DNA of 62,970 bases, filler included. It is 4 parts of 4 records of this genome, joined end to end, with 100 filler letters (N's around TTAATTAATTAA, not from the genome) between each part and the next. Parts side by side here need not be neighbours in the genome. Positions count along the whole stretch, not along the records: positions 35,452 to 52,903 come from DRR723986_1319; 3 more parts are not named here. One strand, 5' to 3'. Positions 1 through 62,970 of this stretch are shown piece after piece. Position 1 is the first letter of the stretch, and each line of letters begins with the position of its first letter. A model generated the notes under the pieces. That model had not been told where the DNA came from. It saw nothing but the letters and a program-made list of their open reading frames with translations, and ran no database searches. Both the position numbers and the translations under genes were made by a program.

Positions 1-987
1 GGCGATCAGGTCACAGCGCACGATACCGCCAAAGATGTTAACCAATACGGCTTTAACGTTGCTGTCTTCGAGGATGATTTTGAAGGCTTCGGTAACGCGC
101 TCTTTGGTCGCGCCGCCACCGACGTCGAGGAAGTTAGCAGGGAAACCGCCGTGCAGGGATACGATGTCCATAGTACCCATCGCCAGGCCGGCACCGTTTA
201 CCATGCAACCAATGTTACCGGTCAGGGCAACGTAGTTCAGGTCCCACTCTGCTGCGCGCGCTTCACGCTCGTCTTCCTGAGAAGGATCGTGCATGGCTTG
301 CAGGTCTTTGTGGCGGTATACCGCGTTGCCGTCGATAACCACTTTGGCGTCCAGGCAGTGCAGGTTGCCTTCAGTGGTGATAACCAGCGGGTTAATTTCC
401 AGCAGCGCCAGATCTTTTTCCTGGAACAGCTTAGCCAGACCCAGGAAGATGTTTACAAACTGCTTAACCTGAGTGGGGTTCAGACCCAGTTGGAAAGCCA
501 GTTCACGGCCCTGGTAAGGCTGAGCGCCAGTCAGGGGATCGATGATTGCTTTGAGAATCTTCTCTGGAGTCTCTTCGGCAACTTTCTCGATTTCAACACC
601 GCCTTCGGTAGAGGCCATGAAGACGATACGGCGAGTACCGCGGTCAAGCACGGCGCCCAGGTAGAGTTCCTGGTCGATATCGGTGCAAGACTCAACCAGG
701 ATTTTAGAAACTGGCTGACCATTTTCGTCTGTTTGGTAGGTAACCAGGTTCTTGCCCAGCCACTGCTCTGCAAACGCCTTAATTTCGTCGGTGCTGCTGA
801 CCAGCTTTACGCCACCAGCTTTACCACGGCCACCAGCGTGGACTTGAGCTTTTACAACCCACTTGTCTCCGCCGATTTTTTCAGCCGCAGCAGCGGCCTC
901 TTCCGGGGTATCACAGGCGTAGCCTTTAGACACAGGCAGCCCGTATTCAGCAAACAGTTGTTTGCCTTGGTACTCGTGAAGGTTCAT
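1..987 (-). CDS. sucC: Succinyl-CoA synthetase beta subunit (3' end truncated by window edge)
   Basis: Not in the ORF track. Manual minus-strand translation from the ATG at 987 gives [20 protein letters not shown], the canonical SucC N-terminus. It lies directly downstream of sucA-sucB-lpdA. Confidence 0.96.
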
Positions 988-1125
988 GTTGGATTTACCA
1001 TCTCGGTCTGTGGAAGTGTTAAGCGGGCAATACGCTGTCAGTGAATGGCCCGCTCCCTCTGCACATTGCGGCACGCCGCAAAATTCGGGTCAGTATTTTC
1101 CCGAATTTTGCGAACTACCGCAAAT

Positions 1126-2580
<1,455 letters not shown>

Positions 2581-2615
2581 CTAAACCATGGATTCCATTG
2601 ACGCTAGCAGCGGTC

Positions 2616-3809
2616 TTAAACCTCAAGCAGAATGCGCGCAGGATCTTCGATAAGGTCCTTAATGGTGACCAGGAACTGCACGGCGTCTTTGCCGTCGATC
2701 AAGCGGTGATCGTAAGACAGCGCCAAGTACATCATGGGAAGCACTTCAACCTGACCATTCACAGCCATCGGGCGCTCCTGGATTTTGTGCATACCCAAAA
2801 TGGCCGTTTGCGGCGGATTCAGAATGGGCGTCGACAAAAGCGAACCAAACACACCACCGTTGGTAATGGTGAAGGTTCCACCGGTCATGTCTTCGATACC
2901 GAGCTTGCCGTCGCGAGCGCGCAAGCCGAAGTCGCGTACTTTGTCTTCGATCTTGGCCAGGCTCATGTGGTCGGCATCACGCAATACCGGCACTACCAGG
3001 CCTTTATCGGTCGAAACCGCCACACCAACATCCTGGTAACCGTGGTAAACGATATCGTCGCCGTCGATCGAGGCATTCACTGCGGGGAAGCGTTTCAGCG
3101 CTTCGCAAGCTGCCTTAACGAAGAAACCCATAAAGCCCAAGCGCGTGCCATTGTGGCTCTTTTCAAACAGGTCTTTGTACTGTTTGCGCAGCTCCATCAC
3201 TGGCTTCATATTGACCTCGTTAAAGGTCGTGAGCATCGCTGTGGTCTGGCTGGCTTCAAGCAGGCGCTCGGCAATGCGCTTACGCAGGCGGGTCATCGCC
3301 ACACGTTTTTCAACACGCTCACCGGCAGGCACATCTACCTCGGCTGCGGGTGCAGGTGCTGCAGCGGCCGGTTTAGCAGCTGGCGCCTGGTAATTCATCA
3401 CATCTTCTTTCGTGATCAGGCCACCTTTGCCGGTGCCTTTTACGGCGCTGGCATCAATGCCCTTTTCTTCCAGCGCTTTGCGCGCCGCCGGGCTGATCTT
3501 CAGATCTTCACTGGCGGCAGGTGCTTGCGCTGCCTCGGGTGCGCTCTCCGCTTTGGGGGCTTCCCCTGCGGCGCCCTCTTCAAACACGGCCACGACTTCG
3601 TCGCTCAATACCGTGTCGCCTTCATTTTTGATAATTTCCTTCAACACACCGTCGGCTGGTGCAACAACCTCGAGCACGACTTTGTCGGTTTCGATGTCTA
3701 CCAGCGGCTCGTCGCGGCTTACCGCCTCACCGACTTGTTTATGCCATGTTGCAATAGAGCCATCAGCAACAGATTCTGGAAACGTTGGCGCTTTGATTTC
3801 AGTACTCAT
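2616..3809 (-). CDS. sucB: 2-oxoglutarate dehydrogenase E2 (dihydrolipoyl succinyltransferase)
   Basis: Lipoyl domain IETDKVV, E3-binding SPAARK...GTGKGG and catalytic YDHRLIDG. Confidence 0.97.
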
Positions 3810-3864
3810 TTTTCATCCTGTCGTTAGTTCGCTGCACGCGTCTATGGTTATGCGCTGGTCCGGC

Positions 3865-6699
3865 CTAAAGTTTCAAAGCCTGACTGATGAATTTTTCTTG
3901 CTGCTCAATGTGCAAGGCCATGTAGCCCGCAGCCGGCGACGCTGACGGTTCGCGACCGACGTAGCCCAACAGCAAATTCTTCTCGGGTTTAAAGCTGCGA
4001 ATTACCCTCGCCATACGGTGGCGACTGTTGTACCACGCCCCTTGGTTGCGCGGCTCTTCCTGACACCAAACCACTTTCTTCAGGTTTGGATACTGCGCAA
4101 TAACTTCACGCAGATCGTCGTAGGGGAAGGGATAAAGCTGCTCTAAACGAACAATAGCGATAGAGTCTTTGCCATGCTCACGGCGAGCGTCGCGCAGGTC
4201 GTAATAGACCTTGCCGCTACACAACACCATGCGCGTCACTTTTGACTTATCGATATCGTCGGTTTCATCAATCACATTCTGGAACTGGCCATCCGTCAGC
4301 TCTTCCAGCGTTGATACCGCTTCCTTGTGGCGCAGCAGACTCTTCGGTGACATAACCACCAGTGGGCGGCGCAGCGGGCGGATAACCTGGCGGCGTAACA
4401 TATGGAACACCTGCGCCGGCGTAGAGGGCACACACACTTGAATGTTGTGCTCGGCACACAATTGCAGGAAGCGTTCTAAGCGAGCAGATGAATGCTCAGG
4501 CCCCTGGCCTTCATAGCCGTGGGGTAACAACATGGTGAGACCGCATAAACGGCCCCATTTCAGCTCACCACTGCTGATGAACTGGTCGATTACCACCTGT
4601 GCGCCGTTGGCGAAATCACCAAACTGCGCTTCCCAGATCACCAATGCATTGGGCTGGGTGGTCGCGTAACCGTATTCAAACGCTAGTACCGCCTCTTCGG
4701 ACAATAGCGAGTCGTAAATATCAAACGACGGCTGATCATCACTCACGTGTTGCAGTGGCACATAACGGCTGGCGTCTGTTTGGTTGTGCAATACCGCGTG
4801 GCGGTGCGAGAAGGTTCCGCGTCCCACGTCTTGCCCGGTAAGGCGAACCTGGTGGCCAGCATTGAGCAGGGAACCGTAGGCCAGCGTTTCGGCAAAGCCC
4901 CAGTTGATTGGCATGGCGCCGACAGCCATTTTGCGGCGATCTTCGTAGATCTTCGCCACTTGGCGCTGCACGCTAAAGGCCTCTGGCACGGCGTTAACCG
5001 CCTCTGCCACTTCTTTGAGTTCTTTGGCGTCGATGCGGGTATCACCCGAGACATCCCACGCATGTCCAAGATACGGCGTCCAATCGACAAACAGCTCGGT
5101 ATTGGGTTCTTTCACTAAGCTCTTGGCAACGTGCTGACCGTCGTCCAGGGCCTGACGGTATTCAGAGGCCATTTTATCGGCAAGCGCTTTGTCGATAGTG
5201 CCATCGTCAAGCAGTTTGTTGACGTAGAGCTCACGCGTGCTCTTTTGCTTGCTGATTTGCTTGTACATCAGCGGCTGGGTGCCTGACGGCTCGTCCGCTT
5301 CGTTGTGACCGCGACGGCGGTAGCAGATCAAATCGACCACCACGTCTTTCTTGAATTCCTGACGGAAGTCGGCGGCCAACTGCGACACGAACAACACCGC
5401 TTCGGGATCGTCACCGTTAACGTGGAAAATCGGCGCCTGTACCATTTTTGCGACGTCAGTACAGTATTCCGTGGAGCGCGCGTCTTCCTGCAAGCTGGTG
5501 GTGAAGCCCACTTGGTTGTTGATGACGACGTGGATCGTGCCACCGGTTTTGTAAGCGCGGGTCTGGGACATCTGGAATGTCTCCATGACCACACCCTGAC
5601 CGGCAAAGGCCGCATCGCCGTGGAGTACTATCGGCACGACCTTTTCACCGACGGGATCAAAACGACGATCCTGCCGTGCACGCACAGAGCCCTCGACCAC
5701 TGGCGATACAATTTCCAAGTGAGACGGGTTGAAGGCCAGTGCCAAATGCACTTCCCCGCCCGGGGTCATCACGTTGGAAGAAAAGCCCTGGTGGTATTTA
5801 ACGTCGGCCGAGCCCTGGTATTGAACCTTGCCCTCGAACTCGTCGAAAAGTTCGGCGGGGTTCTTGCCCAGAATATTGACCAATACATTGAGTCGACCGC
5901 GGTGGGCCATACCAATGACAATTTCTTTGGCGCCGTATTCGCCGCCGCGCTGGATCATGGCGTCGATCATTGGGATCAGGCTCTCGCCGCCTTCCAGGCC
6001 AAAGCGCTTGGTACCGGGGTATTTTGAACCCAGCGATTTCTCCAGCCCCTCTGCGGCAGTCAAGCGCTCCAGCAGATGGCTGCGCGCCTCAAAACCGTAT
6101 TCCGGCTTTGAACGTACACTCTCCATACGCTGCTGAATCCATGCACGCTCGCGGGTATCCACAATGTGCATGAACTCGGCGCCGACTGAGCGACAGTAGG
6201 TTTCACGCAGCGAGTCGTAGATCTCGCGAAGCGTCGCTTGGTCTTTACCGATGTACAGACTACCCGTCTGGAATACGGTATCGAAGTCCGCTTCGCTGAG
6301 CTGGTGATATTGCAGCTCCAAATCGGGTACGCCCGGGCGCTGCCACAGGTTCAGCGGATCGAGCTGTGCTTCCTGGTGGCCCCGCTGGCGATACGCGCTG
6401 ACGAGCTGGATAACCCGTACCTGCTTGCGCTCATGCTCGCTGACCTCGCTACTGGCCGAGGCAGCGGCGCGAACCGGCTGTTTGGCTAACTGAGCGAAGT
6501 GATCTCGGATCGGAGAATGAGGGATATCGCGAATAGCGGATTCGCTGACGCGAGGGAGCTGTTGAAAATAGTTTCGCCATTCCTCGGGAACAGCATTGGG
6601 ATCAGTGAGGTAGGTTTCGTACAGGTCTTCGACGTAACCCGCATTTCCACCAGATATGTGGGAGCTCTTCCAAAGAAGCTCCATTGACGCTTTCTGCAT
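3865..6699 (-). CDS. sucA: 2-oxoglutarate dehydrogenase E1
   Basis: Motifs KRFGLEGGE, GMAHRGRLN, TPP motif HGDAAFAGQG, WEAQFGDF and GPEHSSARLERFLQ. Start moved to the ATG at 6699 (MQKASMELLW), which follows a purine-rich RBS. Confidence 0.97.
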   Translation of the reverse strand: MQKASMELLWKSSHISGGNAGYVEDLYETYLTDPNAVPEEWRNYFQQLPRVSESAIRDIPHSPIRDHFAQLAKQPVRAAASASSEVSEHERKQVRVIQLVSAYRQRGHQEAQLDPLNLWQRPGVPDLELQYHQLSEADFDTVFQTGSLYIGKDQATLREIYDSLRETYCRSVGAEFMHIVDTRERAWIQQRMESVRSKPEYGFEARSHLLERLTAAEGLEKSLGSKYPGTKRFGLEGGESLIPMIDAMIQRGGEYGAKEIVIGMAHRGRLNVLVNILGKNPAELFDEFEGKVQYQGSADVKYHQGFSSNVMTPGGEVHLALAFNPSHLEIVSPVVEGSVRARQDRRFDPVGEKVVPIVLHGDAAFAGQGVVMETFQMSQTRAYKTGGTIHVVINNQVGFTTSLQEDARSTEYCTDVAKMVQAPIFHVNGDDPEAVLFVSQLAADFRQEFKKDVVVDLICYRRRGHNEADEPSGTQPLMYKQISKQKSTRELYVNKLLDDGTIDKALADKMASEYRQALDDGQHVAKSLVKEPNTELFVDWTPYLGHAWDVSGDTRIDAKELKEVAEAVNAVPEAFSVQRQVAKIYEDRRKMAVGAMPINWGFAETLAYGSLLNAGHQVRLTGQDVGRGTFSHRHAVLHNQTDASRYVPLQHVSDDQPSFDIYDSLLSEEAVLAFEYGYATTQPNALVIWEAQFGDFANGAQVVIDQFISSGELKWGRLCGLTMLLPHGYEGQGPEHSSARLERFLQLCAEHNIQVCVPSTPAQVFHMLRRQVIRPLRRPLVVMSPKSLLRHKEAVSTLEELTDGQFQNVIDETDDIDKSKVTRMVLCSGKVYYDLRDARREHGKDSIAIVRLEQLYPFPYDDLREVIAQYPNLKKVVWCQEEPRNQGAWYNSRHRMARVIRSFKPEKNLLLGYVGREPSASPAAGYMALHIEQQEKFISQALKL

Positions 6700-6963
6700 T
6701 CCTGTCCACCTAATAACGAGAGGCGTGGCTGCCGGATGCTGCATCGCCCGATAAGGCGTTTTGCATCGTCTTACGCCCGCAGCGCTCAGTGTACGCCGCG
6801 AGGCCGGCTTAAACCACAGGCCTTAGCCAATCCCTCTCAATACGTTTTTTATCTCGCTAGTGCCGGTAAGCACCGAGTTGTATTTTGTTCCGGTGTCACG
6901 TTGTGACACCAAAGGACACAATACGCGCAGATTTTAGCCCTATCTTCGCAGGGTCTAATAAGT

Positions 6964-6981
6964 GGGGCTCTCTCGAGCCCC
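6964..6981 (-). terminator. Short GC hairpin just downstream of sdhB
   Basis: GGGGCTC-tctc-GAGCCCC stem followed on the minus strand by ACTTATT, a weak U-tract. Confidence 0.4.
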
Positions 6982-6988
6982 TCAGCGA

Positions 6989-7705
6989 TTAGCTCGCCCG
7001 ATTCAGCAACATGTTGCGAATATGGCCGATAGCCCGGGTTGGGTTCAAGCCTTTAGGGCAAACATTGACACAGTTTTGAATGCCGTGGCAACGGAAGACG
7101 CTAAAAGGATCGTCCAGTTCGCTCAAACGCTGTTCAGTTGCCGTGTCGCGGCTATCCGCAAGGAAGCGGTAAGCTTGCAACAGGCCGCTGGGGCCGATGA
7201 AGCGGTCCGGGTTCCACCAGAAAGACGGGCAAGCCGTTGAACAACATGCACAGAGAATACACTCGTACAGGCCGTCGAGCTTGGCGCGCTCTTCAGGTGA
7301 TTGCAGACGCTCGATCGCGGGCGCTGGCGTGTTGTTAATCAGGTAAGGCTTGATCTTCTCATATTGCTTGTAGAACAAGCTCATATCAATGATCAAGTCA
7401 CGGATTACGGGCAAGCCGGGCAGCGGGCGCAGCACCAGGGTGTTACCACCCTTGCCGTTTTTCAAGGCTTCCGAAATTGGCGTAATACACGCCAAACCGT
7501 TTTTACCATTGATGTTCATACCATCGGAACCGCAGACACCTTCGCGGCAAGAGCGGCGGTAGGTCAGCGAAGGGTCCTTCGCTTTCAGCAGTTCCAATAC
7601 GTCGAGTACCATCAGGTCTTTGCCGCCGGTGTCGAGTTCGACATCCTGCATGTACGGCTCCTGATCGACTTCAGGATTGTAGCGATAGAGACTGACTTTC
7701 AACAT
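6989..7705 (-). CDS. sdhB: Succinate dehydrogenase iron-sulfur subunit
   Basis: Cysteine motifs SCREGVCGSD, CILCACCSTACP and CHGIQNCVNVCP. Confidence 0.97.
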   Translation of the reverse strand: MLKVSLYRYNPEVDQEPYMQDVELDTGGKDLMVLDVLELLKAKDPSLTYRRSCREGVCGSDGMNINGKNGLACITPISEALKNGKGGNTLVLRPLPGLPVIRDLIIDMSLFYKQYEKIKPYLINNTPAPAIERLQSPEERAKLDGLYECILCACCSTACPSFWWNPDRFIGPSGLLQAYRFLADSRDTATEQRLSELDDPFSVFRCHGIQNCVNVCPKGLNPTRAIGHIRNMLLNRAS

Positions 7706-7722
7706 TTTCTCTTCTCCCCTGA

Positions 7723-9495
7723 TCAGTAGGTGCGTACTTTAGGCGCGAAAGCTTCGCGGGTTTTCGGCGCGAAGTTAACCGCACGCTTACCAACACGCTT
7801 CTCGCCAGGGAAGTACATGGAATGACACAGCCAATTCTCATCGTCGCGATCTTGGAAATCTTCGCGAGCATGAGCACCGCGGCTTTCCTTGCGCTCCTCA
7901 GCGGCGATAGCCGTTGCTTCGGCCACCTCAAAGAGGTTTTGCAGTTCAAGCGCTTCGATACGCGCTGTGTTATACGCGTTGCTCTTGTCTTCCAGATGCG
8001 CGTTTTCAATGCGACCACGAAGATCTGCCAATTTCTTCACGCCCTCTTGCATGAAGTCACCGCGGCGGAATACACCGAAGTGGTTCTGCATGACGTTTTG
8101 TAGCTCGGTACGCAGATCGGCAACTTTCTCGCCGCCTTTGCTGTTGTTAACGCGGTTCAAACGCTCGTTGGCCTGCTCGAGATCGCTCTCTGAGGCGTCG
8201 CGCATATCGATGCCTTCGCGCAGTGCTTTCTCAATAAACAGACCTGAAGCGCGACCAAATACCACCAGATCAAGCAGCGAGTTACCACCCAGGCGGTTCG
8301 CGCCGTGTACCGATACACAGGCCACTTCACCACAGGCGTACAAGCCGGGAATCACTTGGTCGTTGCCGCTGGCGTCAACCGTCAATGCCTGGCCGTGAAT
8401 ATTGGTGGGAATACCGCCCATCATGTAGTGACAGGTTGGTACCACAGGCACTGGCTCTTTAACTGGGTCAGCGTGGGCGAAGGTGCGGCTCAGCTCACAA
8501 ATACCTGGCAGGCGGCTTTCCAGCACTTCCTCGCCAAGGTGGTCGAGCTTGAGGAATACGTGGTCGCCATTGGGGCCACAGCCACGGCCTTCGAGAATTT
8601 CCAGTGTCATTGAGCGAGCAACAACGTCGCGGCCGGCCAAGTCTTTGGCATTCGGCGCGTAACGCTCCATAAAGCGCTCGCCATCTTTATTGATCAGATA
8701 GCCACCTTCACCACGGCAGCCTTCTGTTACCAGAACCCCTGCGCCGGCAATGCCGGTGGGGTGGAACTGCCACATCTCAATGTCTTGTACAGGGAAGCCA
8801 GCACGCAGGGCCATGCCCACGCCGTCGCCCGTATTGATGTGAGCGTTAGTGGTAGATGCGTAGATACGCCCTGCACCACCGGTCGCGAATACGGTTGCTT
8901 TCGCCTTCACGTAGACAACTTCACCGGTTTCGATGCAGATCGCCATCACACCGACAACTGCGCCGTCTTGGTTCTTTACAATGTCAGTGGCGAACCACTC
9001 ATTAAAGAACACGGTGTTGTTCTTTAGGTTGCCCTGATAAAGGGTGTGCAGCAGAGCGTGACCGGTACGGTCAGCTGCTGCGCATGTCCGCGCCGCCTGA
9101 CCGCCTTCACCGAAATTTTTAGATTGACCGCCGAAGGGACGCTGATAGATACGACCTTCTTCTGTACGCGAGAACGGCAAACCCATGTGATCCAGCTCGA
9201 AAACCGCTTCTGGGCCAACGCTGGTCATGTATTCGATAGCGTCTTGGTCACCGATGTAGTCAGACCCTTTAACGGTATCGTACATGTGCCACTGCCACTG
9301 ATCCTGAGGGTCGGCACTCGCGATCGCGCAAGTGATACCACCCTGGGCTGATACTGTGTGAGAGCGCGTAGGGAATACTTTAGAAATTACCGCAGTTTTG
9401 TAGCCTGACTGGGCCAACTGCAGTGCAGCGCGCATACCTGCGCCACCACCGCCGACGATAACGCCGTCAAAGGTAATAGTACGAACATTAGCCAT
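7723..9495 (-). CDS. sdhA: Succinate dehydrogenase flavoprotein subunit
   Basis: GGGGAG, covalent-FAD motif [10 protein letters not shown] and [13 protein letters not shown]. Confidence 0.97.
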
Positions 9496-9498
9496 TAC

Positions 9499-9870
9499 TT
9501 AACTCCACAGAATCTGGATGCCCCAAACGAGGTAGGTGAACAGAACAACTGCTGATGCAGCCTGAAACGCCAGGCGCAAGACAAGACCCTTGCCACCCAT
9601 CATACGCTCGGTCAGGTAGTCAGTAGACACCGCCCACAAACCTATCCACGCGTGAGCAATTACCGACAGCACCGCTGCAGTACTAAAGACACGCATAAAT
9701 GTCGAGGCAAAGAACGCGCTCCACTGGGCGTAATCCATCGTGCTGCCTTCGCAAACCAAGTAGCCACCTACGACTAAGAAGTAAGCCAGCAGAACAACAC
9801 CGGATACTCGCTGAACCAGCCAGTCTGAAAGACCGCTGCGACCAAAACTTGTTACTGATTTAACTACCAT
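9499..9870 (-). CDS. sdhD: Succinate dehydrogenase hydrophobic anchor
   Basis: GRSGLSDWLVQR, HAWIGLW...TDY and three TM segments. The start overlaps the end of sdhC; the ORF could extend to 9876. Confidence 0.93.
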   Translation of the reverse strand: MVVKSVTSFGRSGLSDWLVQRVSGVVLLAYFLVVGGYLVCEGSTMDYAQWSAFFASTFMRVFSTAAVLSVIAHAWIGLWAVSTDYLTERMMGGKGLVLRLAFQAASAVVLFTYLVWGIQILWS

Positions 9871-10238
9871 ACCCATAACCCCGTCAGTACAACCAGAACC
9901 GCTGTAGTCAGCAGCACCAGCTTGGACCCTCTCTCGCCACCTTCCATAGACTCACCGATACCGGCGTCCATGACCAAATGCTTCACTCCCGCAGCAGCGT
10001 GGTAACTAATGCCCACTAATACTGCCCAGACGATCAGCTTGCCCCAGAACGATGACAAACACTCTTTGGCTTGAGCGAAACCTTCTGGACCACTGAGGCT
10101 AGTGCCCAGCAACCAGAATAAGACGGCCATACCGGCCACTAGGAAAACACCACTGACGCGGTGCATGATTGAGGTATATGCGGTAATCGGCAGTGCGATT
10201 GTCCCGATATCCAGGTTCACAGGTCGTTTATCGTTCAC
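9864..10238 (-). CDS. sdhC: Succinate dehydrogenase cytochrome b556 subunit
   Basis: KRPVNLD, SIMHRVSG and YHAAAGVKHL. Probable GTG start at 10238; the ORF is open to 10250. Confidence 0.93.
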   Translation of the reverse strand: MNDKRPVNLDIGTIALPITAYTSIMHRVSGVFLVAGMAVLFWLLGTSLSGPEGFAQAKECLSSFWGKLIVWAVLVGISYHAAAGVKHLVMDAGIGESMEGGERGSKLVLLTTAVLVVLTGLWVW

Positions 10239-10595
10239 GGTTTTCCACACTTTATTTCAGGCCCTTTTACTACGGGCGGTTCAACGGAAGTGGATCTATC
10301 AAGTTTGCCGGGCTCTCCTTCCCGGGCTTCTTCCTAAGAGGTGCAAGCACTGGGGCTCGAGAAGAAACGCCGCGCATTATAGGGCTATACATACGCAATT
10401 ACAAACACGCCTTTAGTCGAAATTACCCTCCAAAAAAGCGCTATATCAAGGGTTTGCGGGACTATTTCGCGCCATTATGGCGCCATAAGATTTGCGGCGC
10501 ACCAAAACCGCGCACGCATCGACGGGGGCAGCATAAAGTACAGAAAACATCAAACATTCCCACGGCCGCAATCACAGGGTAAAATGTGGTCAGCG

Positions 10596-10623
10596 TTGAC
10601 AAAACGTTTTAGCTCTCTATATT
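10596..10623 (+). promoter_or_regulatory. Sigma70-like promoter for gltA
   Basis: TTGACA (10596-10601), 16-nt spacer, TATATT (10618-10623), about 120 nt upstream of gltA. Confidence 0.6.
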
Positions 10624-10745
10624 TGTGACTCCCTAATTTTGCAGGGAGCCTTTCTGCCTGTTGCGCTCAGCATCACCACGCCGATTGTCAGACAGCAGAA
10701 ACCACCGCCACAAGCTATGAAAAGAAAGTAACAGGAGCCCGTCAA

Positions 10746-12029
10746 ATGAGCGATAAGAAAGCCACTCTGAGTATCGATGGCAAAACGCTGGAGTTGAATG
10801 TCCATTCCGGCACCATTGGCCCGGACGTGATTGAAGTTAGCCCCCTGACGGGTAACGGATATTTCACCTACGACCCCGGTTTTGTTTCCACCGCAGCCTG
10901 CGAATCAAAAATCACCTATATCGATGGTAATGCAGGTGTTCTGCTTCACGGCGGTTACCCCATCGAACAACTGGCAGAACAGTCAGATTACCTGGAAACC
11001 TGTTACCTCCTGCTCTACGGCAAGCTCCCCAACCAAACTGAAAAAGAGACCTTCGTCAACAAAGTGCGCATGCACACCATGGTCAACGACCAGATGAGCA
11101 CGTTCTTCAAAGGCTTCCGCCGCGACGCTCACCCAATGGCAATTATGTGTGGCGTAGTTGGCGCCCTGTCAGCGTTCTACCACGACTCTCTGGACATTGC
11201 TGACGAACACCATCGCGAAATTTCTGCAATTCGACTCATTGCAAAAATGCCAACACTGGCTGCCATGACCTACAAGTACACTATCGGCCAGCCCTTCATG
11301 TACCCGCAGAATCACCTGAGCTACTCAGAAAACTTCCTGCACATGATGTTCGGCAATCCCTGCGAGCCGAGCAATGTTAATCCTGTGCTGGCTAAGGCCA
11401 TGGACAAGATTTTCCTGCTGCACGCTGATCACGAGCAGAATGCTTCTACCTCTACTGTGCGTTTGGCTGGCTCGACTGGCGCCAACCCCTTCGCCTGTAT
11501 TTCTGCTGGCATCGCGGCCCTGTGGGGACCTTCTCACGGCGGCGCGAACGAAGCTGTTCTGGATATGCTGGAAGAAATCGGCGATGCCTCACGCATCGAC
11601 GAGTTTGTTGCCCGCGCTAAAGACAAGAACGACCCATTCCGCCTGATGGGCTTTGGTCACCGTGTTTACAAAAACTTTGACCCACGCGCCAAGGTAATGA
11701 AGCAAGCAGCTGATGAAGTACTGGCTGAGCTTGGTTTGGAAAATGACCCTCTGCTGAAGATTGCCAAGCGCCTTGAGCAAATCGCCCTGGAAGATGAATA
11801 CTTCGTTGAGAAGAAGCTCTACCCCAACGTAGACTTCTATTCAGGCATCATCCTCAAAGCGATCGGCATCCCAACCAGCATGTTCACCGTTATCTTTGCA
11901 CTGGGTCGTACCCCAGGCTGGATCGCGCACTGGAACGAGATGATCAGCGGCGCCTACCGCATCGGTCGCCCACGTCAGTTGTATACTGGCCCGGAAAAAC
12001 GCGATTTCGTCCCACTGGACAAGCGCTAA
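10746..12029 (+). CDS. gltA: Type II citrate synthase
   Basis: [28 protein letters not shown] and YPNVDFYSG. Divergent from sdhC and preceded by an AGGAG RBS. Confidence 0.97.
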
Positions 12030-12033
12030 AAAC

Positions 12034-12063
12034 AAAAAACCCTGCCTCGGCAGGGTTTTTTTT
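12034..12063. terminator. Bidirectional rho-independent terminator
   Basis: AAAAAACCCTGCC-TC-GGCAGGGTTTTTTTT between the convergent gltA and hypothetical gene. Confidence 0.9.
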
Positions 12064-12092
12064 GCTCAACGTTTCTGACTTTGCCAGCGTGC

Positions 12093-12542
12093 CTACGGCG
12101 TTTTGTACTCAAAGCCCATTTCCACACCATCGACCTTTTCATCGTAAGCGTTGAAACTTTTATCCAGCGTTGCATCTTCTTTAAGGTAGATTTTACTTTT
12201 CAGCTTTAATTTTGATTCCGGCTTATCGCCCTCTTCAAACCAACGCTCAACACCATAGCGACTCGTTTGAGGCTCAAATGGCGTCGCGTCCTCTGTGTAA
12301 TCAGCCGGCAAACGCAAATCCAGTGACGGCGCCGAATCCAGTGGTGGCGCAGTTGGCACACCGTCTGCTGTTTTTGTTGCCTGTTTTTGCGATGGCGGAT
12401 TAGCAGTCACCTCGGGGGAGTATTTGCCCTCTGTCATGGGCAGCGGTTCAAGGGGCGCAACGCAACACGCTTGTTGTTGGTAATAAAACCACATTAGACC
12501 TGCCGCCAGCAGCAACAGCGCGATGCCGATTGTACTTTTCAT
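12093..12542 (-). CDS. Hypothetical membrane-anchored or exported protein
   Basis: 149-aa ORF with an N-terminal hydrophobic segment and a GGAGG RBS on the minus strand. No recognised motif. Confidence 0.7.
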   Translation of the reverse strand: MKSTIGIALLLLAAGLMWFYYQQQACCVAPLEPLPMTEGKYSPEVTANPPSQKQATKTADGVPTAPPLDSAPSLDLRLPADYTEDATPFEPQTSRYGVERWFEEGDKPESKLKLKSKIYLKEDATLDKSFNAYDEKVDGVEMGFEYKTP

Positions 12543-12671
12543 CTACCCTCCCTTAACGGCGGCGCACCTATATTGAATAACACCTACGCCCTACTCCTAT
12601 TGGACAATTGACCGCACAGTTTGTCACCGATTAAATGCGCAGAGAATTTAACAAAATAACAGGAGAAATCG

Positions 12672-13445
12672 ATGGCTAGGCTCGCGGGAAAAGTCGCAAT
12701 TATCACCGGTGCTGCGCGCGGAATGGGCGCGCTCACCGCCAAACGTTTTGTAGAAGAAGGCGCCAAAGTGGTAATCGCCGACCTACTGGATGAGCCCGGG
12801 CAGGCACTGGCCCAACAACTAGGCGAGAATGCTCGCTACGTGCATGGCGATGTATCGCGCGAACAGGATTGGCAAACACTGATTGCCGAAGCCGAGGCCT
12901 TTGGGCCGCTCAATATATTGGTAAATAATGCGGCGATCCTCCACGCAGCCGCCATTGCCGATTCGGACGGCGATGACTACATGCGCGTTATCAAGGTTAA
13001 TCAGCTCGGTCCCTACCTCGGCATACGCGCTGCCATCGAGCCAATGAAGCGCAGCGGCGGCGGTTCAATTATTAATATTTCGTCTATCGACGGCCTGCAA
13101 GCAAAAAACGGCTTGAGCGCCTATGTATCGTCGAAGTGGGCGGTTCGCGGCCTGAGTAAGTCGGCCGCCATTGAATTAGGCCCCTACAATATTCGCGTGA
13201 ACACGGTCCACCCAGGTGGCATTTACACCGACATGCACGGCGCGGGAGAAGGTGCCCAGCCCAGCGACGAGGACAATGCCTTCTACGTCAATCATCCCTT
13301 ACCGCGGGTCGGCCTTCCCGCCGAAGTGGCCAATATGTCGCTGTTTCTGGCCTCCGACGAAAGCAGCTACTCAACAGGCTCTGAGTTTATTGTCGACGGC
13401 GGGTGGAATGCGGGGTTGAGGCTGGATTTACTGCCGACCTCCTAA
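12672..13445 (+). CDS. Short-chain dehydrogenase/reductase (hydroxysteroid/glucose dehydrogenase-like)
   Basis: TGAARGMG, NNAA, YVSSK catalytic YxxxK and VDGG, with an AGGAG RBS. Confidence 0.9.
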   Translation: MARLAGKVAIITGAARGMGALTAKRFVEEGAKVVIADLLDEPGQALAQQLGENARYVHGDVSREQDWQTLIAEAEAFGPLNILVNNAAILHAAAIADSDGDDYMRVIKVNQLGPYLGIRAAIEPMKRSGGGSIINISSIDGLQAKNGLSAYVSSKWAVRGLSKSAAIELGPYNIRVNTVHPGGIYTDMHGAGEGAQPSDEDNAFYVNHPLPRVGLPAEVANMSLFLASDESSYSTGSEFIVDGGWNAGLRLDLLPTS

Positions 13446-13490
13446 TCGTTTAGGCTGACAGCTGACTCACCATGAATAACGGAGGGTAAT

Positions 13491-13724
13491 ATGGAAGCAG
13501 AATTTCACAGCATGTCAGCACTGTTTCAGCAACTCGGCCTGCCAGCAACGCCCAGCGACATTGAAGCATTCATTGGGCGTCACCGGCCACTCCCCAAAGA
13601 CCTGGCCCTGCACCAGGCTCACTTCTGGTCGCCGAGCCAGGCCGCCTTTTTGAAGCAGGCCTTGGACGACGACGCTGAGTGGGCTGAGATCGTAGACGAG
13701 TTGGACGCGCAATTGCGCCACTGA
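13491..13724 (+). CDS. Small conserved protein, DUF2789-like
   Basis: LFQQLGL...FI..H...AHFWSPSQAAFL...DAEWAEIVDEL pattern, with a GGAGG RBS. Confidence 0.75.
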   Translation: MEAEFHSMSALFQQLGLPATPSDIEAFIGRHRPLPKDLALHQAHFWSPSQAAFLKQALDDDAEWAEIVDELDAQLRH

Positions 13725-13736
13725 CATGTTCGCGAC

Positions 13737-14102
13737 TCAGAGCGCCCCGGGACCATAGTGGCTCTGCGGCGCCTGGGGAGGCGCTTCTGATTTCGGCTTT
13801 TTGCTTTCTTCGATCTGCTGTTGCGCGCGTTGTAATTCGCGCTCAACCGCATCGACCATCACCGACCAACCATCAACCAACGCTTTGTTGGCTTCCTCGA
13901 GAAGATTCCCCAGCGAACTGGCAGCGTCCTCTTCCTTGGCACTGTTTAGCTGCTGGCTCAGGGCGTCCACGCTTTGCTGCAAGGCAACGAGTTGCTGCTC
14001 CAAACGCTGCGTTTCCGCCTGACTATGGCGGTACTGCCAATATTCAAAGCCAATCAACGCAACAATCGCTACCACAAATATCGCGTTTAACGATGATTTC
14101 AT
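13737..14102 (-). CDS. Hypothetical protein with N-terminal TM helix and coiled coil
   Basis: Start MKSSLNAIFVVAIVALIG at 14102 after a GGAGAG RBS, with Q/E/L-rich heptads. Confidence 0.65.
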   Translation of the reverse strand: MKSSLNAIFVVAIVALIGFEYWQYRHSQAETQRLEQQLVALQQSVDALSQQLNSAKEEDAASSLGNLLEEANKALVDGWSVMVDAVERELQRAQQQIEESKKPKSEAPPQAPQSHYGPGAL

Positions 14103-14190
14103 ACTATGCTCTCTCCGAGCTTTTTCGACACAGGCATTGTATGCCCGTTTTAGGTGATAATCGCCAGTAAACTTGAAAAACCGGAACGCT

Positions 14191-15468
14191 ATGAAGCTGA
14201 ATTTACTGTTAACCGGCAATGAACTTATGGCCGGCGATATTATTGATTCAAACTCCGCGATGGTTGCCCAGCAACTGGCGCCACAAGGTTGGAGAATACA
14301 TAAAAAGGTCACCGTAGGCGACGACAGCGCGCTACTGCAAAAGGAAATTGATCAGCTGTGTGAAGAGGGCGATGTACTGATTATTAATGGCGGTCTCGGC
14401 CCCACCGTCGACGACTTAACCGCCGCAGTGCTGGCCCAGCTCTGCGACCGGCCGCTTACCGAACACCCCGAGGCATTGGCGCACTTATCACATTGGTGCA
14501 AGCAACGCGGTTTCAGCATGAACGCCTCTAACCGCAAGCAAGCCATTCTCCCCGAGGGCTGCGATATTATCGCTAACGCCCGAGGCAGCGCCGTGGGAAT
14601 ACGGCTTATGTATCGCAACTGCCTGGTATTGGCGACGCCGGGGGTACCCAGCGAATTGCGTCAGATGCTGACCGACGAACTCCTCCCTCTCCTCAAGCAA
14701 CGCTTTGAGTCGGACCATATTCACACCCTTCGTCTTGGCGTTTTTGGCTTAGGTGAGTCCGGCATACAGGAGCTGTTTGACCGCGAGTTACCCAATTGGC
14801 CCGACAATATCGAACTGGGTTTTCGCGCCTCAATGCCCGTGCTGGAAGTAAAGTTAACCGCGCGCGGTGAACACGCAAACACGGCCTTAGCCGAGTGGCG
14901 CACGCCCGTTGAAACCCTGCTCGGCGAACATTTACTCGGCGAACTGCCGCTCAGTTTGCCCTCAGTATTGGTCGACGAACTCAGCAAGCGAAATCAAACT
15001 CTGTGCACAGCAGAGTCCTGCACAGGTGGCCTGATCGCCTCCCAAATCACCAGCATCGCTGGCGCATCGAAAGTCTTTCCCGGTGGCATCGTCAGTTATT
15101 CAAATGCGATGAAAAGCAGCCAGTTGGGCGTGAGTGAGGCGCTGCTGCAACAGCACGGCGCGGTAAGCAGAGACGTTGCCCTGGCCATGGCGCAGGGCGC
15201 CCTACGCGTTGGCCACGCCGATGTGGCCTTGGCCGTCACAGGCATTGCCGGGCCCGATGGTGGCTCTGAAGACAAGCCGGTCGGCACCGTATGGATAGCC
15301 TGGGGCAGCGAAGACCACCTAAAAGCGGAATGTTTGGTGCTGCCTTTTGACCGACAGGCCTTTCAAATGTGGGTGTCGGCACTGGGTATGGAGCTGGTGC
15401 GCCGCCACTTACTGGGCATTGCCACAATGCCCAGCTTGATACAGCGCTACTGCAAAAAAGCGCATTAA
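14191..15468 (+). CDS. cinA: CinA-family protein (molybdopterin-binding-like domain + NMN deamidase PncC domain)
   Basis: TGNELMAG, GGLGPTVDD, PGVPSE, TAESCTGG and TGIAGPDGG. Confidence 0.9.
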   Translation: MKLNLLLTGNELMAGDIIDSNSAMVAQQLAPQGWRIHKKVTVGDDSALLQKEIDQLCEEGDVLIINGGLGPTVDDLTAAVLAQLCDRPLTEHPEALAHLSHWCKQRGFSMNASNRKQAILPEGCDIIANARGSAVGIRLMYRNCLVLATPGVPSELRQMLTDELLPLLKQRFESDHIHTLRLGVFGLGESGIQELFDRELPNWPDNIELGFRASMPVLEVKLTARGEHANTALAEWRTPVETLLGEHLLGELPLSLPSVLVDELSKRNQTLCTAESCTGGLIASQITSIAGASKVFPGGIVSYSNAMKSSQLGVSEALLQQHGAVSRDVALAMAQGALRVGHADVALAVTGIAGPDGGSEDKPVGTVWIAWGSEDHLKAECLVLPFDRQAFQMWVSALGMELVRRHLLGIATMPSLIQRYCKKAH

Positions 15469-15890
15469 GCGCGCGATTTCAGGTGCTCGTCCACCCATTG
15501 CAAGAGCATTTCATAGGCACCGCGAATCATCGCGGCCGCCTCTTCGTCTGATGCGCCCTGTGGTGTTGCGCGGCCGTACCAGTCTACATGGCAGCGGCCG
15601 TCATCAATGGCCGTCACCTTGGCATTGGCCGAATAATCGGTTACCGGCATGGGAATACCGCGAGGGATCGTATAGCCAAAACTCATGGTACTGGCGTCCA
15701 TACTTTCGAGCTGCTCATCAATCGGCTCCATGCCCGCCAGGTGCAAACGGCGAATCATGCCAATGCCCTCACCGATTACCTCAATTTTGTCGATACCCGG
15801 CGCCCAGTTAATGTCGCCAAAATCTTCCAATAAGGCCCAAACCGTTGCGGCGGGGAAATCTAAATCGCGCTCTACGTGTACTTCAACCAT
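15465..15890 (-). CDS. SRPBCC/START (polyketide cyclase-like) protein
   Basis: 141 aa with PAATVWALLEDF...WAPG, GIGMIR and a C-terminal helix typical of the family. Confidence 0.8.
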   Translation of the reverse strand: MVEVHVERDLDFPAATVWALLEDFGDINWAPGIDKIEVIGEGIGMIRRLHLAGMEPIDEQLESMDASTMSFGYTIPRGIPMPVTDYSANAKVTAIDDGRCHVDWYGRATPQGASDEEAAAMIRGAYEMLLQWVDEHLKSRA

Positions 15891-16049
15891 CTGACTCTCC
15901 GAAGTTTTTTTATTCAGCGGCGATCTTGCCGCATAATAGGTGGATCAACCTCACCCGAACGGCTTAGTTAACCCTCGGCTTACTCATGAGCAAATGGCGG
16001 CGCAAGATGCGACAATAGCGCCATAATCACAACAAGGCATTCCACCCAC

Positions 16050-17978
16050 ATGAGCTCAGCGCACTCCCCTCGACCCGTTTGTTTATTCAGCATGGACTCG
16101 GACGGCTTTTGGGCTGTTCCCACCACAACGGGCGGCTTGAAAGCGTACTACCAGCATTACGGCAATAACCCAGCCGGCAACGACATACGCCTGATACATT
16201 TTCGCGACAGCCACGCGGCTGACGCCTGGAAAGCCACATGGCCCGAGCTTAGAGAGGAATTCATCGCCTGCATCGCACGTGGCGGTGTACCAGTGGTGGG
16301 CTTCAGTATGTACACCTGGAATGCAGCGGAATTTCTCGAGTTGATCGCGCTAATCAAGTCTGACTGCCCGCAAGTCCTTTGCATTGCCGGCGGGCCCCAC
16401 GTTCAACAAGCTGAGGATTATCTGTACGACGACCCGATTGATGTTATTGCTCTGGGCGAGGCAGAAACCACCTTCGCCCAGTGGCTGGACTGCGAGAGCC
16501 GAGAGCAGTGGCAAGACGTGGATGGCCTCGCGTATTTGCGCGATGGTGAACTGGTAAAAACTGCCGAGCGCAAGCGCCGCCAGGATCTCGACGCCCTCCC
16601 CTCGGCCCTCGATGTAGTGCCGCTGTGTGATGATGCGGGTAAGCCGCTCTACGACTCCGTTTCCTATGAAAGCAGCCGTGGCTGCCCCTTTAAATGCGCG
16701 TTTTGCGAATGGGGCACCGGCGCTATCGGCTCGAAAATGTACCAGTTTTCCATGGAGAGGATTGAGCGGGACTGGCGCAAAATTGTGGCCGCTGGCATCA
16801 AGGATATCTGGCTTGCCGATTCCAATTTTGGTGCATTGAGAGAAGACTTAGACAAAGCCAAACTCATTTGCGAACTGAAAAACACCACAGGCCTACCCAG
16901 CAGCTTCGCCACCTCGTGGTCAAAGAAACACAGCCCGCGGGTGCAGGAAATTGTCTTGCTGCTTAACCAGCACGGGCTACTGCCGCACTATCAACTCGCC
17001 CTGCAAACCCTAACGCCAAAGGCCCTTGAGCTTAGCAATCGCAAAAACATGGCCGCCAATAAGTACGAGCCCATTGCCAAAGATATGGCCAGTAAAGGGG
17101 TGCCTATTGCCGCCGAGCTCATTTGGGGCCTACCCGGCGATAATCTCCCGGATTTTGAGCGCAACCTCGATGAACTGCTGCAGGTTTTCCCCAACCTCAA
17201 TATTTTTGCCTACACCCTGCTGCCAGGCACGGAGTTTTACGAAAAACGCCAGGAATATCAGATCGAAACCATTCCGGTGGCCGGCTACGGCAAGGCGAAG
17301 GGCGAATACGTGGTCGCCTGTCACAGCTTCAGCCGTGAACAGGGCCTGCAGGGCTACCTATTAATTACCGCGCATATGTTATTTGCTCACGGCCATATTC
17401 TGCCCTACAGCATTCGCTACATCGCCCAGCAAGAGGGTATTACGACCGCAACACTGATGCGCGAGCTACTACTGGCGGTGTGCCGGGAATTTCAGGACGC
17501 TTTGCCTAGCGTCGATGTTGACGATGCCCTTACGGTTTACGAGTCACGCAACGCCATCTTCACCGAGTGCCTGCGCGATCCGCAGCGCCTGTATCAGTGC
17601 GTGCAAAGGGTAATGAACCACTATGTGAGTGATTACGCCGGCGCCAGTACCACACTGCCGATCAAGGCGCGCTTGCACAGGCTGCTCGAGCTTGACCAAG
17701 CACTTTCACCTCGCTGGGGAGAAGCCAGCGAACGCGACGTTACCTTTAGCTTCGATGCACTGGGCTGCAAACGGGCGCTGGACGAGATGTCATCGCCTGA
17801 CGAAAGCTGCTTTCAGTCCGGCCCGAGCGCAGCGCGAATACGCACCCCGGGCGGCGTCGGTAGCATTCTTCACGAACCCGACGGCGGCGCCTGGCTACGC
17901 GGCGAAATTCAGCGCGACACTGAAGAGCAAGTGGTACGCGTGATCCACCCCGGACAGGAAGCGCTCGCGCACTCTTAA
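16050..17978 (+). CDS. Cobalamin-binding radical SAM protein (class B methyltransferase-like)
   Basis: N-terminal B12-domain motifs VVGFSMYTWN, GGPH and GEAE; radical SAM SSRGCPFKCAFC; LADSNFG; ELIWGLPG. Confidence 0.88.
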   Translation: MSSAHSPRPVCLFSMDSDGFWAVPTTTGGLKAYYQHYGNNPAGNDIRLIHFRDSHAADAWKATWPELREEFIACIARGGVPVVGFSMYTWNAAEFLELIALIKSDCPQVLCIAGGPHVQQAEDYLYDDPIDVIALGEAETTFAQWLDCESREQWQDVDGLAYLRDGELVKTAERKRRQDLDALPSALDVVPLCDDAGKPLYDSVSYESSRGCPFKCAFCEWGTGAIGSKMYQFSMERIERDWRKIVAAGIKDIWLADSNFGALREDLDKAKLICELKNTTGLPSSFATSWSKKHSPRVQEIVLLLNQHGLLPHYQLALQTLTPKALELSNRKNMAANKYEPIAKDMASKGVPIAAELIWGLPGDNLPDFERNLDELLQVFPNLNIFAYTLLPGTEFYEKRQEYQIETIPVAGYGKAKGEYVVACHSFSREQGLQGYLLITAHMLFAHGHILPYSIRYIAQQEGITTATLMRELLLAVCREFQDALPSVDVDDALTVYESRNAIFTECLRDPQRLYQCVQRVMNHYVSDYAGASTTLPIKARLHRLLELDQALSPRWGEASERDVTFSFDALGCKRALDEMSSPDESCFQSGPSAARIRTPGGVGSILHEPDGGAWLRGEIQRDTEEQVVRVIHPGQEALAHS

Positions 17979-18004
17979 GGCACCTCTGATTAATTCGGTG
18001 ATAA

Positions 18005-18104
18005 NNNNNNNNNNNNNNNNNNNNNNNNNNNNNNNNNNNNNNNNNNNNTTAATTAATTAANNNNNNNNNNNNNNNNNNNNNNNNNNNNNNNNNNNNNNNN
18101 NNNN
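18005..18104. other. Artificial contig spacer
   Basis: 44 N + TTAATTAATTAA (stops in all frames) + 44 N. Confidence 0.99.
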
Positions 18105-18121
18105 AAATACTCGGAGGGGGA

Positions 18122-18150
18122 GTTTGAGGGGGAGGAACGCCCCCTCAAAC
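18122..18150. repeat. Perfect 11-bp stem hairpin (REP-like or terminator) at contig start
   Basis: GTTTGAGGGGG-aggaacg-CCCCCTCAAAC, 6 nt past the stop of the minus-strand acyl-CoA dehydrogenase. Confidence 0.7.
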
Positions 18151-18156
18151 CCGGCC

Positions 18157-19380
18157 TTAGAAAAACGCCTGAAGGCCGGTTTGCGCACGCCCAAGGATCA
18201 GCGCATGCACATCATGGGTGCCTTCATAGGTGTTCACGGTCTCAAGGTTCATCATATGGCGGATCACCTGGAACTCACCGGAAATCCCGTTGCCGCCATG
18301 CATGTCACGGGCATGCCGCGCCACCTCAAGTGCCTTGCCGCAGTTGTTGCGTTTGACAATCGAAATCATCTCTGGCGCGGCATTGGCTGCATCCATCAGA
18401 CGCCCCACCTGAAGCGAACCCTGCAGGCCCAGTGAAATCTCGGTCATCATATCCGCCAGCTTTTTCTGGAACAATTGGGTTTGCGCCAGCGGCTTGCCAA
18501 ATTGCTTGCGGTCCAGCCCATATTGACGCGCCGCGTGCCAGCAGAACTCTGCCGCGCCCATCGCGCCCCAGCTGATGCCGTAACGCGCCCGGTTGAGACA
18601 GCCAAACGGCCCCTTAAGCCCCTGCACATGTGGCAGCAGGGCATCCTCGCCCACTTCGACATTGTCCATCACGATCTCGCCGGTGATCGACGCCCGCAGC
18701 GACAGCTTGTTGCCGATCTTGGGGGCAGACAGGCCTTTCATGCCCTTTTCCAGCACGAAACCGCGGATCTTGCCGCCGTGTTCTTCGGATTTGGCCCAGA
18801 CCACAAAAACATCCGCTATCGGCGCGTTCGAGATCCACATTTTTGAACCGGTCAGTTTGTAACCCGTTGCTGTTTTCACAGCGCGGGTTTTCATACCAGC
18901 CGGGTCGGACCCTGCATCCGGTTCTGTCAGGCCGAAACAGCCGATCCATTCACCGCTGCACAGCTTTGGCAGGTACTTCTTGCGCTGTTCTTCGGAGCCG
19001 TAGGCGTAAATCGGATACATCACCAGGCTGGCCTGCACCGACATCATCGACCGGTATCCGCTGTCCACGCGCTCCACCTCACGCGCCACCAACCCGTAAG
19101 ACACGTAACCGCCGCCAAGGCCGCCGTATTCCTCGGGAATGGTCACGCCCAAAAGACCCATGCCACCCATTTCCTTAAAAATGGACGGGTCGGTCTCTTC
19201 GTTGGCAAAGGCGTCAATGACCCTTGGTTGCAGCTTTTCCTGCGCATAAGCGCGGGCGCTGTCCTGAATCATCCGTTCGTCTTCGGTCAGTTGATCTGTC
19301 AGGCGGAACGGGTCCGCCCAGTCAAATGTGCCCAGATCAGGGGCGTCTTTGGCACGCAGTGCAGGCGCATCAGCGGTCAT
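18157..19380 (-). CDS. gcdH: Glutaryl-CoA dehydrogenase-type acyl-CoA dehydrogenase
   Basis: [38 protein letters not shown] and [17 protein letters not shown]. Divergent from a LysR. Confidence 0.85.
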
Positions 19381-19464
19381 ATCTCGTCCTTTCAGAAATC
19401 GTCAGCTTGGCCGCAGTATTGCAAAACCGCGCTGCAAACACTATCGCTGCTTTGTTCTGCATTC

Positions 19465-19479
19465 ATGAGAAAAAGTCAT
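19465..19479. promoter_or_regulatory. LysR-type operator (T-N11-A)
   Basis: ATGA-GAAAAAG-TCAT dyad abutting the LysR start codon in the divergent promoter. Confidence 0.6.
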
Positions 19480-20379
19480 ATGATCGCCCCGCGCCGGTTC
19501 TTGCCCTCGATCTCTGCCCTGCTCGCGTTTGAGGCCGTCGCGCGCCTTGGCAGTGCCACGCGGGCCGCGCATGAACTGTCCCTGACCCAAAGCGCGATCA
19601 GCCGCCAACTCAAAACGCTGGAAGAACAGCTTGGCGTGCCGTTGCTGGCGCGTCAGGGGCGGCAATTGACCCTGACCGAGGCGGGGCATTCCTATGTCGC
19701 TGAGGTCCGCGCGATCCTCAACCGCCTTGCGCAGGCTTCTGTCTCAGTGCGCACCAATCCTGTTGGCGGCTCGCTGAACCTCGCGATCCTGCCTGCCTTC
19801 GGCATGCATTGGCTGGCCCCCCGCCTGCGCGATTTTGCCCGCAGCCACCCCGAGGTGACCGTCAATCTCAGCACGCGCCTACAACCCTTTGCCATTCAGG
19901 ACAGCGGGTTTGATGCCGCAATCCATTTTGGTTTTGAGGACTGGCCGGGGGTGAATTACCTGCCCCTGATGCCCGAAACCGTGGTCCCGGTCTGCGCCCC
20001 CGACCTGCTGGAGGCGCCCCTGACCGATCCACAGGACATTCTTGATCATCCGCTGCTACATCTCGAAACCCGCCCACGCGGCTGGGCCCGGTGGCTTGCC
20101 GCCTTAAGTGTCGAAACCGATCCGCCTGCTGGCATGATGTTCGATCAGTTTTCCACCATGGCACAGGCCGCCATTCACGGCCTTGGCCTTGCCCTGCTGC
20201 CAACCTTTTTTGCAGAGCCATATCTGCGCGATGGCCAGCTGCAACTGGCGTCGCGTGAGACCACCCAAAGCATTGGCAGCTACTATCTGGTCTGGCCCCA
20301 TGACCGGCCGGAGGGGGCCGCGCTGTCCTCGTTTCGGGATTGGCTGTCGGAACAGGCGAAACTGCCCCTGCGTGACTGA
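19480..20379 (+). CDS. LysR-family regulator (GcvA/GcdR-like)
   Basis: FEAVARLGSATRAAHELSLTQSAISRQ HTH, WLAPRL..F and DAAIHFG. Start at MIAPRRFLPS. Confidence 0.92.
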   Translation: MIAPRRFLPSISALLAFEAVARLGSATRAAHELSLTQSAISRQLKTLEEQLGVPLLARQGRQLTLTEAGHSYVAEVRAILNRLAQASVSVRTNPVGGSLNLAILPAFGMHWLAPRLRDFARSHPEVTVNLSTRLQPFAIQDSGFDAAIHFGFEDWPGVNYLPLMPETVVPVCAPDLLEAPLTDPQDILDHPLLHLETRPRGWARWLAALSVETDPPAGMMFDQFSTMAQAAIHGLGLALLPTFFAEPYLRDGQLQLASRETTQSIGSYYLVWPHDRPEGAALSSFRDWLSEQAKLPLRD

Positions 20380-20469
20380 AGCGTGCAAAGTTTACGCCAA
20401 AATTTTGCCCCATTTGATCGATATAGACAATTTACACAAACGGTGGGGGCCGTTGAAAGGAGCACTTTG

Positions 20470-20820
20470 ATGCTTAACTCATTCCGCATGAGCACATTTG
20501 CTTTTGCCGCCGCAGCTGTTTGCATCGCAAGCCCGGCTGTCTCGGAGGAGCACACCGTGTTGATCGAGGACGGCGGGTATTTCCCGACCGTGACCTATGC
20601 GATGCAAGGTGACACAATCGTATTCATCAACGAAAGCGATGCCTCACAAACAGTGTCCGGTCCTGACGACAGTTGGACCTCAGGTGCGATCCCCGTGGAT
20701 GGCAGCTTTGAATTGGCGTTGATGGAAGACACCCCGCTGACTTTCACTGGCGGCGTTGACCTTGAAGGTCTTGATATCGAAGGAGAAATCTCCTACGATC
20801 CGGCGCCGCTGGACGAATAA
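20470..20820 (+). CDS. Secreted cupredoxin-like protein lacking copper ligands
   Basis: Signal peptide, F.P..T....GDTIVFIN pattern and AAGGAG RBS. No His/Cys/Met ligand set. Confidence 0.6.
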   Translation: MLNSFRMSTFAFAAAAVCIASPAVSEEHTVLIEDGGYFPTVTYAMQGDTIVFINESDASQTVSGPDDSWTSGAIPVDGSFELALMEDTPLTFTGGVDLEGLDIEGEISYDPAPLDE

Positions 20821-20862
20821 CCAAATCCCGAAGCCGCGGCCAGACTGCGGTTTTTGATGACG

Positions 20863-21528
20863 CTAGAAGGGCTCGATCAATTCGGGCCCTGAAGCGCGGT
20901 TTGAATTTACCGCACGGTCCACCCTGTGCCACTGCAAAAGGTCGTCTTTTGCAGGTTGCATCAGTGTGGCCGCCCCTTTGCCTTGCTCGCCCAGCCACAG
21001 CGGCCAGTCGGCCTTTTCAACGATCACGGGCATCCTGTGATGGATCTCCTGCATGGGGGCATTGGCCCCGGTGGTCACCACTGCACAGGTGGGAATCATA
21101 TCCCCTTCCGGTGTTTTCCAATTTTGCCACACCGCCGCGAAGGCCAAAGGCGAAGTGTCCCGCCGTGTGATGTACCAAGGATCGCGCCCGCCTTCGGCAT
21201 CCTTGGTCCATTCATAGAATCCGCTGCAAATGATCAACCCGCGCCGTTCCCGCGCCGCCGCGCGAAACGCCGGTTTTTCAGCAATGGTTTCGGACCGCGC
21301 ATTGATCAAAAGGGGTCCGCCTGCCGGTTTTTTGTACCAGACCGGAATGAACCCCCAACGCATCGCGCCCAGCCGTCTGTGACCATCGGTGTCCGAGGTA
21401 ACAATATGCACATCCGTGGTTGGGCAGACGTTGTAGTTCGGCACCTTTGGCAGAGCATTGGCCGGCGCAGCTGCAAAAATCTGCGCCATCGCATCATGGG
21501 GCAATGTCACTGCCATCCGTCCACACAT
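20863..21528 (-). CDS. SOS response-associated peptidase (SRAP/YedK/HMCES)
   Basis: N-terminal MCGR, NYNVCP, MRWGFIP, INARSET, GFYEW and IHHRMP. Confidence 0.93.
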   Translation of the reverse strand: MCGRMAVTLPHDAMAQIFAAAPANALPKVPNYNVCPTTDVHIVTSDTDGHRRLGAMRWGFIPVWYKKPAGGPLLINARSETIAEKPAFRAAARERRGLIICSGFYEWTKDAEGGRDPWYITRRDTSPLAFAAVWQNWKTPEGDMIPTCAVVTTGANAPMQEIHHRMPVIVEKADWPLWLGEQGKGAATLMQPAKDDLLQWHRVDRAVNSNRASGPELIEPF

Positions 21529-21632
21529 GATCTTGCCCTCCCAGCCAACAGCCACAGCTTAGCGATGCGGCGAAGAACTGACTAGGGCGGCAGGCCACCC
21601 CTGACCCGCCGCCCATTGACCTTGTCATTGGC

Positions 21633-22658
21633 TTATTGGAATTGCGCCACGGTTGCCTTGACGATCATGGCATGGTCCTGCGCCCGTGCGGCCCCGCCAT
21701 CGCGGCAGATGATCTCGTCGCCCGGCTCTTCGGTTTGCAGGATCTCGAAACCGGCGGGCTTGCAGATGCCCATAAAGTCGAAATGCGACAGGGTCTCGGG
21801 CTCCATATAGGTGACCTTCGCGGGCGGCAGCAAAGTGGACAATGCCCGCGATTCCGTATCGAGGTTCATCCCCGCAATATCCACCGGCGCGCCCATCACC
21901 AACATCGGCCGTTCAATCGCGGCCAGGCTGCCGGGCGAAAAGGTCTGTGTGCCGCCCAGATCGTAAACCGCAAAGGCCTTGATACGCGGATCGGACAGAT
22001 CCTGCGCCATCTCGATGCGATCATCGTTTGATTGCGCCACGTTCCAATTGGCCAAAGCCTTGCACCCGATATCAGCGGCATCACTTGCGCAGAACGCATC
22101 AAACGCCGCCGGATCAAACCGCCCCCCGGCCAAGGCCACGGCAGTGAACCCGCCCAGTGAATGCCCCGCCATATAGATCCGGTCCGCGTCAATAAACGGC
22201 GATATTTCTGGGTCAGTCAGAGCGTGATCAATCACCCGGCTGATGTCGCCGGGCCGATCCCACAGCGCCCGCGCATGATCGGCGTCACGCAGCCAGGTTG
22301 ACGTGCCCGGATGGCTGATCGCCGCCACGATATAGCCTTCCTCCACCAGCGCATCGGCCAGCCAGGTCTGGTTCATGGCATTGCCGTACATGCCGTGGGA
22401 CAGCACAACAAATGGATGCTTGCCAGCCTCGGGCGCGGCATCTTTGATGACGTCGATCCCCTGCCAAACAGCATTGGTGTGAACGGTTTCGGTGTTGCCG
22501 GTCTGCGCGGTGGGATACCAGATAAATCCGCCAAGCGGGCGGTCACTGCGGCTGTCTGAAACACTCAGCTCGGCCAATCCGGTTTGCTGGTCATCGGCGT
22601 AGACAGCCCCTGCACAAAGAGAAAAAGACAGGGCGGTGATGTGAAACAAGTTTTTCAT
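21633..22658 (-). CDS. Secreted alpha/beta hydrolase (dienelactone hydrolase/PAF-AH-like)
   Basis: Signal peptide MKNLFHITALSFSLCAGAVYA, VLSHG, GHSLGG nucleophile elbow and SHFDFM. Confidence 0.85.
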   Translation of the reverse strand: MKNLFHITALSFSLCAGAVYADDQQTGLAELSVSDSRSDRPLGGFIWYPTAQTGNTETVHTNAVWQGIDVIKDAAPEAGKHPFVVLSHGMYGNAMNQTWLADALVEEGYIVAAISHPGTSTWLRDADHARALWDRPGDISRVIDHALTDPEISPFIDADRIYMAGHSLGGFTAVALAGGRFDPAAFDAFCASDAADIGCKALANWNVAQSNDDRIEMAQDLSDPRIKAFAVYDLGGTQTFSPGSLAAIERPMLVMGAPVDIAGMNLDTESRALSTLLPPAKVTYMEPETLSHFDFMGICKPAGFEILQTEEPGDEIICRDGGAARAQDHAMIVKATVAQFQ

Positions 22659-22736
22659 GGTCGTGATCCTTTTTGGGTGTTGATGCGTCCCAAATTGCCA
22701 AGCGGACCAAGTAAAACAATGGGTTGAGGGAGCCAA

Positions 22737-22784
22737 ACCTGTCCTCTATCACGATCTAGGACAGGTCAAACCCAATCGAGGACA
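22737..22784. promoter_or_regulatory. Putative AraC operator array
   Basis: Inverted repeat ACCTGTCCT-N12-AGGACAGGT (22737-22766), plus a direct repeat of AGGACA at 22758 and 22779 (21-bp period). Confidence 0.55.
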
Positions 22785-22803
22785 CCAAAAGGGGGCCAAA
22801 GGG

Positions 22804-23826
22804 ATGATTTCGCTGCCATTGCCGGTGCTTGCGGCTGTGCTGTGTCTGGTGATTGCGCCGCTGATGCTGCGCCTTGATCTGGGGCGGCGCAGCGCGGCGG
22901 TGTATTTTGCCCTGCTGTTCGCCGGATTTGCCTTGCAGTCGTTGCTGGTCGGCCTGCGCTTTGGCTACGGCATCGAGGATTTCATCACGTTTCAGCGGGT
23001 TTTGCCGCTGTCGGTCGGTCCATTGTTGTATCTGGGGTTTCTGTCACTGGCCCTGCCCGCCGCAGACCTGCGCCGCCACGCTGCATGGCATTTGGGTGTG
23101 GCGCTGGTTCTTGCTCTGGTGCTGAGCCTCTTTGCCAACATCTACCGCGATTTTGATCTGGTGATCAGTGCCAGCTATTTGATCTATATTGCCCTGCTGA
23201 TCCGTCTGTCCCGCAAAGGACCGGACCACCTGATTTTTGCCCGCCTCGACATCGCCCGCCCGGCGCAGCGTTGGATGTTGCTGGGGGCGGGGTTGCTTTT
23301 GATCCTGCTGGTGCTGGACACCGCGATTGCGCTGAACTTTGTCTTTGCACGCGGGAACCATGCCACCGCGATGGTTTCGCTCGGCTCGCTCATGCTGATT
23401 GGATTGCTGCTGTTGATCCTGACCCGCATGCCCAGTGTTCTGGCCCCGGAACAAATGCCACCGCCTCCGGCCCCACAAAGCCCTGCAAGTGATGAGGCAG
23501 ACCTTGAACAACTGGCGCGCGAGATGCTGATCAAAAGCCAGATCTACCTTGATCCAGATCTGTCCGTGCAACGCATTGCCCGCCGGTTGTCGGTGCCCGA
23601 GCGCAATTTGTCAGCGGCGATCAACCAAAGTCAGGGGATGAATATGTCCCAATATGTAAACGGTTTCCGGTTGGACCACGCCGCCCGCCTGCTCCGCGAG
23701 ACCAATGACAGCGTGACGCAGGTCATGTCCCAAAGCGGCTTTCTGACCCGGTCGAACTTCTATCGAGAGTTTCAGCGGGTGTACCGGCAAACCCCCGCGC
23801 AATATCGCGAGGGGGCGGGCGCATAG
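22804..23826 (+). CDS. Membrane-embedded AraC-family regulator
   Basis: About 6-7 hydrophobic helices followed by YLDPDLS...LSAAIN...YVNGFRL...GFLTRSNFYREF. Confidence 0.88.
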   Translation: MISLPLPVLAAVLCLVIAPLMLRLDLGRRSAAVYFALLFAGFALQSLLVGLRFGYGIEDFITFQRVLPLSVGPLLYLGFLSLALPAADLRRHAAWHLGVALVLALVLSLFANIYRDFDLVISASYLIYIALLIRLSRKGPDHLIFARLDIARPAQRWMLLGAGLLLILLVLDTAIALNFVFARGNHATAMVSLGSLMLIGLLLLILTRMPSVLAPEQMPPPPAPQSPASDEADLEQLAREMLIKSQIYLDPDLSVQRIARRLSVPERNLSAAINQSQGMNMSQYVNGFRLDHAARLLRETNDSVTQVMSQSGFLTRSNFYREFQRVYRQTPAQYREGAGA

Positions 23827-24008
23827 CGATAACCCCTCGCTTCGGAGGTGGCGCTTGCCAGCGGGCCAAAGAAGATCCGCGGCAGAGACATCAGATCAGG
23901 ACAGGACAAACCCCTATTCTTTAGGTAAACCATCTTCCTGCGCCTCTACCGGTTTACTGAAAATGGTGCACCCTGATTTCTGGCCCGATGCCTTGTAGGC
24001 ACACAAAC

Positions 24009-25028
24009 CTAAGCGCCCTGATCGCGAACGGCATCGATATCTTGCTTGGCCGCCTTTTGTTGCTGGCGGATACGGCCGGGCGGAACAGTAAAAACGCGCT
24101 TGAATGCGCGGCTGAACGCTGGCTCTGATTGGTATCCAAGGCTGTCTGCAATACGGGCAACGGGTTGGGACGTTTCAAGAAGCTTTGTGCGGGCCAGATG
24201 CATGCGCCATGTGGTCAGGTATTGCATCGCCGATTGACCAACCAAACGGGTGAACTTCGCCGAAAAGGCCGAACGCGACATCCCCGATATTTGGGCCAGG
24301 GTTTCAACACTCCAGTCCTGCGCAGGTCTGCGGTGTATCGCCATGATCGCCCGGCCAATCTGGTCGTCCCGAACACCCTCAAGCCAACCCACCCGCGCCT
24401 CAGGCGCAGTGTTGATCCAATTTCTGATCGCCTCGATGACGACAATATCGGCCAACCGTGTGATCACTGTCTCTCCTCCGGGGCGCAGCTCACGGGCCTC
24501 TCTTGAGATAAATTGCAGCGTGCTTTGCAACCAATCACTTGAATGTCCGCTCCAGGTGTCGATCTTCAGAACGTTCGGAAGGAGATCCACCAGCCGTTGC
24601 CCTGCGGCATGATCGAACCGGACAATTCCGTACATCACACGGGTAATGTCACCCCCGCCGCCATATCGGAGCGTTTCATAGGCTTCCGTGACTTTGCGCA
24701 CCGGAAGCGTAGAGAGATCAACCGACGCTGTGCCAGGTTCGCTCAGCATTCGATGTTTCAAGCCGCAGGTGAGCAAGACCAGATCACCCTTCTCCACCAA
24801 CATTGGCGCCTCGCCATCCATTTCAAGCCAACAGCGCCCCTCGGTCACAACGACAAACGCCATCACCCCTTTGAATTCTGGGATATCAAACCCCCATGGG
24901 GCCGACAATTCAGACTGGCAATAAAACGTGCCGGTCAATTTGAGCAGATGAAGGATTTCGCCAAGCGGATCACCGATTGGCTTGGCAACGGAAGACGGGT
25001 CAGGATTATGAGGCATGTCTGAGTTCAT
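24009..25028 (-). CDS. AraC-family regulator with N-terminal cupin (RclR-like)
   Basis: APWG, EGRCWL, WSVETLA..SGMSRSAFSAKF and GYQSEPAFSRAFKR. Start at 25028 or 25016. Confidence 0.88.
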   Translation of the reverse strand: MNSDMPHNPDPSSVAKPIGDPLGEILHLLKLTGTFYCQSELSAPWGFDIPEFKGVMAFVVVTEGRCWLEMDGEAPMLVEKGDLVLLTCGLKHRMLSEPGTASVDLSTLPVRKVTEAYETLRYGGGGDITRVMYGIVRFDHAAGQRLVDLLPNVLKIDTWSGHSSDWLQSTLQFISREARELRPGGETVITRLADIVVIEAIRNWINTAPEARVGWLEGVRDDQIGRAIMAIHRRPAQDWSVETLAQISGMSRSAFSAKFTRLVGQSAMQYLTTWRMHLARTKLLETSQPVARIADSLGYQSEPAFSRAFKRVFTVPPGRIRQQQKAAKQDIDAVRDQGA

Positions 25029-25169
25029 TACCTGTAATTGATAAACGTCAGCTTGCCTAAATGTCCAGTAATGTTGGATGAACGGATAAGAATTGAGGAC
25101 AAACCAGCATTGTTTGGATTTCGACACAGCGTATTTGTTACTCATCAAATGCAATCGGAGAAACAAAAG

Positions 25170-25559
25170 ATGAAAACGCGGACTTTGACAAAAATTGCAC
25201 TGGCCGTTTCGGGTGTGATCGCAACAGGTGTTGGTGTTGGTGTGCTGTTCGCGCCCCATGCCTTCCACGCGGCAGCCGGGATAATGCTAGGCAAGGACGT
25301 GAACCTGCTCAATGAGATGCGGTCGTCCGGTGGCATGGTTTTGGGGTCAGGGCTGTTCATCCTGCTCGGTGCGATCCGGGCAAAGGTGGCATTCTTGGCG
25401 CTGGTCGTTTCGAGTGTCCTATACCTGTCCTACGGCCTGTCGCGATTGGTGAGTTTGGCCGCTGATGGCATTCCCAATGGCTCCATGCTGCAGATTTTGG
25501 TGCTTGAGCTCGTTATCGGGGGGATTTGTGCCATCCTGCTTCGGCGGGAAAGGGCATAG
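25170..25559 (+). CDS. Small 4-TM membrane protein (DUF4345-like)
   Basis: NEMRSSGG and GLSRLVSLAADGIP, with a GGAG RBS. Divergent from the AraC gene. Confidence 0.7.
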   Translation: MKTRTLTKIALAVSGVIATGVGVGVLFAPHAFHAAAGIMLGKDVNLLNEMRSSGGMVLGSGLFILLGAIRAKVAFLALVVSSVLYLSYGLSRLVSLAADGIPNGSMLQILVLELVIGGICAILLRRERA

Positions 25560-25606
25560 TATTTCCGGCGCACAAGACCCCTACCAGTTGCTCTTGCCGG
25601 AAGACC

Positions 25607-25637
25607 AAAAAAGGGCGCGTCCCAATGGAACGCGCCC
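25607..25637 (-). terminator. Rho-independent terminator of the 5'-nucleotidase gene
   Basis: Minus strand reads GGGCGCGTTCC-ATT-GGGACGCGCCC-TTTTTT. Confidence 0.8.
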
Positions 25638-25664
25638 CTCTTTACACAAACGTAACGTCTGCGG

Positions 25665-27224
25665 TTATTTCACAGTGATCCGGCCATCCGTGTAGGGCTT
25701 GTAAGGCGCATTGGCGGCCAGATATTCCGCCGTCACATCCGCCAGATCCGGCCCGAAGTCATAGGCGTTGTCAGCGTCTTTGAACATCTTGTAGCCGTCA
25801 CCGCCGTTGCGGACATAGTTGTTGGACACCACGCCATAGACCTTGCCCATGTCAATCGGCGCACCGCCAACCATCACGTCGCTGATGCGGCTGCCCGCCG
25901 GCTGGCTTGCGTCAAAGGCATAGGTCATCCCGGCGACCTGCGGGAAACGGCCTGCGCCTTCTTCGATCTGGCTCACACCGTTTTCCAGAGCCTCAACCAA
26001 AGTGGCACCGGAGACCTGGAAGGTGGACAAGGTGTTCTGGAACGGCAGCACGGTCAGCACCTCGCCCATCGTCACTTCGCCCGCTTCGATGGAGGCGCGA
26101 ATGCCGCCGCCGTTCTGGATTGCCACTTCGATGCCCTGATCCTTGACCCGCGCCAGCATCGCATCGGTAATCAGGTTGCCCATGGTGCATTCCATCGCAC
26201 GGCAGACCGCACGATCGCCGCCAATGGCCTCGTTGGTTTGCGCCACAACCTTGTTGCGCAGCGCTTCGAGAGGTTTGGCCAGTTCAGCCATCCGCGCGAC
26301 AGCCGCCGGATCTTCCGCGACACTCGCATCCAGCAGGACAGGATCACCGGAAATCGCGGTCACCTCCCCGGCGTCATCAAAGGTGATGTCAAGCACGCCA
26401 AGGTATTTGCCATAGGCATAGGCCTGAACAATCGGAACGCCGTTCACCTCGGTCGGATAGCTGCCCGCCGCCCGGTCAGAGGAATTGCTCAGCAACGTAT
26501 GCGAATGGCCGCCAATGATCAGATCCACACCGCTGAGCGTTTCGGCCAGCGCCTTATCCGCCGTCAACCCGACGTGGGTCAGCAGAATGATCTTGTTCAC
26601 ACCCTCACCGCTCAGCCGGTCAATTTCTGCCTGCGCCGCATCCGCCGCTGGCGAGAACACCACCGAAGGGCCGGGCGAGGAGGTTTCAACCGTATCCTCG
26701 GCCAGAACCGATACAATCCCGATATTTTGACCACCGACATCCAGAACGACCGATTTTCCGACCCGTCCGGCCAGCAGATTGTTCCCGCTGACATCAATAT
26801 TTGCCGAAAGGACCGGGAAACTCACATCATCCAGAAACGCGGCAAGCCCTTCGGGGCCATCGTCAAACTCGTGATTGCCGACCGCCATCGCGTCATATTT
26901 GAGCTGCGACATGAACTCGGCCGCGAGCGCGCCGCCATATTGCGTGTAATACAAAGACCCCTGGAACCAATCGCCCGCATCCAGCAGCAACTGGTTTTCG
27001 CCCCCGACAGCGCGGGCATCTGCAATGGCAGTGATCATGCGTCCGATACCGCCAAAGCATTTGCCCTCGCCGTTGTCTTCGGCGGAACACGGCCCGTCAT
27101 ATTTGCTGATCGGGTCAAAGCGGTCGTGAAAATCATTGGTGTGCAAAATCGTCAATTTGTAATCGGCTGCGGCCATGGTGCCGGTCAGTGCCAGCGCCGC
27201 TGTGGCAGTCAGGAATCGTTTCAT
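25665..27224 (-). CDS. ushA: Periplasmic 5'-nucleotidase/UDP-sugar hydrolase
   Basis: Signal peptide, LHTNDFH, LDAGD, GNHEFD, GGHSHT and NGGGIR. Confidence 0.9.
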   Translation of the reverse strand: MKRFLTATAALALTGTMAAADYKLTILHTNDFHDRFDPISKYDGPCSAEDNGEGKCFGGIGRMITAIADARAVGGENQLLLDAGDWFQGSLYYTQYGGALAAEFMSQLKYDAMAVGNHEFDDGPEGLAAFLDDVSFPVLSANIDVSGNNLLAGRVGKSVVLDVGGQNIGIVSVLAEDTVETSSPGPSVVFSPAADAAQAEIDRLSGEGVNKIILLTHVGLTADKALAETLSGVDLIIGGHSHTLLSNSSDRAAGSYPTEVNGVPIVQAYAYGKYLGVLDITFDDAGEVTAISGDPVLLDASVAEDPAAVARMAELAKPLEALRNKVVAQTNEAIGGDRAVCRAMECTMGNLITDAMLARVKDQGIEVAIQNGGGIRASIEAGEVTMGEVLTVLPFQNTLSTFQVSGATLVEALENGVSQIEEGAGRFPQVAGMTYAFDASQPAGSRISDVMVGGAPIDMGKVYGVVSNNYVRNGGDGYKMFKDADNAYDFGPDLADVTAEYLAANAPYKPYTDGRITVK

Positions 27225-27382
27225 CGGTTTTCCCCTATTGGTTTTGTTATGGGTGCATGGTGGCGCGAGGGCGGTGCGCTGTCAAAGATGTTATGCACGT
27301 CAAGCGGGATACCCCTGCGTCAAAGCCGCAGGATCGCCGCGATTCACTTGACCCCATGCGCCCCCCAAGGCATCAGGATGTC

Positions 27383-27733
27383 ATGCTGATTTTCAAGATA
27401 TTCCGGTCCGATGAATGGGCCGCGCTGCGCCGCGATGGAGAGACCACAGGCGCACCCATTGATGTGGCGGACGGTTATATCCATTTCTCGACCGCAACGC
27501 AGGCCGCCGAAACTGCGGCCAAGCATTTTGCAGGGGCCGAAGATTTACATCTGATCGCTGTGGATGTCGAAGCGGCGGGCGATGCCTTGCAATGGGAGGT
27601 GTCGCGCGGTGATGCGCTGTTCCCGCATTTGTACCGTAAGATGACCATGGATGACGTGGTTTGGGCGCAACCCCTGCCGCTGGTGGATGGCACGCATCAG
27701 TTTCCTGCAGGGCTGGAAGAGGCGAGCGAATGA
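27383..27733 (+). CDS. DUF952-family protein
   Basis: IFKI...W, DGYIHFST and LFPHLY. Confidence 0.85.
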   Translation: MLIFKIFRSDEWAALRRDGETTGAPIDVADGYIHFSTATQAAETAAKHFAGAEDLHLIAVDVEAAGDALQWEVSRGDALFPHLYRKMTMDDVVWAQPLPLVDGTHQFPAGLEEASE

Positions 27734-28161
27734 CCGGCTATGTCGATCCTGATCGCGCCCAGTTTGAGGCGTTCAAAGGGCTGGACCGTGAAACACCCAT
27801 CGAGATGGTCAATCTGGTCGCCCTGAATGATCTGGCCAACTATCCCGGCGATCATGAACTGGCCCGCGATGGCCTGACCGGGGCGCAAGCCTATGGTAAC
27901 TATGGCAAGCAAAGCGCGCCGGTGCTGGCCAAGGTGGGCGGCAGTATCCTGTGGCGCGGCAAGTTCGAGACCACGTTGATCGGGCCGTCCGATGAGGCAT
28001 GGGATCTGATGTTCATCGCCCGCTATCCGAACGCCCATGCCTTTCTCGCCATGATCTCTGATCCTGACTATCAAAAGGCAGTGGTCCACAGGCAGGCGGC
28101 TGTAAAAACCTCGCGGTTGATCCGCGCCGGCGCCTTGCCGGTCACGGATGAATTTGCATGA
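27730..28161 (+). CDS. DUF1330-like protein
   Basis: PIEMVNL, GAQAY..Y, GG.ILW.G and WD..FIARYP. ATGA overlaps on both sides. Confidence 0.75.
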
Positions 28162-29201
28162 CCGCGCTGCTGGAACGGCTTGGCCTTGCTGGCCTGCACA
28201 AGATCGACCCAGAGGCCGCACATGGGCTGGCAATCCGCGCTTTGCAGATGGGGCTGACCCCAACGCCCGGTCCGGTTACATCACCACGATTGAAGACCAG
28301 GCTTGCCGGTTTGGATCTGCCCAATCCGGTTGGATTGGCCGCCGGATTTGACAAAAATGCCACCGCAATTGCGCCGCTGTCCCGCGCCGGTTTTGGATTT
28401 ATCGAAGTGGGCGCCGCAACGCCTTTGGCGCAGCCCGGCAACCCCAAACCGCGCCTGTTTCGCCTGACCGAAGACCGCGCCGCGATCAACCGCTTTGGCT
28501 TTAACAATGAAGGCATGGAGGCGATCACCGCCCGTCTGGCGCGGCGCGGCGCGGGCGTTCCGGTGGGGCTGAACCTTGGCGCGAACAAAACCAGCACCGA
28601 CCGCGCTGCCGATTTTGCCAAGGTCATGACCGCCGCACGGGATCATGTGGATTTTGCCACGGTCAATGTATCCTCCCCCAATACCGAAAAGCTGCGCGAT
28701 TTGCAGGGCAAGGCGGCTCTGGCGGCCTTGCTTGACGGGGTAATGGACGTGCGCGGGGCGACGCCGGTGTTCTTGAAAATCGCGCCGGATCTGACTCCGG
28801 CCGAGATTGAGGATGTGGCTGATGTGGCCAACTCCGCCGGTGTTGCCGCGATTATCGCAACCAACACCACATTGGGCCGGGGCGGACTAAAAAGTTCGCA
28901 CAAGGGCGAAGCGGGCGGTTTGTCCGGCGCACCACTGTTTGACAAGTCCACTCGCGTTCTGGCGCGGCTTTCTACAATGACGGACATTCCACTTGTGGGC
29001 GTGGGCGGCATCGCCAGCGCGGAGCACGCCTATGCCAAAATCCGCGCAGGCGCCTCTGCGGTCCAACTTTACACCGCGCTGGTTTACGGCGGGCTTTCGA
29101 TGGTGTCCGATATCGCAACGGGCCTTGATGGCCTGTTGGCCCGCGACGGGTTTGCCACTGTGGCCGATGCGGTCGGCACGAAAAAGGAAGACTGGCTATG
29201 A
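28158..29201 (+). CDS. pyrD: Quinone-dependent dihydroorotate dehydrogenase
   Basis: [39 protein letters not shown] and GGLSG. Confidence 0.96.
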
Positions 29202-29542
29202 TCACCATTTGGCACAATCCGCGCTGCTCAAAATCGCGGCAGACTTTGGCCCTGATCGAAGAGACAGGTGCCGCGGTCACGGTGCGCAGATACCTCGACG
29301 ATGCCCCGACAGAGGCAGAAATCAAAGCCGTCCAAGCGGCGCTAGGCACGCCGCCGCTGATCGAGATGATGCGCAGTGGGGACAAGGCGTTCAAGGATCT
29401 GGGCCTTGGAAGGGACAGCTCCGATTCCGAACTGCTCAGCGCCATGGCAGCGCAGCCTGCGTTGATCGAACGTCCAATTGTGATCAAGGGGGATCAGGCG
29501 GTCATTGGCCGACCACCAAAGAACGTCAAAACGCTGCTCTAA
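29198..29542 (+). CDS. arsC: ArsC-family (glutaredoxin-dependent arsenate reductase/YfgD-like) protein
   Basis: [15 protein letters not shown] and IGRP. Confidence 0.8.
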
Positions 29543-29544
29543 AA

Positions 29545-29664
29545 TCGGAGTTTTCAAAAACTCCGAACCGATTTCTTCGAAGAAATCGAACTGGGCGCGC
29601 GACGCCCGATTCGCAGCACACCGGAAATTTCAAAATTTCCGGTCCGTTTTCTTGAAAGAAAACG
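29545..29664. repeat. Array of five palindromic hairpins (two related A+B units) between convergent genes
   Basis: TCGGAGTTTT-ca-AAAACTCCGA; CGATTTCTTCGAAGAAATCG; GGGCG-cgcga-CGCCC; ACCGGAAATTT-ca-AAATTTCCGGT; CGTTTTCTT-ga-AAGAAAACG. Confidence 0.85.
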
Positions 29665-29665
29665 A

Positions 29666-31018
29666 CTAAACCGCCGCTTCCAGTTTCGGGTACCGCCAGG
29701 CCAAGGTTGCGGTACGCGCCACGAAAGAGATCAAGATCGACACCCATAGCCCGTGATTGCCCAACCACGGCACCAGGATCAACGCCGCCGCGGCATAGAT
29801 CACAAAAGACACCAGCATCATGTCACGCATATCACGCGACCGGGTCGCCCCGATAAAGATCCCGTCGAGCATAAACGCCCCGCAGCCCAGCACCGGCATC
29901 AAGACCACATAGGGCAGAAATTCCCGCGCGGCGATGCGCACCTCTGGCGCCGTGGTCATCAGATCAATCAACCACGGACCCGCGATCCAAAAGCCGACCA
30001 TCAACAATGAACATATGAAAAACGCCCACCCCGAGGTCAGCAATGCACCGCGCCGCAACACACCGCGCCGCCCTGCGCCAAAGGCCTGGCCCACAATCGC
30101 TTCGGCGGAAAATGCAAATCCATCAAGGGCATAGGAAGTGATCATCAGGAACTGCATGAGCACCTGATTGGCCGCCAATGTGACATCCCCAAACCCCGCC
30201 CCGACAAACAGAAACGCCACGAACATCGCCTGAAGCAGCAGCGACCGCAGCAGGATATCCACGTTTAGCTGCATCATCCTGACCCATCTGGCGCGGGCAA
30301 AGATCTGAGCCCGGTTGCGCCATGCGCCGCTTTGAAACACTTCGCGGCAGAACCACAGACCCAGCGCGGCACCGCTCCATTCGGCGATAAAGGTGGCGAA
30401 GGCCACGCCGCTCACGCCCCAGCCGAGACCCAGCACAAACCACAGATCCAGCAGTATATTCAGCCCGTTCATCCACAGTTGCAGAACCAGCACCGCACGG
30501 GTGCGTTCCTGCGCAATCAGCCATCCGGTGATCGCATAAAGCGAGATCGCCGCCGGGGCAGACCAGATTCGCACCGCCATATATTTATGTGCAAGCGTTT
30601 CGACCTCCGCCGATCCCGGCGCAACCTGAAACGCGCCCCAGAACAGCGGCAGCTGCAGGGCCACCAAAACCGCGCCGGCCCCCGCGCCGATCATCAAGCC
30701 ACGACTGAGCAGCGCGGCCACCTCGGTCCGATCGCCCTGCCCTGCGGCCTGCGCTGTCAGGCCAACCGTGCCCATGCGCAAAAAACCAAAGATCCAGTAA
30801 AGCGCCGACAGGATGATCGCGCCCAGCCCCACCGCGCCAATGGGCGCTGCCAGCCCCATCTGGCCCACAACGCCGGTGTCCACCGCCCCAAGGATCGGCA
30901 CCGTCGCATTCGATACAACAATCGGGATCGCAATATGCAGCACCCGGCGGTGCGTCACCGCCTCTTTCGGGCCAAGCTCCCTATCGCTCAGGTCGGCATC
31001 TTGCAACGGGTCCGACAT
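29666..31018 (-). CDS. MATE-family efflux transporter (DinF-like)
   Basis: PILGAVDTGVVG, FGFLRMGT, LAANQVL and LDGFAF. The start overlaps the upstream stop at 31018. Confidence 0.9.
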   Translation of the reverse strand: MSDPLQDADLSDRELGPKEAVTHRRVLHIAIPIVVSNATVPILGAVDTGVVGQMGLAAPIGAVGLGAIILSALYWIFGFLRMGTVGLTAQAAGQGDRTEVAALLSRGLMIGAGAGAVLVALQLPLFWGAFQVAPGSAEVETLAHKYMAVRIWSAPAAISLYAITGWLIAQERTRAVLVLQLWMNGLNILLDLWFVLGLGWGVSGVAFATFIAEWSGAALGLWFCREVFQSGAWRNRAQIFARARWVRMMQLNVDILLRSLLLQAMFVAFLFVGAGFGDVTLAANQVLMQFLMITSYALDGFAFSAEAIVGQAFGAGRRGVLRRGALLTSGWAFFICSLLMVGFWIAGPWLIDLMTTAPEVRIAAREFLPYVVLMPVLGCGAFMLDGIFIGATRSRDMRDMMLVSFVIYAAAALILVPWLGNHGLWVSILISFVARTATLAWRYPKLEAAV

Positions 31019-31530
31019 TACCCCTGCCGTGTGGGCAGAACAAAGTGGCCCGTGGCCTGCGCAAAGAGCTTGCTGCGGTTGTCTTGCCAAGCCTCGACAT
31101 GCACCGAGGCATAGCGCCGGCCAGACCGGTTGATCCGGGCCCGCGCATAGGCATCACGTGGCAGCCCGGTGCGCAGATAATCCACGGTGAAATCGACCGT
31201 TTTGGGCAGGCGCGGCAGGTGGGAATGATCCAGATTGTTCACATCCAGCGCGCCGCTTTCCATATCTTCCCAAATCAACCCCCAGCTGAGGGTGATGATC
31301 GCGGTCACCTCCAAAAAGGCCGCCGTGGCCCCGCCGTGCAAGGCAGGCAGGATAGGATTGCCGATCAGGGATTGGTCAAACGGCATCACCGCCGTCAGCT
31401 CATCCCCCCGGCGTTCAAATTCGATGCCCAAAAACTGGATATAGGGCACCCCTTCAACCATGGTGCGCAACACGGCATCACGTCGCTTTTTGACAACTTG
31501 GACAGGCTCTGGCGGGCGGCGCTTGTTCAT
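31018..31530 (-). CDS. PaaI/hotdog-fold thioesterase
   Basis: LIGNPILPALHGG and TVDFTVDYLR. Confidence 0.85.
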   Translation of the reverse strand: MNKRRPPEPVQVVKKRRDAVLRTMVEGVPYIQFLGIEFERRGDELTAVMPFDQSLIGNPILPALHGGATAAFLEVTAIITLSWGLIWEDMESGALDVNNLDHSHLPRLPKTVDFTVDYLRTGLPRDAYARARINRSGRRYASVHVEAWQDNRSKLFAQATGHFVLPTRQG

Positions 31531-31949
31531 TTGTGGCCCTCCACAGTGAAGGTGCCGGTCGCGATGGCGACCGGGTTTTCGCTGTCATCATCTGACGCTG
31601 CGGCGCGGACAAAGGCGACAGATCGCGTGACATGATAGCACGTCGCGCGGGTGGTGATTTTCTGGCCCGGCGTCGCCGCCCGCAGATATTCGATCCGCAG
31701 GTCAAGCGTTGCGGTGCCGGCAGGATTGCTGGGGTGACTCATCACCGCCGCGCCACAGCTGGTGTCCATCAGGGCAGAGACTGCGCCACCATGCACCACC
31801 CCTGTTTTGGGATCGCCGATCAGTTTTTCCGAATAGGGCATCGAAATCACGGCCGTGCCGTTGTCCAGCTCATCCAGATGCATGCCCAGCGCCACCGAAT
31901 GCGGCAGGGCCTGAATAAACTGGCGTGCCATCTTGATCTTGTCTGACAT
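31527..31949 (-). CDS. PaaI/hotdog-fold thioesterase
   Basis: GDPKTGVVHGGAVSALMD and ATLDLRIEYLR. Start taken at MSDKIKM. Confidence 0.85.
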   Translation of the reverse strand: MSDKIKMARQFIQALPHSVALGMHLDELDNGTAVISMPYSEKLIGDPKTGVVHGGAVSALMDTSCGAAVMSHPSNPAGTATLDLRIEYLRAATPGQKITTRATCYHVTRSVAFVRAAASDDDSENPVAIATGTFTVEGHK

Positions 31950-32068
31950 GGAAGATTGGTCCTCGCCTGCGGTTTGGTTCTTTATCATCGCGCGGCCAAC
32001 AAAGGGCAAGCCCGCTGCTTGCGCTTGGCTTGGCATGATCATAGCTTGGGCAAGAGGAGAGACCGAAC

Positions 32069-32443
32069 ATGGCAGAAGACCGCCTGACATTCAAAGAAAT
32101 GTGCGCCAAATTTGACGTCACGCCGCGGACCCTGCGGTATTACGAGTACATCGAACTGCTGGAACCGGACCGCGAGGGCCGGGCACGATTTTATGGACCG
32201 CGCGAAAGTGCGCGGATGAAATTGATCATGCGGGGGCGCAAGTTCGGCTTTTCACTGGAAGACATCCGCCAATGGTTGCTCATCTACGAACACGAGGGCA
32301 ACGAGGCGCAGATGCGCGCCTGGGTCGAGATGGCAGATGGCCAACTGCTTGAGCTGGCAGATCAGCGCGTGCAGCTTGACGAGGCGATCGACGAGTTGCA
32401 GAAACTGCGCGACGAAACGGCAAAAACCATCGGGCTGGAGTGA
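32069..32443 (+). CDS. MerR-family regulator (LiuR-like paralog 1)
   Basis: FDVTPRTLRYYE and GRKFGFSLEDI, with an AGGAG RBS. Confidence 0.9.
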   Translation: MAEDRLTFKEMCAKFDVTPRTLRYYEYIELLEPDREGRARFYGPRESARMKLIMRGRKFGFSLEDIRQWLLIYEHEGNEAQMRAWVEMADGQLLELADQRVQLDEAIDELQKLRDETAKTIGLE

Positions 32444-32468
32444 ACAGCCGCGTGGCAAAAAGGTTGGG

Positions 32469-32687
32469 CTAGTTCACCTTGTTTGCACGTTTGGCCATTA
32501 GTCCATCAACGACACGCTGTAAATCTGCTGCAATGGCAATCAGGTCAGATATAGTTTCACCGCGTGCGGACCCGGCCAGATCATAAGTGGCCCGTTCAAT
32601 CAGCATCACAGCTTCTTGCAACTCTTCTGCAGGCCGCGGACGGGCGGTGCAAAGCGTGGTCTCGGTCATTTCTACCTCAAAAGCCAT
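32469..32687 (-). CDS. Small hypothetical helical protein downstream of luxR
   Basis: 66-72 aa ORF. A GAGGT RBS precedes the alternative start MTETT. No recognised motif. Confidence 0.5.
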   Translation of the reverse strand: MAFEVEMTETTLCTARPRPAEELQEAVMLIERATYDLAGSARGETISDLIAIAADLQRVVDGLMAKRANKVN

Positions 32688-32767
32688 TCTGGCCCACTTA
32701 TCATTGAAAAATGTAATTCTACGCTAGCTAGTTGCTGCCCTAGGGCCGGTCATGTCACGCAATTGCG

Positions 32768-33526
32768 TTACACCACCTGCTTGCGGCGCAATTGCAACAA
32801 ACCCGACCCAAGCCCCCGCACGGCGGCTGTCGTGCGGTCGTTGACGCCCAGTTTGTCAAACATCCGGCGGGTCATCGTGTCCACCGTGTGCCGCGAGATG
32901 CCCAGGATCTCGGCGATCACCGAATTGCTTTTGCCCCGCGCAATCCAACGCAGCACTTCCAATTCTCGCGGGGACAAATCCACCTTGGCGCGATCTTGTT
33001 CGCCCGAGATGGCGCAATAGCGCAGGTGAGCCATCTGAGCCGCACATTGCAGTTCAAAAATTGCCTCTGCGGTCAATCTTGGTGTGCCTGCGCCAAATCC
33101 CAGACACACCAGCGCATTGCGAGCGTTCGGTCCATAGACCTGCATCGCCAGCCCATCACCAAGATCCGACGCAGCACGCAGCGCCATATAGCGTTGTTGC
33201 CCATCGCTCAGATTGGCCAGATCATTGATATCCGACCAATAGAAAGGCCGCCCGATTTTGGCCGCCAGTTCGGGCATTGGATCAAGATAGCTCAGCTTGC
33301 CCTCGATATACTGGCAGACCCATTCTTCTGGGTAGCCACTTTGCAGAATGCCCGAATTGCCAACCATGCCGATCTCGCCATTCTCGACTTCGGTGTCGGA
33401 ATGATAACTGACCATCGCGATCCCCCGGCTTTCGAAAAAGCGTACGGAAAGACGCCACAAATCAGCCAGGTGATTTGTGGCCTCACAGTCTGTCACGAAG
33501 TCTTTCAGCGGCGGAACGTCCGTCAT
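32768..33526 (-). CDS. LuxR-family regulator with autoinducer-binding domain (LuxR solo)
   Basis: YPEEW..QY......DP......PFYW conserved AHL-pocket residues and C-terminal LSPRELEVLRWIARGKS HTH. Confidence 0.9.
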   Translation of the reverse strand: MTDVPPLKDFVTDCEATNHLADLWRLSVRFFESRGIAMVSYHSDTEVENGEIGMVGNSGILQSGYPEEWVCQYIEGKLSYLDPMPELAAKIGRPFYWSDINDLANLSDGQQRYMALRAASDLGDGLAMQVYGPNARNALVCLGFGAGTPRLTAEAIFELQCAAQMAHLRYCAISGEQDRAKVDLSPRELEVLRWIARGKSNSVIAEILGISRHTVDTMTRRMFDKLGVNDRTTAAVRGLGSGLLQLRRKQVV

Positions 33527-33713
33527 GGTCTCCTCCGTTCGGCCCTTAAACTAGCACAAATTCAGAAATTGTCAGCCTGAGGGATGCAAAAGGGGATTCG
33601 CTCAGGCAGCGCCTGATACCGCTCCACTTCCGAAAAAGGCCACCACAAGAATGCGTGAACACAGAGATTTCCGGCAAAAACCCGCGCAGCACTCAAAGTG
33701 ACGTGACGTCCAT

Positions 33714-33730
33714 CTTACGTCAACGTCAAG
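33714..33730. promoter_or_regulatory. LiuR-type operator
   Basis: CTTACGTCAACGTCAAG resembles the palindromic TTACGT-NN-ACGTAA LiuR box. It lies upstream of a MerR and acyl-CoA dehydrogenase unit. Confidence 0.65.
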
Positions 33731-33802
33731 CAGTATTGTAAGAACGACCTCGAACGCCCAGATCCGCATCAGAACGTAGCTTTTCTCATGAAGGAAACGA
33801 CT

Positions 33803-34204
33803 ATGAATACTGAAACACTCACGATCCGTCAGATGTGCGATGCATTCGACGTGACCCCGCGCACATTGCGCTTTTACGAAGCCAAAGAACTGCTTTTTCC
33901 GATCCGTGAGGGTCAGAAACGCCTGTTCACCAAACGCGACCGCGCCCGGCTCAAACTGATCCTGCGCGGCAAACGCTTTGGCTTTAGCCTTGAGGAAATC
34001 CGCCAGCTGCTCGACCTTTATCATATGGGCGACCAGCAGCAGACCCAGATCGCCCGCACCTATGAGATTGCCCGCGATCGTCTGGCAGACATGATCTCGC
34101 AACGTGATGAGCTGAACGAGGCCATCGACGACCTCAAGGATCAGATCAAATGGGGCGAAAAGATCGTCGCCTCCATGAATCAAAATCGCAAGGCGGCGGA
34201 GTAA
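33803..34204 (+). CDS. liuR: MerR-family regulator, LiuR-like
   Basis: FDVTPRTLRFYE and RDRARLKLILRGKRFGFSLEEI, with an upstream LiuR box and a downstream acyl-CoA dehydrogenase. Start at 33803 or 33788. Confidence 0.75.
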   Translation: MNTETLTIRQMCDAFDVTPRTLRFYEAKELLFPIREGQKRLFTKRDRARLKLILRGKRFGFSLEEIRQLLDLYHMGDQQQTQIARTYEIARDRLADMISQRDELNEAIDDLKDQIKWGEKIVASMNQNRKAAE

Positions 34205-34258
34205 TCCGCCCCTGCCTCAATAATATCAGCTGACCAATCGAGCTTTAGGGAGACACTC

Positions 34259-35351
34259 ATGCCCAGCTACACCGCCCCGACAAAAGACCTGCAATTTGTC
34301 CTGCACGACGTTCTGAACGTCACCGGCTCCGCGATCCCCGGCTATGATGAGCTGGAGGCCGATTTCACCTCTGCCATCCTCGAAGAGGCGGGCAAACTCA
34401 CCTCCGAAGTCCTCGCGCCGCTGAACGTGGTGGGCGACAAAGAAGGCTGTCGTCTGGAAAACGGCGTTGTTTATACGCCCAAGGGTTTCAAAGAAGCCTT
34501 TGAACAGGTCAAAGAGGGCGGCTGGCCCGGTCTGGACATGCCCGAACAATACGGCGGGCAGAACATGCCTTACGTTGTAGGCACCGCCGTGGGCGAGATG
34601 TTCTCGGCCTCCAATCAGGCCTTCACCATGTATCAGGGTCTGACCCACGGTGCGGCCTCTGCCATTCTGGCCCACGGCACGGATCAGCAGAAAGACACCT
34701 ATCTGCCCAACATGGTCTCCTGCGAATGGACCGGCACCATGAACCTGACGGAGCCGCATTGCGGCACCGATCTGGGCATGATGCGCACCAAAGCCGCGCC
34801 GCAGGCGGACGGATCTTACAAGATCACGGGTCAAAAGATTTTCATCTCGTCCGGCGAGCATGACATGGCCGACAACATCATCCATCTGGTATTGGCCAAG
34901 ATCGAAGGTGGCCCAGAAGGCATCAAAGGTGTATCCCTCTTCATCGTGCCCAAGTTCATGGTCAACGAAGACGGCTCTCTGGGTGAACGCAACGGCGTTG
35001 CGGTTGGCTCCATCGAGGAAAAGATGGGCATCCACGGCAATTCGACCTGCGTGATGAACTATGACGGCGCCACAGGTTACCTGCTGGGCGACGAACACAA
35101 AGGTATGCGCGCCATGTTCACCATGATGAACGAAGCGCGTCTGGGCGTTGGCATGCAAGGCCTCGCCGCCGCTGAAGTGGCCTACCAGAACGCCGCCGAA
35201 TACGCCCGGGACCGCCTGCAGGGCCGTGCCGTGACCGGCGCAGAACACCCGGACAAACCGGCCGATCCACTGATCGTGCACCCGGACATCCGCCGGTCGC
35301 TGATGGACCAGAAAAGCTTTGCCGAGGGCGCACGCGCCTTCATCCTGTGGG
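34259..35351 (+). CDS. Acyl-CoA dehydrogenase (long FadE5/DmdC-like type), truncated by contig end
   Basis: [40 protein letters not shown] and MMNEARL. Confidence 0.9.
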
Positions 35352-35451
35352 NNNNNNNNNNNNNNNNNNNNNNNNNNNNNNNNNNNNNNNNNNNNTTAAT
35401 TAATTAANNNNNNNNNNNNNNNNNNNNNNNNNNNNNNNNNNNNNNNNNNNN
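35352..35451. other. Artificial contig spacer
   Basis: 44 N + TTAATTAATTAA + 44 N. Confidence 0.99.
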
Positions 35452-35454
35452 CCG

Positions 35455-35510
35455 TTCGGATCATTGTAGTGCATCTAAGACTCGAAGTGCAAGCGAAGAA
35501 TCGAGGAGGT
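35455..35510 (-). promoter_or_regulatory. Copy 1 of a 56-bp duplicated sigma70-like promoter
   Basis: Minus strand TTGCAC (35492-35487), 18-nt spacer, TACAAT (35468-35463). Identical to copy 2 at 47 of 56 positions. Confidence 0.6.
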
Positions 35511-35736
35511 GCAGGGCAATTCCTTGTTCGAATCTGCGCTAAATAGTTTAGGGCGGTCCAGATCGTAAGAACACAGCATCCAAAATACAGCATGCTTCAG
35601 CGCCGGAGCTTATATAGTGAACAAGATGCGACAGAACGGTTGAGATGCCGCACTCGGCGCGTTTGATTCTTTAACAAAACGGAACGGACCGACCACATAG
35701 GAGCACCGCATTGTTCTCCAGTTTTCAAAGTGGCTA

Positions 35737-35792
35737 TTCGGATCATTGTAGTGAATCCAAGACACGAAATGCAAGCAGCGAATCGTCGAGGT
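35737..35792 (-). promoter_or_regulatory. Copy 2 of a 56-bp duplicated sigma70-like promoter
   Basis: Minus strand TTGCAT (35774-35769), 18-nt spacer, TACAAT (35750-35745), followed by CACTTTGAAAACTGGAGAACAATG. Confidence 0.6.
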
Positions 35793-36184
35793 ACGGTTTA
35801 GATCGAAGTGTCAATATGAGCGTACGAGTAGGCCGGCTGTCCCAGCCAGTACCAAACAGCCCGCGGCTCGGAGAGCGGTGCTACTCTGTGCAAGTTGAAA
35901 TTCGAATTAGCCCGCTGCAGATGCCGCGGACGGCGAATGAGCGCGGAAACAACGACAATGCGATGCCGAGTGTGGCTGGTCAACGCAGGAAGAAGCTTGC
36001 TTCGCTCTGGTCAAGAGCTGGTTGGAAGTGTCGGTTGAGGATGCAGGCTGGCAGCCCGCACTACGGTTTGGCAAGTGGTCCGCATTTGTCTGCCAGCACG
36101 TTTGTGCGAGCTACAATTGTCCATTGGGTACGTTTCGACAGCTTATGCGTCGGCGTACGGTTGGGATTGTGATGGCTTTTCCAG

Positions 36185-37747
36185 TTGCAACGCGTGAAAA
36201 GAGCGGACGACAGCACCGAATTGAACTCAGTTGAGTTACCACCGAGTCTGCCGGGAGAATCCGCCGAGGCTCGCCGTGGTGCCGTTGCGCGCGTACTGGC
36301 AGCCCGAAGCACGCCAGCATTCTTGGTCAGCTTGATCGCTCATACCGCAATCTTGATCCTGCTCGCCATCTGGGTCTTCCAAGTCAACTCCACGGGCACT
36401 GATTCTCGTGGTTACGATCTCGTTGCGACGCAAACTCAACGCACAGCACCGGACCAGTTGGTGATCGACAATGGTCAAAGCGATGCTTCTCTATCCGTTG
36501 AAGCAGCAGACACTCAAGTCGTCAGCCCGTCGAGTGTCGTCTCGACCAACGCAGCGCAAACGTTGACGAGTCTGACGGTGTCCGGAGAATCGGCTGGCAC
36601 GGCGCAATCTAATGCCAGCGAAGCATCGGCGCTTGAGAACTTGCTCTCGATCAGCTCTTCGAACGCTATCGGCGCGTTTGTATCAAGCGGAGTTGATGGT
36701 CGAAAACTCGATCAGCGAGAACGCATCGCGCGATCATTGGGGGGGAACAAGCGGAGCGAACAAGCCGTCGAGAATGCGTTGAAATGGATTGCCCAGCATC
36801 AGAAGCCGAACGGTAGTTGGTCACTTGTACATAATACAGGAAAGTGCGATGGGCGATGCCGCAACCCAGGTTCAAAAGAGCGTTTCGATCCCGCAGCTAC
36901 GGGACTTGCCCTGCTGGCCTTCTTAGGAGCCGGCTACACTCACGTCGATGGGCCATACAAAGACAATGTCCAGAGAGGCATCTACTTCCTGTACCAGATC
37001 ATGGAAGAGTCCAAACTGGGCGGTAGTTTTTTGTATACTAGCGATCGCGGAATGTACAACCATGGCATCGCTGCATTCGCGTTGTGCGAAGCCTACCAAA
37101 TGACGCTCGACCCGGATCTAAAAGATGCTGCGCAGCTCTCGGTTGACTTTATTGTAAATGCACAGAGCTACAACGGGGGCTGGGGCTATCTTCCTGGTAC
37201 GCCTGGCGACCTCACCGTTAGTGGCTGGCAAGTGATGACGCTCAAGAGCGCGCATGCTGCTGGCCTGGACATCCCCGCTCAGATTCCGTTTCGAGTGGAT
37301 TTGTTCTTGGATACTCAACGCGTCAAGGATTCGCACCAGTTTACTTACCGGCGAAGAGACGAAGAAGCGCCTACTTGCACCGCAATTGGGAATCTGATCA
37401 GAATGTTCCGCGGGACGAGCACGACGGACCCGGTGATTTTGGAGGCGGCCCAGTACTTTCTGAAAAAGGGGCTCAGCCGCAACGACATCTATTACAACTA
37501 TTACGGATCGCTGTACCTTTTTCACATCGGCGGTCCAATGTGGGAACAATGGAATGCTCCAGTCCGCGATTACCTGATTCAAACGCAAGCCACCAGGGGC
37601 CATGAAGCAGGAAGCTGGTACTTTGATAATCCCTACGGCAAAGAGGGCGGGCGTCTCTACACAACGGCGATGGCCGCAATGACGCTCGAGGTCTACTACC
37701 GATTCTCCCCGCTGTACCAGCAAGTCAACAAACCGTTTGAACTCTAG
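36185..37747 (+). CDS. Membrane-anchored prenyltransferase/squalene-cyclase (QW) repeat protein, Planctomycete type
   Basis: N-terminal TM (FLVSLIAH), ALKWIAQHQKPNGSW, ATGLALLAFLGAG, QSYNGGWGY and GGRLYTTAMA..TLEVYYR. Start uncertain. Confidence 0.8.
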   Translation: MQRVKRADDSTELNSVELPPSLPGESAEARRGAVARVLAARSTPAFLVSLIAHTAILILLAIWVFQVNSTGTDSRGYDLVATQTQRTAPDQLVIDNGQSDASLSVEAADTQVVSPSSVVSTNAAQTLTSLTVSGESAGTAQSNASEASALENLLSISSSNAIGAFVSSGVDGRKLDQRERIARSLGGNKRSEQAVENALKWIAQHQKPNGSWSLVHNTGKCDGRCRNPGSKERFDPAATGLALLAFLGAGYTHVDGPYKDNVQRGIYFLYQIMEESKLGGSFLYTSDRGMYNHGIAAFALCEAYQMTLDPDLKDAAQLSVDFIVNAQSYNGGWGYLPGTPGDLTVSGWQVMTLKSAHAAGLDIPAQIPFRVDLFLDTQRVKDSHQFTYRRRDEEAPTCTAIGNLIRMFRGTSTTDPVILEAAQYFLKKGLSRNDIYYNYYGSLYLFHIGGPMWEQWNAPVRDYLIQTQATRGHEAGSWYFDNPYGKEGGRLYTTAMAAMTLEVYYRFSPLYQQVNKPFEL

Positions 37748-37792
37748 ACAACTGCAGGCTTGGTACTGCGGCGGAAGAATGTCTTCGAACCG

Positions 37793-38089
37793 CTAGCTCA
37801 CGAATTGTCCGAGGGTTCTGGCGATGACGCCGAGAGCAATTGCTCCAATTCCAAGCGCCAGTGAGATCGACGCGAGGCAAAGTGTCAGCGTTCGTCCCGG
37901 CCCTGCTTCAGGTAGCTTGGTTCCGTAAACCATCAGCAAGGAAAAAGTACCCAGTGCAATCGCGAGATAGCCGCTGTAGATGGCCGATGAAATGATGCCC
38001 AATATGGCACAACAACAAAGAATAATTGTTGCACCTGAAACGCGTGGCGTGGACGTCGCGTTTTCCATTGCGTCACCCTCTGATTGCAT
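37793..38089 (-). CDS. Small hypothetical membrane protein
   Basis: About 90 aa with three hydrophobic segments. A GAGGG RBS precedes the second Met. Confidence 0.55.
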   Translation of the reverse strand: MQSEGDAMENATSTPRVSGATIILCCCAILGIISSAIYSGYLAIALGTFSLLMVYGTKLPEAGPGRTLTLCLASISLALGIGAIALGVIARTLGQFVS

Positions 38090-38149
38090 TTGATGGCGTA
38101 TTTCTTTGTTCGCTAAATCCCCGCTTTCGAGGTGGCGAAGTCTCGAAGC

Positions 38150-38932
38150 CTATTTGGGAAAGCTTGGTGGGCGGCCATCGGCAAAGGCTTGAAGTCCCTC
38201 GTCGGCAGCCTCGGTAGTCAACGATGTCGCCGTTGCAGCCGCTCCGCTGGAAAGCGACGTTATGAGCGATTCGCCGACCATCTCGTTTAGCACCCGTTTG
38301 GACAATTGCAGCGACTCGTAGGCCGCTTCGGCAAGTTCGCCGATCCAGCTACTTGCCCGAACCCAAATTTGATCGATCGGCACGACGTGATGAACGACTC
38401 CATAATCCTTCATCGTCTGAGCTGTCAGCTCTTCACCGCCGATGGCAAGCCTGCTGGCCAAGGAAGCTCCAGCGCGAAAATTCGCAAGCGGAGCGACCAA
38501 ACCCGACACAATCCCCCACTTTCCGTCGCTGCTTGCAAACGATGCTCGATCGCTGCTAATGAGCAAGTCGGAAGCCAATGCAATGGCGAGTCCAAAACCG
38601 AGAGCTTTGCCATCAACACAGCAGACAATGGGTTTTGGATATTGCAACATATCGGTGATCAAACCGGAAAGCTGCTGAGCGTTTTTATGCCAGAGCTCAA
38701 TTGCGTTCGGCTGTGATTTGCATTGATTGAGTTCAGTCAGGTCTAGTCCGGCACAGAAATTGTTACCAGTTGCCGTGATGATCACCCCTCGAACCTTTTT
38801 TTCTTGTCGAAGGTCGTCGAGGGCTTGTCGCAGGTCGCCGATGGCCTGCATGTTCAGCGCGTTGGACTTCGGAGCGCGATCCAAGATAATCGTTCCGGCC
38901 GGGGCGTGAACCTTGACGTTGATCATCGTCAT
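38150..38932 (-). CDS. Enoyl-CoA hydratase/isomerase (crotonase) family protein
   Basis: NFCAGLDL, PKPIVCCVDGKALGFG and EGLQAF...RPPSF. Confidence 0.88.
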   Translation of the reverse strand: MTMINVKVHAPAGTIILDRAPKSNALNMQAIGDLRQALDDLRQEKKVRGVIITATGNNFCAGLDLTELNQCKSQPNAIELWHKNAQQLSGLITDMLQYPKPIVCCVDGKALGFGLAIALASDLLISSDRASFASSDGKWGIVSGLVAPLANFRAGASLASRLAIGGEELTAQTMKDYGVVHHVVPIDQIWVRASSWIGELAEAAYESLQLSKRVLNEMVGESLITSLSSGAAATATSLTTEAADEGLQAFADGRPPSFPK

Positions 38933-39100
38933 GCATTTACCTCGTCGTCATCAGGGTGAGGTTTTGAGCTGGATCGCACGTTTCAGCCAGCGTGTGAATT
39001 TTGGGAGAGTTGGTGGGTTTCACCAAAAGTCACCCACCCTACGAAAAGCCGGGGAATCGCGAAGCCGCTGGGGCGCGCGTCACGGGATCGCCGCGGCGGG

Positions 39101-41173
39101 TTAGCCGTCGAGGCCGCGAATGGCGACTTGAGCACAACTGACGATCTGGTCGTCGGTGATCTTGAAGTGCTCGAACAGTTCTTGGAATGGCGCCGAAGCA
39201 CCAAAGCTGCTCATGCCGACGAAGTGTCCATCATGGCCGATGTAGCGATCCCAACCTTGGCGAATTCCTGCTTCGCACGCAACGCGAACCTTGCATGCCG
39301 CTGGAAGCACCTCTTCCTGGTACTCGGGAAGCTGGTCTTCGAAGAGTTCGATGCAAGGCATGCTGACCACGCGAGCCTTGACGCCATCCGCGGTTAGAGT
39401 TTCGTAAGCCTTCATGCACAACTGCAGCTCTGTCCCCGTCCCGATCAGAATCACATCCGGGGTGCCTTCGCAGTCAGCCAAGACGTAGCCACCCTTCGCA
39501 GTGCCGCTTGCCGGAGCGTACTTTGTACGATCCATGGTCGGTACGTTTTGACGCGACAGGACCAACGCGGAAGGATTACGATCCAGTTTCATGATCGCCC
39601 GATACGACTCGGCGACTTCGTTAGCATCACCTGGGCGGAAGACGTACATTCCGGGGATAGCTCGGCAAGCAGCCAAGTGTTCAACCGGTTGGTGCGTTGG
39701 ACCGTCTTCTCCAAGTCCGATGGAATCATGCGTCAGCACATACAGAACAGGCTGGTGCATCAGGCTGCTTAGTCGCATTGACGGACGCATGTAATCAGTG
39801 AAAACAAAGAATGTTGCACCGTATGGGCGTAGGCCGGAAAGCGCCATGCCGTTGAGTGCGGCGGCCATTCCGTGTTCACGAATGCCGAAGTGCATGTTTC
39901 GGCCAGCGTAGTCGCCGTTGCCAAAGTGCCCTTCGTCGTTCAGGAGCGTCATGGTGCTCGGGGCCAAGTCGGCTGAGCCGCCGATTAGCCAAGGAAGCTT
40001 TGGAGCGAGCATGTTGAGAACTTTGCCGCTACTTACGCGTGTTGCCAGACCTTTCTCGTCGGCTGGGAATTCTTCGATTCCGGCGTCCCAATCACTAGGG
40101 AGCTCGCCAGCGAAGAGCGACTTCAGTTGTGCGGCCTTCTCAGGTTCGGAGGCTGCGTAGGATTCGAACAGCTCATTCCACTTCGCCGCTTCTTCTGAAC
40201 CGCGCTTGCCGACCGTATCGCCGAAGTACTCGGGAACTTCCGTTGGGACGCGGAACTTTTCATCTTCCGGCCAGCCGTACGCCGCCTTGGTGAGCTTGAT
40301 TTCGTCATCACCCAGCGGCGCGCCGTGAGCGCCGTGGGTGTTGGCTTTATTTGGGCTGCCGTAACCGATGACACTGCGAACGATAATGATTGTTGGCTTA
40401 TCATCGCAGGCTTTGAAACCGTCGATTGCCTTTTGCAACGCGTCCAAGTCGTTTGCATCGTCGACGCGGATTGCATTCCAGCCGAGGCCTTCGAAACGAG
40501 TTGCAACGTCTTCGCTGAAGGCCAGGTCGGTGTGGCCTTCGATGGTGATGTTGTTGTCGTCGTAGATCCAGCACAGATTGGATAGCTTCAGGTGACCTGC
40601 CAAGCTGGCCGCTTCGCAAGCGACACCTTCCATCACGTCGCCATCGCCACAAAGTGCATACGTGTCGAAGTCGAACAGCTCGCACTTATCTGTGTTGTAG
40701 TTCGAGGCCAACCAGCGAGATGCGATCGCCATACCGACGCTATTGCTGATTCCTTGACCAAGTGGTCCAGTAGTAGTTTCAATTCCGGCAGCTTCACCGA
40801 ATTCGGGGTGACCAGCGCAGGGACTGTGAAGCTGTCGGAAGTTCTTGATGTTGTCCAGTGTTATCGACTGGTCAGATTGTACATTCCCCTTGCTATCAAC
40901 GGCTTTCACTCCGGCAAGGTGCAGCACGGAGTAGAGCAGCATCGACGCGTGCCCGCAGCTCAGAACAAAACGGTCGCGATTGGGCCAAAGCGGCTGGGCT
41001 GGATCGAATCGCAGGTTCTCAGTCCAGACTTGGAAGGCGACAGGCGCCAGTGCCATTGGCGTTCCAGGGTGCCCACTCTTGGCAGCTTGAACGGCATCCA
41101 TGCTGAGCGTTCGGATGGTGTCGATTGCCAATTTCTTGATTGCTTCAGTTCCAGCCGTCGTGGTCGCGCTCAT
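39101..41173 (-). CDS. tkt: Transketolase
   Basis: SGHPGTPM, RDRFVLSCGH, TTGPLGQG, GDGD.MEG, GIREHGM and THDSIGLGEDGPTHQP. Start at 41173; the ORF is open to 41242. Confidence 0.96.
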   Translation of the reverse strand: MSATTTAGTEAIKKLAIDTIRTLSMDAVQAAKSGHPGTPMALAPVAFQVWTENLRFDPAQPLWPNRDRFVLSCGHASMLLYSVLHLAGVKAVDSKGNVQSDQSITLDNIKNFRQLHSPCAGHPEFGEAAGIETTTGPLGQGISNSVGMAIASRWLASNYNTDKCELFDFDTYALCGDGDVMEGVACEAASLAGHLKLSNLCWIYDDNNITIEGHTDLAFSEDVATRFEGLGWNAIRVDDANDLDALQKAIDGFKACDDKPTIIIVRSVIGYGSPNKANTHGAHGAPLGDDEIKLTKAAYGWPEDEKFRVPTEVPEYFGDTVGKRGSEEAAKWNELFESYAASEPEKAAQLKSLFAGELPSDWDAGIEEFPADEKGLATRVSSGKVLNMLAPKLPWLIGGSADLAPSTMTLLNDEGHFGNGDYAGRNMHFGIREHGMAAALNGMALSGLRPYGATFFVFTDYMRPSMRLSSLMHQPVLYVLTHDSIGLGEDGPTHQPVEHLAACRAIPGMYVFRPGDANEVAESYRAIMKLDRNPSALVLSRQNVPTMDRTKYAPASGTAKGGYVLADCEGTPDVILIGTGTELQLCMKAYETLTADGVKARVVSMPCIELFEDQLPEYQEEVLPAACKVRVACEAGIRQGWDRYIGHDGHFVGMSSFGASAPFQELFEHFKITDDQIVSCAQVAIRGLDG

Positions 41174-41896
41174 CTTTCTTTCGTTTCCTTCCAGATAACT
41201 CGTGGTTGAGTAGATTCGAGCCAGCTTGTTCGCTGTAGCCATATCAGTCGGCCCAGCGGCATCGCGGTCGTCTCACATTTACTGAGCTTCGAAGCGGCGA
41301 AAGTCTAGTGCCTCAGTGGCTGTTGGCCGCCCAGCTCGTGTCTTTTTCCTTTGTTTCAGGCTTGCGGAGCATACCCGCAATCGCGGGTTTTCGCAATTCC
41401 CAGCCGCCCGCCACATGGGCTATCCGGCGCTGGAAAGCGGCATCGGTTTCGGTCAGGTGAGTTAGGCGGCGTGCGGGGAATCGTAGCGGACCTGGCACAC
41501 ATCGATTGCGCGTCGATTGCGCGAAGAACGGAGACAGCTAAAACCAAGTTGAGCGGCCCAGACGAGCGAACTGCGTTGAGGAAACCTGTCAGTACAGTGG
41601 GATAGGGAAGGTTAATGAGCATTTACCAAATCTTCAGCGGGCCGCGTGCGCAGACGGATCAGCTTCACTGTTCGGCAGTACCCAACCGCGCGTTTGCGGC
41701 TGACGTGGCAATGAAGTTGCCTTTGACTCTAGCCGACGGATCAAAATACGGTTACGATTTGTCGCTTCGACGGCCAGCGCGTGTGCGCATCACCCTGCTC
41801 ACTGCCGCATTGCTAAGGCCAGGCGACAGCAATGGGCAGCGTGGCTAAGTGACAGTAGATTAAGAAGTTACGAAATTACTTTGGAGTTCCAACGCA

Positions 41897-42148
41897 ATGG
41901 GTCCTGCGGAGATTCGCGACGAGATTATCGATATCCTTTCGGAAATTGCTCCTGATGAAGACTTGAGCGATCTGAAAGATGAACAATCGTTCCGCGAGCA
42001 AATGGAACTCGACTCGATGGATTTTCTGGACATCGTCATGGAGCTGCGGAAGCGCCATCGAGTTCAGATTCCCGAGGAGGAGTACGGCGAGCTAGCCAGC
42101 ATGGCGAGCACCGTTAAGTATCTTGAGCCGAAGATGGCCGACATCTAG
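41897..42148 (+). CDS. Acyl carrier protein (non-canonical, LDSMDFLDIV type)
   Basis: 83-aa acidic protein with the phosphopantetheine Ser in ELDSMDFLDIVMEL and a GGAG RBS. Confidence 0.9.
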   Translation: MGPAEIRDEIIDILSEIAPDEDLSDLKDEQSFREQMELDSMDFLDIVMELRKRHRVQIPEEEYGELASMASTVKYLEPKMADI

Positions 42149-42269
42149 AAGCGTCGTGTCTCGCGGTTGCAGTCTAGCCCAACGGCTGCTGCCCGCAGGC
42201 TTGCTTGACCGGGCGAATATAGTCGCTTCGTGGTCTGGAAACTGAACTTCTTATCGATGGTGAGCTGAA

Positions 42270-43661
42270 GTGTACGACACCATCATTATCGGCGGCGGGA
42301 TGAGTGGCATTGCTGCTGGAATCCGGCTGGCCCACTACGACCAAAAAGTCTGCATTCTTGAGAAGCACTGGACGATCGGCGGACTCAATTCGTTCTATCG
42401 AATGAATGGTCGCAACTACGACGTTGGGCTTCACGCTGTTACCAACTTCACGCCACCCGGCACCAAGAAGGGGCCGCTTGCGCGGCTTCTGCGTCAATTG
42501 CGTTTCCGGTGGGAAGACTTCGAGCTGTCACCGCAGGTCGGTTCCGCGATCGCATTCCCTGACACGCGTCTAAATTTCAGCAATGACATCGACTTGCTCC
42601 GAAGTGAAATCGCCAGTGTCTTCCCCGCAGAAGTGGACAATTTTGAGACGCTGCTCACCAGGATCGCTGACTACGACGATCTGGACCAGGAAAGTTTCGA
42701 GGGTTCTGCACGAGCGTTCTTGGGCGAGATCTTCAACGAGCCGCTTTTGATTGAGATGATTCTCTGTCCACTGATGTGGTACGGCAACGCCCGCGAAGAT
42801 GACATGGACTACGGGCAGTTTTGCATCATGTTCCGCAGCATCTTCTTGGAAGGGTTTGCACGGCCCTTCAAAGGGGTGCGTCTAATTCTGAAACACCTGA
42901 TCAAGCGTTTCCGCTCACTCGGCGGAGAACTGCGACTGCGGAGCGGGGTCGAGAGGATCGAGGTCGATGGCGACCGGGCCGTGGGCGTGACGCTTGAGGA
43001 TGGAACGGTCCTGGAAGGAAAGCGAATACTTTCCAGCGCCGGGGCAATTGAGACGCAACGCCTCTGCTCGGATTTGAGCGAGGCCGAGGTCGAACGGGCC
43101 GGGCAGCTGACATTTATCGAATCGATTTCGATTCTGAATAAGCAGCCCAAGGAACTCGGGTTCGACGAGACGATTGTTTTCTACAACGACAGTGAGAAAT
43201 TTCACTGGAAGAGCCCTGAAGCCGATTTGTGCGACGTCCGCACCGGCGTCATCTGCAGCCCGAACAACTATTTGTATCCGGAATCAGAGGGTGAACTGGA
43301 CGACGGAGTGATGCGATTAACAACAATCGCTGATTTCGATCGTTGGACGCAAATGGACGACAGCGAGTACCAGCGGAAGAAGCTCTGGTGGTACGACCGA
43401 AGTGTTGCTTCCGCGGTGCGATTCGTTCCTGATTTTCGAAGCAATGTCATCGACACCGACGTCTTCACTCCGAAGACGATTCGCCGATTTACATCGCACG
43501 TTGGCGGCGCTGTTTATGGTGCTCCAGAAAAGAAACTGGACGGCACCACTCACTTGAAAAATCTGTTCCTATGCGGAACTGACCAAGGGTTCGTCGGAAT
43601 TATTGGCGCGATTGTTAGCGGTATCTCAATGGCCAACATGCACTGCCTACGCGACGGTTGA
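42270..43661 (+). CDS. Phytoene desaturase (CrtI)-like FAD-dependent oxidoreductase
   Basis: DTIIIGGGMSG dinucleotide motif, LEKH..IGG, YDVGLH, FTPKTI.RFT...GAVYG and NLFLCGTDQG. GTG start. Confidence 0.85.
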   Translation: MYDTIIIGGGMSGIAAGIRLAHYDQKVCILEKHWTIGGLNSFYRMNGRNYDVGLHAVTNFTPPGTKKGPLARLLRQLRFRWEDFELSPQVGSAIAFPDTRLNFSNDIDLLRSEIASVFPAEVDNFETLLTRIADYDDLDQESFEGSARAFLGEIFNEPLLIEMILCPLMWYGNAREDDMDYGQFCIMFRSIFLEGFARPFKGVRLILKHLIKRFRSLGGELRLRSGVERIEVDGDRAVGVTLEDGTVLEGKRILSSAGAIETQRLCSDLSEAEVERAGQLTFIESISILNKQPKELGFDETIVFYNDSEKFHWKSPEADLCDVRTGVICSPNNYLYPESEGELDDGVMRLTTIADFDRWTQMDDSEYQRKKLWWYDRSVASAVRFVPDFRSNVIDTDVFTPKTIRRFTSHVGGAVYGAPEKKLDGTTHLKNLFLCGTDQGFVGIIGAIVSGISMANMHCLRDG

Positions 43662-44303
43662 CATGCGAATTGGCCAGTTTGCGATGCAACGGGGCTTCAT
43701 CGCCTAGATGGAACGCCCGTGTAGAAGCCTCTCCCCGGCAGACGCTCGACCTCTCGCACGGGGAACTGGTAACGAAGGGCGTCACGTGTTAGGGCGCTTG
43801 AGTTCACCAGCCGAGGCAACTTGGTGGTTTTCAACCGCCGTGCGTTGTTCAGCCACAATCTTGCGTCCCAGCGCCGAAGGTGTTTCTTCGATGAGTCTCA
43901 CAACGGCGTCGCTTGCGGTCAGTCGGTTCTTTCGGACTTGCCTGACTGATGCAATTGCGATTGTCGTGCGGCCGCGTTGCGTGCCAGACAGGAGTTCGTC
44001 CGGAAAGTGCGTCACAGGTCCTGTTCGGTTGTATAGAATGGTGTCAAACCAATGGGCCCAAGAAAGCCACTTCCACGAGATCAGATTCTTTCGCCCGGAT
44101 TTGCTCCACCGGAACTTTGGCTGGGTTCGTCGGTTTCCAACCATGTCGACGATGCGTTGCTTTCGTTCCCACCTGCACACCAATCGACCAATTTGACTCG
44201 ATCGAACGCCGCACCCTGTTCTCGGTGCGAAGCGATCTGAGAATTTCGACTTTCCCGGACAGTTGCCACTTCGCAAGTGGTCTGATGGAGATTGACCTAC
44301 CGC

Positions 44304-45476
44304 ATGGATACTATCGACTTTGAGCCAAGGACGCGGCTGGTCTTCGGCGAAGGCACGACGAGCCGACTCGGACAACTTTCAAGCGAGCTTGGTGCGAAGC
44401 GGGCTCTGGTTGTCAGCGATGCGGGCGTCGTTGCTGCTGGGCATTTCCAACGCGGCGTCGACGCGCTAACCGCCGAAGGGATCGAGGTTCAGGCGTTTCA
44501 TGGTGTTCATGAGAACCCGTCGACTGACGACGTGGCCGCTGGCGTTGCAGTTGCGGAAGCGTTCAAGCCAGACCTACTGATCGGCCTTGGCGGGGGCAGT
44601 TCGATGGATTGCGCCAAGGGCATTAACTTCATCTATTCCTGCGGTGGAAAGATGGAGGACTACTGGGGCGTCGGCAAAGCGACCAGTGACATGTTGCCGA
44701 TGATTGCCGTCCCAACAACAGCGGGCACCGGAAGCGAGGCCCAGTCGTTCGCCTTAATCAGCCAAGCGGAATCACACGTCAAGATGGCGTGTGGCGATCC
44801 GCGCGCGGCCTGCAAAATTGCAATCCTCGATCCTCAGCTAACGCTGACACAACCGCCTCGCGTGACCGCACTGACTGGAATCGATGCTATTTCGCATGCA
44901 CTCGAGTCTTTTGTCTCGTCGAAACGCAACACCCTGAGCGCTTGCTATTCGCGGCAAGCGTGGCAATTACTGAGTGAAGGATTTCCGCGAGTTGTTGCGA
45001 GCCCCGGAGACATTGAAACGCGAGGCCAGACGCAACTCGGCGCCTACTTCGCTGGTCTGGCAATCGAGACCAGCATGTTAGGCGCGGCGCACGCTCTCGC
45101 AAATCCGCTTACGGCGAAGTACGGCGTCACGCATGGCCAAGCTGTTGGGATGATGCTGCCGTCGGTGATACGATTCAATGGGCTGGCGGTCGAACGGTGG
45201 TACGACGAACTTTGGCGTGATGTGGCCCACACTCAGATTGGTCAAGAGGTTGCTTCGGAGAGTTCGAGCACTTCGTTGAGTAAGTTTACCGCCAGGCTGG
45301 TCGAGCTTGCGGGGCTTGAAACACAACTTTCGCGAGTCGGCGTTGAAGCGGATTCGATCGAAGAACTAGCGACAGCGGCAACAAAACAATGGACGGGCAA
45401 CTTCAACCCCCGTAAACTGACGCAGGACGACTTTCGCATCATGTACGAAGAGGCTTTCCATAAGGAAGCGGTTTAA
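44304..45476 (+). CDS. Iron-containing (type III) alcohol dehydrogenase
   Basis: GLGGGSSMDCAK, VPTTAGTGSE, DAISHALE and AHALANPL...THG. Confidence 0.9.
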   Translation: MDTIDFEPRTRLVFGEGTTSRLGQLSSELGAKRALVVSDAGVVAAGHFQRGVDALTAEGIEVQAFHGVHENPSTDDVAAGVAVAEAFKPDLLIGLGGGSSMDCAKGINFIYSCGGKMEDYWGVGKATSDMLPMIAVPTTAGTGSEAQSFALISQAESHVKMACGDPRAACKIAILDPQLTLTQPPRVTALTGIDAISHALESFVSSKRNTLSACYSRQAWQLLSEGFPRVVASPGDIETRGQTQLGAYFAGLAIETSMLGAAHALANPLTAKYGVTHGQAVGMMLPSVIRFNGLAVERWYDELWRDVAHTQIGQEVASESSSTSLSKFTARLVELAGLETQLSRVGVEADSIEELATAATKQWTGNFNPRKLTQDDFRIMYEEAFHKEAV

Positions 45477-45532
45477 ATGCCGGTGAGCAATTGAGCTGTT
45501 TCACGAGAACGATGTTTTCAGAGACCCCATCC

Positions 45533-46669
45533 ATGAAGCTACATTCCAGCGCACTGAAAGTGCTAAGATTCGCCATAGTGCTGTCCTGCACCCTCGCGTG
45601 CGGCCCATTGTTCGCGGAAGATTGGCCTCAAGAACGCTACGATGTTCAAGGCAGCGGGGCGACGCCGACGGAATTGCCCAAGGACCTGGAACTGCTTTGG
45701 GAGAAGCGTCTCGAGGGCACTGGTTTCGACCGCGGGCCAATTATCGCCGACGGAATGATTTACTGCGGCGATGCCGATGGTGTGCTTTGGGCGCTTTCGT
45801 TGAAAGACGGCGAGGTTGCTTGGAAGCATGAAGAAGAGACCATGTACAACTCCAGCCCATCCTACCAAGATGGCGTTTTGTACGCGGGAGACATCGACGG
45901 TCAACTACGAGCCTTCGACGCCAAGACGGGGGATGTGAAATGGAAGTTCGATGCTGAGATGGAGATCGACGCCGGACCGAATTTCTTCGAAGATTCTCTC
46001 CTACTCACGAGCCAGAATGGCACGCTGTATTCATTGTCCAAGAAGGGCGAGCTGAATTGGAAGTACAGCATCGAGCAGCCGCTGCAGTGCGGTGCCACAC
46101 TAGCCGGCAACCGAACTTTCTTGGGCGGCTGTGACGAGCAGTTTCACACAATCGATGTGAAAAAGGGCACATTATTGGGCGAACCATCTCCTCTTGGCGC
46201 TCCGACTGGAAGTACGCCGACTGTAAGCGACAATCGCGTTTTCGTTCCAACCTATGCTGGGGCTATCTTTGCGTTCGAGCCAGGCAAAAAGGAGCCTGTG
46301 TGGACGTTTCGTGAGCCCAAATTAGCAGACAAGTTCGAGAACTCTTCTGTAGCTGTCGCAAAGGGCTTGGTCGTCGCGTGCAGCCGAACGCCAAAGCGGG
46401 TGTTTGCGTTGGAGGCCGCCACTGGAAAAGTCAAATGGGAGATGGTGCCTAGGAAACGCTCGGACGCTTCGCCTATAATTGCAGGTAACAGCGTTTTTGT
46501 TGCTGCCGCGGACGGGAGAGTGATTCGCCTAGATCTGATGACGGGCGAGCAAACGTGGATGAGCGAAGTCAAGCCAAGCTTCCTAGCCTCACCGGCCGCA
46601 GCAGACGGACGTTTGGTTGTGGCCAACGATCGCGGAACAGTTTACTGCTTCGGTGCGAAGAAGAGGTAG
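45533..46669 (+). CDS. Exported PQQ-like/BamB-like beta-propeller repeat protein
   Basis: Signal peptide, DWPQER, and repeated (A/F)(D/E)xxTGxxxW blades. Confidence 0.85.
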   Translation: MKLHSSALKVLRFAIVLSCTLACGPLFAEDWPQERYDVQGSGATPTELPKDLELLWEKRLEGTGFDRGPIIADGMIYCGDADGVLWALSLKDGEVAWKHEEETMYNSSPSYQDGVLYAGDIDGQLRAFDAKTGDVKWKFDAEMEIDAGPNFFEDSLLLTSQNGTLYSLSKKGELNWKYSIEQPLQCGATLAGNRTFLGGCDEQFHTIDVKKGTLLGEPSPLGAPTGSTPTVSDNRVFVPTYAGAIFAFEPGKKEPVWTFREPKLADKFENSSVAVAKGLVVACSRTPKRVFALEAATGKVKWEMVPRKRSDASPIIAGNSVFVAAADGRVIRLDLMTGEQTWMSEVKPSFLASPAAADGRLVVANDRGTVYCFGAKKR

Positions 46670-46799
46670 GGCTTCACTCAAACTGCATTGCTTGCCGGTA
46701 CAGCCGGAATGCACTCGGGCGCTACACGACCAAACGGTAATTATTCAAACTCAATAGCACGCTGTTGCAGCGTGACCCAATACGGGAAGTAGAATCGAA

Positions 46800-48107
46800 A
46801 TGACGGCAGAAGCGACGAAGACTGAAGTAGGCAGCTACTTCATTTCAAACTATCCGCCCTTTTCGCAGTGGCAGAGCGATAGCCTTCCCGAGGTCGAACA
46901 GGCGATGGCCAAGAAGCCTCGCGAGGTTCCGCTGGGGCTTTACTTGCACATTCCATTCTGTCGCAAACGCTGCAAGTTCTGCTACTTCAAAGTGTTCACT
47001 GGCAAGAACGCAGGTGAGATTGAACGATACGTAGAAGCCCTTTGCACAGAAATTGAGCTGGTCAGCCAGCAGCCCGCTATGGGCGATCGACCGTTCCGCT
47101 TCGTCTACTTCGGCGGCGGAACGCCTAGCTTTCTAGCTCCCAAGCAACTGACCAGTCTGGTAGATCGGCTACGGGCCAATATTAGCTGGGACAAGGCAGA
47201 AGAAGTTACCTTCGAGTGCGAGCCTGGCACGTTGAGCGAGAAGAAGGTCGCCACGCTCAAGGACTTGGGCGTCACGCGCCTGAGCCTCGGCATCGAAAAC
47301 TTCAACGACAAACTGCTTGAAGACAATGGACGTGCACACCTATCCAAAGAAGTCTTCAAGGCATGGGAGTGGATTGAGTCGGCTAATTTCCCAAACGTCA
47401 ATATTGACCTGATCGCGGGCATGGTCGGCGAGACTTGGGACAACTGGAAAGACAACATTCGCCGTACACTAGATCTTTCACCGGAGAGTGTCACGATCTA
47501 CCAGATGGAGTTGCCGTTCAATACCGTCTACTCCGAGGGCATCCTCAAGGAATCGCAAGAGTCACCGGTTGCGGATTGGCAAACGAAACGCGACTGGGTG
47601 AAATACGCCTTTGAGGAGTTCGCGGCGGCGGGATACGCGCAGAGTTCGGCGTACACCATGATCAAAGACCCGAACAAGATCTCGTTCAGCTATCGAGATA
47701 ACCTTTGGAAGGGATCGGACCTGCTGGCAACCGGTATCGCTTCCTTCGGACACATTTCGGGTGTTCACTACCAGAACCGGCCCGAGTGGCATCAGTACAT
47801 CGGCGCCCTTGACGAGGGCAAGCTTCCTCTGGGACGAGCCTTCACCCCGACACAGAAACAGGCGATGATTCGCGAGCTGATACTGCTGCTCAAGCGGGGA
47901 TACGTCGAACCGTCCTACTTCCAGGACAAATTCGGTGTTGATATTCGCACCGAGTATGCGGAAGTGTGGCAACAGTACAAATCAGATGGTTTCGTCGGCA
48001 GCGATGAGGGAGATCGAATCGAGCTGACGATGGACGGCTTGCTGCGGGTCGACGGGCTCTTGCCTGCCTTCTTTGAACCTGAGCACCAGGGAGTTCGGTA
48101 CACTTAA
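46800..48107 (+). CDS. HemN-like (coproporphyrinogen III oxidase family) radical SAM enzyme, atypical
   Basis: LYLHIPFCRKRCKFC, YFGGGTPS, RLSLGI and NIDLIAG. Confidence 0.9.
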   Translation: MTAEATKTEVGSYFISNYPPFSQWQSDSLPEVEQAMAKKPREVPLGLYLHIPFCRKRCKFCYFKVFTGKNAGEIERYVEALCTEIELVSQQPAMGDRPFRFVYFGGGTPSFLAPKQLTSLVDRLRANISWDKAEEVTFECEPGTLSEKKVATLKDLGVTRLSLGIENFNDKLLEDNGRAHLSKEVFKAWEWIESANFPNVNIDLIAGMVGETWDNWKDNIRRTLDLSPESVTIYQMELPFNTVYSEGILKESQESPVADWQTKRDWVKYAFEEFAAAGYAQSSAYTMIKDPNKISFSYRDNLWKGSDLLATGIASFGHISGVHYQNRPEWHQYIGALDEGKLPLGRAFTPTQKQAMIRELILLLKRGYVEPSYFQDKFGVDIRTEYAEVWQQYKSDGFVGSDEGDRIELTMDGLLRVDGLLPAFFEPEHQGVRYT

Positions 48108-48562
48108 TGTCCGATTCACTCGTGTTCATGATGGGCGAGTACGAAGCCCATTTTCCAAAGGAACTCTTGTACGCAAAGAACCACATGTGGGCTGCGCAAA
48201 GTGGCGATGCACTGCGATTCGGTTTGAGCGCCTACGCCGTTCGCCTGCTGCAAGACGTCTACTTCCTTGACATTACGATTGAGCCGGGCATGACACTTAC
48301 CGCTCGGACCGAGATTGGATCAATCGAAAGCAAGAAGGCGGAGAGTAGTCTTTACAGTCCGTGCGCCGGAAAGGTGACAGCTATCAACGAGTCCTTGCTG
48401 GAAGATCCGACAACGATCAATACAGACAAGTATGGAGATGGCTGGCTGTTCGAGCTTGACGGTTCGTCCGATGGATTATTCGATGCAGCCGGATACATGG
48501 TCAATTTGGAAACCGCTTGGGAAGTCGCACAACGTATGATCAAGGGGCAGGCAAATGCTTAA
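48107..48562 (+). CDS. Glycine cleavage H-like lipoyl-carrier protein
   Basis: Y.KNHMW, IESKKAESSLYSPCAGKV..IN, IN.DKYGDGWLF. TAATG overlap with the radical SAM stop. Confidence 0.85.
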   Translation: MSDSLVFMMGEYEAHFPKELLYAKNHMWAAQSGDALRFGLSAYAVRLLQDVYFLDITIEPGMTLTARTEIGSIESKKAESSLYSPCAGKVTAINESLLEDPTTINTDKYGDGWLFELDGSSDGLFDAAGYMVNLETAWEVAQRMIKGQANA

Positions 48563-49661
48563 GCAACGCACGCTGACCGTTGTCGTCTCTGCGGGTCAGA
48601 GTCGCAATCCGAAGAAACGCGAGCTCGAGGCCGCTGTTGCTGAGCTGGCCGCGGGGATCGAAGGCGTCCGAGTCGTTCGTGTGCCGCACCTGTACGACTT
48701 GCCACCGCGCGGTGAAACGTATCAGAAGCTTAGCGAAATTGACGACGATCTGGTTGTCGTTGGTTGGCTGTACGATCGCGCCACTCATTGGATCCTCGAC
48801 CGCAACGGTGTGACCGGACAGCCGGGCGAAGTTGAATTGCTCGCACCGGACAAACTGACTGACGATGATGACGAAGAAGACGTCACAGACGAGGAAGAAC
48901 TTCAACGCGTCACCGATTCTCAGCCTCGTCCAGATCGCGAAATTTATTGCATTGAGTTTCGTGCGAGCGAAAAGCCCGAGGAATTCGGCGCAGAGATTCG
49001 TCGCATCGTGTCACTCTCCCAGATGGATTCCGCGGAACCGAGCGGTACACCTCTGACGTTGGAAACCCTGACACGCTTCGAACAGCCGACGAATGATACC
49101 TACGTCGATAGTCCTACCCTTTCCAGTGCATTGCCACCTCCGGCAGACGGCAGTGACGATGCAGTTATCGCCGGAGTGCAGGCGGTAACGACGATCGAAG
49201 AAGCGTCTGGGCGACGTTGGTATCCAGTGATCGACTTCAGTCGTTGCACGAACTGCATGGAATGCATCGACTTCTGTCTGTTTGGCGTCTACGGGGTCGA
49301 CACGGTTGAGACCATCGTCGTCGAACAGCCGGACAATTGCCGAAAGGGCTGTCCGGCGTGCTCTCGCGTCTGCCCTCAAAACGCAATCATCTTTCCTCAA
49401 CACAAGACGCCAGCCATCGCCGGCGCTCCTGTTGAAGCGGGTGGTCTGAAGATCGACCTTTCGAAGCTTTTCGGTGCACCAGAGTCCGACGAGGATGCCG
49501 CTGAGGTCGCTGCTCGCGAGCGTGACGAACAATTGATCCTTGCAGGTCGCAAGCCGCTAGCTGGACAATCGGAGCTTGAACAACGAATTGCGGCCAGCAA
49601 GAAGTCCAAGCCAGACGAGCTTGACAGCTTGATCGATGAACTCGATGCGCTCGACCTGTAG
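48555..49661 (+). CDS. 2x[4Fe-4S] ferredoxin-domain protein with extra N-terminal domain
   Basis: CTNCMECIDFC and CRKGCPACSRVCP. 8-nt overlap with the upstream gene. Confidence 0.85.
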   Translation: MLKQRTLTVVVSAGQSRNPKKRELEAAVAELAAGIEGVRVVRVPHLYDLPPRGETYQKLSEIDDDLVVVGWLYDRATHWILDRNGVTGQPGEVELLAPDKLTDDDDEEDVTDEEELQRVTDSQPRPDREIYCIEFRASEKPEEFGAEIRRIVSLSQMDSAEPSGTPLTLETLTRFEQPTNDTYVDSPTLSSALPPPADGSDDAVIAGVQAVTTIEEASGRRWYPVIDFSRCTNCMECIDFCLFGVYGVDTVETIVVEQPDNCRKGCPACSRVCPQNAIIFPQHKTPAIAGAPVEAGGLKIDLSKLFGAPESDEDAAEVAARERDEQLILAGRKPLAGQSELEQRIAASKKSKPDELDSLIDELDALDL

Positions 49662-49728
49662 AAGACGTGACTTCGCAGGTTCCGCGTCTGGTCGACAACA
49701 TCCGAGTAGAAGTTGCGGAGAAGTTGCA

Positions 49729-52700
49729 ATGCGAAGATTTCCAGCGGCATTGCTAGTTGCACTACTCTTCTGTTCGGTGCAAGTTGCCTGGGCTCAAGAC
49801 GATCATTCTGAAGCCGACTCAGGGAGAACGATCGCCGCCGGACTCGAATCGCTATCGGTTGACGGATGGTCAAAGTCGGCTGTCGCTTGGGAGCCCGACG
49901 TGGTTGACCCCATCGCGGCTACATTTGATGCGCGCGGCCGAATGTGGGTTGTCGAGATGCGAGACTACCCATTTCTCCCGGCCGACGATACGCCCGCGGG
50001 GCAAATCGTTGTGTTTGACCAGCCATCTGACAGTGACACTGGCCCTGTGTATCAGCGGAGGACGGTGTTCGCTTCTGAAATCAACATGCCGACAGGGATA
50101 GCGATTGCCGGAGACGGTGTTCTTTGCACGCATGCTGGCAAGCTGACGTACTTTGAAGACACTGACGGTGACTTAATAGCCGACGTATCCGAAGATTGGA
50201 TCGAGGGTTTTTCGGAGGGCAACGAACAACTGCGCGCAAACCATCCTACCCTTGGTTTGGATGGCTGGTGGTACATCGCAAGCGGCCTTCGCGGTGGGAA
50301 GGTTGCTGTTGTGAAGCCCGCAACTACGGACGGGCCAGCAATTGCCCCCGGGACGAAGCAGCAGAAGCCGGAACTGCTTGACGCGATTGACATGGGAACG
50401 CTCGACCTGCGATTCCACGCGCCAAGCGGTCGGCTTGAACTGGTAACGGGTGCGAGCCAGTTCGGCTTGTCGTTTGACGCCTTGGGTAATCGCTTTTCGT
50501 GCAGCAACAGAAATCCGGCGATTCAATTCGTTGTCGAGCAAGACGAGTCGTTGGACAACTTATTCGATGGAATCTGGCCAACAACGGTTGATCGGTTACC
50601 GAGTGGCTCCAATTCTCAGGTCTTTCCGCGTGTTCAAGCTTGGACGACGTCGAATCTACATTCGGGGCAGTACACGGCTGCCTGTGGGTTGCATTTGCGA
50701 TCACATGGACTAGGGGATGACTATTCGTCGAATGCGTTTGTCTGTGAGCCTACGGGTTCGTTGGTATCGCGGTCGATCATTTCGTGGGACGGTCGCTCAG
50801 GCAGATTGGGGCTGGAGGGCCGCTCGCTGGCAAGCGAACAAACGGGCGACTGGCTGACAAGCGATGACGAATGGTTCCGCCCCGTGAACGTGGCCAATGC
50901 TCCTGGAGGCGGAGTGATCGTGGTCGACATGCACAGAGCGGTGATCGAGCATCCGCATTGGGTGCCCGAAGAACTCCGCGATCGGCCCGACCAGCGCGAT
51001 GGCTCCTCTCATGGAAGGATTTATTGCTTTGAACCGACAAATCAGTCTAACTTCTTGCGAAGCCGCCTCAGAGAACTTGCCGCTCAACCGATGCATGCAC
51101 TTGACTCAGCGGAACTTGCAGACTGCCTTTGTAGACAAGACGAGTGGAGCAGGGTGAACGCAGCAAAGATTTTCGTTCACCGCTGGTCGCTCGATCCGCC
51201 AAAACCCGAGGGCTTCACTGATCTACAACGTCTGGCTCTTGATAGCGACGCTCACTTGCAAGGCCGTCTGATTGCGATTCGGCTGCTTGGCCACTGGGCG
51301 CCTCCCTCGATTGCGAAGAGCATTTACGATTCGCTGAATGCCGAGCCCGCGCTCCGAGCGGTACTCTTACGTAACCTGAGCGGCAAACACGCTTGGGTGA
51401 GGCAACTGCTGCTGAGCAAAGGGGGCGAATCATCTTGGGCAGAAACTCAAGCCACCCGCGAGGAAACGTTGCTCGCCATCCTGCGAACTAACCGGACGCT
51501 GGATACTGATGCTGTAGGGGCGGTAGACCTAGATGACCAAGAGTGCAAGGCGCTCGTCGAGTACTATCGTTCCTCGCCTGAGAGTCTTGCGTCGGCAGAG
51601 CTGGAGTTGTTTGCTCTTGGTGGTTTGCTGCGTAACAGGCCAGCCGAGCTACTTGGGTTGATGTTAGATGGAGCTGAGTCGCGTATCGGATCCGGCGCTG
51701 AAATGTCTCGTTATTCGTTGGCAGCTCGCTCGCTGACTCAAGCCTGCCGGCGAAGGAATGATTTGCAATCACTAGCTCCGGAGCTTGTCCGGCGTTTTGA
51801 AAACGACCTTGCCGAATTTAGGAGAGCAATCGAGCTGGGGCAAGACGCCAACTTGGCTATACAATTTACGACATCGATGTTGCAGGCTATGGTCGACGCC
51901 AGAGTTCAGCTCCCAGGGCGAGTCTTCGAACAACTTGATGCGCTCGCAAGGTCGAAAGCATTGACTCCCGCCAATGCCCGCCGGGTTGTTGATCTTCTGA
52001 GAATTTCCGAATCCGAAGCGTCTCGGGACGTGATACGCGGATTCCTTGGTCAGGATGGGCGATTGGGCGCGGCGGCTTGGCGTGCCTATTCTGAACATGT
52101 CAGTGATGCCGAATTTGTTGCTACCGCCAGCGAGCGGTTGCCCTCTGCTGATGCCGCCCTCGGGGATACACTCGCTGAGCTGCTTGTCGCTAACCCGGCT
52201 CGCGAGAAACGTACCGCTCAGATGCTAATTGAGGGCAACATGGATGGACGTCTTCTGGGCGGTGCACGTGTCTTCGGGCTGTCTCGTCGATCTTCGGGAG
52301 ATAGCAAGAAGCGGCTTCGCGAAATTCTCGAAGGCTTGCGGAATCCGGACCGCGAGAAGCTTATCAAACGCTACGCAGCTTCCCTCGACAAGTCGTCTTC
52401 TGCGGCAAAAGGCAAGAAGCACTTCGGAAAGCACTGTGCAAATTGCCATCGCGTCGGCGACATTGGCGTCTCGATTGGCCCCGAGATCTCCGACACTCGC
52501 ACGAAGAAACCGATTGAACTGTTGACTGCAATTCTGAATCCGAACCTAGCAGTTGATAACCGCTATTTTGAGACGCATATCCTGGTTGAAAACGGCGAAG
52601 CGCTGGCCGGGCTGATCGAGGCAGAGAGTGGGGATTCGATCGTTATAAGGACAAAGGAAAACGATCGAGTCGTTGTACGTCGTGAGGAGATCGTGGTGAA

Positions 52701-52839
52701 ACGCACCGGGCGCGTGTCCCTCATGCCTGAAGGCTTTGAGAACAACATTTCACCAGGCGAGATGTCCGAGTTGATTTCGTTCTTGAAGAATTGGCGATAC
52801 TTGGACGGTCGCATTCCGATCAGACCGAACCGCAACTGA
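49729..52839 (+). CDS. PVC-type membrane-bound dehydrogenase-domain / CxxCH heme-binding protein
   Basis: Signal peptide, FDARGRMWVVEMRDYP, QFGLSFD..GNRF, WFRPV and C-terminal CANCH..IGP...SLMPEGFE. Confidence 0.88.
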   Translation: MRRFPAALLVALLFCSVQVAWAQDDHSEADSGRTIAAGLESLSVDGWSKSAVAWEPDVVDPIAATFDARGRMWVVEMRDYPFLPADDTPAGQIVVFDQPSDSDTGPVYQRRTVFASEINMPTGIAIAGDGVLCTHAGKLTYFEDTDGDLIADVSEDWIEGFSEGNEQLRANHPTLGLDGWWYIASGLRGGKVAVVKPATTDGPAIAPGTKQQKPELLDAIDMGTLDLRFHAPSGRLELVTGASQFGLSFDALGNRFSCSNRNPAIQFVVEQDESLDNLFDGIWPTTVDRLPSGSNSQVFPRVQAWTTSNLHSGQYTAACGLHLRSHGLGDDYSSNAFVCEPTGSLVSRSIISWDGRSGRLGLEGRSLASEQTGDWLTSDDEWFRPVNVANAPGGGVIVVDMHRAVIEHPHWVPEELRDRPDQRDGSSHGRIYCFEPTNQSNFLRSRLRELAAQPMHALDSAELADCLCRQDEWSRVNAAKIFVHRWSLDPPKPEGFTDLQRLALDSDAHLQGRLIAIRLLGHWAPPSIAKSIYDSLNAEPALRAVLLRNLSGKHAWVRQLLLSKGGESSWAETQATREETLLAILRTNRTLDTDAVGAVDLDDQECKALVEYYRSSPESLASAELELFALGGLLRNRPAELLGLMLDGAESRIGSGAEMSRYSLAARSLTQACRRRNDLQSLAPELVRRFENDLAEFRRAIELGQDANLAIQFTTSMLQAMVDARVQLPGRVFEQLDALARSKALTPANARRVVDLLRISESEASRDVIRGFLGQDGRLGAAAWRAYSEHVSDAEFVATASERLPSADAALGDTLAELLVANPAREKRTAQMLIEGNMDGRLLGGARVFGLSRRSSGDSKKRLREILEGLRNPDREKLIKRYAASLDKSSSAAKGKKHFGKHCANCHRVGDIGVSIGPEISDTRTKKPIELLTAILNPNLAVDNRYFETHILVENGEALAGLIEAESGDSIVIRTKENDRVVVRREEIVVKRTGRVSLMPEGFENNISPGEMSELISFLKNWRYLDGRIPIRPNRN

Positions 52840-52881
52840 GCCTACAGTGCGAACTCACGAGCAGCGCGCCATCCAAACAAA

Positions 52882-52903
52882 GTAGCAGGCACACTCCGTG
52901 TGC
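52882..52903 (+). repeat. GTAG-type REP-like element truncated at contig end
   Basis: GTAG tetranucleotide + CAG + hairpin GCACAC-tcc-GTGTGC. Confidence 0.65.
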
Positions 52904-53003
52904 NNNNNNNNNNNNNNNNNNNNNNNNNNNNNNNNNNNNNNNNNNNNTTAATTAATTAANNNNNNNNNNNNNNNNNNNNNNNNNNNNNNNNNNNNNNNNN
53001 NNN
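52904..53003. other. Artificial contig spacer
   Basis: 44 N + TTAATTAATTAA + 44 N. Confidence 0.99.
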
Positions 53004-53326
53004 TGAACCCGGAATTTGCCTCGCTCAACCTTGGGCAATGCGTGCTGCTGACCGCCTATGAATGGCGCCGCGCGACAGAAGAGATCGTGGCCGAGGTCAT
53101 GGAAATGGCGCGCACCGACTTTGCCACCGGGCTGGAGGTTGAAAAGCTGGGTGACCATTTCGAGGAACGTATGGAAGCGGCGGGATTTTTCTTCCCCGAG
53201 GCCAAGGCCGAAAGCATGCGCCTGAACCTGCGCAACATGTGGGCCCGACTGCCGCTGACCCGCGCCGATGTGCAGATCCTGCACGGGGTGCTGCGCCAGA
53301 TGGTCCGCTGGAAGGAACGCGGATAG
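53004..53326 (+). CDS. trmJ: TrmJ/LasT-family SPOUT RNA methyltransferase, C-terminal part (5' truncated)
   Basis: The frame upstream of the listed ORF reads NPEFASLNLGQCVLLTAYEW (SPOUT SLNL motif); the C-terminus is DVQILHGVLRQ. Confidence 0.8.
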
Positions 53327-53405
53327 GCGCGGCGCATTGCCGTGGCGCTTGATCCCCCCGGTGGGCAGGGCTAGGTCTGTGGCGACGACGAAAGGAGCCC
53401 GAGGC

Positions 53406-54542
53406 ATGAGCGGACAGCGCAGTATCTTCGAAGAGGTCACCGAAACCCGGAAACCGGCCGCCACGCCGGGCGCTTTGACAGCGGGCCGGGGCAGGGGGCG
53501 CGGTTTCGCGCGCGGATGGCTTTTGCTGCTGTTTGCGATGGTCGTGGCAATGATCGTCGTGGGCGGGTTGACCCGGCTGACGGATTCAGGCCTGTCGATT
53601 ACCGAATGGGCGCCGATCTCTGGCGCGATGCCGCCGCTGAATGAGGCCGATTGGCAATCGGAATTCGCCGCCTATCAGCAGACCGATGAATACCGGCTGC
53701 AAAATGCGGGGATGAGCCTTGAGCAGTTCAAGAACATCTATTGGTGGGAATGGGGTCATCGGCAGCTAGGCCGGACCATCGGCCTAGTCTGGGCGCTTGG
53801 CCTCGGGATCATGCTGGCCACGCGGCGGATGCCCACGGGCTGGACCGGTCGGTTCCTGTTGCTGGGTGCGCTCGGCGGCGCGCAGGGGGCGATTGGCTGG
53901 TGGATGGTGCATTCAGGGTTGCAGGAGGGGATGCTGGATGTGGCCTCTTACCGCTTGGCAACACATCTGGGTCTGGCCTTCCTGATCCTTTCGCTGATCG
54001 CCTGGTATGTGTTCCGCCTGTCCCGCGACGAAGCCGAACTGATGCAGGCCCGCCGCAACGCGGATCGCAAGATCAAGGGCATGGTGACGGGCTTGCTGCA
54101 TCTGTCCTTCATCCAGATCCTTCTGGGGGCGCTGGTCGCAGGCATCGACGCGGGCCGCATGTTTCCCGATTGGCCGCTGATGTCCGGGGGTTTCTTCCCA
54201 CCCGACATGTGGCAGATCGAACCCCTGTGGCGGAATTTCTTTGAAAACGCGGGCACCGTCCAGTTCATCCACCGGATCGTGGGCTATGTGCTGGTGGCGC
54301 TGGCCATCGGTATCCTCATGGCGGCCCGCAAATCCGCCAATCGCAGCGTCAAGGGCGCGGCGCAGGTGGCGGCGGTGATGATCTTCGTTCAGGCCACGCT
54401 TGGGATCGTCACGGTCATGCAGTCCTCGCCTCTCGCATTGGCCATCATTCACCAGTTGGGCGCAGTCGCAACCATCGTTCTTGTTTTGCGCGCCCGCTTC
54501 ACCGCGATGCATCCACGCGCGCAATCCGTAAGAGGATCCTGA
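53406..54542 (+). CDS. ctaA: Heme A synthase (COX15/CtaA type 2)
   Basis: VGGLTRLTDSGLSITEW, WEWGHR, GWWMV.SG, YRLATHL, QFIHR and HQ. Confidence 0.93.
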   Translation: MSGQRSIFEEVTETRKPAATPGALTAGRGRGRGFARGWLLLLFAMVVAMIVVGGLTRLTDSGLSITEWAPISGAMPPLNEADWQSEFAAYQQTDEYRLQNAGMSLEQFKNIYWWEWGHRQLGRTIGLVWALGLGIMLATRRMPTGWTGRFLLLGALGGAQGAIGWWMVHSGLQEGMLDVASYRLATHLGLAFLILSLIAWYVFRLSRDEAELMQARRNADRKIKGMVTGLLHLSFIQILLGALVAGIDAGRMFPDWPLMSGGFFPPDMWQIEPLWRNFFENAGTVQFIHRIVGYVLVALAIGILMAARKSANRSVKGAAQVAAVMIFVQATLGIVTVMQSSPLALAIIHQLGAVATIVLVLRARFTAMHPRAQSVRGS

Positions 54543-54543
54543 C

Positions 54544-56016
54544 ATGTCGGCCTATGACAATCTGATTGCCTTCCAGAAAGACACGCAGGCGCTGGCGCAG
54601 GTCATGGAGCGGCTTGGCTGGGATCAGGAAACCGTGATGCCGCGCGGGGCGGCGGATCAGCGGTCCGAGGAAATGGCGGCGATGGAGGCCGTTCTGCACG
54701 CCCGGCGCACTGATCCGCGCGTGGGCGATTGGCTGGCCAAGGCAGAACCCGCAGACGACGTGGCCCGCGCCAACCTGCGCCTGATCCGCCGGGAATATGA
54801 CCGCGCTGTCAAAGTACCCGCCGATCTGGCAAAGGCACTGGCCAAGGCCACCTCTCGCGCCCAGGGCATCTGGGCCGAGGCGCGCGCTGGCGAAGACGTC
54901 GCGGCCTTCCTGCCGACCTTGGCCGAGATCCTGGCGCTGCGGCGCGAGGAAGCTGCGGCCATTGCAGGTGACGCCGACCCCTATGATGCGCTGTTGCAGG
55001 ATTATGAACCGGGGATCAGCGGCGCAGAACTGCAAGCGCTGTTTTCCCGGATGCGCCCGCGTCTGGTTGATCTGCGCGGGCGGGTGCTGTCGTCAAGCTA
55101 CGATCCCGAACCGTTGCACGGCACCTTCCCGGAAGCCACGCAACTGGCGCTGTCTGCCGAATTGGCGCAGGCCTTCGGCTATGACTTTGCCCATGGCCGC
55201 ATCGACAAGGCAGTGCATCCGTTCAGCTCCGGCTCTGGCCATGATGTGCGGATCACCACGCGGGTGGATGAGGAGGAGCCGTTCGGCTGTCTCTATTCCA
55301 CCATCCACGAGGTCGGCCACGCCTGCTATGAGCTGCATATCGACGACGCCTATATGCTCAGCGTTCTGGGGCAGGGCGTGTCCATGGGTGTGCATGAAAG
55401 CCAAAGCCGGTCCTATGAAAACCAGATGGGCCGCAGCCGCGCCTTTACCGGCTGGCTATTTAGCAAGATGACCGAGGCGTTCGGGCCCCTGAACGTCACC
55501 GATGCCGATGCGTTCCACGCCGCCGTCAACCGGGTGCAGTCGGGCTTTATCCGCACAGAAGCCGACGAAGTGCATTACAACCTGCATATCCTGCTGCGGT
55601 TTGATCTGGAACGCGCACTGATCGGTGGCGATCTTCAGGTGAGTGATCTGGAAGCCGCGTGGAATGACCGGTTCCAGTCCGATTTCGGGGTCGCGGTCGA
55701 CAAGCCTTCAAACGGGATGCTTCAGGACGTGCATTGGTCTGTGGGGCTGTTTGGCTATTTCCCGACCTATACGCTTGGCAATGTCTATGCGGGCTGCCTG
55801 TTCAAGGCGCTGCGCGAGGATCTGCCGGATGTGGATGCGCAAATGGCGAAGGGCGATCTGAGCGGCGCAACCGGTTGGATGGCTGCAAACCTGCAAACCC
55901 ACGGCGGACTATACGAGCCACGAGAAGTCGTGGAACTTGCGTCCCGTGCTCCGGTCAGTGAAGAGCCGTTGCTCGATTACTTAGACGCCAAGTTTGGCGC
56001 GATTTACGGGGTGTGA
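54544..56016 (+). CDS. Carboxypeptidase M32 (Taq-type)
   Basis: LGWDQET.MP, HPF, HEVGH, HESQS, IRTEADE and QDVHWS.G.FGYFPTY. Confidence 0.93.
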   Translation: MSAYDNLIAFQKDTQALAQVMERLGWDQETVMPRGAADQRSEEMAAMEAVLHARRTDPRVGDWLAKAEPADDVARANLRLIRREYDRAVKVPADLAKALAKATSRAQGIWAEARAGEDVAAFLPTLAEILALRREEAAAIAGDADPYDALLQDYEPGISGAELQALFSRMRPRLVDLRGRVLSSSYDPEPLHGTFPEATQLALSAELAQAFGYDFAHGRIDKAVHPFSSGSGHDVRITTRVDEEEPFGCLYSTIHEVGHACYELHIDDAYMLSVLGQGVSMGVHESQSRSYENQMGRSRAFTGWLFSKMTEAFGPLNVTDADAFHAAVNRVQSGFIRTEADEVHYNLHILLRFDLERALIGGDLQVSDLEAAWNDRFQSDFGVAVDKPSNGMLQDVHWSVGLFGYFPTYTLGNVYAGCLFKALREDLPDVDAQMAKGDLSGATGWMAANLQTHGGLYEPREVVELASRAPVSEEPLLDYLDAKFGAIYGV

Positions 56017-56017
56017 C

Positions 56018-57208
56018 ATGGGGGTGCGGCCAGAACAGGCCGCACGTGGCGCGGCTGTCTGGATGCTGGCGGTAGGCCAGACGCTCAGCTACGCCTGTCT
56101 CTACTACATTTTCGCAGCCCTGATCCTGAGCTGGGAGGCCGACCTGGGCTGGGACCGCACGGTACTGGCCACGGGGCCTTTCCTGTCCATCGTGATTGCC
56201 GCCACACTGGCCCCGTTCGCGGGGCGGCTGGTGGATCTTGGCAAAGGGCCCGAGGCAATGGTGGCGGGCGCTGCGACCGGGGCAGGGGCGCTGTCCTTGC
56301 TGGCGCTGAGCCAGACCCCGACGGCCTATCTGGTTTCCTGGGCCCTGATCGGATTGGCGCAGTCGGTGGCGCTGTACGAGACATGCTTTGCCTTCCTGAT
56401 CCGTCGCCTCGGGCCCCACGCCCGGGCTGCGATTGTGCGGGTCACGCTGGTGGCTGGCTTTGCCTCGACCCTGGCTTTTCCGGCGGGCGCGACGTTGAGC
56501 GCTGCAATCGGCTGGCGTGGCGCGGTCTGGGTTGCGGCTGCGGTGATGGCGTTCGTGCTGGTGCCGCTCTTTGTAATTGCGGGCCGGATGCTGCGCCGGG
56601 TAGAGGGCGCGCTGGATACAAGAGAGGCCGACAAGGGTGCTTTGGGCCGGGCCTTGCGTTCGGCCAGCTTCTGGATTTTGGCGATCGTGTTTTCTCTGGT
56701 CGCGCTCAATCACTGGATGCTGGTGAACTACGCCGTGCCCATCTTCGTGGCGCAGGGGGCGAGCCAGCCTTTGGCGGTTTTCGCGGCCTCGACCGTCGGA
56801 CCGGCGCAGGTGGCGGGGCGGCTGGTGCTGATGCGGTTCGAGGCTCGTATCGGGACGACAACCGCAACCCGGATTACCTTCCTGACCATGGTCGCGGGCA
56901 CGCTGGCGCTGTTCCTTGCGGGCGTCCAGCCCTGGATGATCTTTGCCTTCACGCTCATTCAAGGCGGCGCGATCGGGGTCATGACCATTCTGCGCCCGGT
57001 GCTGATATCCGAGGTCATGGGACCGGCGGGCTACGGGGCGATTGCGGGCACCATCCAGATCCCGGCGCTGCTGGCTGGCGCGCTGGCCCCGGTTCTTGGC
57101 GCGGTCATGCTGGACGGGTTCGGGGTGGCGGGGCTGCTTGGCTTGTCGCTGCTGGTGCTTGCGGCCAGTGTTGCAATGCTGGCCGTGCTGCTGCGTCGGA
57201 TCGGTTGA
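56018..57208 (+). CDS. MFS transporter
   Basis: About 12 hydrophobic segments, GRLVD.G motif A, TLVAGFAST and GPAQVAGR. Confidence 0.88.
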   Translation: MGVRPEQAARGAAVWMLAVGQTLSYACLYYIFAALILSWEADLGWDRTVLATGPFLSIVIAATLAPFAGRLVDLGKGPEAMVAGAATGAGALSLLALSQTPTAYLVSWALIGLAQSVALYETCFAFLIRRLGPHARAAIVRVTLVAGFASTLAFPAGATLSAAIGWRGAVWVAAAVMAFVLVPLFVIAGRMLRRVEGALDTREADKGALGRALRSASFWILAIVFSLVALNHWMLVNYAVPIFVAQGASQPLAVFAASTVGPAQVAGRLVLMRFEARIGTTTATRITFLTMVAGTLALFLAGVQPWMIFAFTLIQGGAIGVMTILRPVLISEVMGPAGYGAIAGTIQIPALLAGALAPVLGAVMLDGFGVAGLLGLSLLVLAASVAMLAVLLRRIG

Positions 57209-57209
57209 T

Positions 57210-58019
57210 CTAACCCGGCTGCGTCCAGTCCGGCACCCGCTTTTCAATAAAGGCGTCAATCCCTTCGGCGGTGTCGTCATCCAGCATGTTTTCCACCATC
57301 ACCGCGCCGGTATAGTCATAGGCCTGGCTCAGGTTCATCTGGATCTGGTCGTAAAACGCCCGTTTGCCGATGCGAACCGCGCTGCCAAGCTTGTCGGCCA
57401 CGGTCTGCGCCATGTCCATAACCTCATCCTCCAGCCGATCTGCGTGGACGGATCGGTTGATCAGCCCGAGCGCCTCGGCCCGGTCGGCAAGGATGAAACG
57501 GCCCGTGGTCAACATCTCCATCGCCTGCTTGCGCGGGATATTGCGGGACAGGGCCACCATGGGCGTGGAACAAAACAGCCCGATATTGACGCCATTCACC
57601 CCGAAGCGCGTGTCATCGGCGGCAATCGCCATGTCGCAGGACGCAACCAGTTGGCAACCCGCCGCCGTGGCGATGCCGTGGACCTGGGCAATCACCGGTT
57701 GCGGCAGGCGCGGGATCATCTGCATGATCTCGCCGCAGCGGTTGAAGAGATCGCGCAGGGCGACGGCGCCCTTGTCTGGCGCCTGCCTCTTGGCGCGCAT
57801 TTCCTTCAGGTCATGGCCCGCGCAAAATGCCTTGCCAACCCCGCGCAGGATAACGACGCGCTGCGTTTCCGATCCCATCAGATCGGTGAATTCCTCCTTC
57901 AGCCGCGCCAGCATCCCATCCGACAGCGCATTCAGCGCGCCGGGCATGTTCAGCGTCAGCCGGGTGATGGGGCCGAGATCCTCGCGGATAAGAATATCCT
58001 GTGACGTAGCGTCCGACAT
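57210..58019 (-). CDS. Enoyl-CoA hydratase (ECHDC3-like)
   Basis: AFCAGHDLKEM, VHGIATAAGCQLVASCD and GLFCSTPMVALSRN. Confidence 0.9.
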   Translation of the reverse strand: MSDATSQDILIREDLGPITRLTLNMPGALNALSDGMLARLKEEFTDLMGSETQRVVILRGVGKAFCAGHDLKEMRAKRQAPDKGAVALRDLFNRCGEIMQMIPRLPQPVIAQVHGIATAAGCQLVASCDMAIAADDTRFGVNGVNIGLFCSTPMVALSRNIPRKQAMEMLTTGRFILADRAEALGLINRSVHADRLEDEVMDMAQTVADKLGSAVRIGKRAFYDQIQMNLSQAYDYTGAVMVENMLDDDTAEGIDAFIEKRVPDWTQPG

Positions 58020-58084
58020 CTGGCGCTCCCTTGCCAATTGCGTTCAAGACGCTGAATGCTAGGCCAAAAGAGGGAGGAGGGGCA

Positions 58085-58507
58085 ATGGCACTGGTCATGG
58101 ACAAATCCGCGCTGGCAGATTTCCTGTCGGTGGAGTTTCCGCAGATGGCGGATGAGTTCACCATCGAAGAGGTGCGCGAGATGGGCGTGCTGATCCGATT
58201 GAATGTCGATGACCGGCACCTGCGGCCCGGCGGTACGATATCCGGCCCGTCGATGTTCGCGCTGGCCGATGTGTCGGTTTACCTTGCGGTTCTGGCAATG
58301 ATCGGCCCCAAGGCACTGGCGGTGACCACGAATATCTCGATGGATTTCATGCGCAAGCCTGCCGCCGCGACGGACCTGCTGTGCGATTGCCGACTGTTGA
58401 AACTGGGCAAGACGCTGGCCGTGGGCGATTGCCTGATCCGGTCCGAGGGCATGGAAGCACCGGTGGCCCGCGCCTCGATGACCTACGCGATCCCGCCCGA
58501 CCGTTGA
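58085..58507 (+). CDS. PaaI/hotdog-fold thioesterase
   Basis: HLRPGGTISGPSMFALAD, AVTT and LLKLGK.LAVG, with a GGAGGAGG RBS. Confidence 0.88.
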   Translation: MALVMDKSALADFLSVEFPQMADEFTIEEVREMGVLIRLNVDDRHLRPGGTISGPSMFALADVSVYLAVLAMIGPKALAVTTNISMDFMRKPAAATDLLCDCRLLKLGKTLAVGDCLIRSEGMEAPVARASMTYAIPPDR

Positions 58508-59088
58508 GCCAGCCAGACGGAATGACCGTGAAATTCCGGGTCTTCCGCGCGAAACCACAGCACGTCGAACCCATGCGCCGCGAAGAGGGTTCGGTAGGCT
58601 TCCGGCGACAGGCTGGCATGGATCACCGGTTCGTCCCCGACCCGCCCCATGGCTTCGCTGTCCTTCGGTCCCGTCGTCAGTAAAAGCCGCGCACCGGGCG
58701 CGGCGTGGGCGGCAAAGATCGGGAACATGGCGCGTTGATCTTTGCGAGATAGATGAAAGAAACTGTCCCATCCGACGATCACATCGAACCGTCGGCCAAG
58801 CGCCAGCTTGCGCATATCGGACAGAACCGCCGTTGCTTGTGGCAGGTTGGCCCGAAAGTGGCGCAGCATGGGGTCTGATCCATCGACGCCGGTCACGGCG
58901 CAGCCCTGAGCGGCGAACCATCCGGCAATCGGCAGCCCCGCGCCACAGCCGAGATCCAGAACTGTTGCCCCGGTTCGGCCATCCAAAGCAGCCGACAGCG
59001 CCCCAAGCTCGAACAATGACTGGTTGCGTGTAGCGGCCCAGTGATCGGCCGCCCGGTCATAGGCGGGCAGAATGTCGTCGAAATCCAT
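58483..59088 (-). CDS. Class I SAM-dependent methyltransferase
   Basis: VLDLGCGAG, GVDGS, DMR and WDSFFHL. Confidence 0.88.
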   Translation of the reverse strand: MDFDDILPAYDRAADHWAATRNQSLFELGALSAALDGRTGATVLDLGCGAGLPIAGWFAAQGCAVTGVDGSDPMLRHFRANLPQATAVLSDMRKLALGRRFDVIVGWDSFFHLSRKDQRAMFPIFAAHAAPGARLLLTTGPKDSEAMGRVGDEPVIHASLSPEAYRTLFAAHGFDVLWFRAEDPEFHGHSVWLAQRSGGIA

Positions 59089-59220
59089 ATCCCACCATGT
59101 GCGACAATGGTCGATTGTGAAAACCCCTTAAAGCGCGATTTCCCGCCGCTTGCGCGGTGTTGCTTTTGACCCCCTTGGCAGCGCGGCCTATAAGGCGAGT
59201 GCGCCACAGGAGTCGCGGGC

Positions 59221-61833
59221 ATGATCCGATTCATTTTTTCCTTTCTTGGGGCTATTTTCAGCCTCGTGACCAACGGGCTTGTCATGGGCGCGTTGATTGC
59301 AGGGGGCGTGATCTTTTCCTTCACCCGCGACCTGCCCGATTATCAGACATTGCAGCAGTATTCGCCCGCCACGATCAGCCGGATTTACAACCGTGATGGC
59401 GAAATCATGGATGAATTCGCCGCCGAACGCCGGATCTATGCATCCTATGACGAGATTCCTGAGGTTGTCGTTCATGCCTTCGTCAGCGCCGAGGATCGTA
59501 ATTTCTTTGAACATTCCGGCTATGACCCGCGCGCCATCGGCGCGGCGGTGGTCGAGGCGATCCGGTCGCGCGGGCAGGATGTGCGCGGCGCGTCCACGAT
59601 AACGCAGCAGGTGGTAAAGAACTTCCTGCTCGACGGGTCGCGCCGGATCGAACGCAAGATCCGGGAAATCATCCTTGCCGCGCGGATCGAACAGACGCTT
59701 TCAAAAGAGCGGATCATGGAGCTTTATCTCAATGAGATCGAGCTTGGGCAGCGCAGCTTTGGCGTGGCCGCTGCCGCGCAAACCTATTTCAACTCGGATC
59801 TTGTCGATCTGCGCCCCGAACAGGCTGCCTATCTGGCTGCACTGCCGCAATCGGGCGGCACTGCGCTGCATCCGGTGCGCAACTATGAGCGCGCCATCAG
59901 CCGCCGCAACTACGTGCTGCGCGAGATGTACGAAAACGGCTATCTGTCGATGGAAGAGATGGAGGCCGCGCAGGCTGCACCGCTTGAAACCGTGCAGGGC
60001 GGCCATATCGAGCCGTTCCGGGCACAGTTGCCGTCGCGGGACTATTTCTCGGATGAGATCCGCCGCCAGTTGAGCCGCGATTTCGGCACCGAGGGCTTCC
60101 TGTCGGGCGGATATACCGTGCGCGCCACCATGGACGAAAGCTTGCAAGCCGCCGCCGCTCAGGCGCTGCGCCGGGCGCTGGAACGCTATGACCGCGAACG
60201 CGGCCTCTGGCGCGAACCGCTTGCAACGATTGAACCCGAACTGCTGGACGAGGCGGGCGATGAGGGCTGGCGCGCGCTGCTGGCAGAGGTCACTTTCCCC
60301 CGTGATGTCGATGGCTGGCACGCGGCGGTGGTGCTGGAAGTGGGCAACACCCATGCCCGCATCGGCATCGAGGGCATCGAAGATGACGAGGACGGCCACT
60401 GGATTCCGCCAGAGGATGTGACATGGGCGCGGCCCGTGGATGCGGATGGCAACCGGGGTGACACCGCGCGCAGTGCGGGCGATTTGCTGGATGTGGGCGA
60501 CGTGATCCATGTGCGCGCCATGACCAGTGACAGCGACGGCAGCTTTATCCGCTGGACCTTGCGGCAAATCCCCGAGGTTCAGGGCGGCTTCATGGCGATG
60601 GACGTGAACACCGGCCGGGTTCTGGCGATGCAGGGCGGTTTTTCCTACCAGTATTCCAGCTTCAACCGCGCCACACAGGCGACGCGACAGCCGGGCTCGG
60701 TCTTCAAACCCTTCGTTTACGCAACGGCACTCGACACCGGTTACAGCCCCAACACCATCGTCATTGATGCCCCGATCGAGGTTGATACGGGCGAGGGGAT
60801 CTGGCGGCCCACCAATGCCTCCAACGAATTTTACGGCCCCGCGCCGCTGCGCACCGGGATCGAGCGGTCACGGAACCTGATGACCGTGCGTCTGGCGCAG
60901 GATGTGGGAATGGAAACCGTCGCCCGCTATGCCGAACGTTTTGGCGTGTATGACGAATTGCAGCCCTATCTTGCCAACTCGCTTGGATCGCAGGAAACCA
61001 CGCTTTACCGCGTCGTGGCTGCCTACGCGATGTTCGCCAATGGTGGCGAGCGGGTGGAGCCGACGCTGGTTGACCGGGTGCAGGACCGCTTTGGCGCCAC
61101 TGTCTATCGCCATGATCAGCGCGTCTGTCAGGATTGCCTGCTAAGCGAGTTGCAGGACGGCCGTGCGCCCCGGATCGTGTCGAACCGCGAACGGGTGATC
61201 GACGCGATCACCGCCTACCAGATCACCTCGATGATGCGCGGAGTGGTCACGCGCGGCACGGCGGCGGGCAGCGTCGGCAATGCCGGGCTCGGGGTGCCGC
61301 TTGCAGGCAAGACCGGCACCACCAACGATGCGCGCGACGTGTGGTTCGTGGGCTTCTCCAACACCATCGTGGCAGGCTGCTACATCGGCTTTGACACGCC
61401 CCGCAGCCTTGGCCGTGGGGCATCTGGTGGCGGCATGTGCGGACCGGTCTTTGCGCAGTTCATGCGGGAAGCGATTGATGAATATGGTGGCGGCGAATTC
61501 GCCGTGCCACCCGGTGGTCATTTCTATCCGATCGATCGTTATTCCGGCCAGCGTCTGGAACAGGGCGCATCTGGCCCTGATGTGGTGATGGAATATTTCC
61601 GCGACGGGGAAGAGCCGTTCTTCGGCATGTTGTCCATCGTTGACGGCGGCTTTGGCATGGGCTCGAACCTGCCGATGTTCGCGCGCGGTCAGGAACCCGG
61701 CAGCGACGGAGAGGTTGTGGATGGCGATCCGCTGCCGCCGACGGACAGCACCGTGGAAACCTCGACCGGGGGAACCGCGCGGGTGCCGCTTGGCACCGGC
61801 TTTGGCGAACTGACCTCGGGCGGGCTTTACTGA
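59221..61833 (+). CDS. mrcA: Penicillin-binding protein 1A
   Basis: Transglycosylase EDRNFFEH, GASTITQQ and RKIRE; transpeptidase GSVFKP (SxxK), SRN and KTGT. Confidence 0.94.
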   Translation: MIRFIFSFLGAIFSLVTNGLVMGALIAGGVIFSFTRDLPDYQTLQQYSPATISRIYNRDGEIMDEFAAERRIYASYDEIPEVVVHAFVSAEDRNFFEHSGYDPRAIGAAVVEAIRSRGQDVRGASTITQQVVKNFLLDGSRRIERKIREIILAARIEQTLSKERIMELYLNEIELGQRSFGVAAAAQTYFNSDLVDLRPEQAAYLAALPQSGGTALHPVRNYERAISRRNYVLREMYENGYLSMEEMEAAQAAPLETVQGGHIEPFRAQLPSRDYFSDEIRRQLSRDFGTEGFLSGGYTVRATMDESLQAAAAQALRRALERYDRERGLWREPLATIEPELLDEAGDEGWRALLAEVTFPRDVDGWHAAVVLEVGNTHARIGIEGIEDDEDGHWIPPEDVTWARPVDADGNRGDTARSAGDLLDVGDVIHVRAMTSDSDGSFIRWTLRQIPEVQGGFMAMDVNTGRVLAMQGGFSYQYSSFNRATQATRQPGSVFKPFVYATALDTGYSPNTIVIDAPIEVDTGEGIWRPTNASNEFYGPAPLRTGIERSRNLMTVRLAQDVGMETVARYAERFGVYDELQPYLANSLGSQETTLYRVVAAYAMFANGGERVEPTLVDRVQDRFGATVYRHDQRVCQDCLLSELQDGRAPRIVSNRERVIDAITAYQITSMMRGVVTRGTAAGSVGNAGLGVPLAGKTGTTNDARDVWFVGFSNTIVAGCYIGFDTPRSLGRGASGGGMCGPVFAQFMREAIDEYGGGEFAVPPGGHFYPIDRYSGQRLEQGASGPDVVMEYFRDGEEPFFGMLSIVDGGFGMGSNLPMFARGQEPGSDGEVVDGDPLPPTDSTVETSTGGTARVPLGTGFGELTSGGLY

Positions 61834-61843
61834 CGGTTGAGTG

Positions 61844-61921
61844 GGGCGCGCGGCGCGTCGACGCGCCGCAACACCGGGCGTCGACGCCCGGTACGCTTTG
61901 CGCGCGCAAAGCGGCGCGCCC
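61844..61921. repeat. Three adjacent perfect 20-bp palindromes enclosed by a 6-bp stem
   Basis: GCGGCGCGTCGACGCGCCGC (61850-61869), ACCGGGCGTCGACGCCCGGT (61873-61892) and CGCTTTGCGCGCGCAAAGCG (61894-61913), closed by GGGCGC/GCGCCC. Confidence 0.9.
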
Positions 61922-62004
61922 TCTTCCCGCTCGGTGCTTGCAGCGGCGCGGGGGCTGGTCTACATCCCTGTGACAGTCCTTTTCACGAGCCGAGCGAGCA
62001 GACC

Positions 62005-62970
62005 ATGCGGGCCGAAACCCAAAGCCATATCGAGAAAATCCGCAAATCCCTGACCCTTCTGGGCCAGCGGATGGACCTTGAAACGGCCCCTCACCGGTTG
62101 GAGGAGTTCAACGCCCGCGTCGAAGACCCGGATCTGTGGAATGACCCCGAAAAGGCGCAAAAGCTGATGCGCGACCGGCAGATGCTTGTCGACAAGATGG
62201 GCACCTACAAGGCGATCGAAAGCGGTCTGAACGACAATGTCGAACTGATCGAGCTTGGCGAAATGGAAGATGACAAGGAAATCATCGCCGAGGCAGAGGC
62301 GGCGCTGTCCGACCTGACGAAGACCGCCGCCGCCAAGGAGCTGGAGGCGCTGCTAGACGGCGAGGCAGACAGCAACGACACGTTCCTCGAAATCAACTCG
62401 GGTGCCGGTGGCACCGAAAGCTGTGACTGGGCGTCGATCCTGGCGCGCATGTATGTCCGGTGGGCCGAGAAGAAGGGCTACGACGTCGAACTGCAATCGG
62501 AAAGCGCCGGCGAAGAGGCAGGGATCAAATCCGCCACCTACAAAATCTCCGGCCATAATGCCTATGGCTGGCTGAAATCTGAATCGGGCGTTCACCGTCT
62601 GGTTCGCATCAGCCCCTATGACAGCGCCGCCCGGCGGCATACATCCTTCAGTTCGGTCTGGGTCTATCCGGTTGTGGACGACAATATCGAGATCGAGGTG
62701 AACCCCTCTGACATCCGTATCGACACCTATCGGTCGTCGGGGGCTGGCGGTCAGCACGTGAACACCACGGACTCGGCCGTTCGGATCACCCACATGCCAA
62801 CCGGCATCGTCGTCACTAGTTCCGAGAAATCGCAGCACCAGAACCGCGATATCGCCATGAAGGCGCTGAAATCGCGGCTCTACCAGCAAGAACTGGACCG
62901 CCGCAACGCTGCCATCAACGAGGCGCATGAGAACAAGGGTGACGCGGGCTGGGGCAACCAGATCCGGTCC
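62005..62970 (+). CDS. prfB: Peptide chain release factor 2 (3' truncated)
   Basis: Not in the ORF track. Manual translation gives MRAETQSHIEKIRKSL...GAGGTESCDWA...GVHRLVRISPY...GAGGQHVN...WGNQIRS in one continuous frame. Confidence 0.96.
   Translation, partial: MRAETQSHIEKIRKSLTLLGQRMDLETAPHRLEEFNARVEDPDLWNDPEKAQKLMRDRQMLVDKMGTYKAIESGLNDNVELIELGEMEDDKEIIAEAEAALSDLTKTAAAKELEALLDGEADSNDTFLEINSGAGGTESCDWASILARMYVRWAEKKGYDVELQSESAGEEAGIKSATYKISGHNAYGWLKSESGVHRLVRISPYDSAARRHTSFSSVWVYPVVDDNIEIEVNPSDIRIDTYRSSGAGGQHVNTTDSAVRITHMPTGIVVTSSEKSQHQNRDIAMKALKSRLYQQELDRRNAAINEAHENKGDAGWGNQIRS

Follow-up and report, generated by a model that had tools for sequence, protein, structure and literature searches.

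The five-gene cluster of the window, the whole 62,970-nucleotide stretch of DNA analysed here, is best explained as a lineage-specific junction of two gene modules that belong to a larger network in a subset of Planctomycetota, and the product of this network would be a prenylated aromatic compound; we put the probability of this reading at roughly 40%. The network is directly visible in its gene content, in gene adjacencies, in co-occurrence across genomes and in a gene fusion, and no publication describing it was found. The members of module A are a LuxE-like adenylating enzyme (c7), an ALDH-like protein (c5), the iron-containing alcohol dehydrogenase (Fe-ADH), the beta-propeller, the HemN-like radical SAM enzyme (rSAM) and two further proteins, k11 with a chorismate-lyase fold and the FAD enzyme k7. 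Module B comprises the GcvH-like protein (H-like), a CobW-like GTPase, the Fe-S protein Fer, a SPASM-type radical SAM enzyme (rSAM2), a protein resembling squalene-hopene cyclase (cyclase-like) and a DUF116-polyprenyl diphosphate synthase.

Table 1. Genes of the cluster and other features assigned in the window
Feature	Position	Strand	Evidence
Dihydrolipoyl dehydrogenase (window 5' end)	1126-2562		545.9 bits, cut-off 408.8
2-Oxoglutarate dehydrogenase E1 (window 5' end)	3865-6744		
Fe-ADH (iron-containing alcohol dehydrogenase)	44304-45476	+	Pfam and NCBIfam matches
BamB-like/PQQ-repeat beta-propeller, exported (predicted)	45533-46669	+	PF13360 match, hydrophobic N-terminus
HemN-like (class C type) radical SAM enzyme (rSAM)	46800-48107	+	PF04055 match
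GcvH-like (H-like) lipoyl-carrier paralogue	48107-48562	+	PF01597 match
Fe-S protein Fer	48555-49661	+	Fer4-type Pfam matches
Heme A synthase	53268-54542		NF045570, 591.2 bits, cut-off 550

The gene layout given in the original prediction was confirmed: five co-oriented ORFs were found on the plus strand from 44304 to 49661, the stop codon TAA of rSAM overlaps the ATG of H-like in the TAATG at 48105-48109, and the ATG of Fer at 48555 lies within the end of the H-like gene, giving an 8-nt overlap (48555-48562). The gap between Fe-ADH and the propeller is about 56 nt when measured to the propeller ATG at 45533 (alternative starts lie at 45491 and 45512), and that between the propeller and rSAM is about 130 nt. 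All members scored under the curated NCBIfam cut-off of their namesake families; a deviation had been noted for several of them. The claimed lack of heme, gcvP, gcvT, lipA, lipB and pqq genes stood only in part: gcvP, gcvT, lipA, lipB, pqq and heme b synthesis genes were not seen among 53 window ORFs (13 ORFs plus 40 from a crude ORF call at E<=1e-40, so that weak or small genes may escape the scan), but a heme A synthase gene and a gene for a CxxCH heme-binding protein lie downstream of the cluster. Genes of two lipoyl enzymes, dihydrolipoyl dehydrogenase and 2-oxoglutarate dehydrogenase E1, are located at the 5' end of the window. The suggested link to the upstream ACP/desaturase genes and the downstream PVC-type dehydrogenase was not supported: these recur together in only one of 80 loci (L001), with an ACP match on its own also in L050. 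Between 41500 and 50500, promoter-like sites showed no excess (3, against a shuffle mean of 3.2), and the 12 terminator-like sites, against 9.1 in shuffles, were not counted as one.

Judged by its sequence, rSAM is a member of a distinct, highly conserved subfamily of HemN-like (class C type) enzymes. It matched PF04055 with 79.8 bits and remained under the NCBIfam cut-offs for HutW (188.9 vs 400), HemN (183.9 vs 324.95), HemW (171 vs 205.4) and STM4012 (180.2). The family profile aligned with positions 31-424 of E. coli HemN/CgdH (1olt; 204.9 bits), nearly the full length, and the two have in common the radical SAM core, the CxxxCxxC and GGGTP motifs and the C-terminal HemN-type domain; C54, C58 and C61 are invariant across the family, and Y48 and H50 are conserved along with GGGTP. 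It differs from HemN/CgdH in the invariant F63 at the site of the fourth Cys of HemN and in an invariant N-terminal motif of its own (G11, Y13, F14, N17-P20, W24). Relatives were 73-95% identical among the matches listed, and orthologues with 48-83% identity (E<=4e-136) were present in 39 of the 201 genomes sampled for phyletic profiles.

The full HemN architecture, the conserved motifs and very high conservation of rSAM, together with the heme A synthase and heme-binding protein genes downstream, would fit a role in heme metabolism, in which rSAM serves as an oxygen-independent coproporphyrinogen/coproheme decarboxylase or as a second heme chaperone, with Fer/H-like as electron acceptor/donor. 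We regard this role as decidedly improbable: rSAM is under the HemN, HemZ and HemW cut-offs and has an invariant Phe in place of the fourth Cys, no heme genes are among its conserved neighbours, and ctaA and the PVC genes recur in L001 only. As had been anticipated, rSAM is not HemW, since a true HemW scoring over the cut-off is encoded elsewhere in 5/5 genomes of relatives, and by the curated cut-off it is not HemN, since no match in these 5/5 genomes reached it. Furthermore, rSAM was found in genomes with ChdC (4/5) as well as with HemF (1/5), which indicates that its presence is independent of the heme route.

The H-like protein (PF01597, 77.6 bits) belongs to the GCV_H fold family and carries the ExxKA lipoyl-lysine motif, as do glycine cleavage H and stand-alone H-like carriers, such as the GcvH of lipoate relay and the LbpA of sHdr systems; K77, the lipoyl-lysine position, and E74/A78 are invariant in 26/26 aligned H-like and canonical sequences. 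In contrast to glycine cleavage H, it scored under the GcvH cut-off (TIGR00527, 85.6 vs 115.85), carries conserved N- and C-terminal extensions of its own, and is never found beside gcvT/gcvP; its neighbours are the genes for the Fe-S protein, the CobW-like GTPase and radical SAM enzymes. The canonical gcvH was found over the cut-off elsewhere in 4/5 relatives' genomes, and within gcvT-H-P operons in both relatives inspected, which bears out the assumption that H-like is not the glycine-cleavage subunit. In addition, a second GcvH-type match was present in 30 of the 39 rSAM-bearing genomes among the matches listed. LipA was over the cut-off in 5/5 relatives, so the H-like lysine could be lipoylated by housekeeping enzymes. 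For the reduction of a radical SAM cluster a lipoyl couple is poorly suited, which counts against the pathway proposed below.

H-like is a GcvH paralogue that stands alone and keeps the lysine; its Fe-S and radical SAM gene neighbours, and a geranylgeranyl-reductase-like flavoenzyme in module A, resemble the gene company of sHdr-LbpA clusters, which likewise includes Fe-S proteins, radical SAM enzymes and such a flavoenzyme. That H-like and Fer form an LbpA-type unit, which binds lipoate and handles sulfur or thiols with no tie to radical SAM reduction, is nevertheless highly improbable: Hdr-like, lipoate-ligase and sulfur-transferase genes were not seen in the loci annotated, and the radical SAM enzymes are HemN-like (rSAM) and SPASM-type (rSAM2), neither being of the LipS type, for which NCBIfam gave no match.

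Fer has an N-terminal domain with a flavodoxin-like fold (residues ~1-160); an acidic linker leads to a 2x[4Fe-4S] ferredoxin domain (~220-285), after which come a conserved C-terminal region and an acidic tail. Fer4-type Pfam matches at residues 222-278 were near or under the cut-off, and eight Cys (231, 234, 237, 241, 262, 266, 269 and 273) were invariant in 23/23 sequences. The AF2 model was mostly confident for residues 1-160 (block means mostly 77-97), apart from an acidic insert near 107-117 (<50), and poor for the Fe-S part. The best fold matches of the N-terminal domain (Z <=8.0) were generic CheY/flavodoxin-like folds, and a Foldseek search gave no match at E<=1e-3. Fer was matched in 53 genomes of the survey, including 22 of the 162 without rSAM; the N-terminal domain was covered in no more than 8 genomes and, by split hits, in 2 others, and the remaining matches cover the Fe-S and C-terminal part alone. 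Since Fer-type genes adjoin a radical SAM gene and in one case are fused with it, radical SAM enzymes may plausibly have an Fe-S partner dedicated to them, as the original prediction had proposed for rSAM.

The neighbourhood of rSAM was compared in 80 close loci (rSAM orthologues of 66-95% identity) and in 35 more distant loci. In the close loci, the start of H-like is at most 450 nt from the rSAM stop codon in 58 of the 76 with enough flank, mostly with zero gap, Fer follows in 34/60, and the propeller and ADH lie upstream of rSAM in 49/73 and 25/65, respectively. All five genes in order were seen in 16/86 related loci and collinear rSAM-H-Fer in 35/94, and overlapping stop/start codons occur in the window and in its relatives. 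Thus, the genes do recur by rSAM, in support of the predicted co-conservation, but a closed five-gene system was not borne out: distant rSAM genes keep ADH (26/34) and the propeller (17/36) upstream, whereas H-like follows in just 1/35 loci and Fer in 1/32. The usual neighbour of H-like/Fer is instead a SPASM-type radical SAM gene, which is missing from the window, and 8 of the 39 rSAM-bearing genomes gave no Fer match and, among the matches listed, no more than one GcvH match.

These counts bear on the closed carrier pathway, in which rSAM would take electrons from Fer to modify a group that H-like carries on its lysine or lipoyl arm. The translational coupling of rSAM and H-like, their proximity in close loci, the invariant K77 and the second GcvH-type match would all be expected, and a LuxE-like enzyme of the size of an 'acyl-protein synthetase', which adjoins H-like in two genomes (G109 and G047), could load an acyl group. 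We consider this pathway unlikely given the separation of H-like from distant rSAM genes and the genomes that have rSAM without a Fer match; moreover, at least 15 genomes have H-like together with Fer at a long distance from rSAM or on a different contig, and one genome (G093) has H-like, Fer and rSAM2, yet rSAM and c7 were not found in it.

The junction reading is supported by the other members of module A. The 39 of 201 genomes with orthologues of c7 (49-81% identity, E<=1e-98) are precisely those with rSAM, although co-occurrence is confounded by descent because these 39 genomes may be one clade. All 26 genomes with k11 are among these 39, and 18 of them have the start of k11 no more than about 120 nt from rSAM. 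Neighbours at the distant loci included the ALDH-like (18/33) and LuxE-like (18/33) genes, k11 (18/35) and k7 (23/34). The c7 protein (376 aa) showed a weak match to the ANL adenylating domain, and c5 (485 aa) belongs to the ALDH superfamily. A LuxC/LuxE fatty-acid reductase followed by an alcohol dehydrogenase is a known arrangement, and c5/c7 have the sizes and superfamilies of LuxC/LuxE and lie upstream of Fe-ADH; however, they match neither the LuxC nor the LuxE Pfam model, and both genes are outside the window. The AF2 model of k11 (pLDDT 93.9) was most similar to the DUF98 protein 2nwi (E 1.4e-8, TM 0.66-0.80) and also matched E. coli chorismate lyase (1g81, E 5e-5). Most of its 48 Foldseek matches were ligand-binding UTRA domains, which have the chorismate-lyase fold too, and k11 may therefore have a function other than that of a lyase. 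The scores of k7 for the halogenase CmlS (181 bits), the protein-quinone maturase QhpG (142) and geranylgeranyl reductase (134) were all under the cut-off.

In module B, H-like adjoins a Fer-type gene in at least 24 of the 53 genomes in which Fer was matched, a lower bound counted from the best 150 H-like matches. Orthologues of rSAM2 were found in 39/201 genomes, all 39 with a Fer match and 19 with a Fer-type gene within 400 nt of rSAM2, and a 772-aa fusion (L130:4583-6901) joins a Fer4 dicluster domain to a radical SAM domain. The DUF116-polyprenyl synthase gene, whose DUF116 domain is Cys-rich, and/or the cyclase-like gene was present in 8 of the 12 module B loci inspected. Module A and B genes exchange neighbours across lineages: k11 is directly downstream of the DUF116-polyprenyl synthase gene in 5/5 Pirellulales-type genomes, the cyclase-like gene precedes this pair in all three loci inspected (with k7 next in one), c7 is divergent from H-like in G109 and G047, and H-Fer lies 1.7 kb upstream of rSAM, divergently, in G205. 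The fold of k11 and its position after a polyprenyl synthase recall the prenylquinone logic of a UbiC/DUF98 chorismate lyase with a polyprenyl diphosphate synthase. This setting differs in that the synthase is fused to DUF116 and preceded by the cyclase-like gene, and no UbiA-type aromatic prenyltransferase, decarboxylase or O-methyltransferase was found in the loci inspected; k11, the DUF116-polyprenyl synthase and the cyclase-like gene are encoded outside the window.

Thus, we proposed that the network may produce a quinone-like or meroterpenoid-like lipid or cofactor, in which k11 would turn chorismate into an aromatic head and the polyprenyl chain would come from the DUF116-polyprenyl synthase. 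The HemN-like rSAM would perform class C chemistry, most likely C-methylation at an sp2 carbon of the aromatic head, and c7, c5 and Fe-ADH would convert a carboxylate to an aldehyde and then to an alcohol. Fer could be an electron partner dedicated to the radical SAM cluster in the window, the lipoylated H-like protein together with Fer might act as a redox relay or swinging-arm carrier, and the propeller might have an extracytoplasmic action on, or with, the product. To our knowledge, described planctomycetes contain menaquinone-6 only. According to a review (PMC10114718, section 8), the class C HemN-like enzymes MqnK/MenK C-methylate menaquinone, the methyl group being added to the prenylated aromatic ring at an sp2 carbon. 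We likened rSAM to these enzymes by their description, as its conserved neighbours are a chorismate-lyase-fold protein and, in the wider network, a polyprenyl synthase; a difference is that no menaquinone genes were recognised in the cluster.

The first two genes of the cluster also accompany rSAM beyond close relatives. Fe-ADH matched PF00465 (166.9 bits) and PF25137 (116.9 bits), and its best NCBIfam match was ErcA (289.9 vs a cut-off of 550). Orthologues of 57-68% identity were present in 5/5 relatives' genomes, where paralogues did not exceed 32%, and the window Fe-ADH is the orthologue of the ADH that adjoins the HemN-like rSAM across the phylum. The propeller matched PF13360 (148.7 bits) and scored 180.3 against the BamB model TIGR03300 (cut-off 285.2); its N-terminus, MKLHSSALKVLRFAIVLSCTLACGPLFAEDW, is hydrophobic and signal-peptide-like, and hydrophobic N-termini were also found in its orthologues. 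Each genome had 2 to 13 propeller-type matches, none of which reached the BamB cut-off, and the cluster propeller was the best BamB-like match in G002 and G003. This would suit an explanation without any common function, in which clade-specific housekeeping genes are chance neighbours and the propeller is a BamB-type outer-membrane assembly factor. The low share of loci with all five genes in order points the same way, as do the complete Pirellulales-type genomes, in which most members are scattered megabases apart. We find such an explanation quite improbable, because the same genes regroup in varied orders and orientations in distant genomes, the overlapping codons recur in relatives, the profiles of rSAM and c7 are identical, and a Fer-rSAM2 fusion exists.

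The five genes of the cluster encode an iron-containing alcohol dehydrogenase (ADH), a BamB-like propeller with PQQ repeats that is exported, a HemN-like radical SAM enzyme (rSAM), a GcvH-like protein (H-like) and an Fe-S protein (Fer). The genes lie on one strand, with 130 nt between the propeller and rSAM genes, a TAATG at 48105-48109 in which the rSAM stop overlaps the H-like start, and an 8-nt overlap of the H-like gene with Fer at 48555-48562. The co-orientation and both overlaps are present in the sequence as the original prediction described, and so is the deviation of the members from their namesake families, each of the five falling below the curated NCBIfam cut-off. We read these genes as a putative biosynthetic cluster of the radical SAM kind that has its own Fe-S partner, in which the unusual element would be a lipoyl H-type protein.

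Coordinates of the features discussed (window positions unless a locus is named)
Feature	Position	Strand	Evidence
Five-gene cluster (ADH, propeller, rSAM, H-like, Fer)	44304-49661	+	ORFs, Pfam and NCBIfam domains
Heme A synthase	53268-54542	+	591.2 bits (cut-off 550) against an NCBIfam model named for alphaproteobacteria
Dihydrolipoyl dehydrogenase and 2-oxoglutarate dehydrogenase E1	1126-6744	-	545.9 bits; 1388.7 bits
642-aa protein resembling KedN5-family cobalamin-dependent radical SAM C-methyltransferases	16050-17978	+	280.4 bits, cut-off 700
PVC-type heme-binding protein, long ORF	49636-52839	+	ORF call
Natural fusion of Fer-type and rSAM2-type proteins, 772 aa	L130 (relative's locus):4583-6901	-	Fer4 dicluster 201-249, radical SAM 426-557

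On its sequence, we assigned rSAM to the HemN-like branch (class C type) of the radical SAM superfamily. It matched PF04055 with 79.8 bits (cut-off 29.5), the cysteines C54, C58 and C61 of its CxxxCxxC motif were invariant, and the family profile aligned almost end to end with E. coli HemN (1olt), over positions 31-424 and with 204.9 bits; PF06969 scored 16.7 in the window protein (cut-off 24) and was in the precomputed annotation of many listed relatives. HemN itself (TIGR00538) was rejected at 183.9 bits against an equivalog cut-off of 324.95, HemW (TIGR00539) at 171 against 205.4, and ChuW/HutW (TIGR04107) at 188.9 against 400. Whole-genome statements here come from relatives. In five of these that were searched, the rSAM orthologues scored 140-176 bits against the HemN model. 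None of the five genomes held a match reaching the HemN cut-off, and all five encoded a separate HemW of 236-299 bits away from the cluster. The heme route used ChdC in four relatives and HemF in one, and the cluster rSAM occurred in all five; thus, rSAM represents a separate HemN-like subfamily whose presence is independent of the heme route. The HemN motif CxxxCxxCxC includes a fourth cysteine, and the alignment showed C-Y-F-C-G-C in HemN (1olt) but C-K-F-C-Y-F in the rSAM family, where the phenylalanine in place of the fourth cysteine (F63) was invariant in 27/27 sequences. An invariant N-terminal motif likewise set the subfamily apart from HemN. The best 120 of 8000 scored proteins were 73-95% identical to rSAM, and those with a name, from Aureliella, Pirellulaceae and other Planctomycetota, were called 'coproporphyrinogen-III oxidase family protein'. 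Annotation as coproporphyrinogen oxidase is a routine error for HemN-like proteins. Four genomes with the main orthologue, G071, G133, G159 and G079 (L119, L120), also held HemN-like paralogues of a second tier, with 38-42% identity to the window rSAM; in locus L120 this paralogue adjoins a gene resembling the FAD enzyme k7.

The H-like product is a putative lipoyl-carrier protein of the GCV_H fold (PF01597, 77.6 bits, cut-off 22.2), with conserved N- and C-terminal extensions and a lipoyl-lysine position, K77, invariant in 26/26 aligned sequences. As GcvH (TIGR00527) it was rejected at 85.6 bits against 115.85. Canonical gcvH (131-139 bits) was found elsewhere in four of the five relatives, in which the cluster copy scored 77-82 bits, and lay within a gcvT-H-P operon in two (G001 and G004). 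Thus, the H-like protein is a paralogue distinct from the glycine-cleavage H subunit, contrary to the alternative raised alongside the original prediction.

Fer, of 368 aa, carries a bacterial-type 2x[4Fe-4S] ferredoxin domain. PF00037 scored 21.9 bits (cut-off 21.1), with other Fer4 models under their cut-offs, and the eight cysteines of the CxxCxxCxxxC and CxxxCxxCxxxCP motifs were invariant in 23/23 sequences, as were a long flanking block and the acidic C-terminal tail in the alignment. The N-terminal 160 residues formed a three-layer alpha/beta domain, mostly confident in the predicted model. Its fold matches were generic (best Z 8.0, to PurE, CheY-like and cobalamin-binding domains), flavodoxin and WrbA appeared solely among weak Foldseek rows (E 0.01-0.05), and the fold searches yielded no specific relative of Fer. 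When the Fer profile was searched against PDB sequences, it gave solely ferredoxin-domain matches (E 0.003 or weaker), and an ESM Atlas search gave only clusters that were unnamed or named 'ferredoxin', most of them planctomycete. Complex prediction of rSAM and Fer with the H-like protein as partner gave 0.48, 0.37 and 0.43, with 0.00 and 0.00 for partner-replaced controls and 0.34 for the rSAM-replaced control; the required margin of 0.20 over controls was not reached and the supplied alignments went unused, and the scores count neither way on binding.

ADH was assigned to the iron-containing alcohol dehydrogenase family by PF00465 (166.9 bits, cut-off 31.3; C-terminal domain 116.9 bits), and it reached no equivalog cut-off, the top one being ErcA (289.9/550). 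The propeller fell short of a clear BamB orthologue (TIGR03300, 180.3 bits against 285.2, many paralogues), and none of the five relatives' genomes held a match over this cut-off. In six loci (L059, L064, L069, L070, L071 and L075), a gene for a ~190-aa Uma2-family putative endonuclease (PF05685, 118 bits) was inserted in the cluster, either in the propeller-rSAM interval or before ADH, and twice in some loci.

We then compared the rSAM neighbourhoods in two sets of loci. The close set held the best 80 of 587 confirmed rSAM relatives' loci from species-representative genomes (rSAM identity 66-95%), and the distant set (48-72%) held 38 loci from a 201-genome phylum sample; two loci of a more distant paralogue tier came from the same sample. 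ORF calling gave antisense artefacts in GC-rich loci; all counts were therefore made by tblastn rather than from ORF clusters, and neighbours were counted solely in loci with enough flank. The H-like gene directly followed rSAM in 58/76 close loci but in only 1/35 distant ones, and the window's full five-gene order occurred in 16/86 loci. rSAM, H-like and Fer stood in order in 35/94 loci. Fer was near rSAM in 34/60 close and 1/32 distant loci, the propeller in 49/73 and 17/36, ADH in 25/65 and 26/34, the ALDH-like gene c5 in 15/57 and 18/33, and the LuxE-like gene c7 in 13/55 and 18/33. The 180-aa protein k11 was near rSAM in 0/75 close and 18/35 distant loci, and the FAD enzyme k7 in 1/62 and 23/34. 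The suggested link of the cluster to its ACP and CrtI-like genes upstream and its PVC heme protein downstream did not extend beyond the nearest relative (L001), the only locus with them together; an ACP match alone was also present in L050. Two chorismate-related neighbours were noted (L021, L028 and L042; L024, L036, L037 and L046). One is a dihydropteroate-synthase-type gene (PF00809, 266.7 bits), which comes after rSAM in loci lacking H-like and Fer genes. The other is a gene for a fused 3-dehydroquinase/shikimate dehydrogenase, found upstream of the propeller and divergent from it in many Rhodopirellula/Stieleria-type loci.

The usual order in distant loci was c7, c5, ADH, sometimes the propeller, rSAM, k11 and k7 (module A), followed in some by genes for a sodium:solute symporter-like protein, a 4HBT thioesterase, a PaaK/FlxY-like ligase, a GT4 glycosyltransferase and an ABC/FtsX exporter. 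The c7 product is 376 aa long with a weak ANL match, and that of c5 is 485 aa. Orthologues of c7 and rSAM occurred in exactly the same 39/201 genomes, a co-occurrence that may reflect one clade. k11 was found in at least 26/201 genomes, all 26 among these 39, and abutted rSAM in 18 of them. It had no Pfam or NCBIfam match, and its predicted model (pLDDT 93.9) matched 2nwi, a DUF98 protein (E 1.4e-8), and the chorismate lyase of E. coli (E 5e-5), along with many UTRA ligand-binding domains, which share this fold; the modelled fold is no proof of lyase activity. The top family matches of k7 were a halogenase and a protein-quinone maturase. A gene for the protein arginine kinase McsB (NF002194, 461 bits, cut-off 385) preceded the LuxE-like gene in L035, L066, L079 and L080, which are among several Planctomycetaceae-type loci.

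Fer-type matches were found in 53/201 genomes, namely 31/39 with rSAM and 22/162 others, and the Fer N-terminal domain was also matched in just eight genomes, plus two with split matches. At least 24 genomes had an H-like paralogue adjoining the Fer-type gene. In five genomes (G048, G161, G075, G100 and G178) this pair lay 0.2-3 Mb from rSAM, and the eight genomes that have rSAM but no Fer match had at most one GcvH match each. The typical order in 12 fetched loci (module B) was H-like, a CobW-like GTPase, Fer, the SPASM-type radical SAM enzyme rSAM2, a squalene-hopene-cyclase-like protein, a DUF116-polyprenyl synthase fusion and a toroid prenyltransferase-like protein, with terpene genes seen in 8/12. 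rSAM2, which is absent from the window, was the commonest neighbour of Fer. Its orthologues occurred in 39/201 genomes, every one with a Fer match, and Fer and rSAM2 were within 400 nt of each other in 19 genomes; moreover, the two types were naturally fused in one protein. Therefore, Fer belongs with radical SAM enzymes. LipA was above its cut-off in 5/5 relatives, and the reading of rSAM2 as a replacement lipoyl synthase was rejected on this basis. In-frame TGA, TAA or TAG codons were observed in 23 rSAM2 matches (e.g., G178:C1:1402322-1403512 and G047:C869:4728-5903), some of the read-through frames being very long; these probably result from the alignment running across the same-frame stop of the upstream Fer gene.

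The two modules were linked at several points. In the window's relatives, the link is the adjacency of rSAM, H-like and Fer. Elsewhere, c7 was divergent from the H-like gene (G109 and G047), the H-like/Fer pair lay 1.7 kb upstream of rSAM and divergent (G205), or Fer was within 9-37 kb of rSAM (G079, G074 and G038), and in 8/80 close loci rSAM2 lay downstream of Fer but on the other strand. k11 directly followed the DUF116-polyprenyl synthase gene in 5/5 Pirellulales-type genomes, the cyclase-like gene preceded the synthase-k11 pair in all three loci examined, and k7 came next in one. In complete Pirellulales-type genomes, c7, ADH, rSAM2, k7 and the synthase were well-conserved single-copy genes that otherwise lay scattered. 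What was observed directly is the gene content, the adjacencies, the co-occurrence and the one fusion.

From this network we infer a pathway that makes a prenylated aromatic compound and whose members would be the chorismate-lyase-fold protein k11, the polyprenyl synthase, the cyclase-like protein, the flavoenzyme and the HemN-like enzyme. The LuxE/LuxC-like pair with ADH may carry out carboxylate reduction, export functions would complete the set, and in the window Fer and the H-like protein may together serve rSAM. HemN-like enzymes that C-methylate menaquinone are known (review PMC10114718). No aromatic prenyltransferase was found among the loci examined. We tentatively proposed, with a probability of about one in five, that the lipoyl H paralogue and the 2x[4Fe-4S] protein with its putative flavodoxin fold are a dedicated radical SAM partner, acting as a redox relay or swinging-arm carrier in a clade-wide planctomycete pathway. 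Its prenylated aromatic product would be an undescribed cofactor or a membrane lipid, such as a new quinone type. The original prediction instead read the five genes as a carrier-protein-dependent radical pathway, a possible explanation that has less support than the network reading.

A full-text literature search returned nothing on this association. Nothing was found on HemN-like proteins with GcvH or on Planctomycetes radical SAM enzymes with squalene-hopene cyclase and glycine cleavage, and nothing relevant on DUF116-polyprenyl or on HemN, polyprenyl and chorismate in Planctomycetes; a lipoyl H-type protein paired with a dedicated Fe-S protein beside radical SAM genes was likewise not in the literature searched. 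According to the HemN review (PMC10114718), several clades of unknown bacterial sequences are still uncharacterised. If the network reading holds, a large planctomycete group would have 14 or more strongly conserved but uncharacterised genes that serve one undescribed product, with identities across the group of 48-95% for the HemN-like enzyme and 49-81% for the LuxE-like enzyme. The rSAM subfamily would then bring both a function and a substrate class that are new for HemN-like proteins, a dedicated radical SAM partnership would be new for a lipoyl protein, and the H-like/Fer pairing would extend the roles known for lipoyl carriers. In tractable planctomycetes, these genes are concrete targets for knockouts and for the profiling of lipids or quinones.

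As for the rest of the window, the claimed lack of gcvP, gcvT, lipA, lipB and pqq genes was borne out among the 53 ORFs scanned, and that of heme genes was contradicted by a heme A synthase above cut-off. Searches elsewhere in the window (tblastn, E<=1e-3) gave no match to c5, c7, k11, k7, rSAM2 or c11, nor to the CobW-like, cyclase-like, toroid, PaaK-like, thioesterase or polyprenyl synthase genes. Dihydrolipoyl dehydrogenase and 2-oxoglutarate dehydrogenase E1 genes lie at the 5' end; the contig therefore also encodes lipoyl-dependent enzymes. Genes for succinate dehydrogenase and citrate synthase come after these two. With the KedN5-like gene, some 29 kb upstream of the cluster, the contig carries a second radical SAM gene. 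Between the CrtI-like gene and ADH, the 640 nt at 43662-44303 contained only a 162-aa ORF, which overlaps an antisense ORF and had no family match in Pfam or NCBIfam; this stretch is probably non-coding. The start of the PVC-type heme-binding protein is most likely the ATG at 49730 rather than 49636; it lies 68 nt past the Fer stop and gives a signal-peptide-like N-terminus, MRRFPAALLVALLF. The GC content climbs from about 0.55 to 0.61-0.65 across the final 9 kb (54001-62970).
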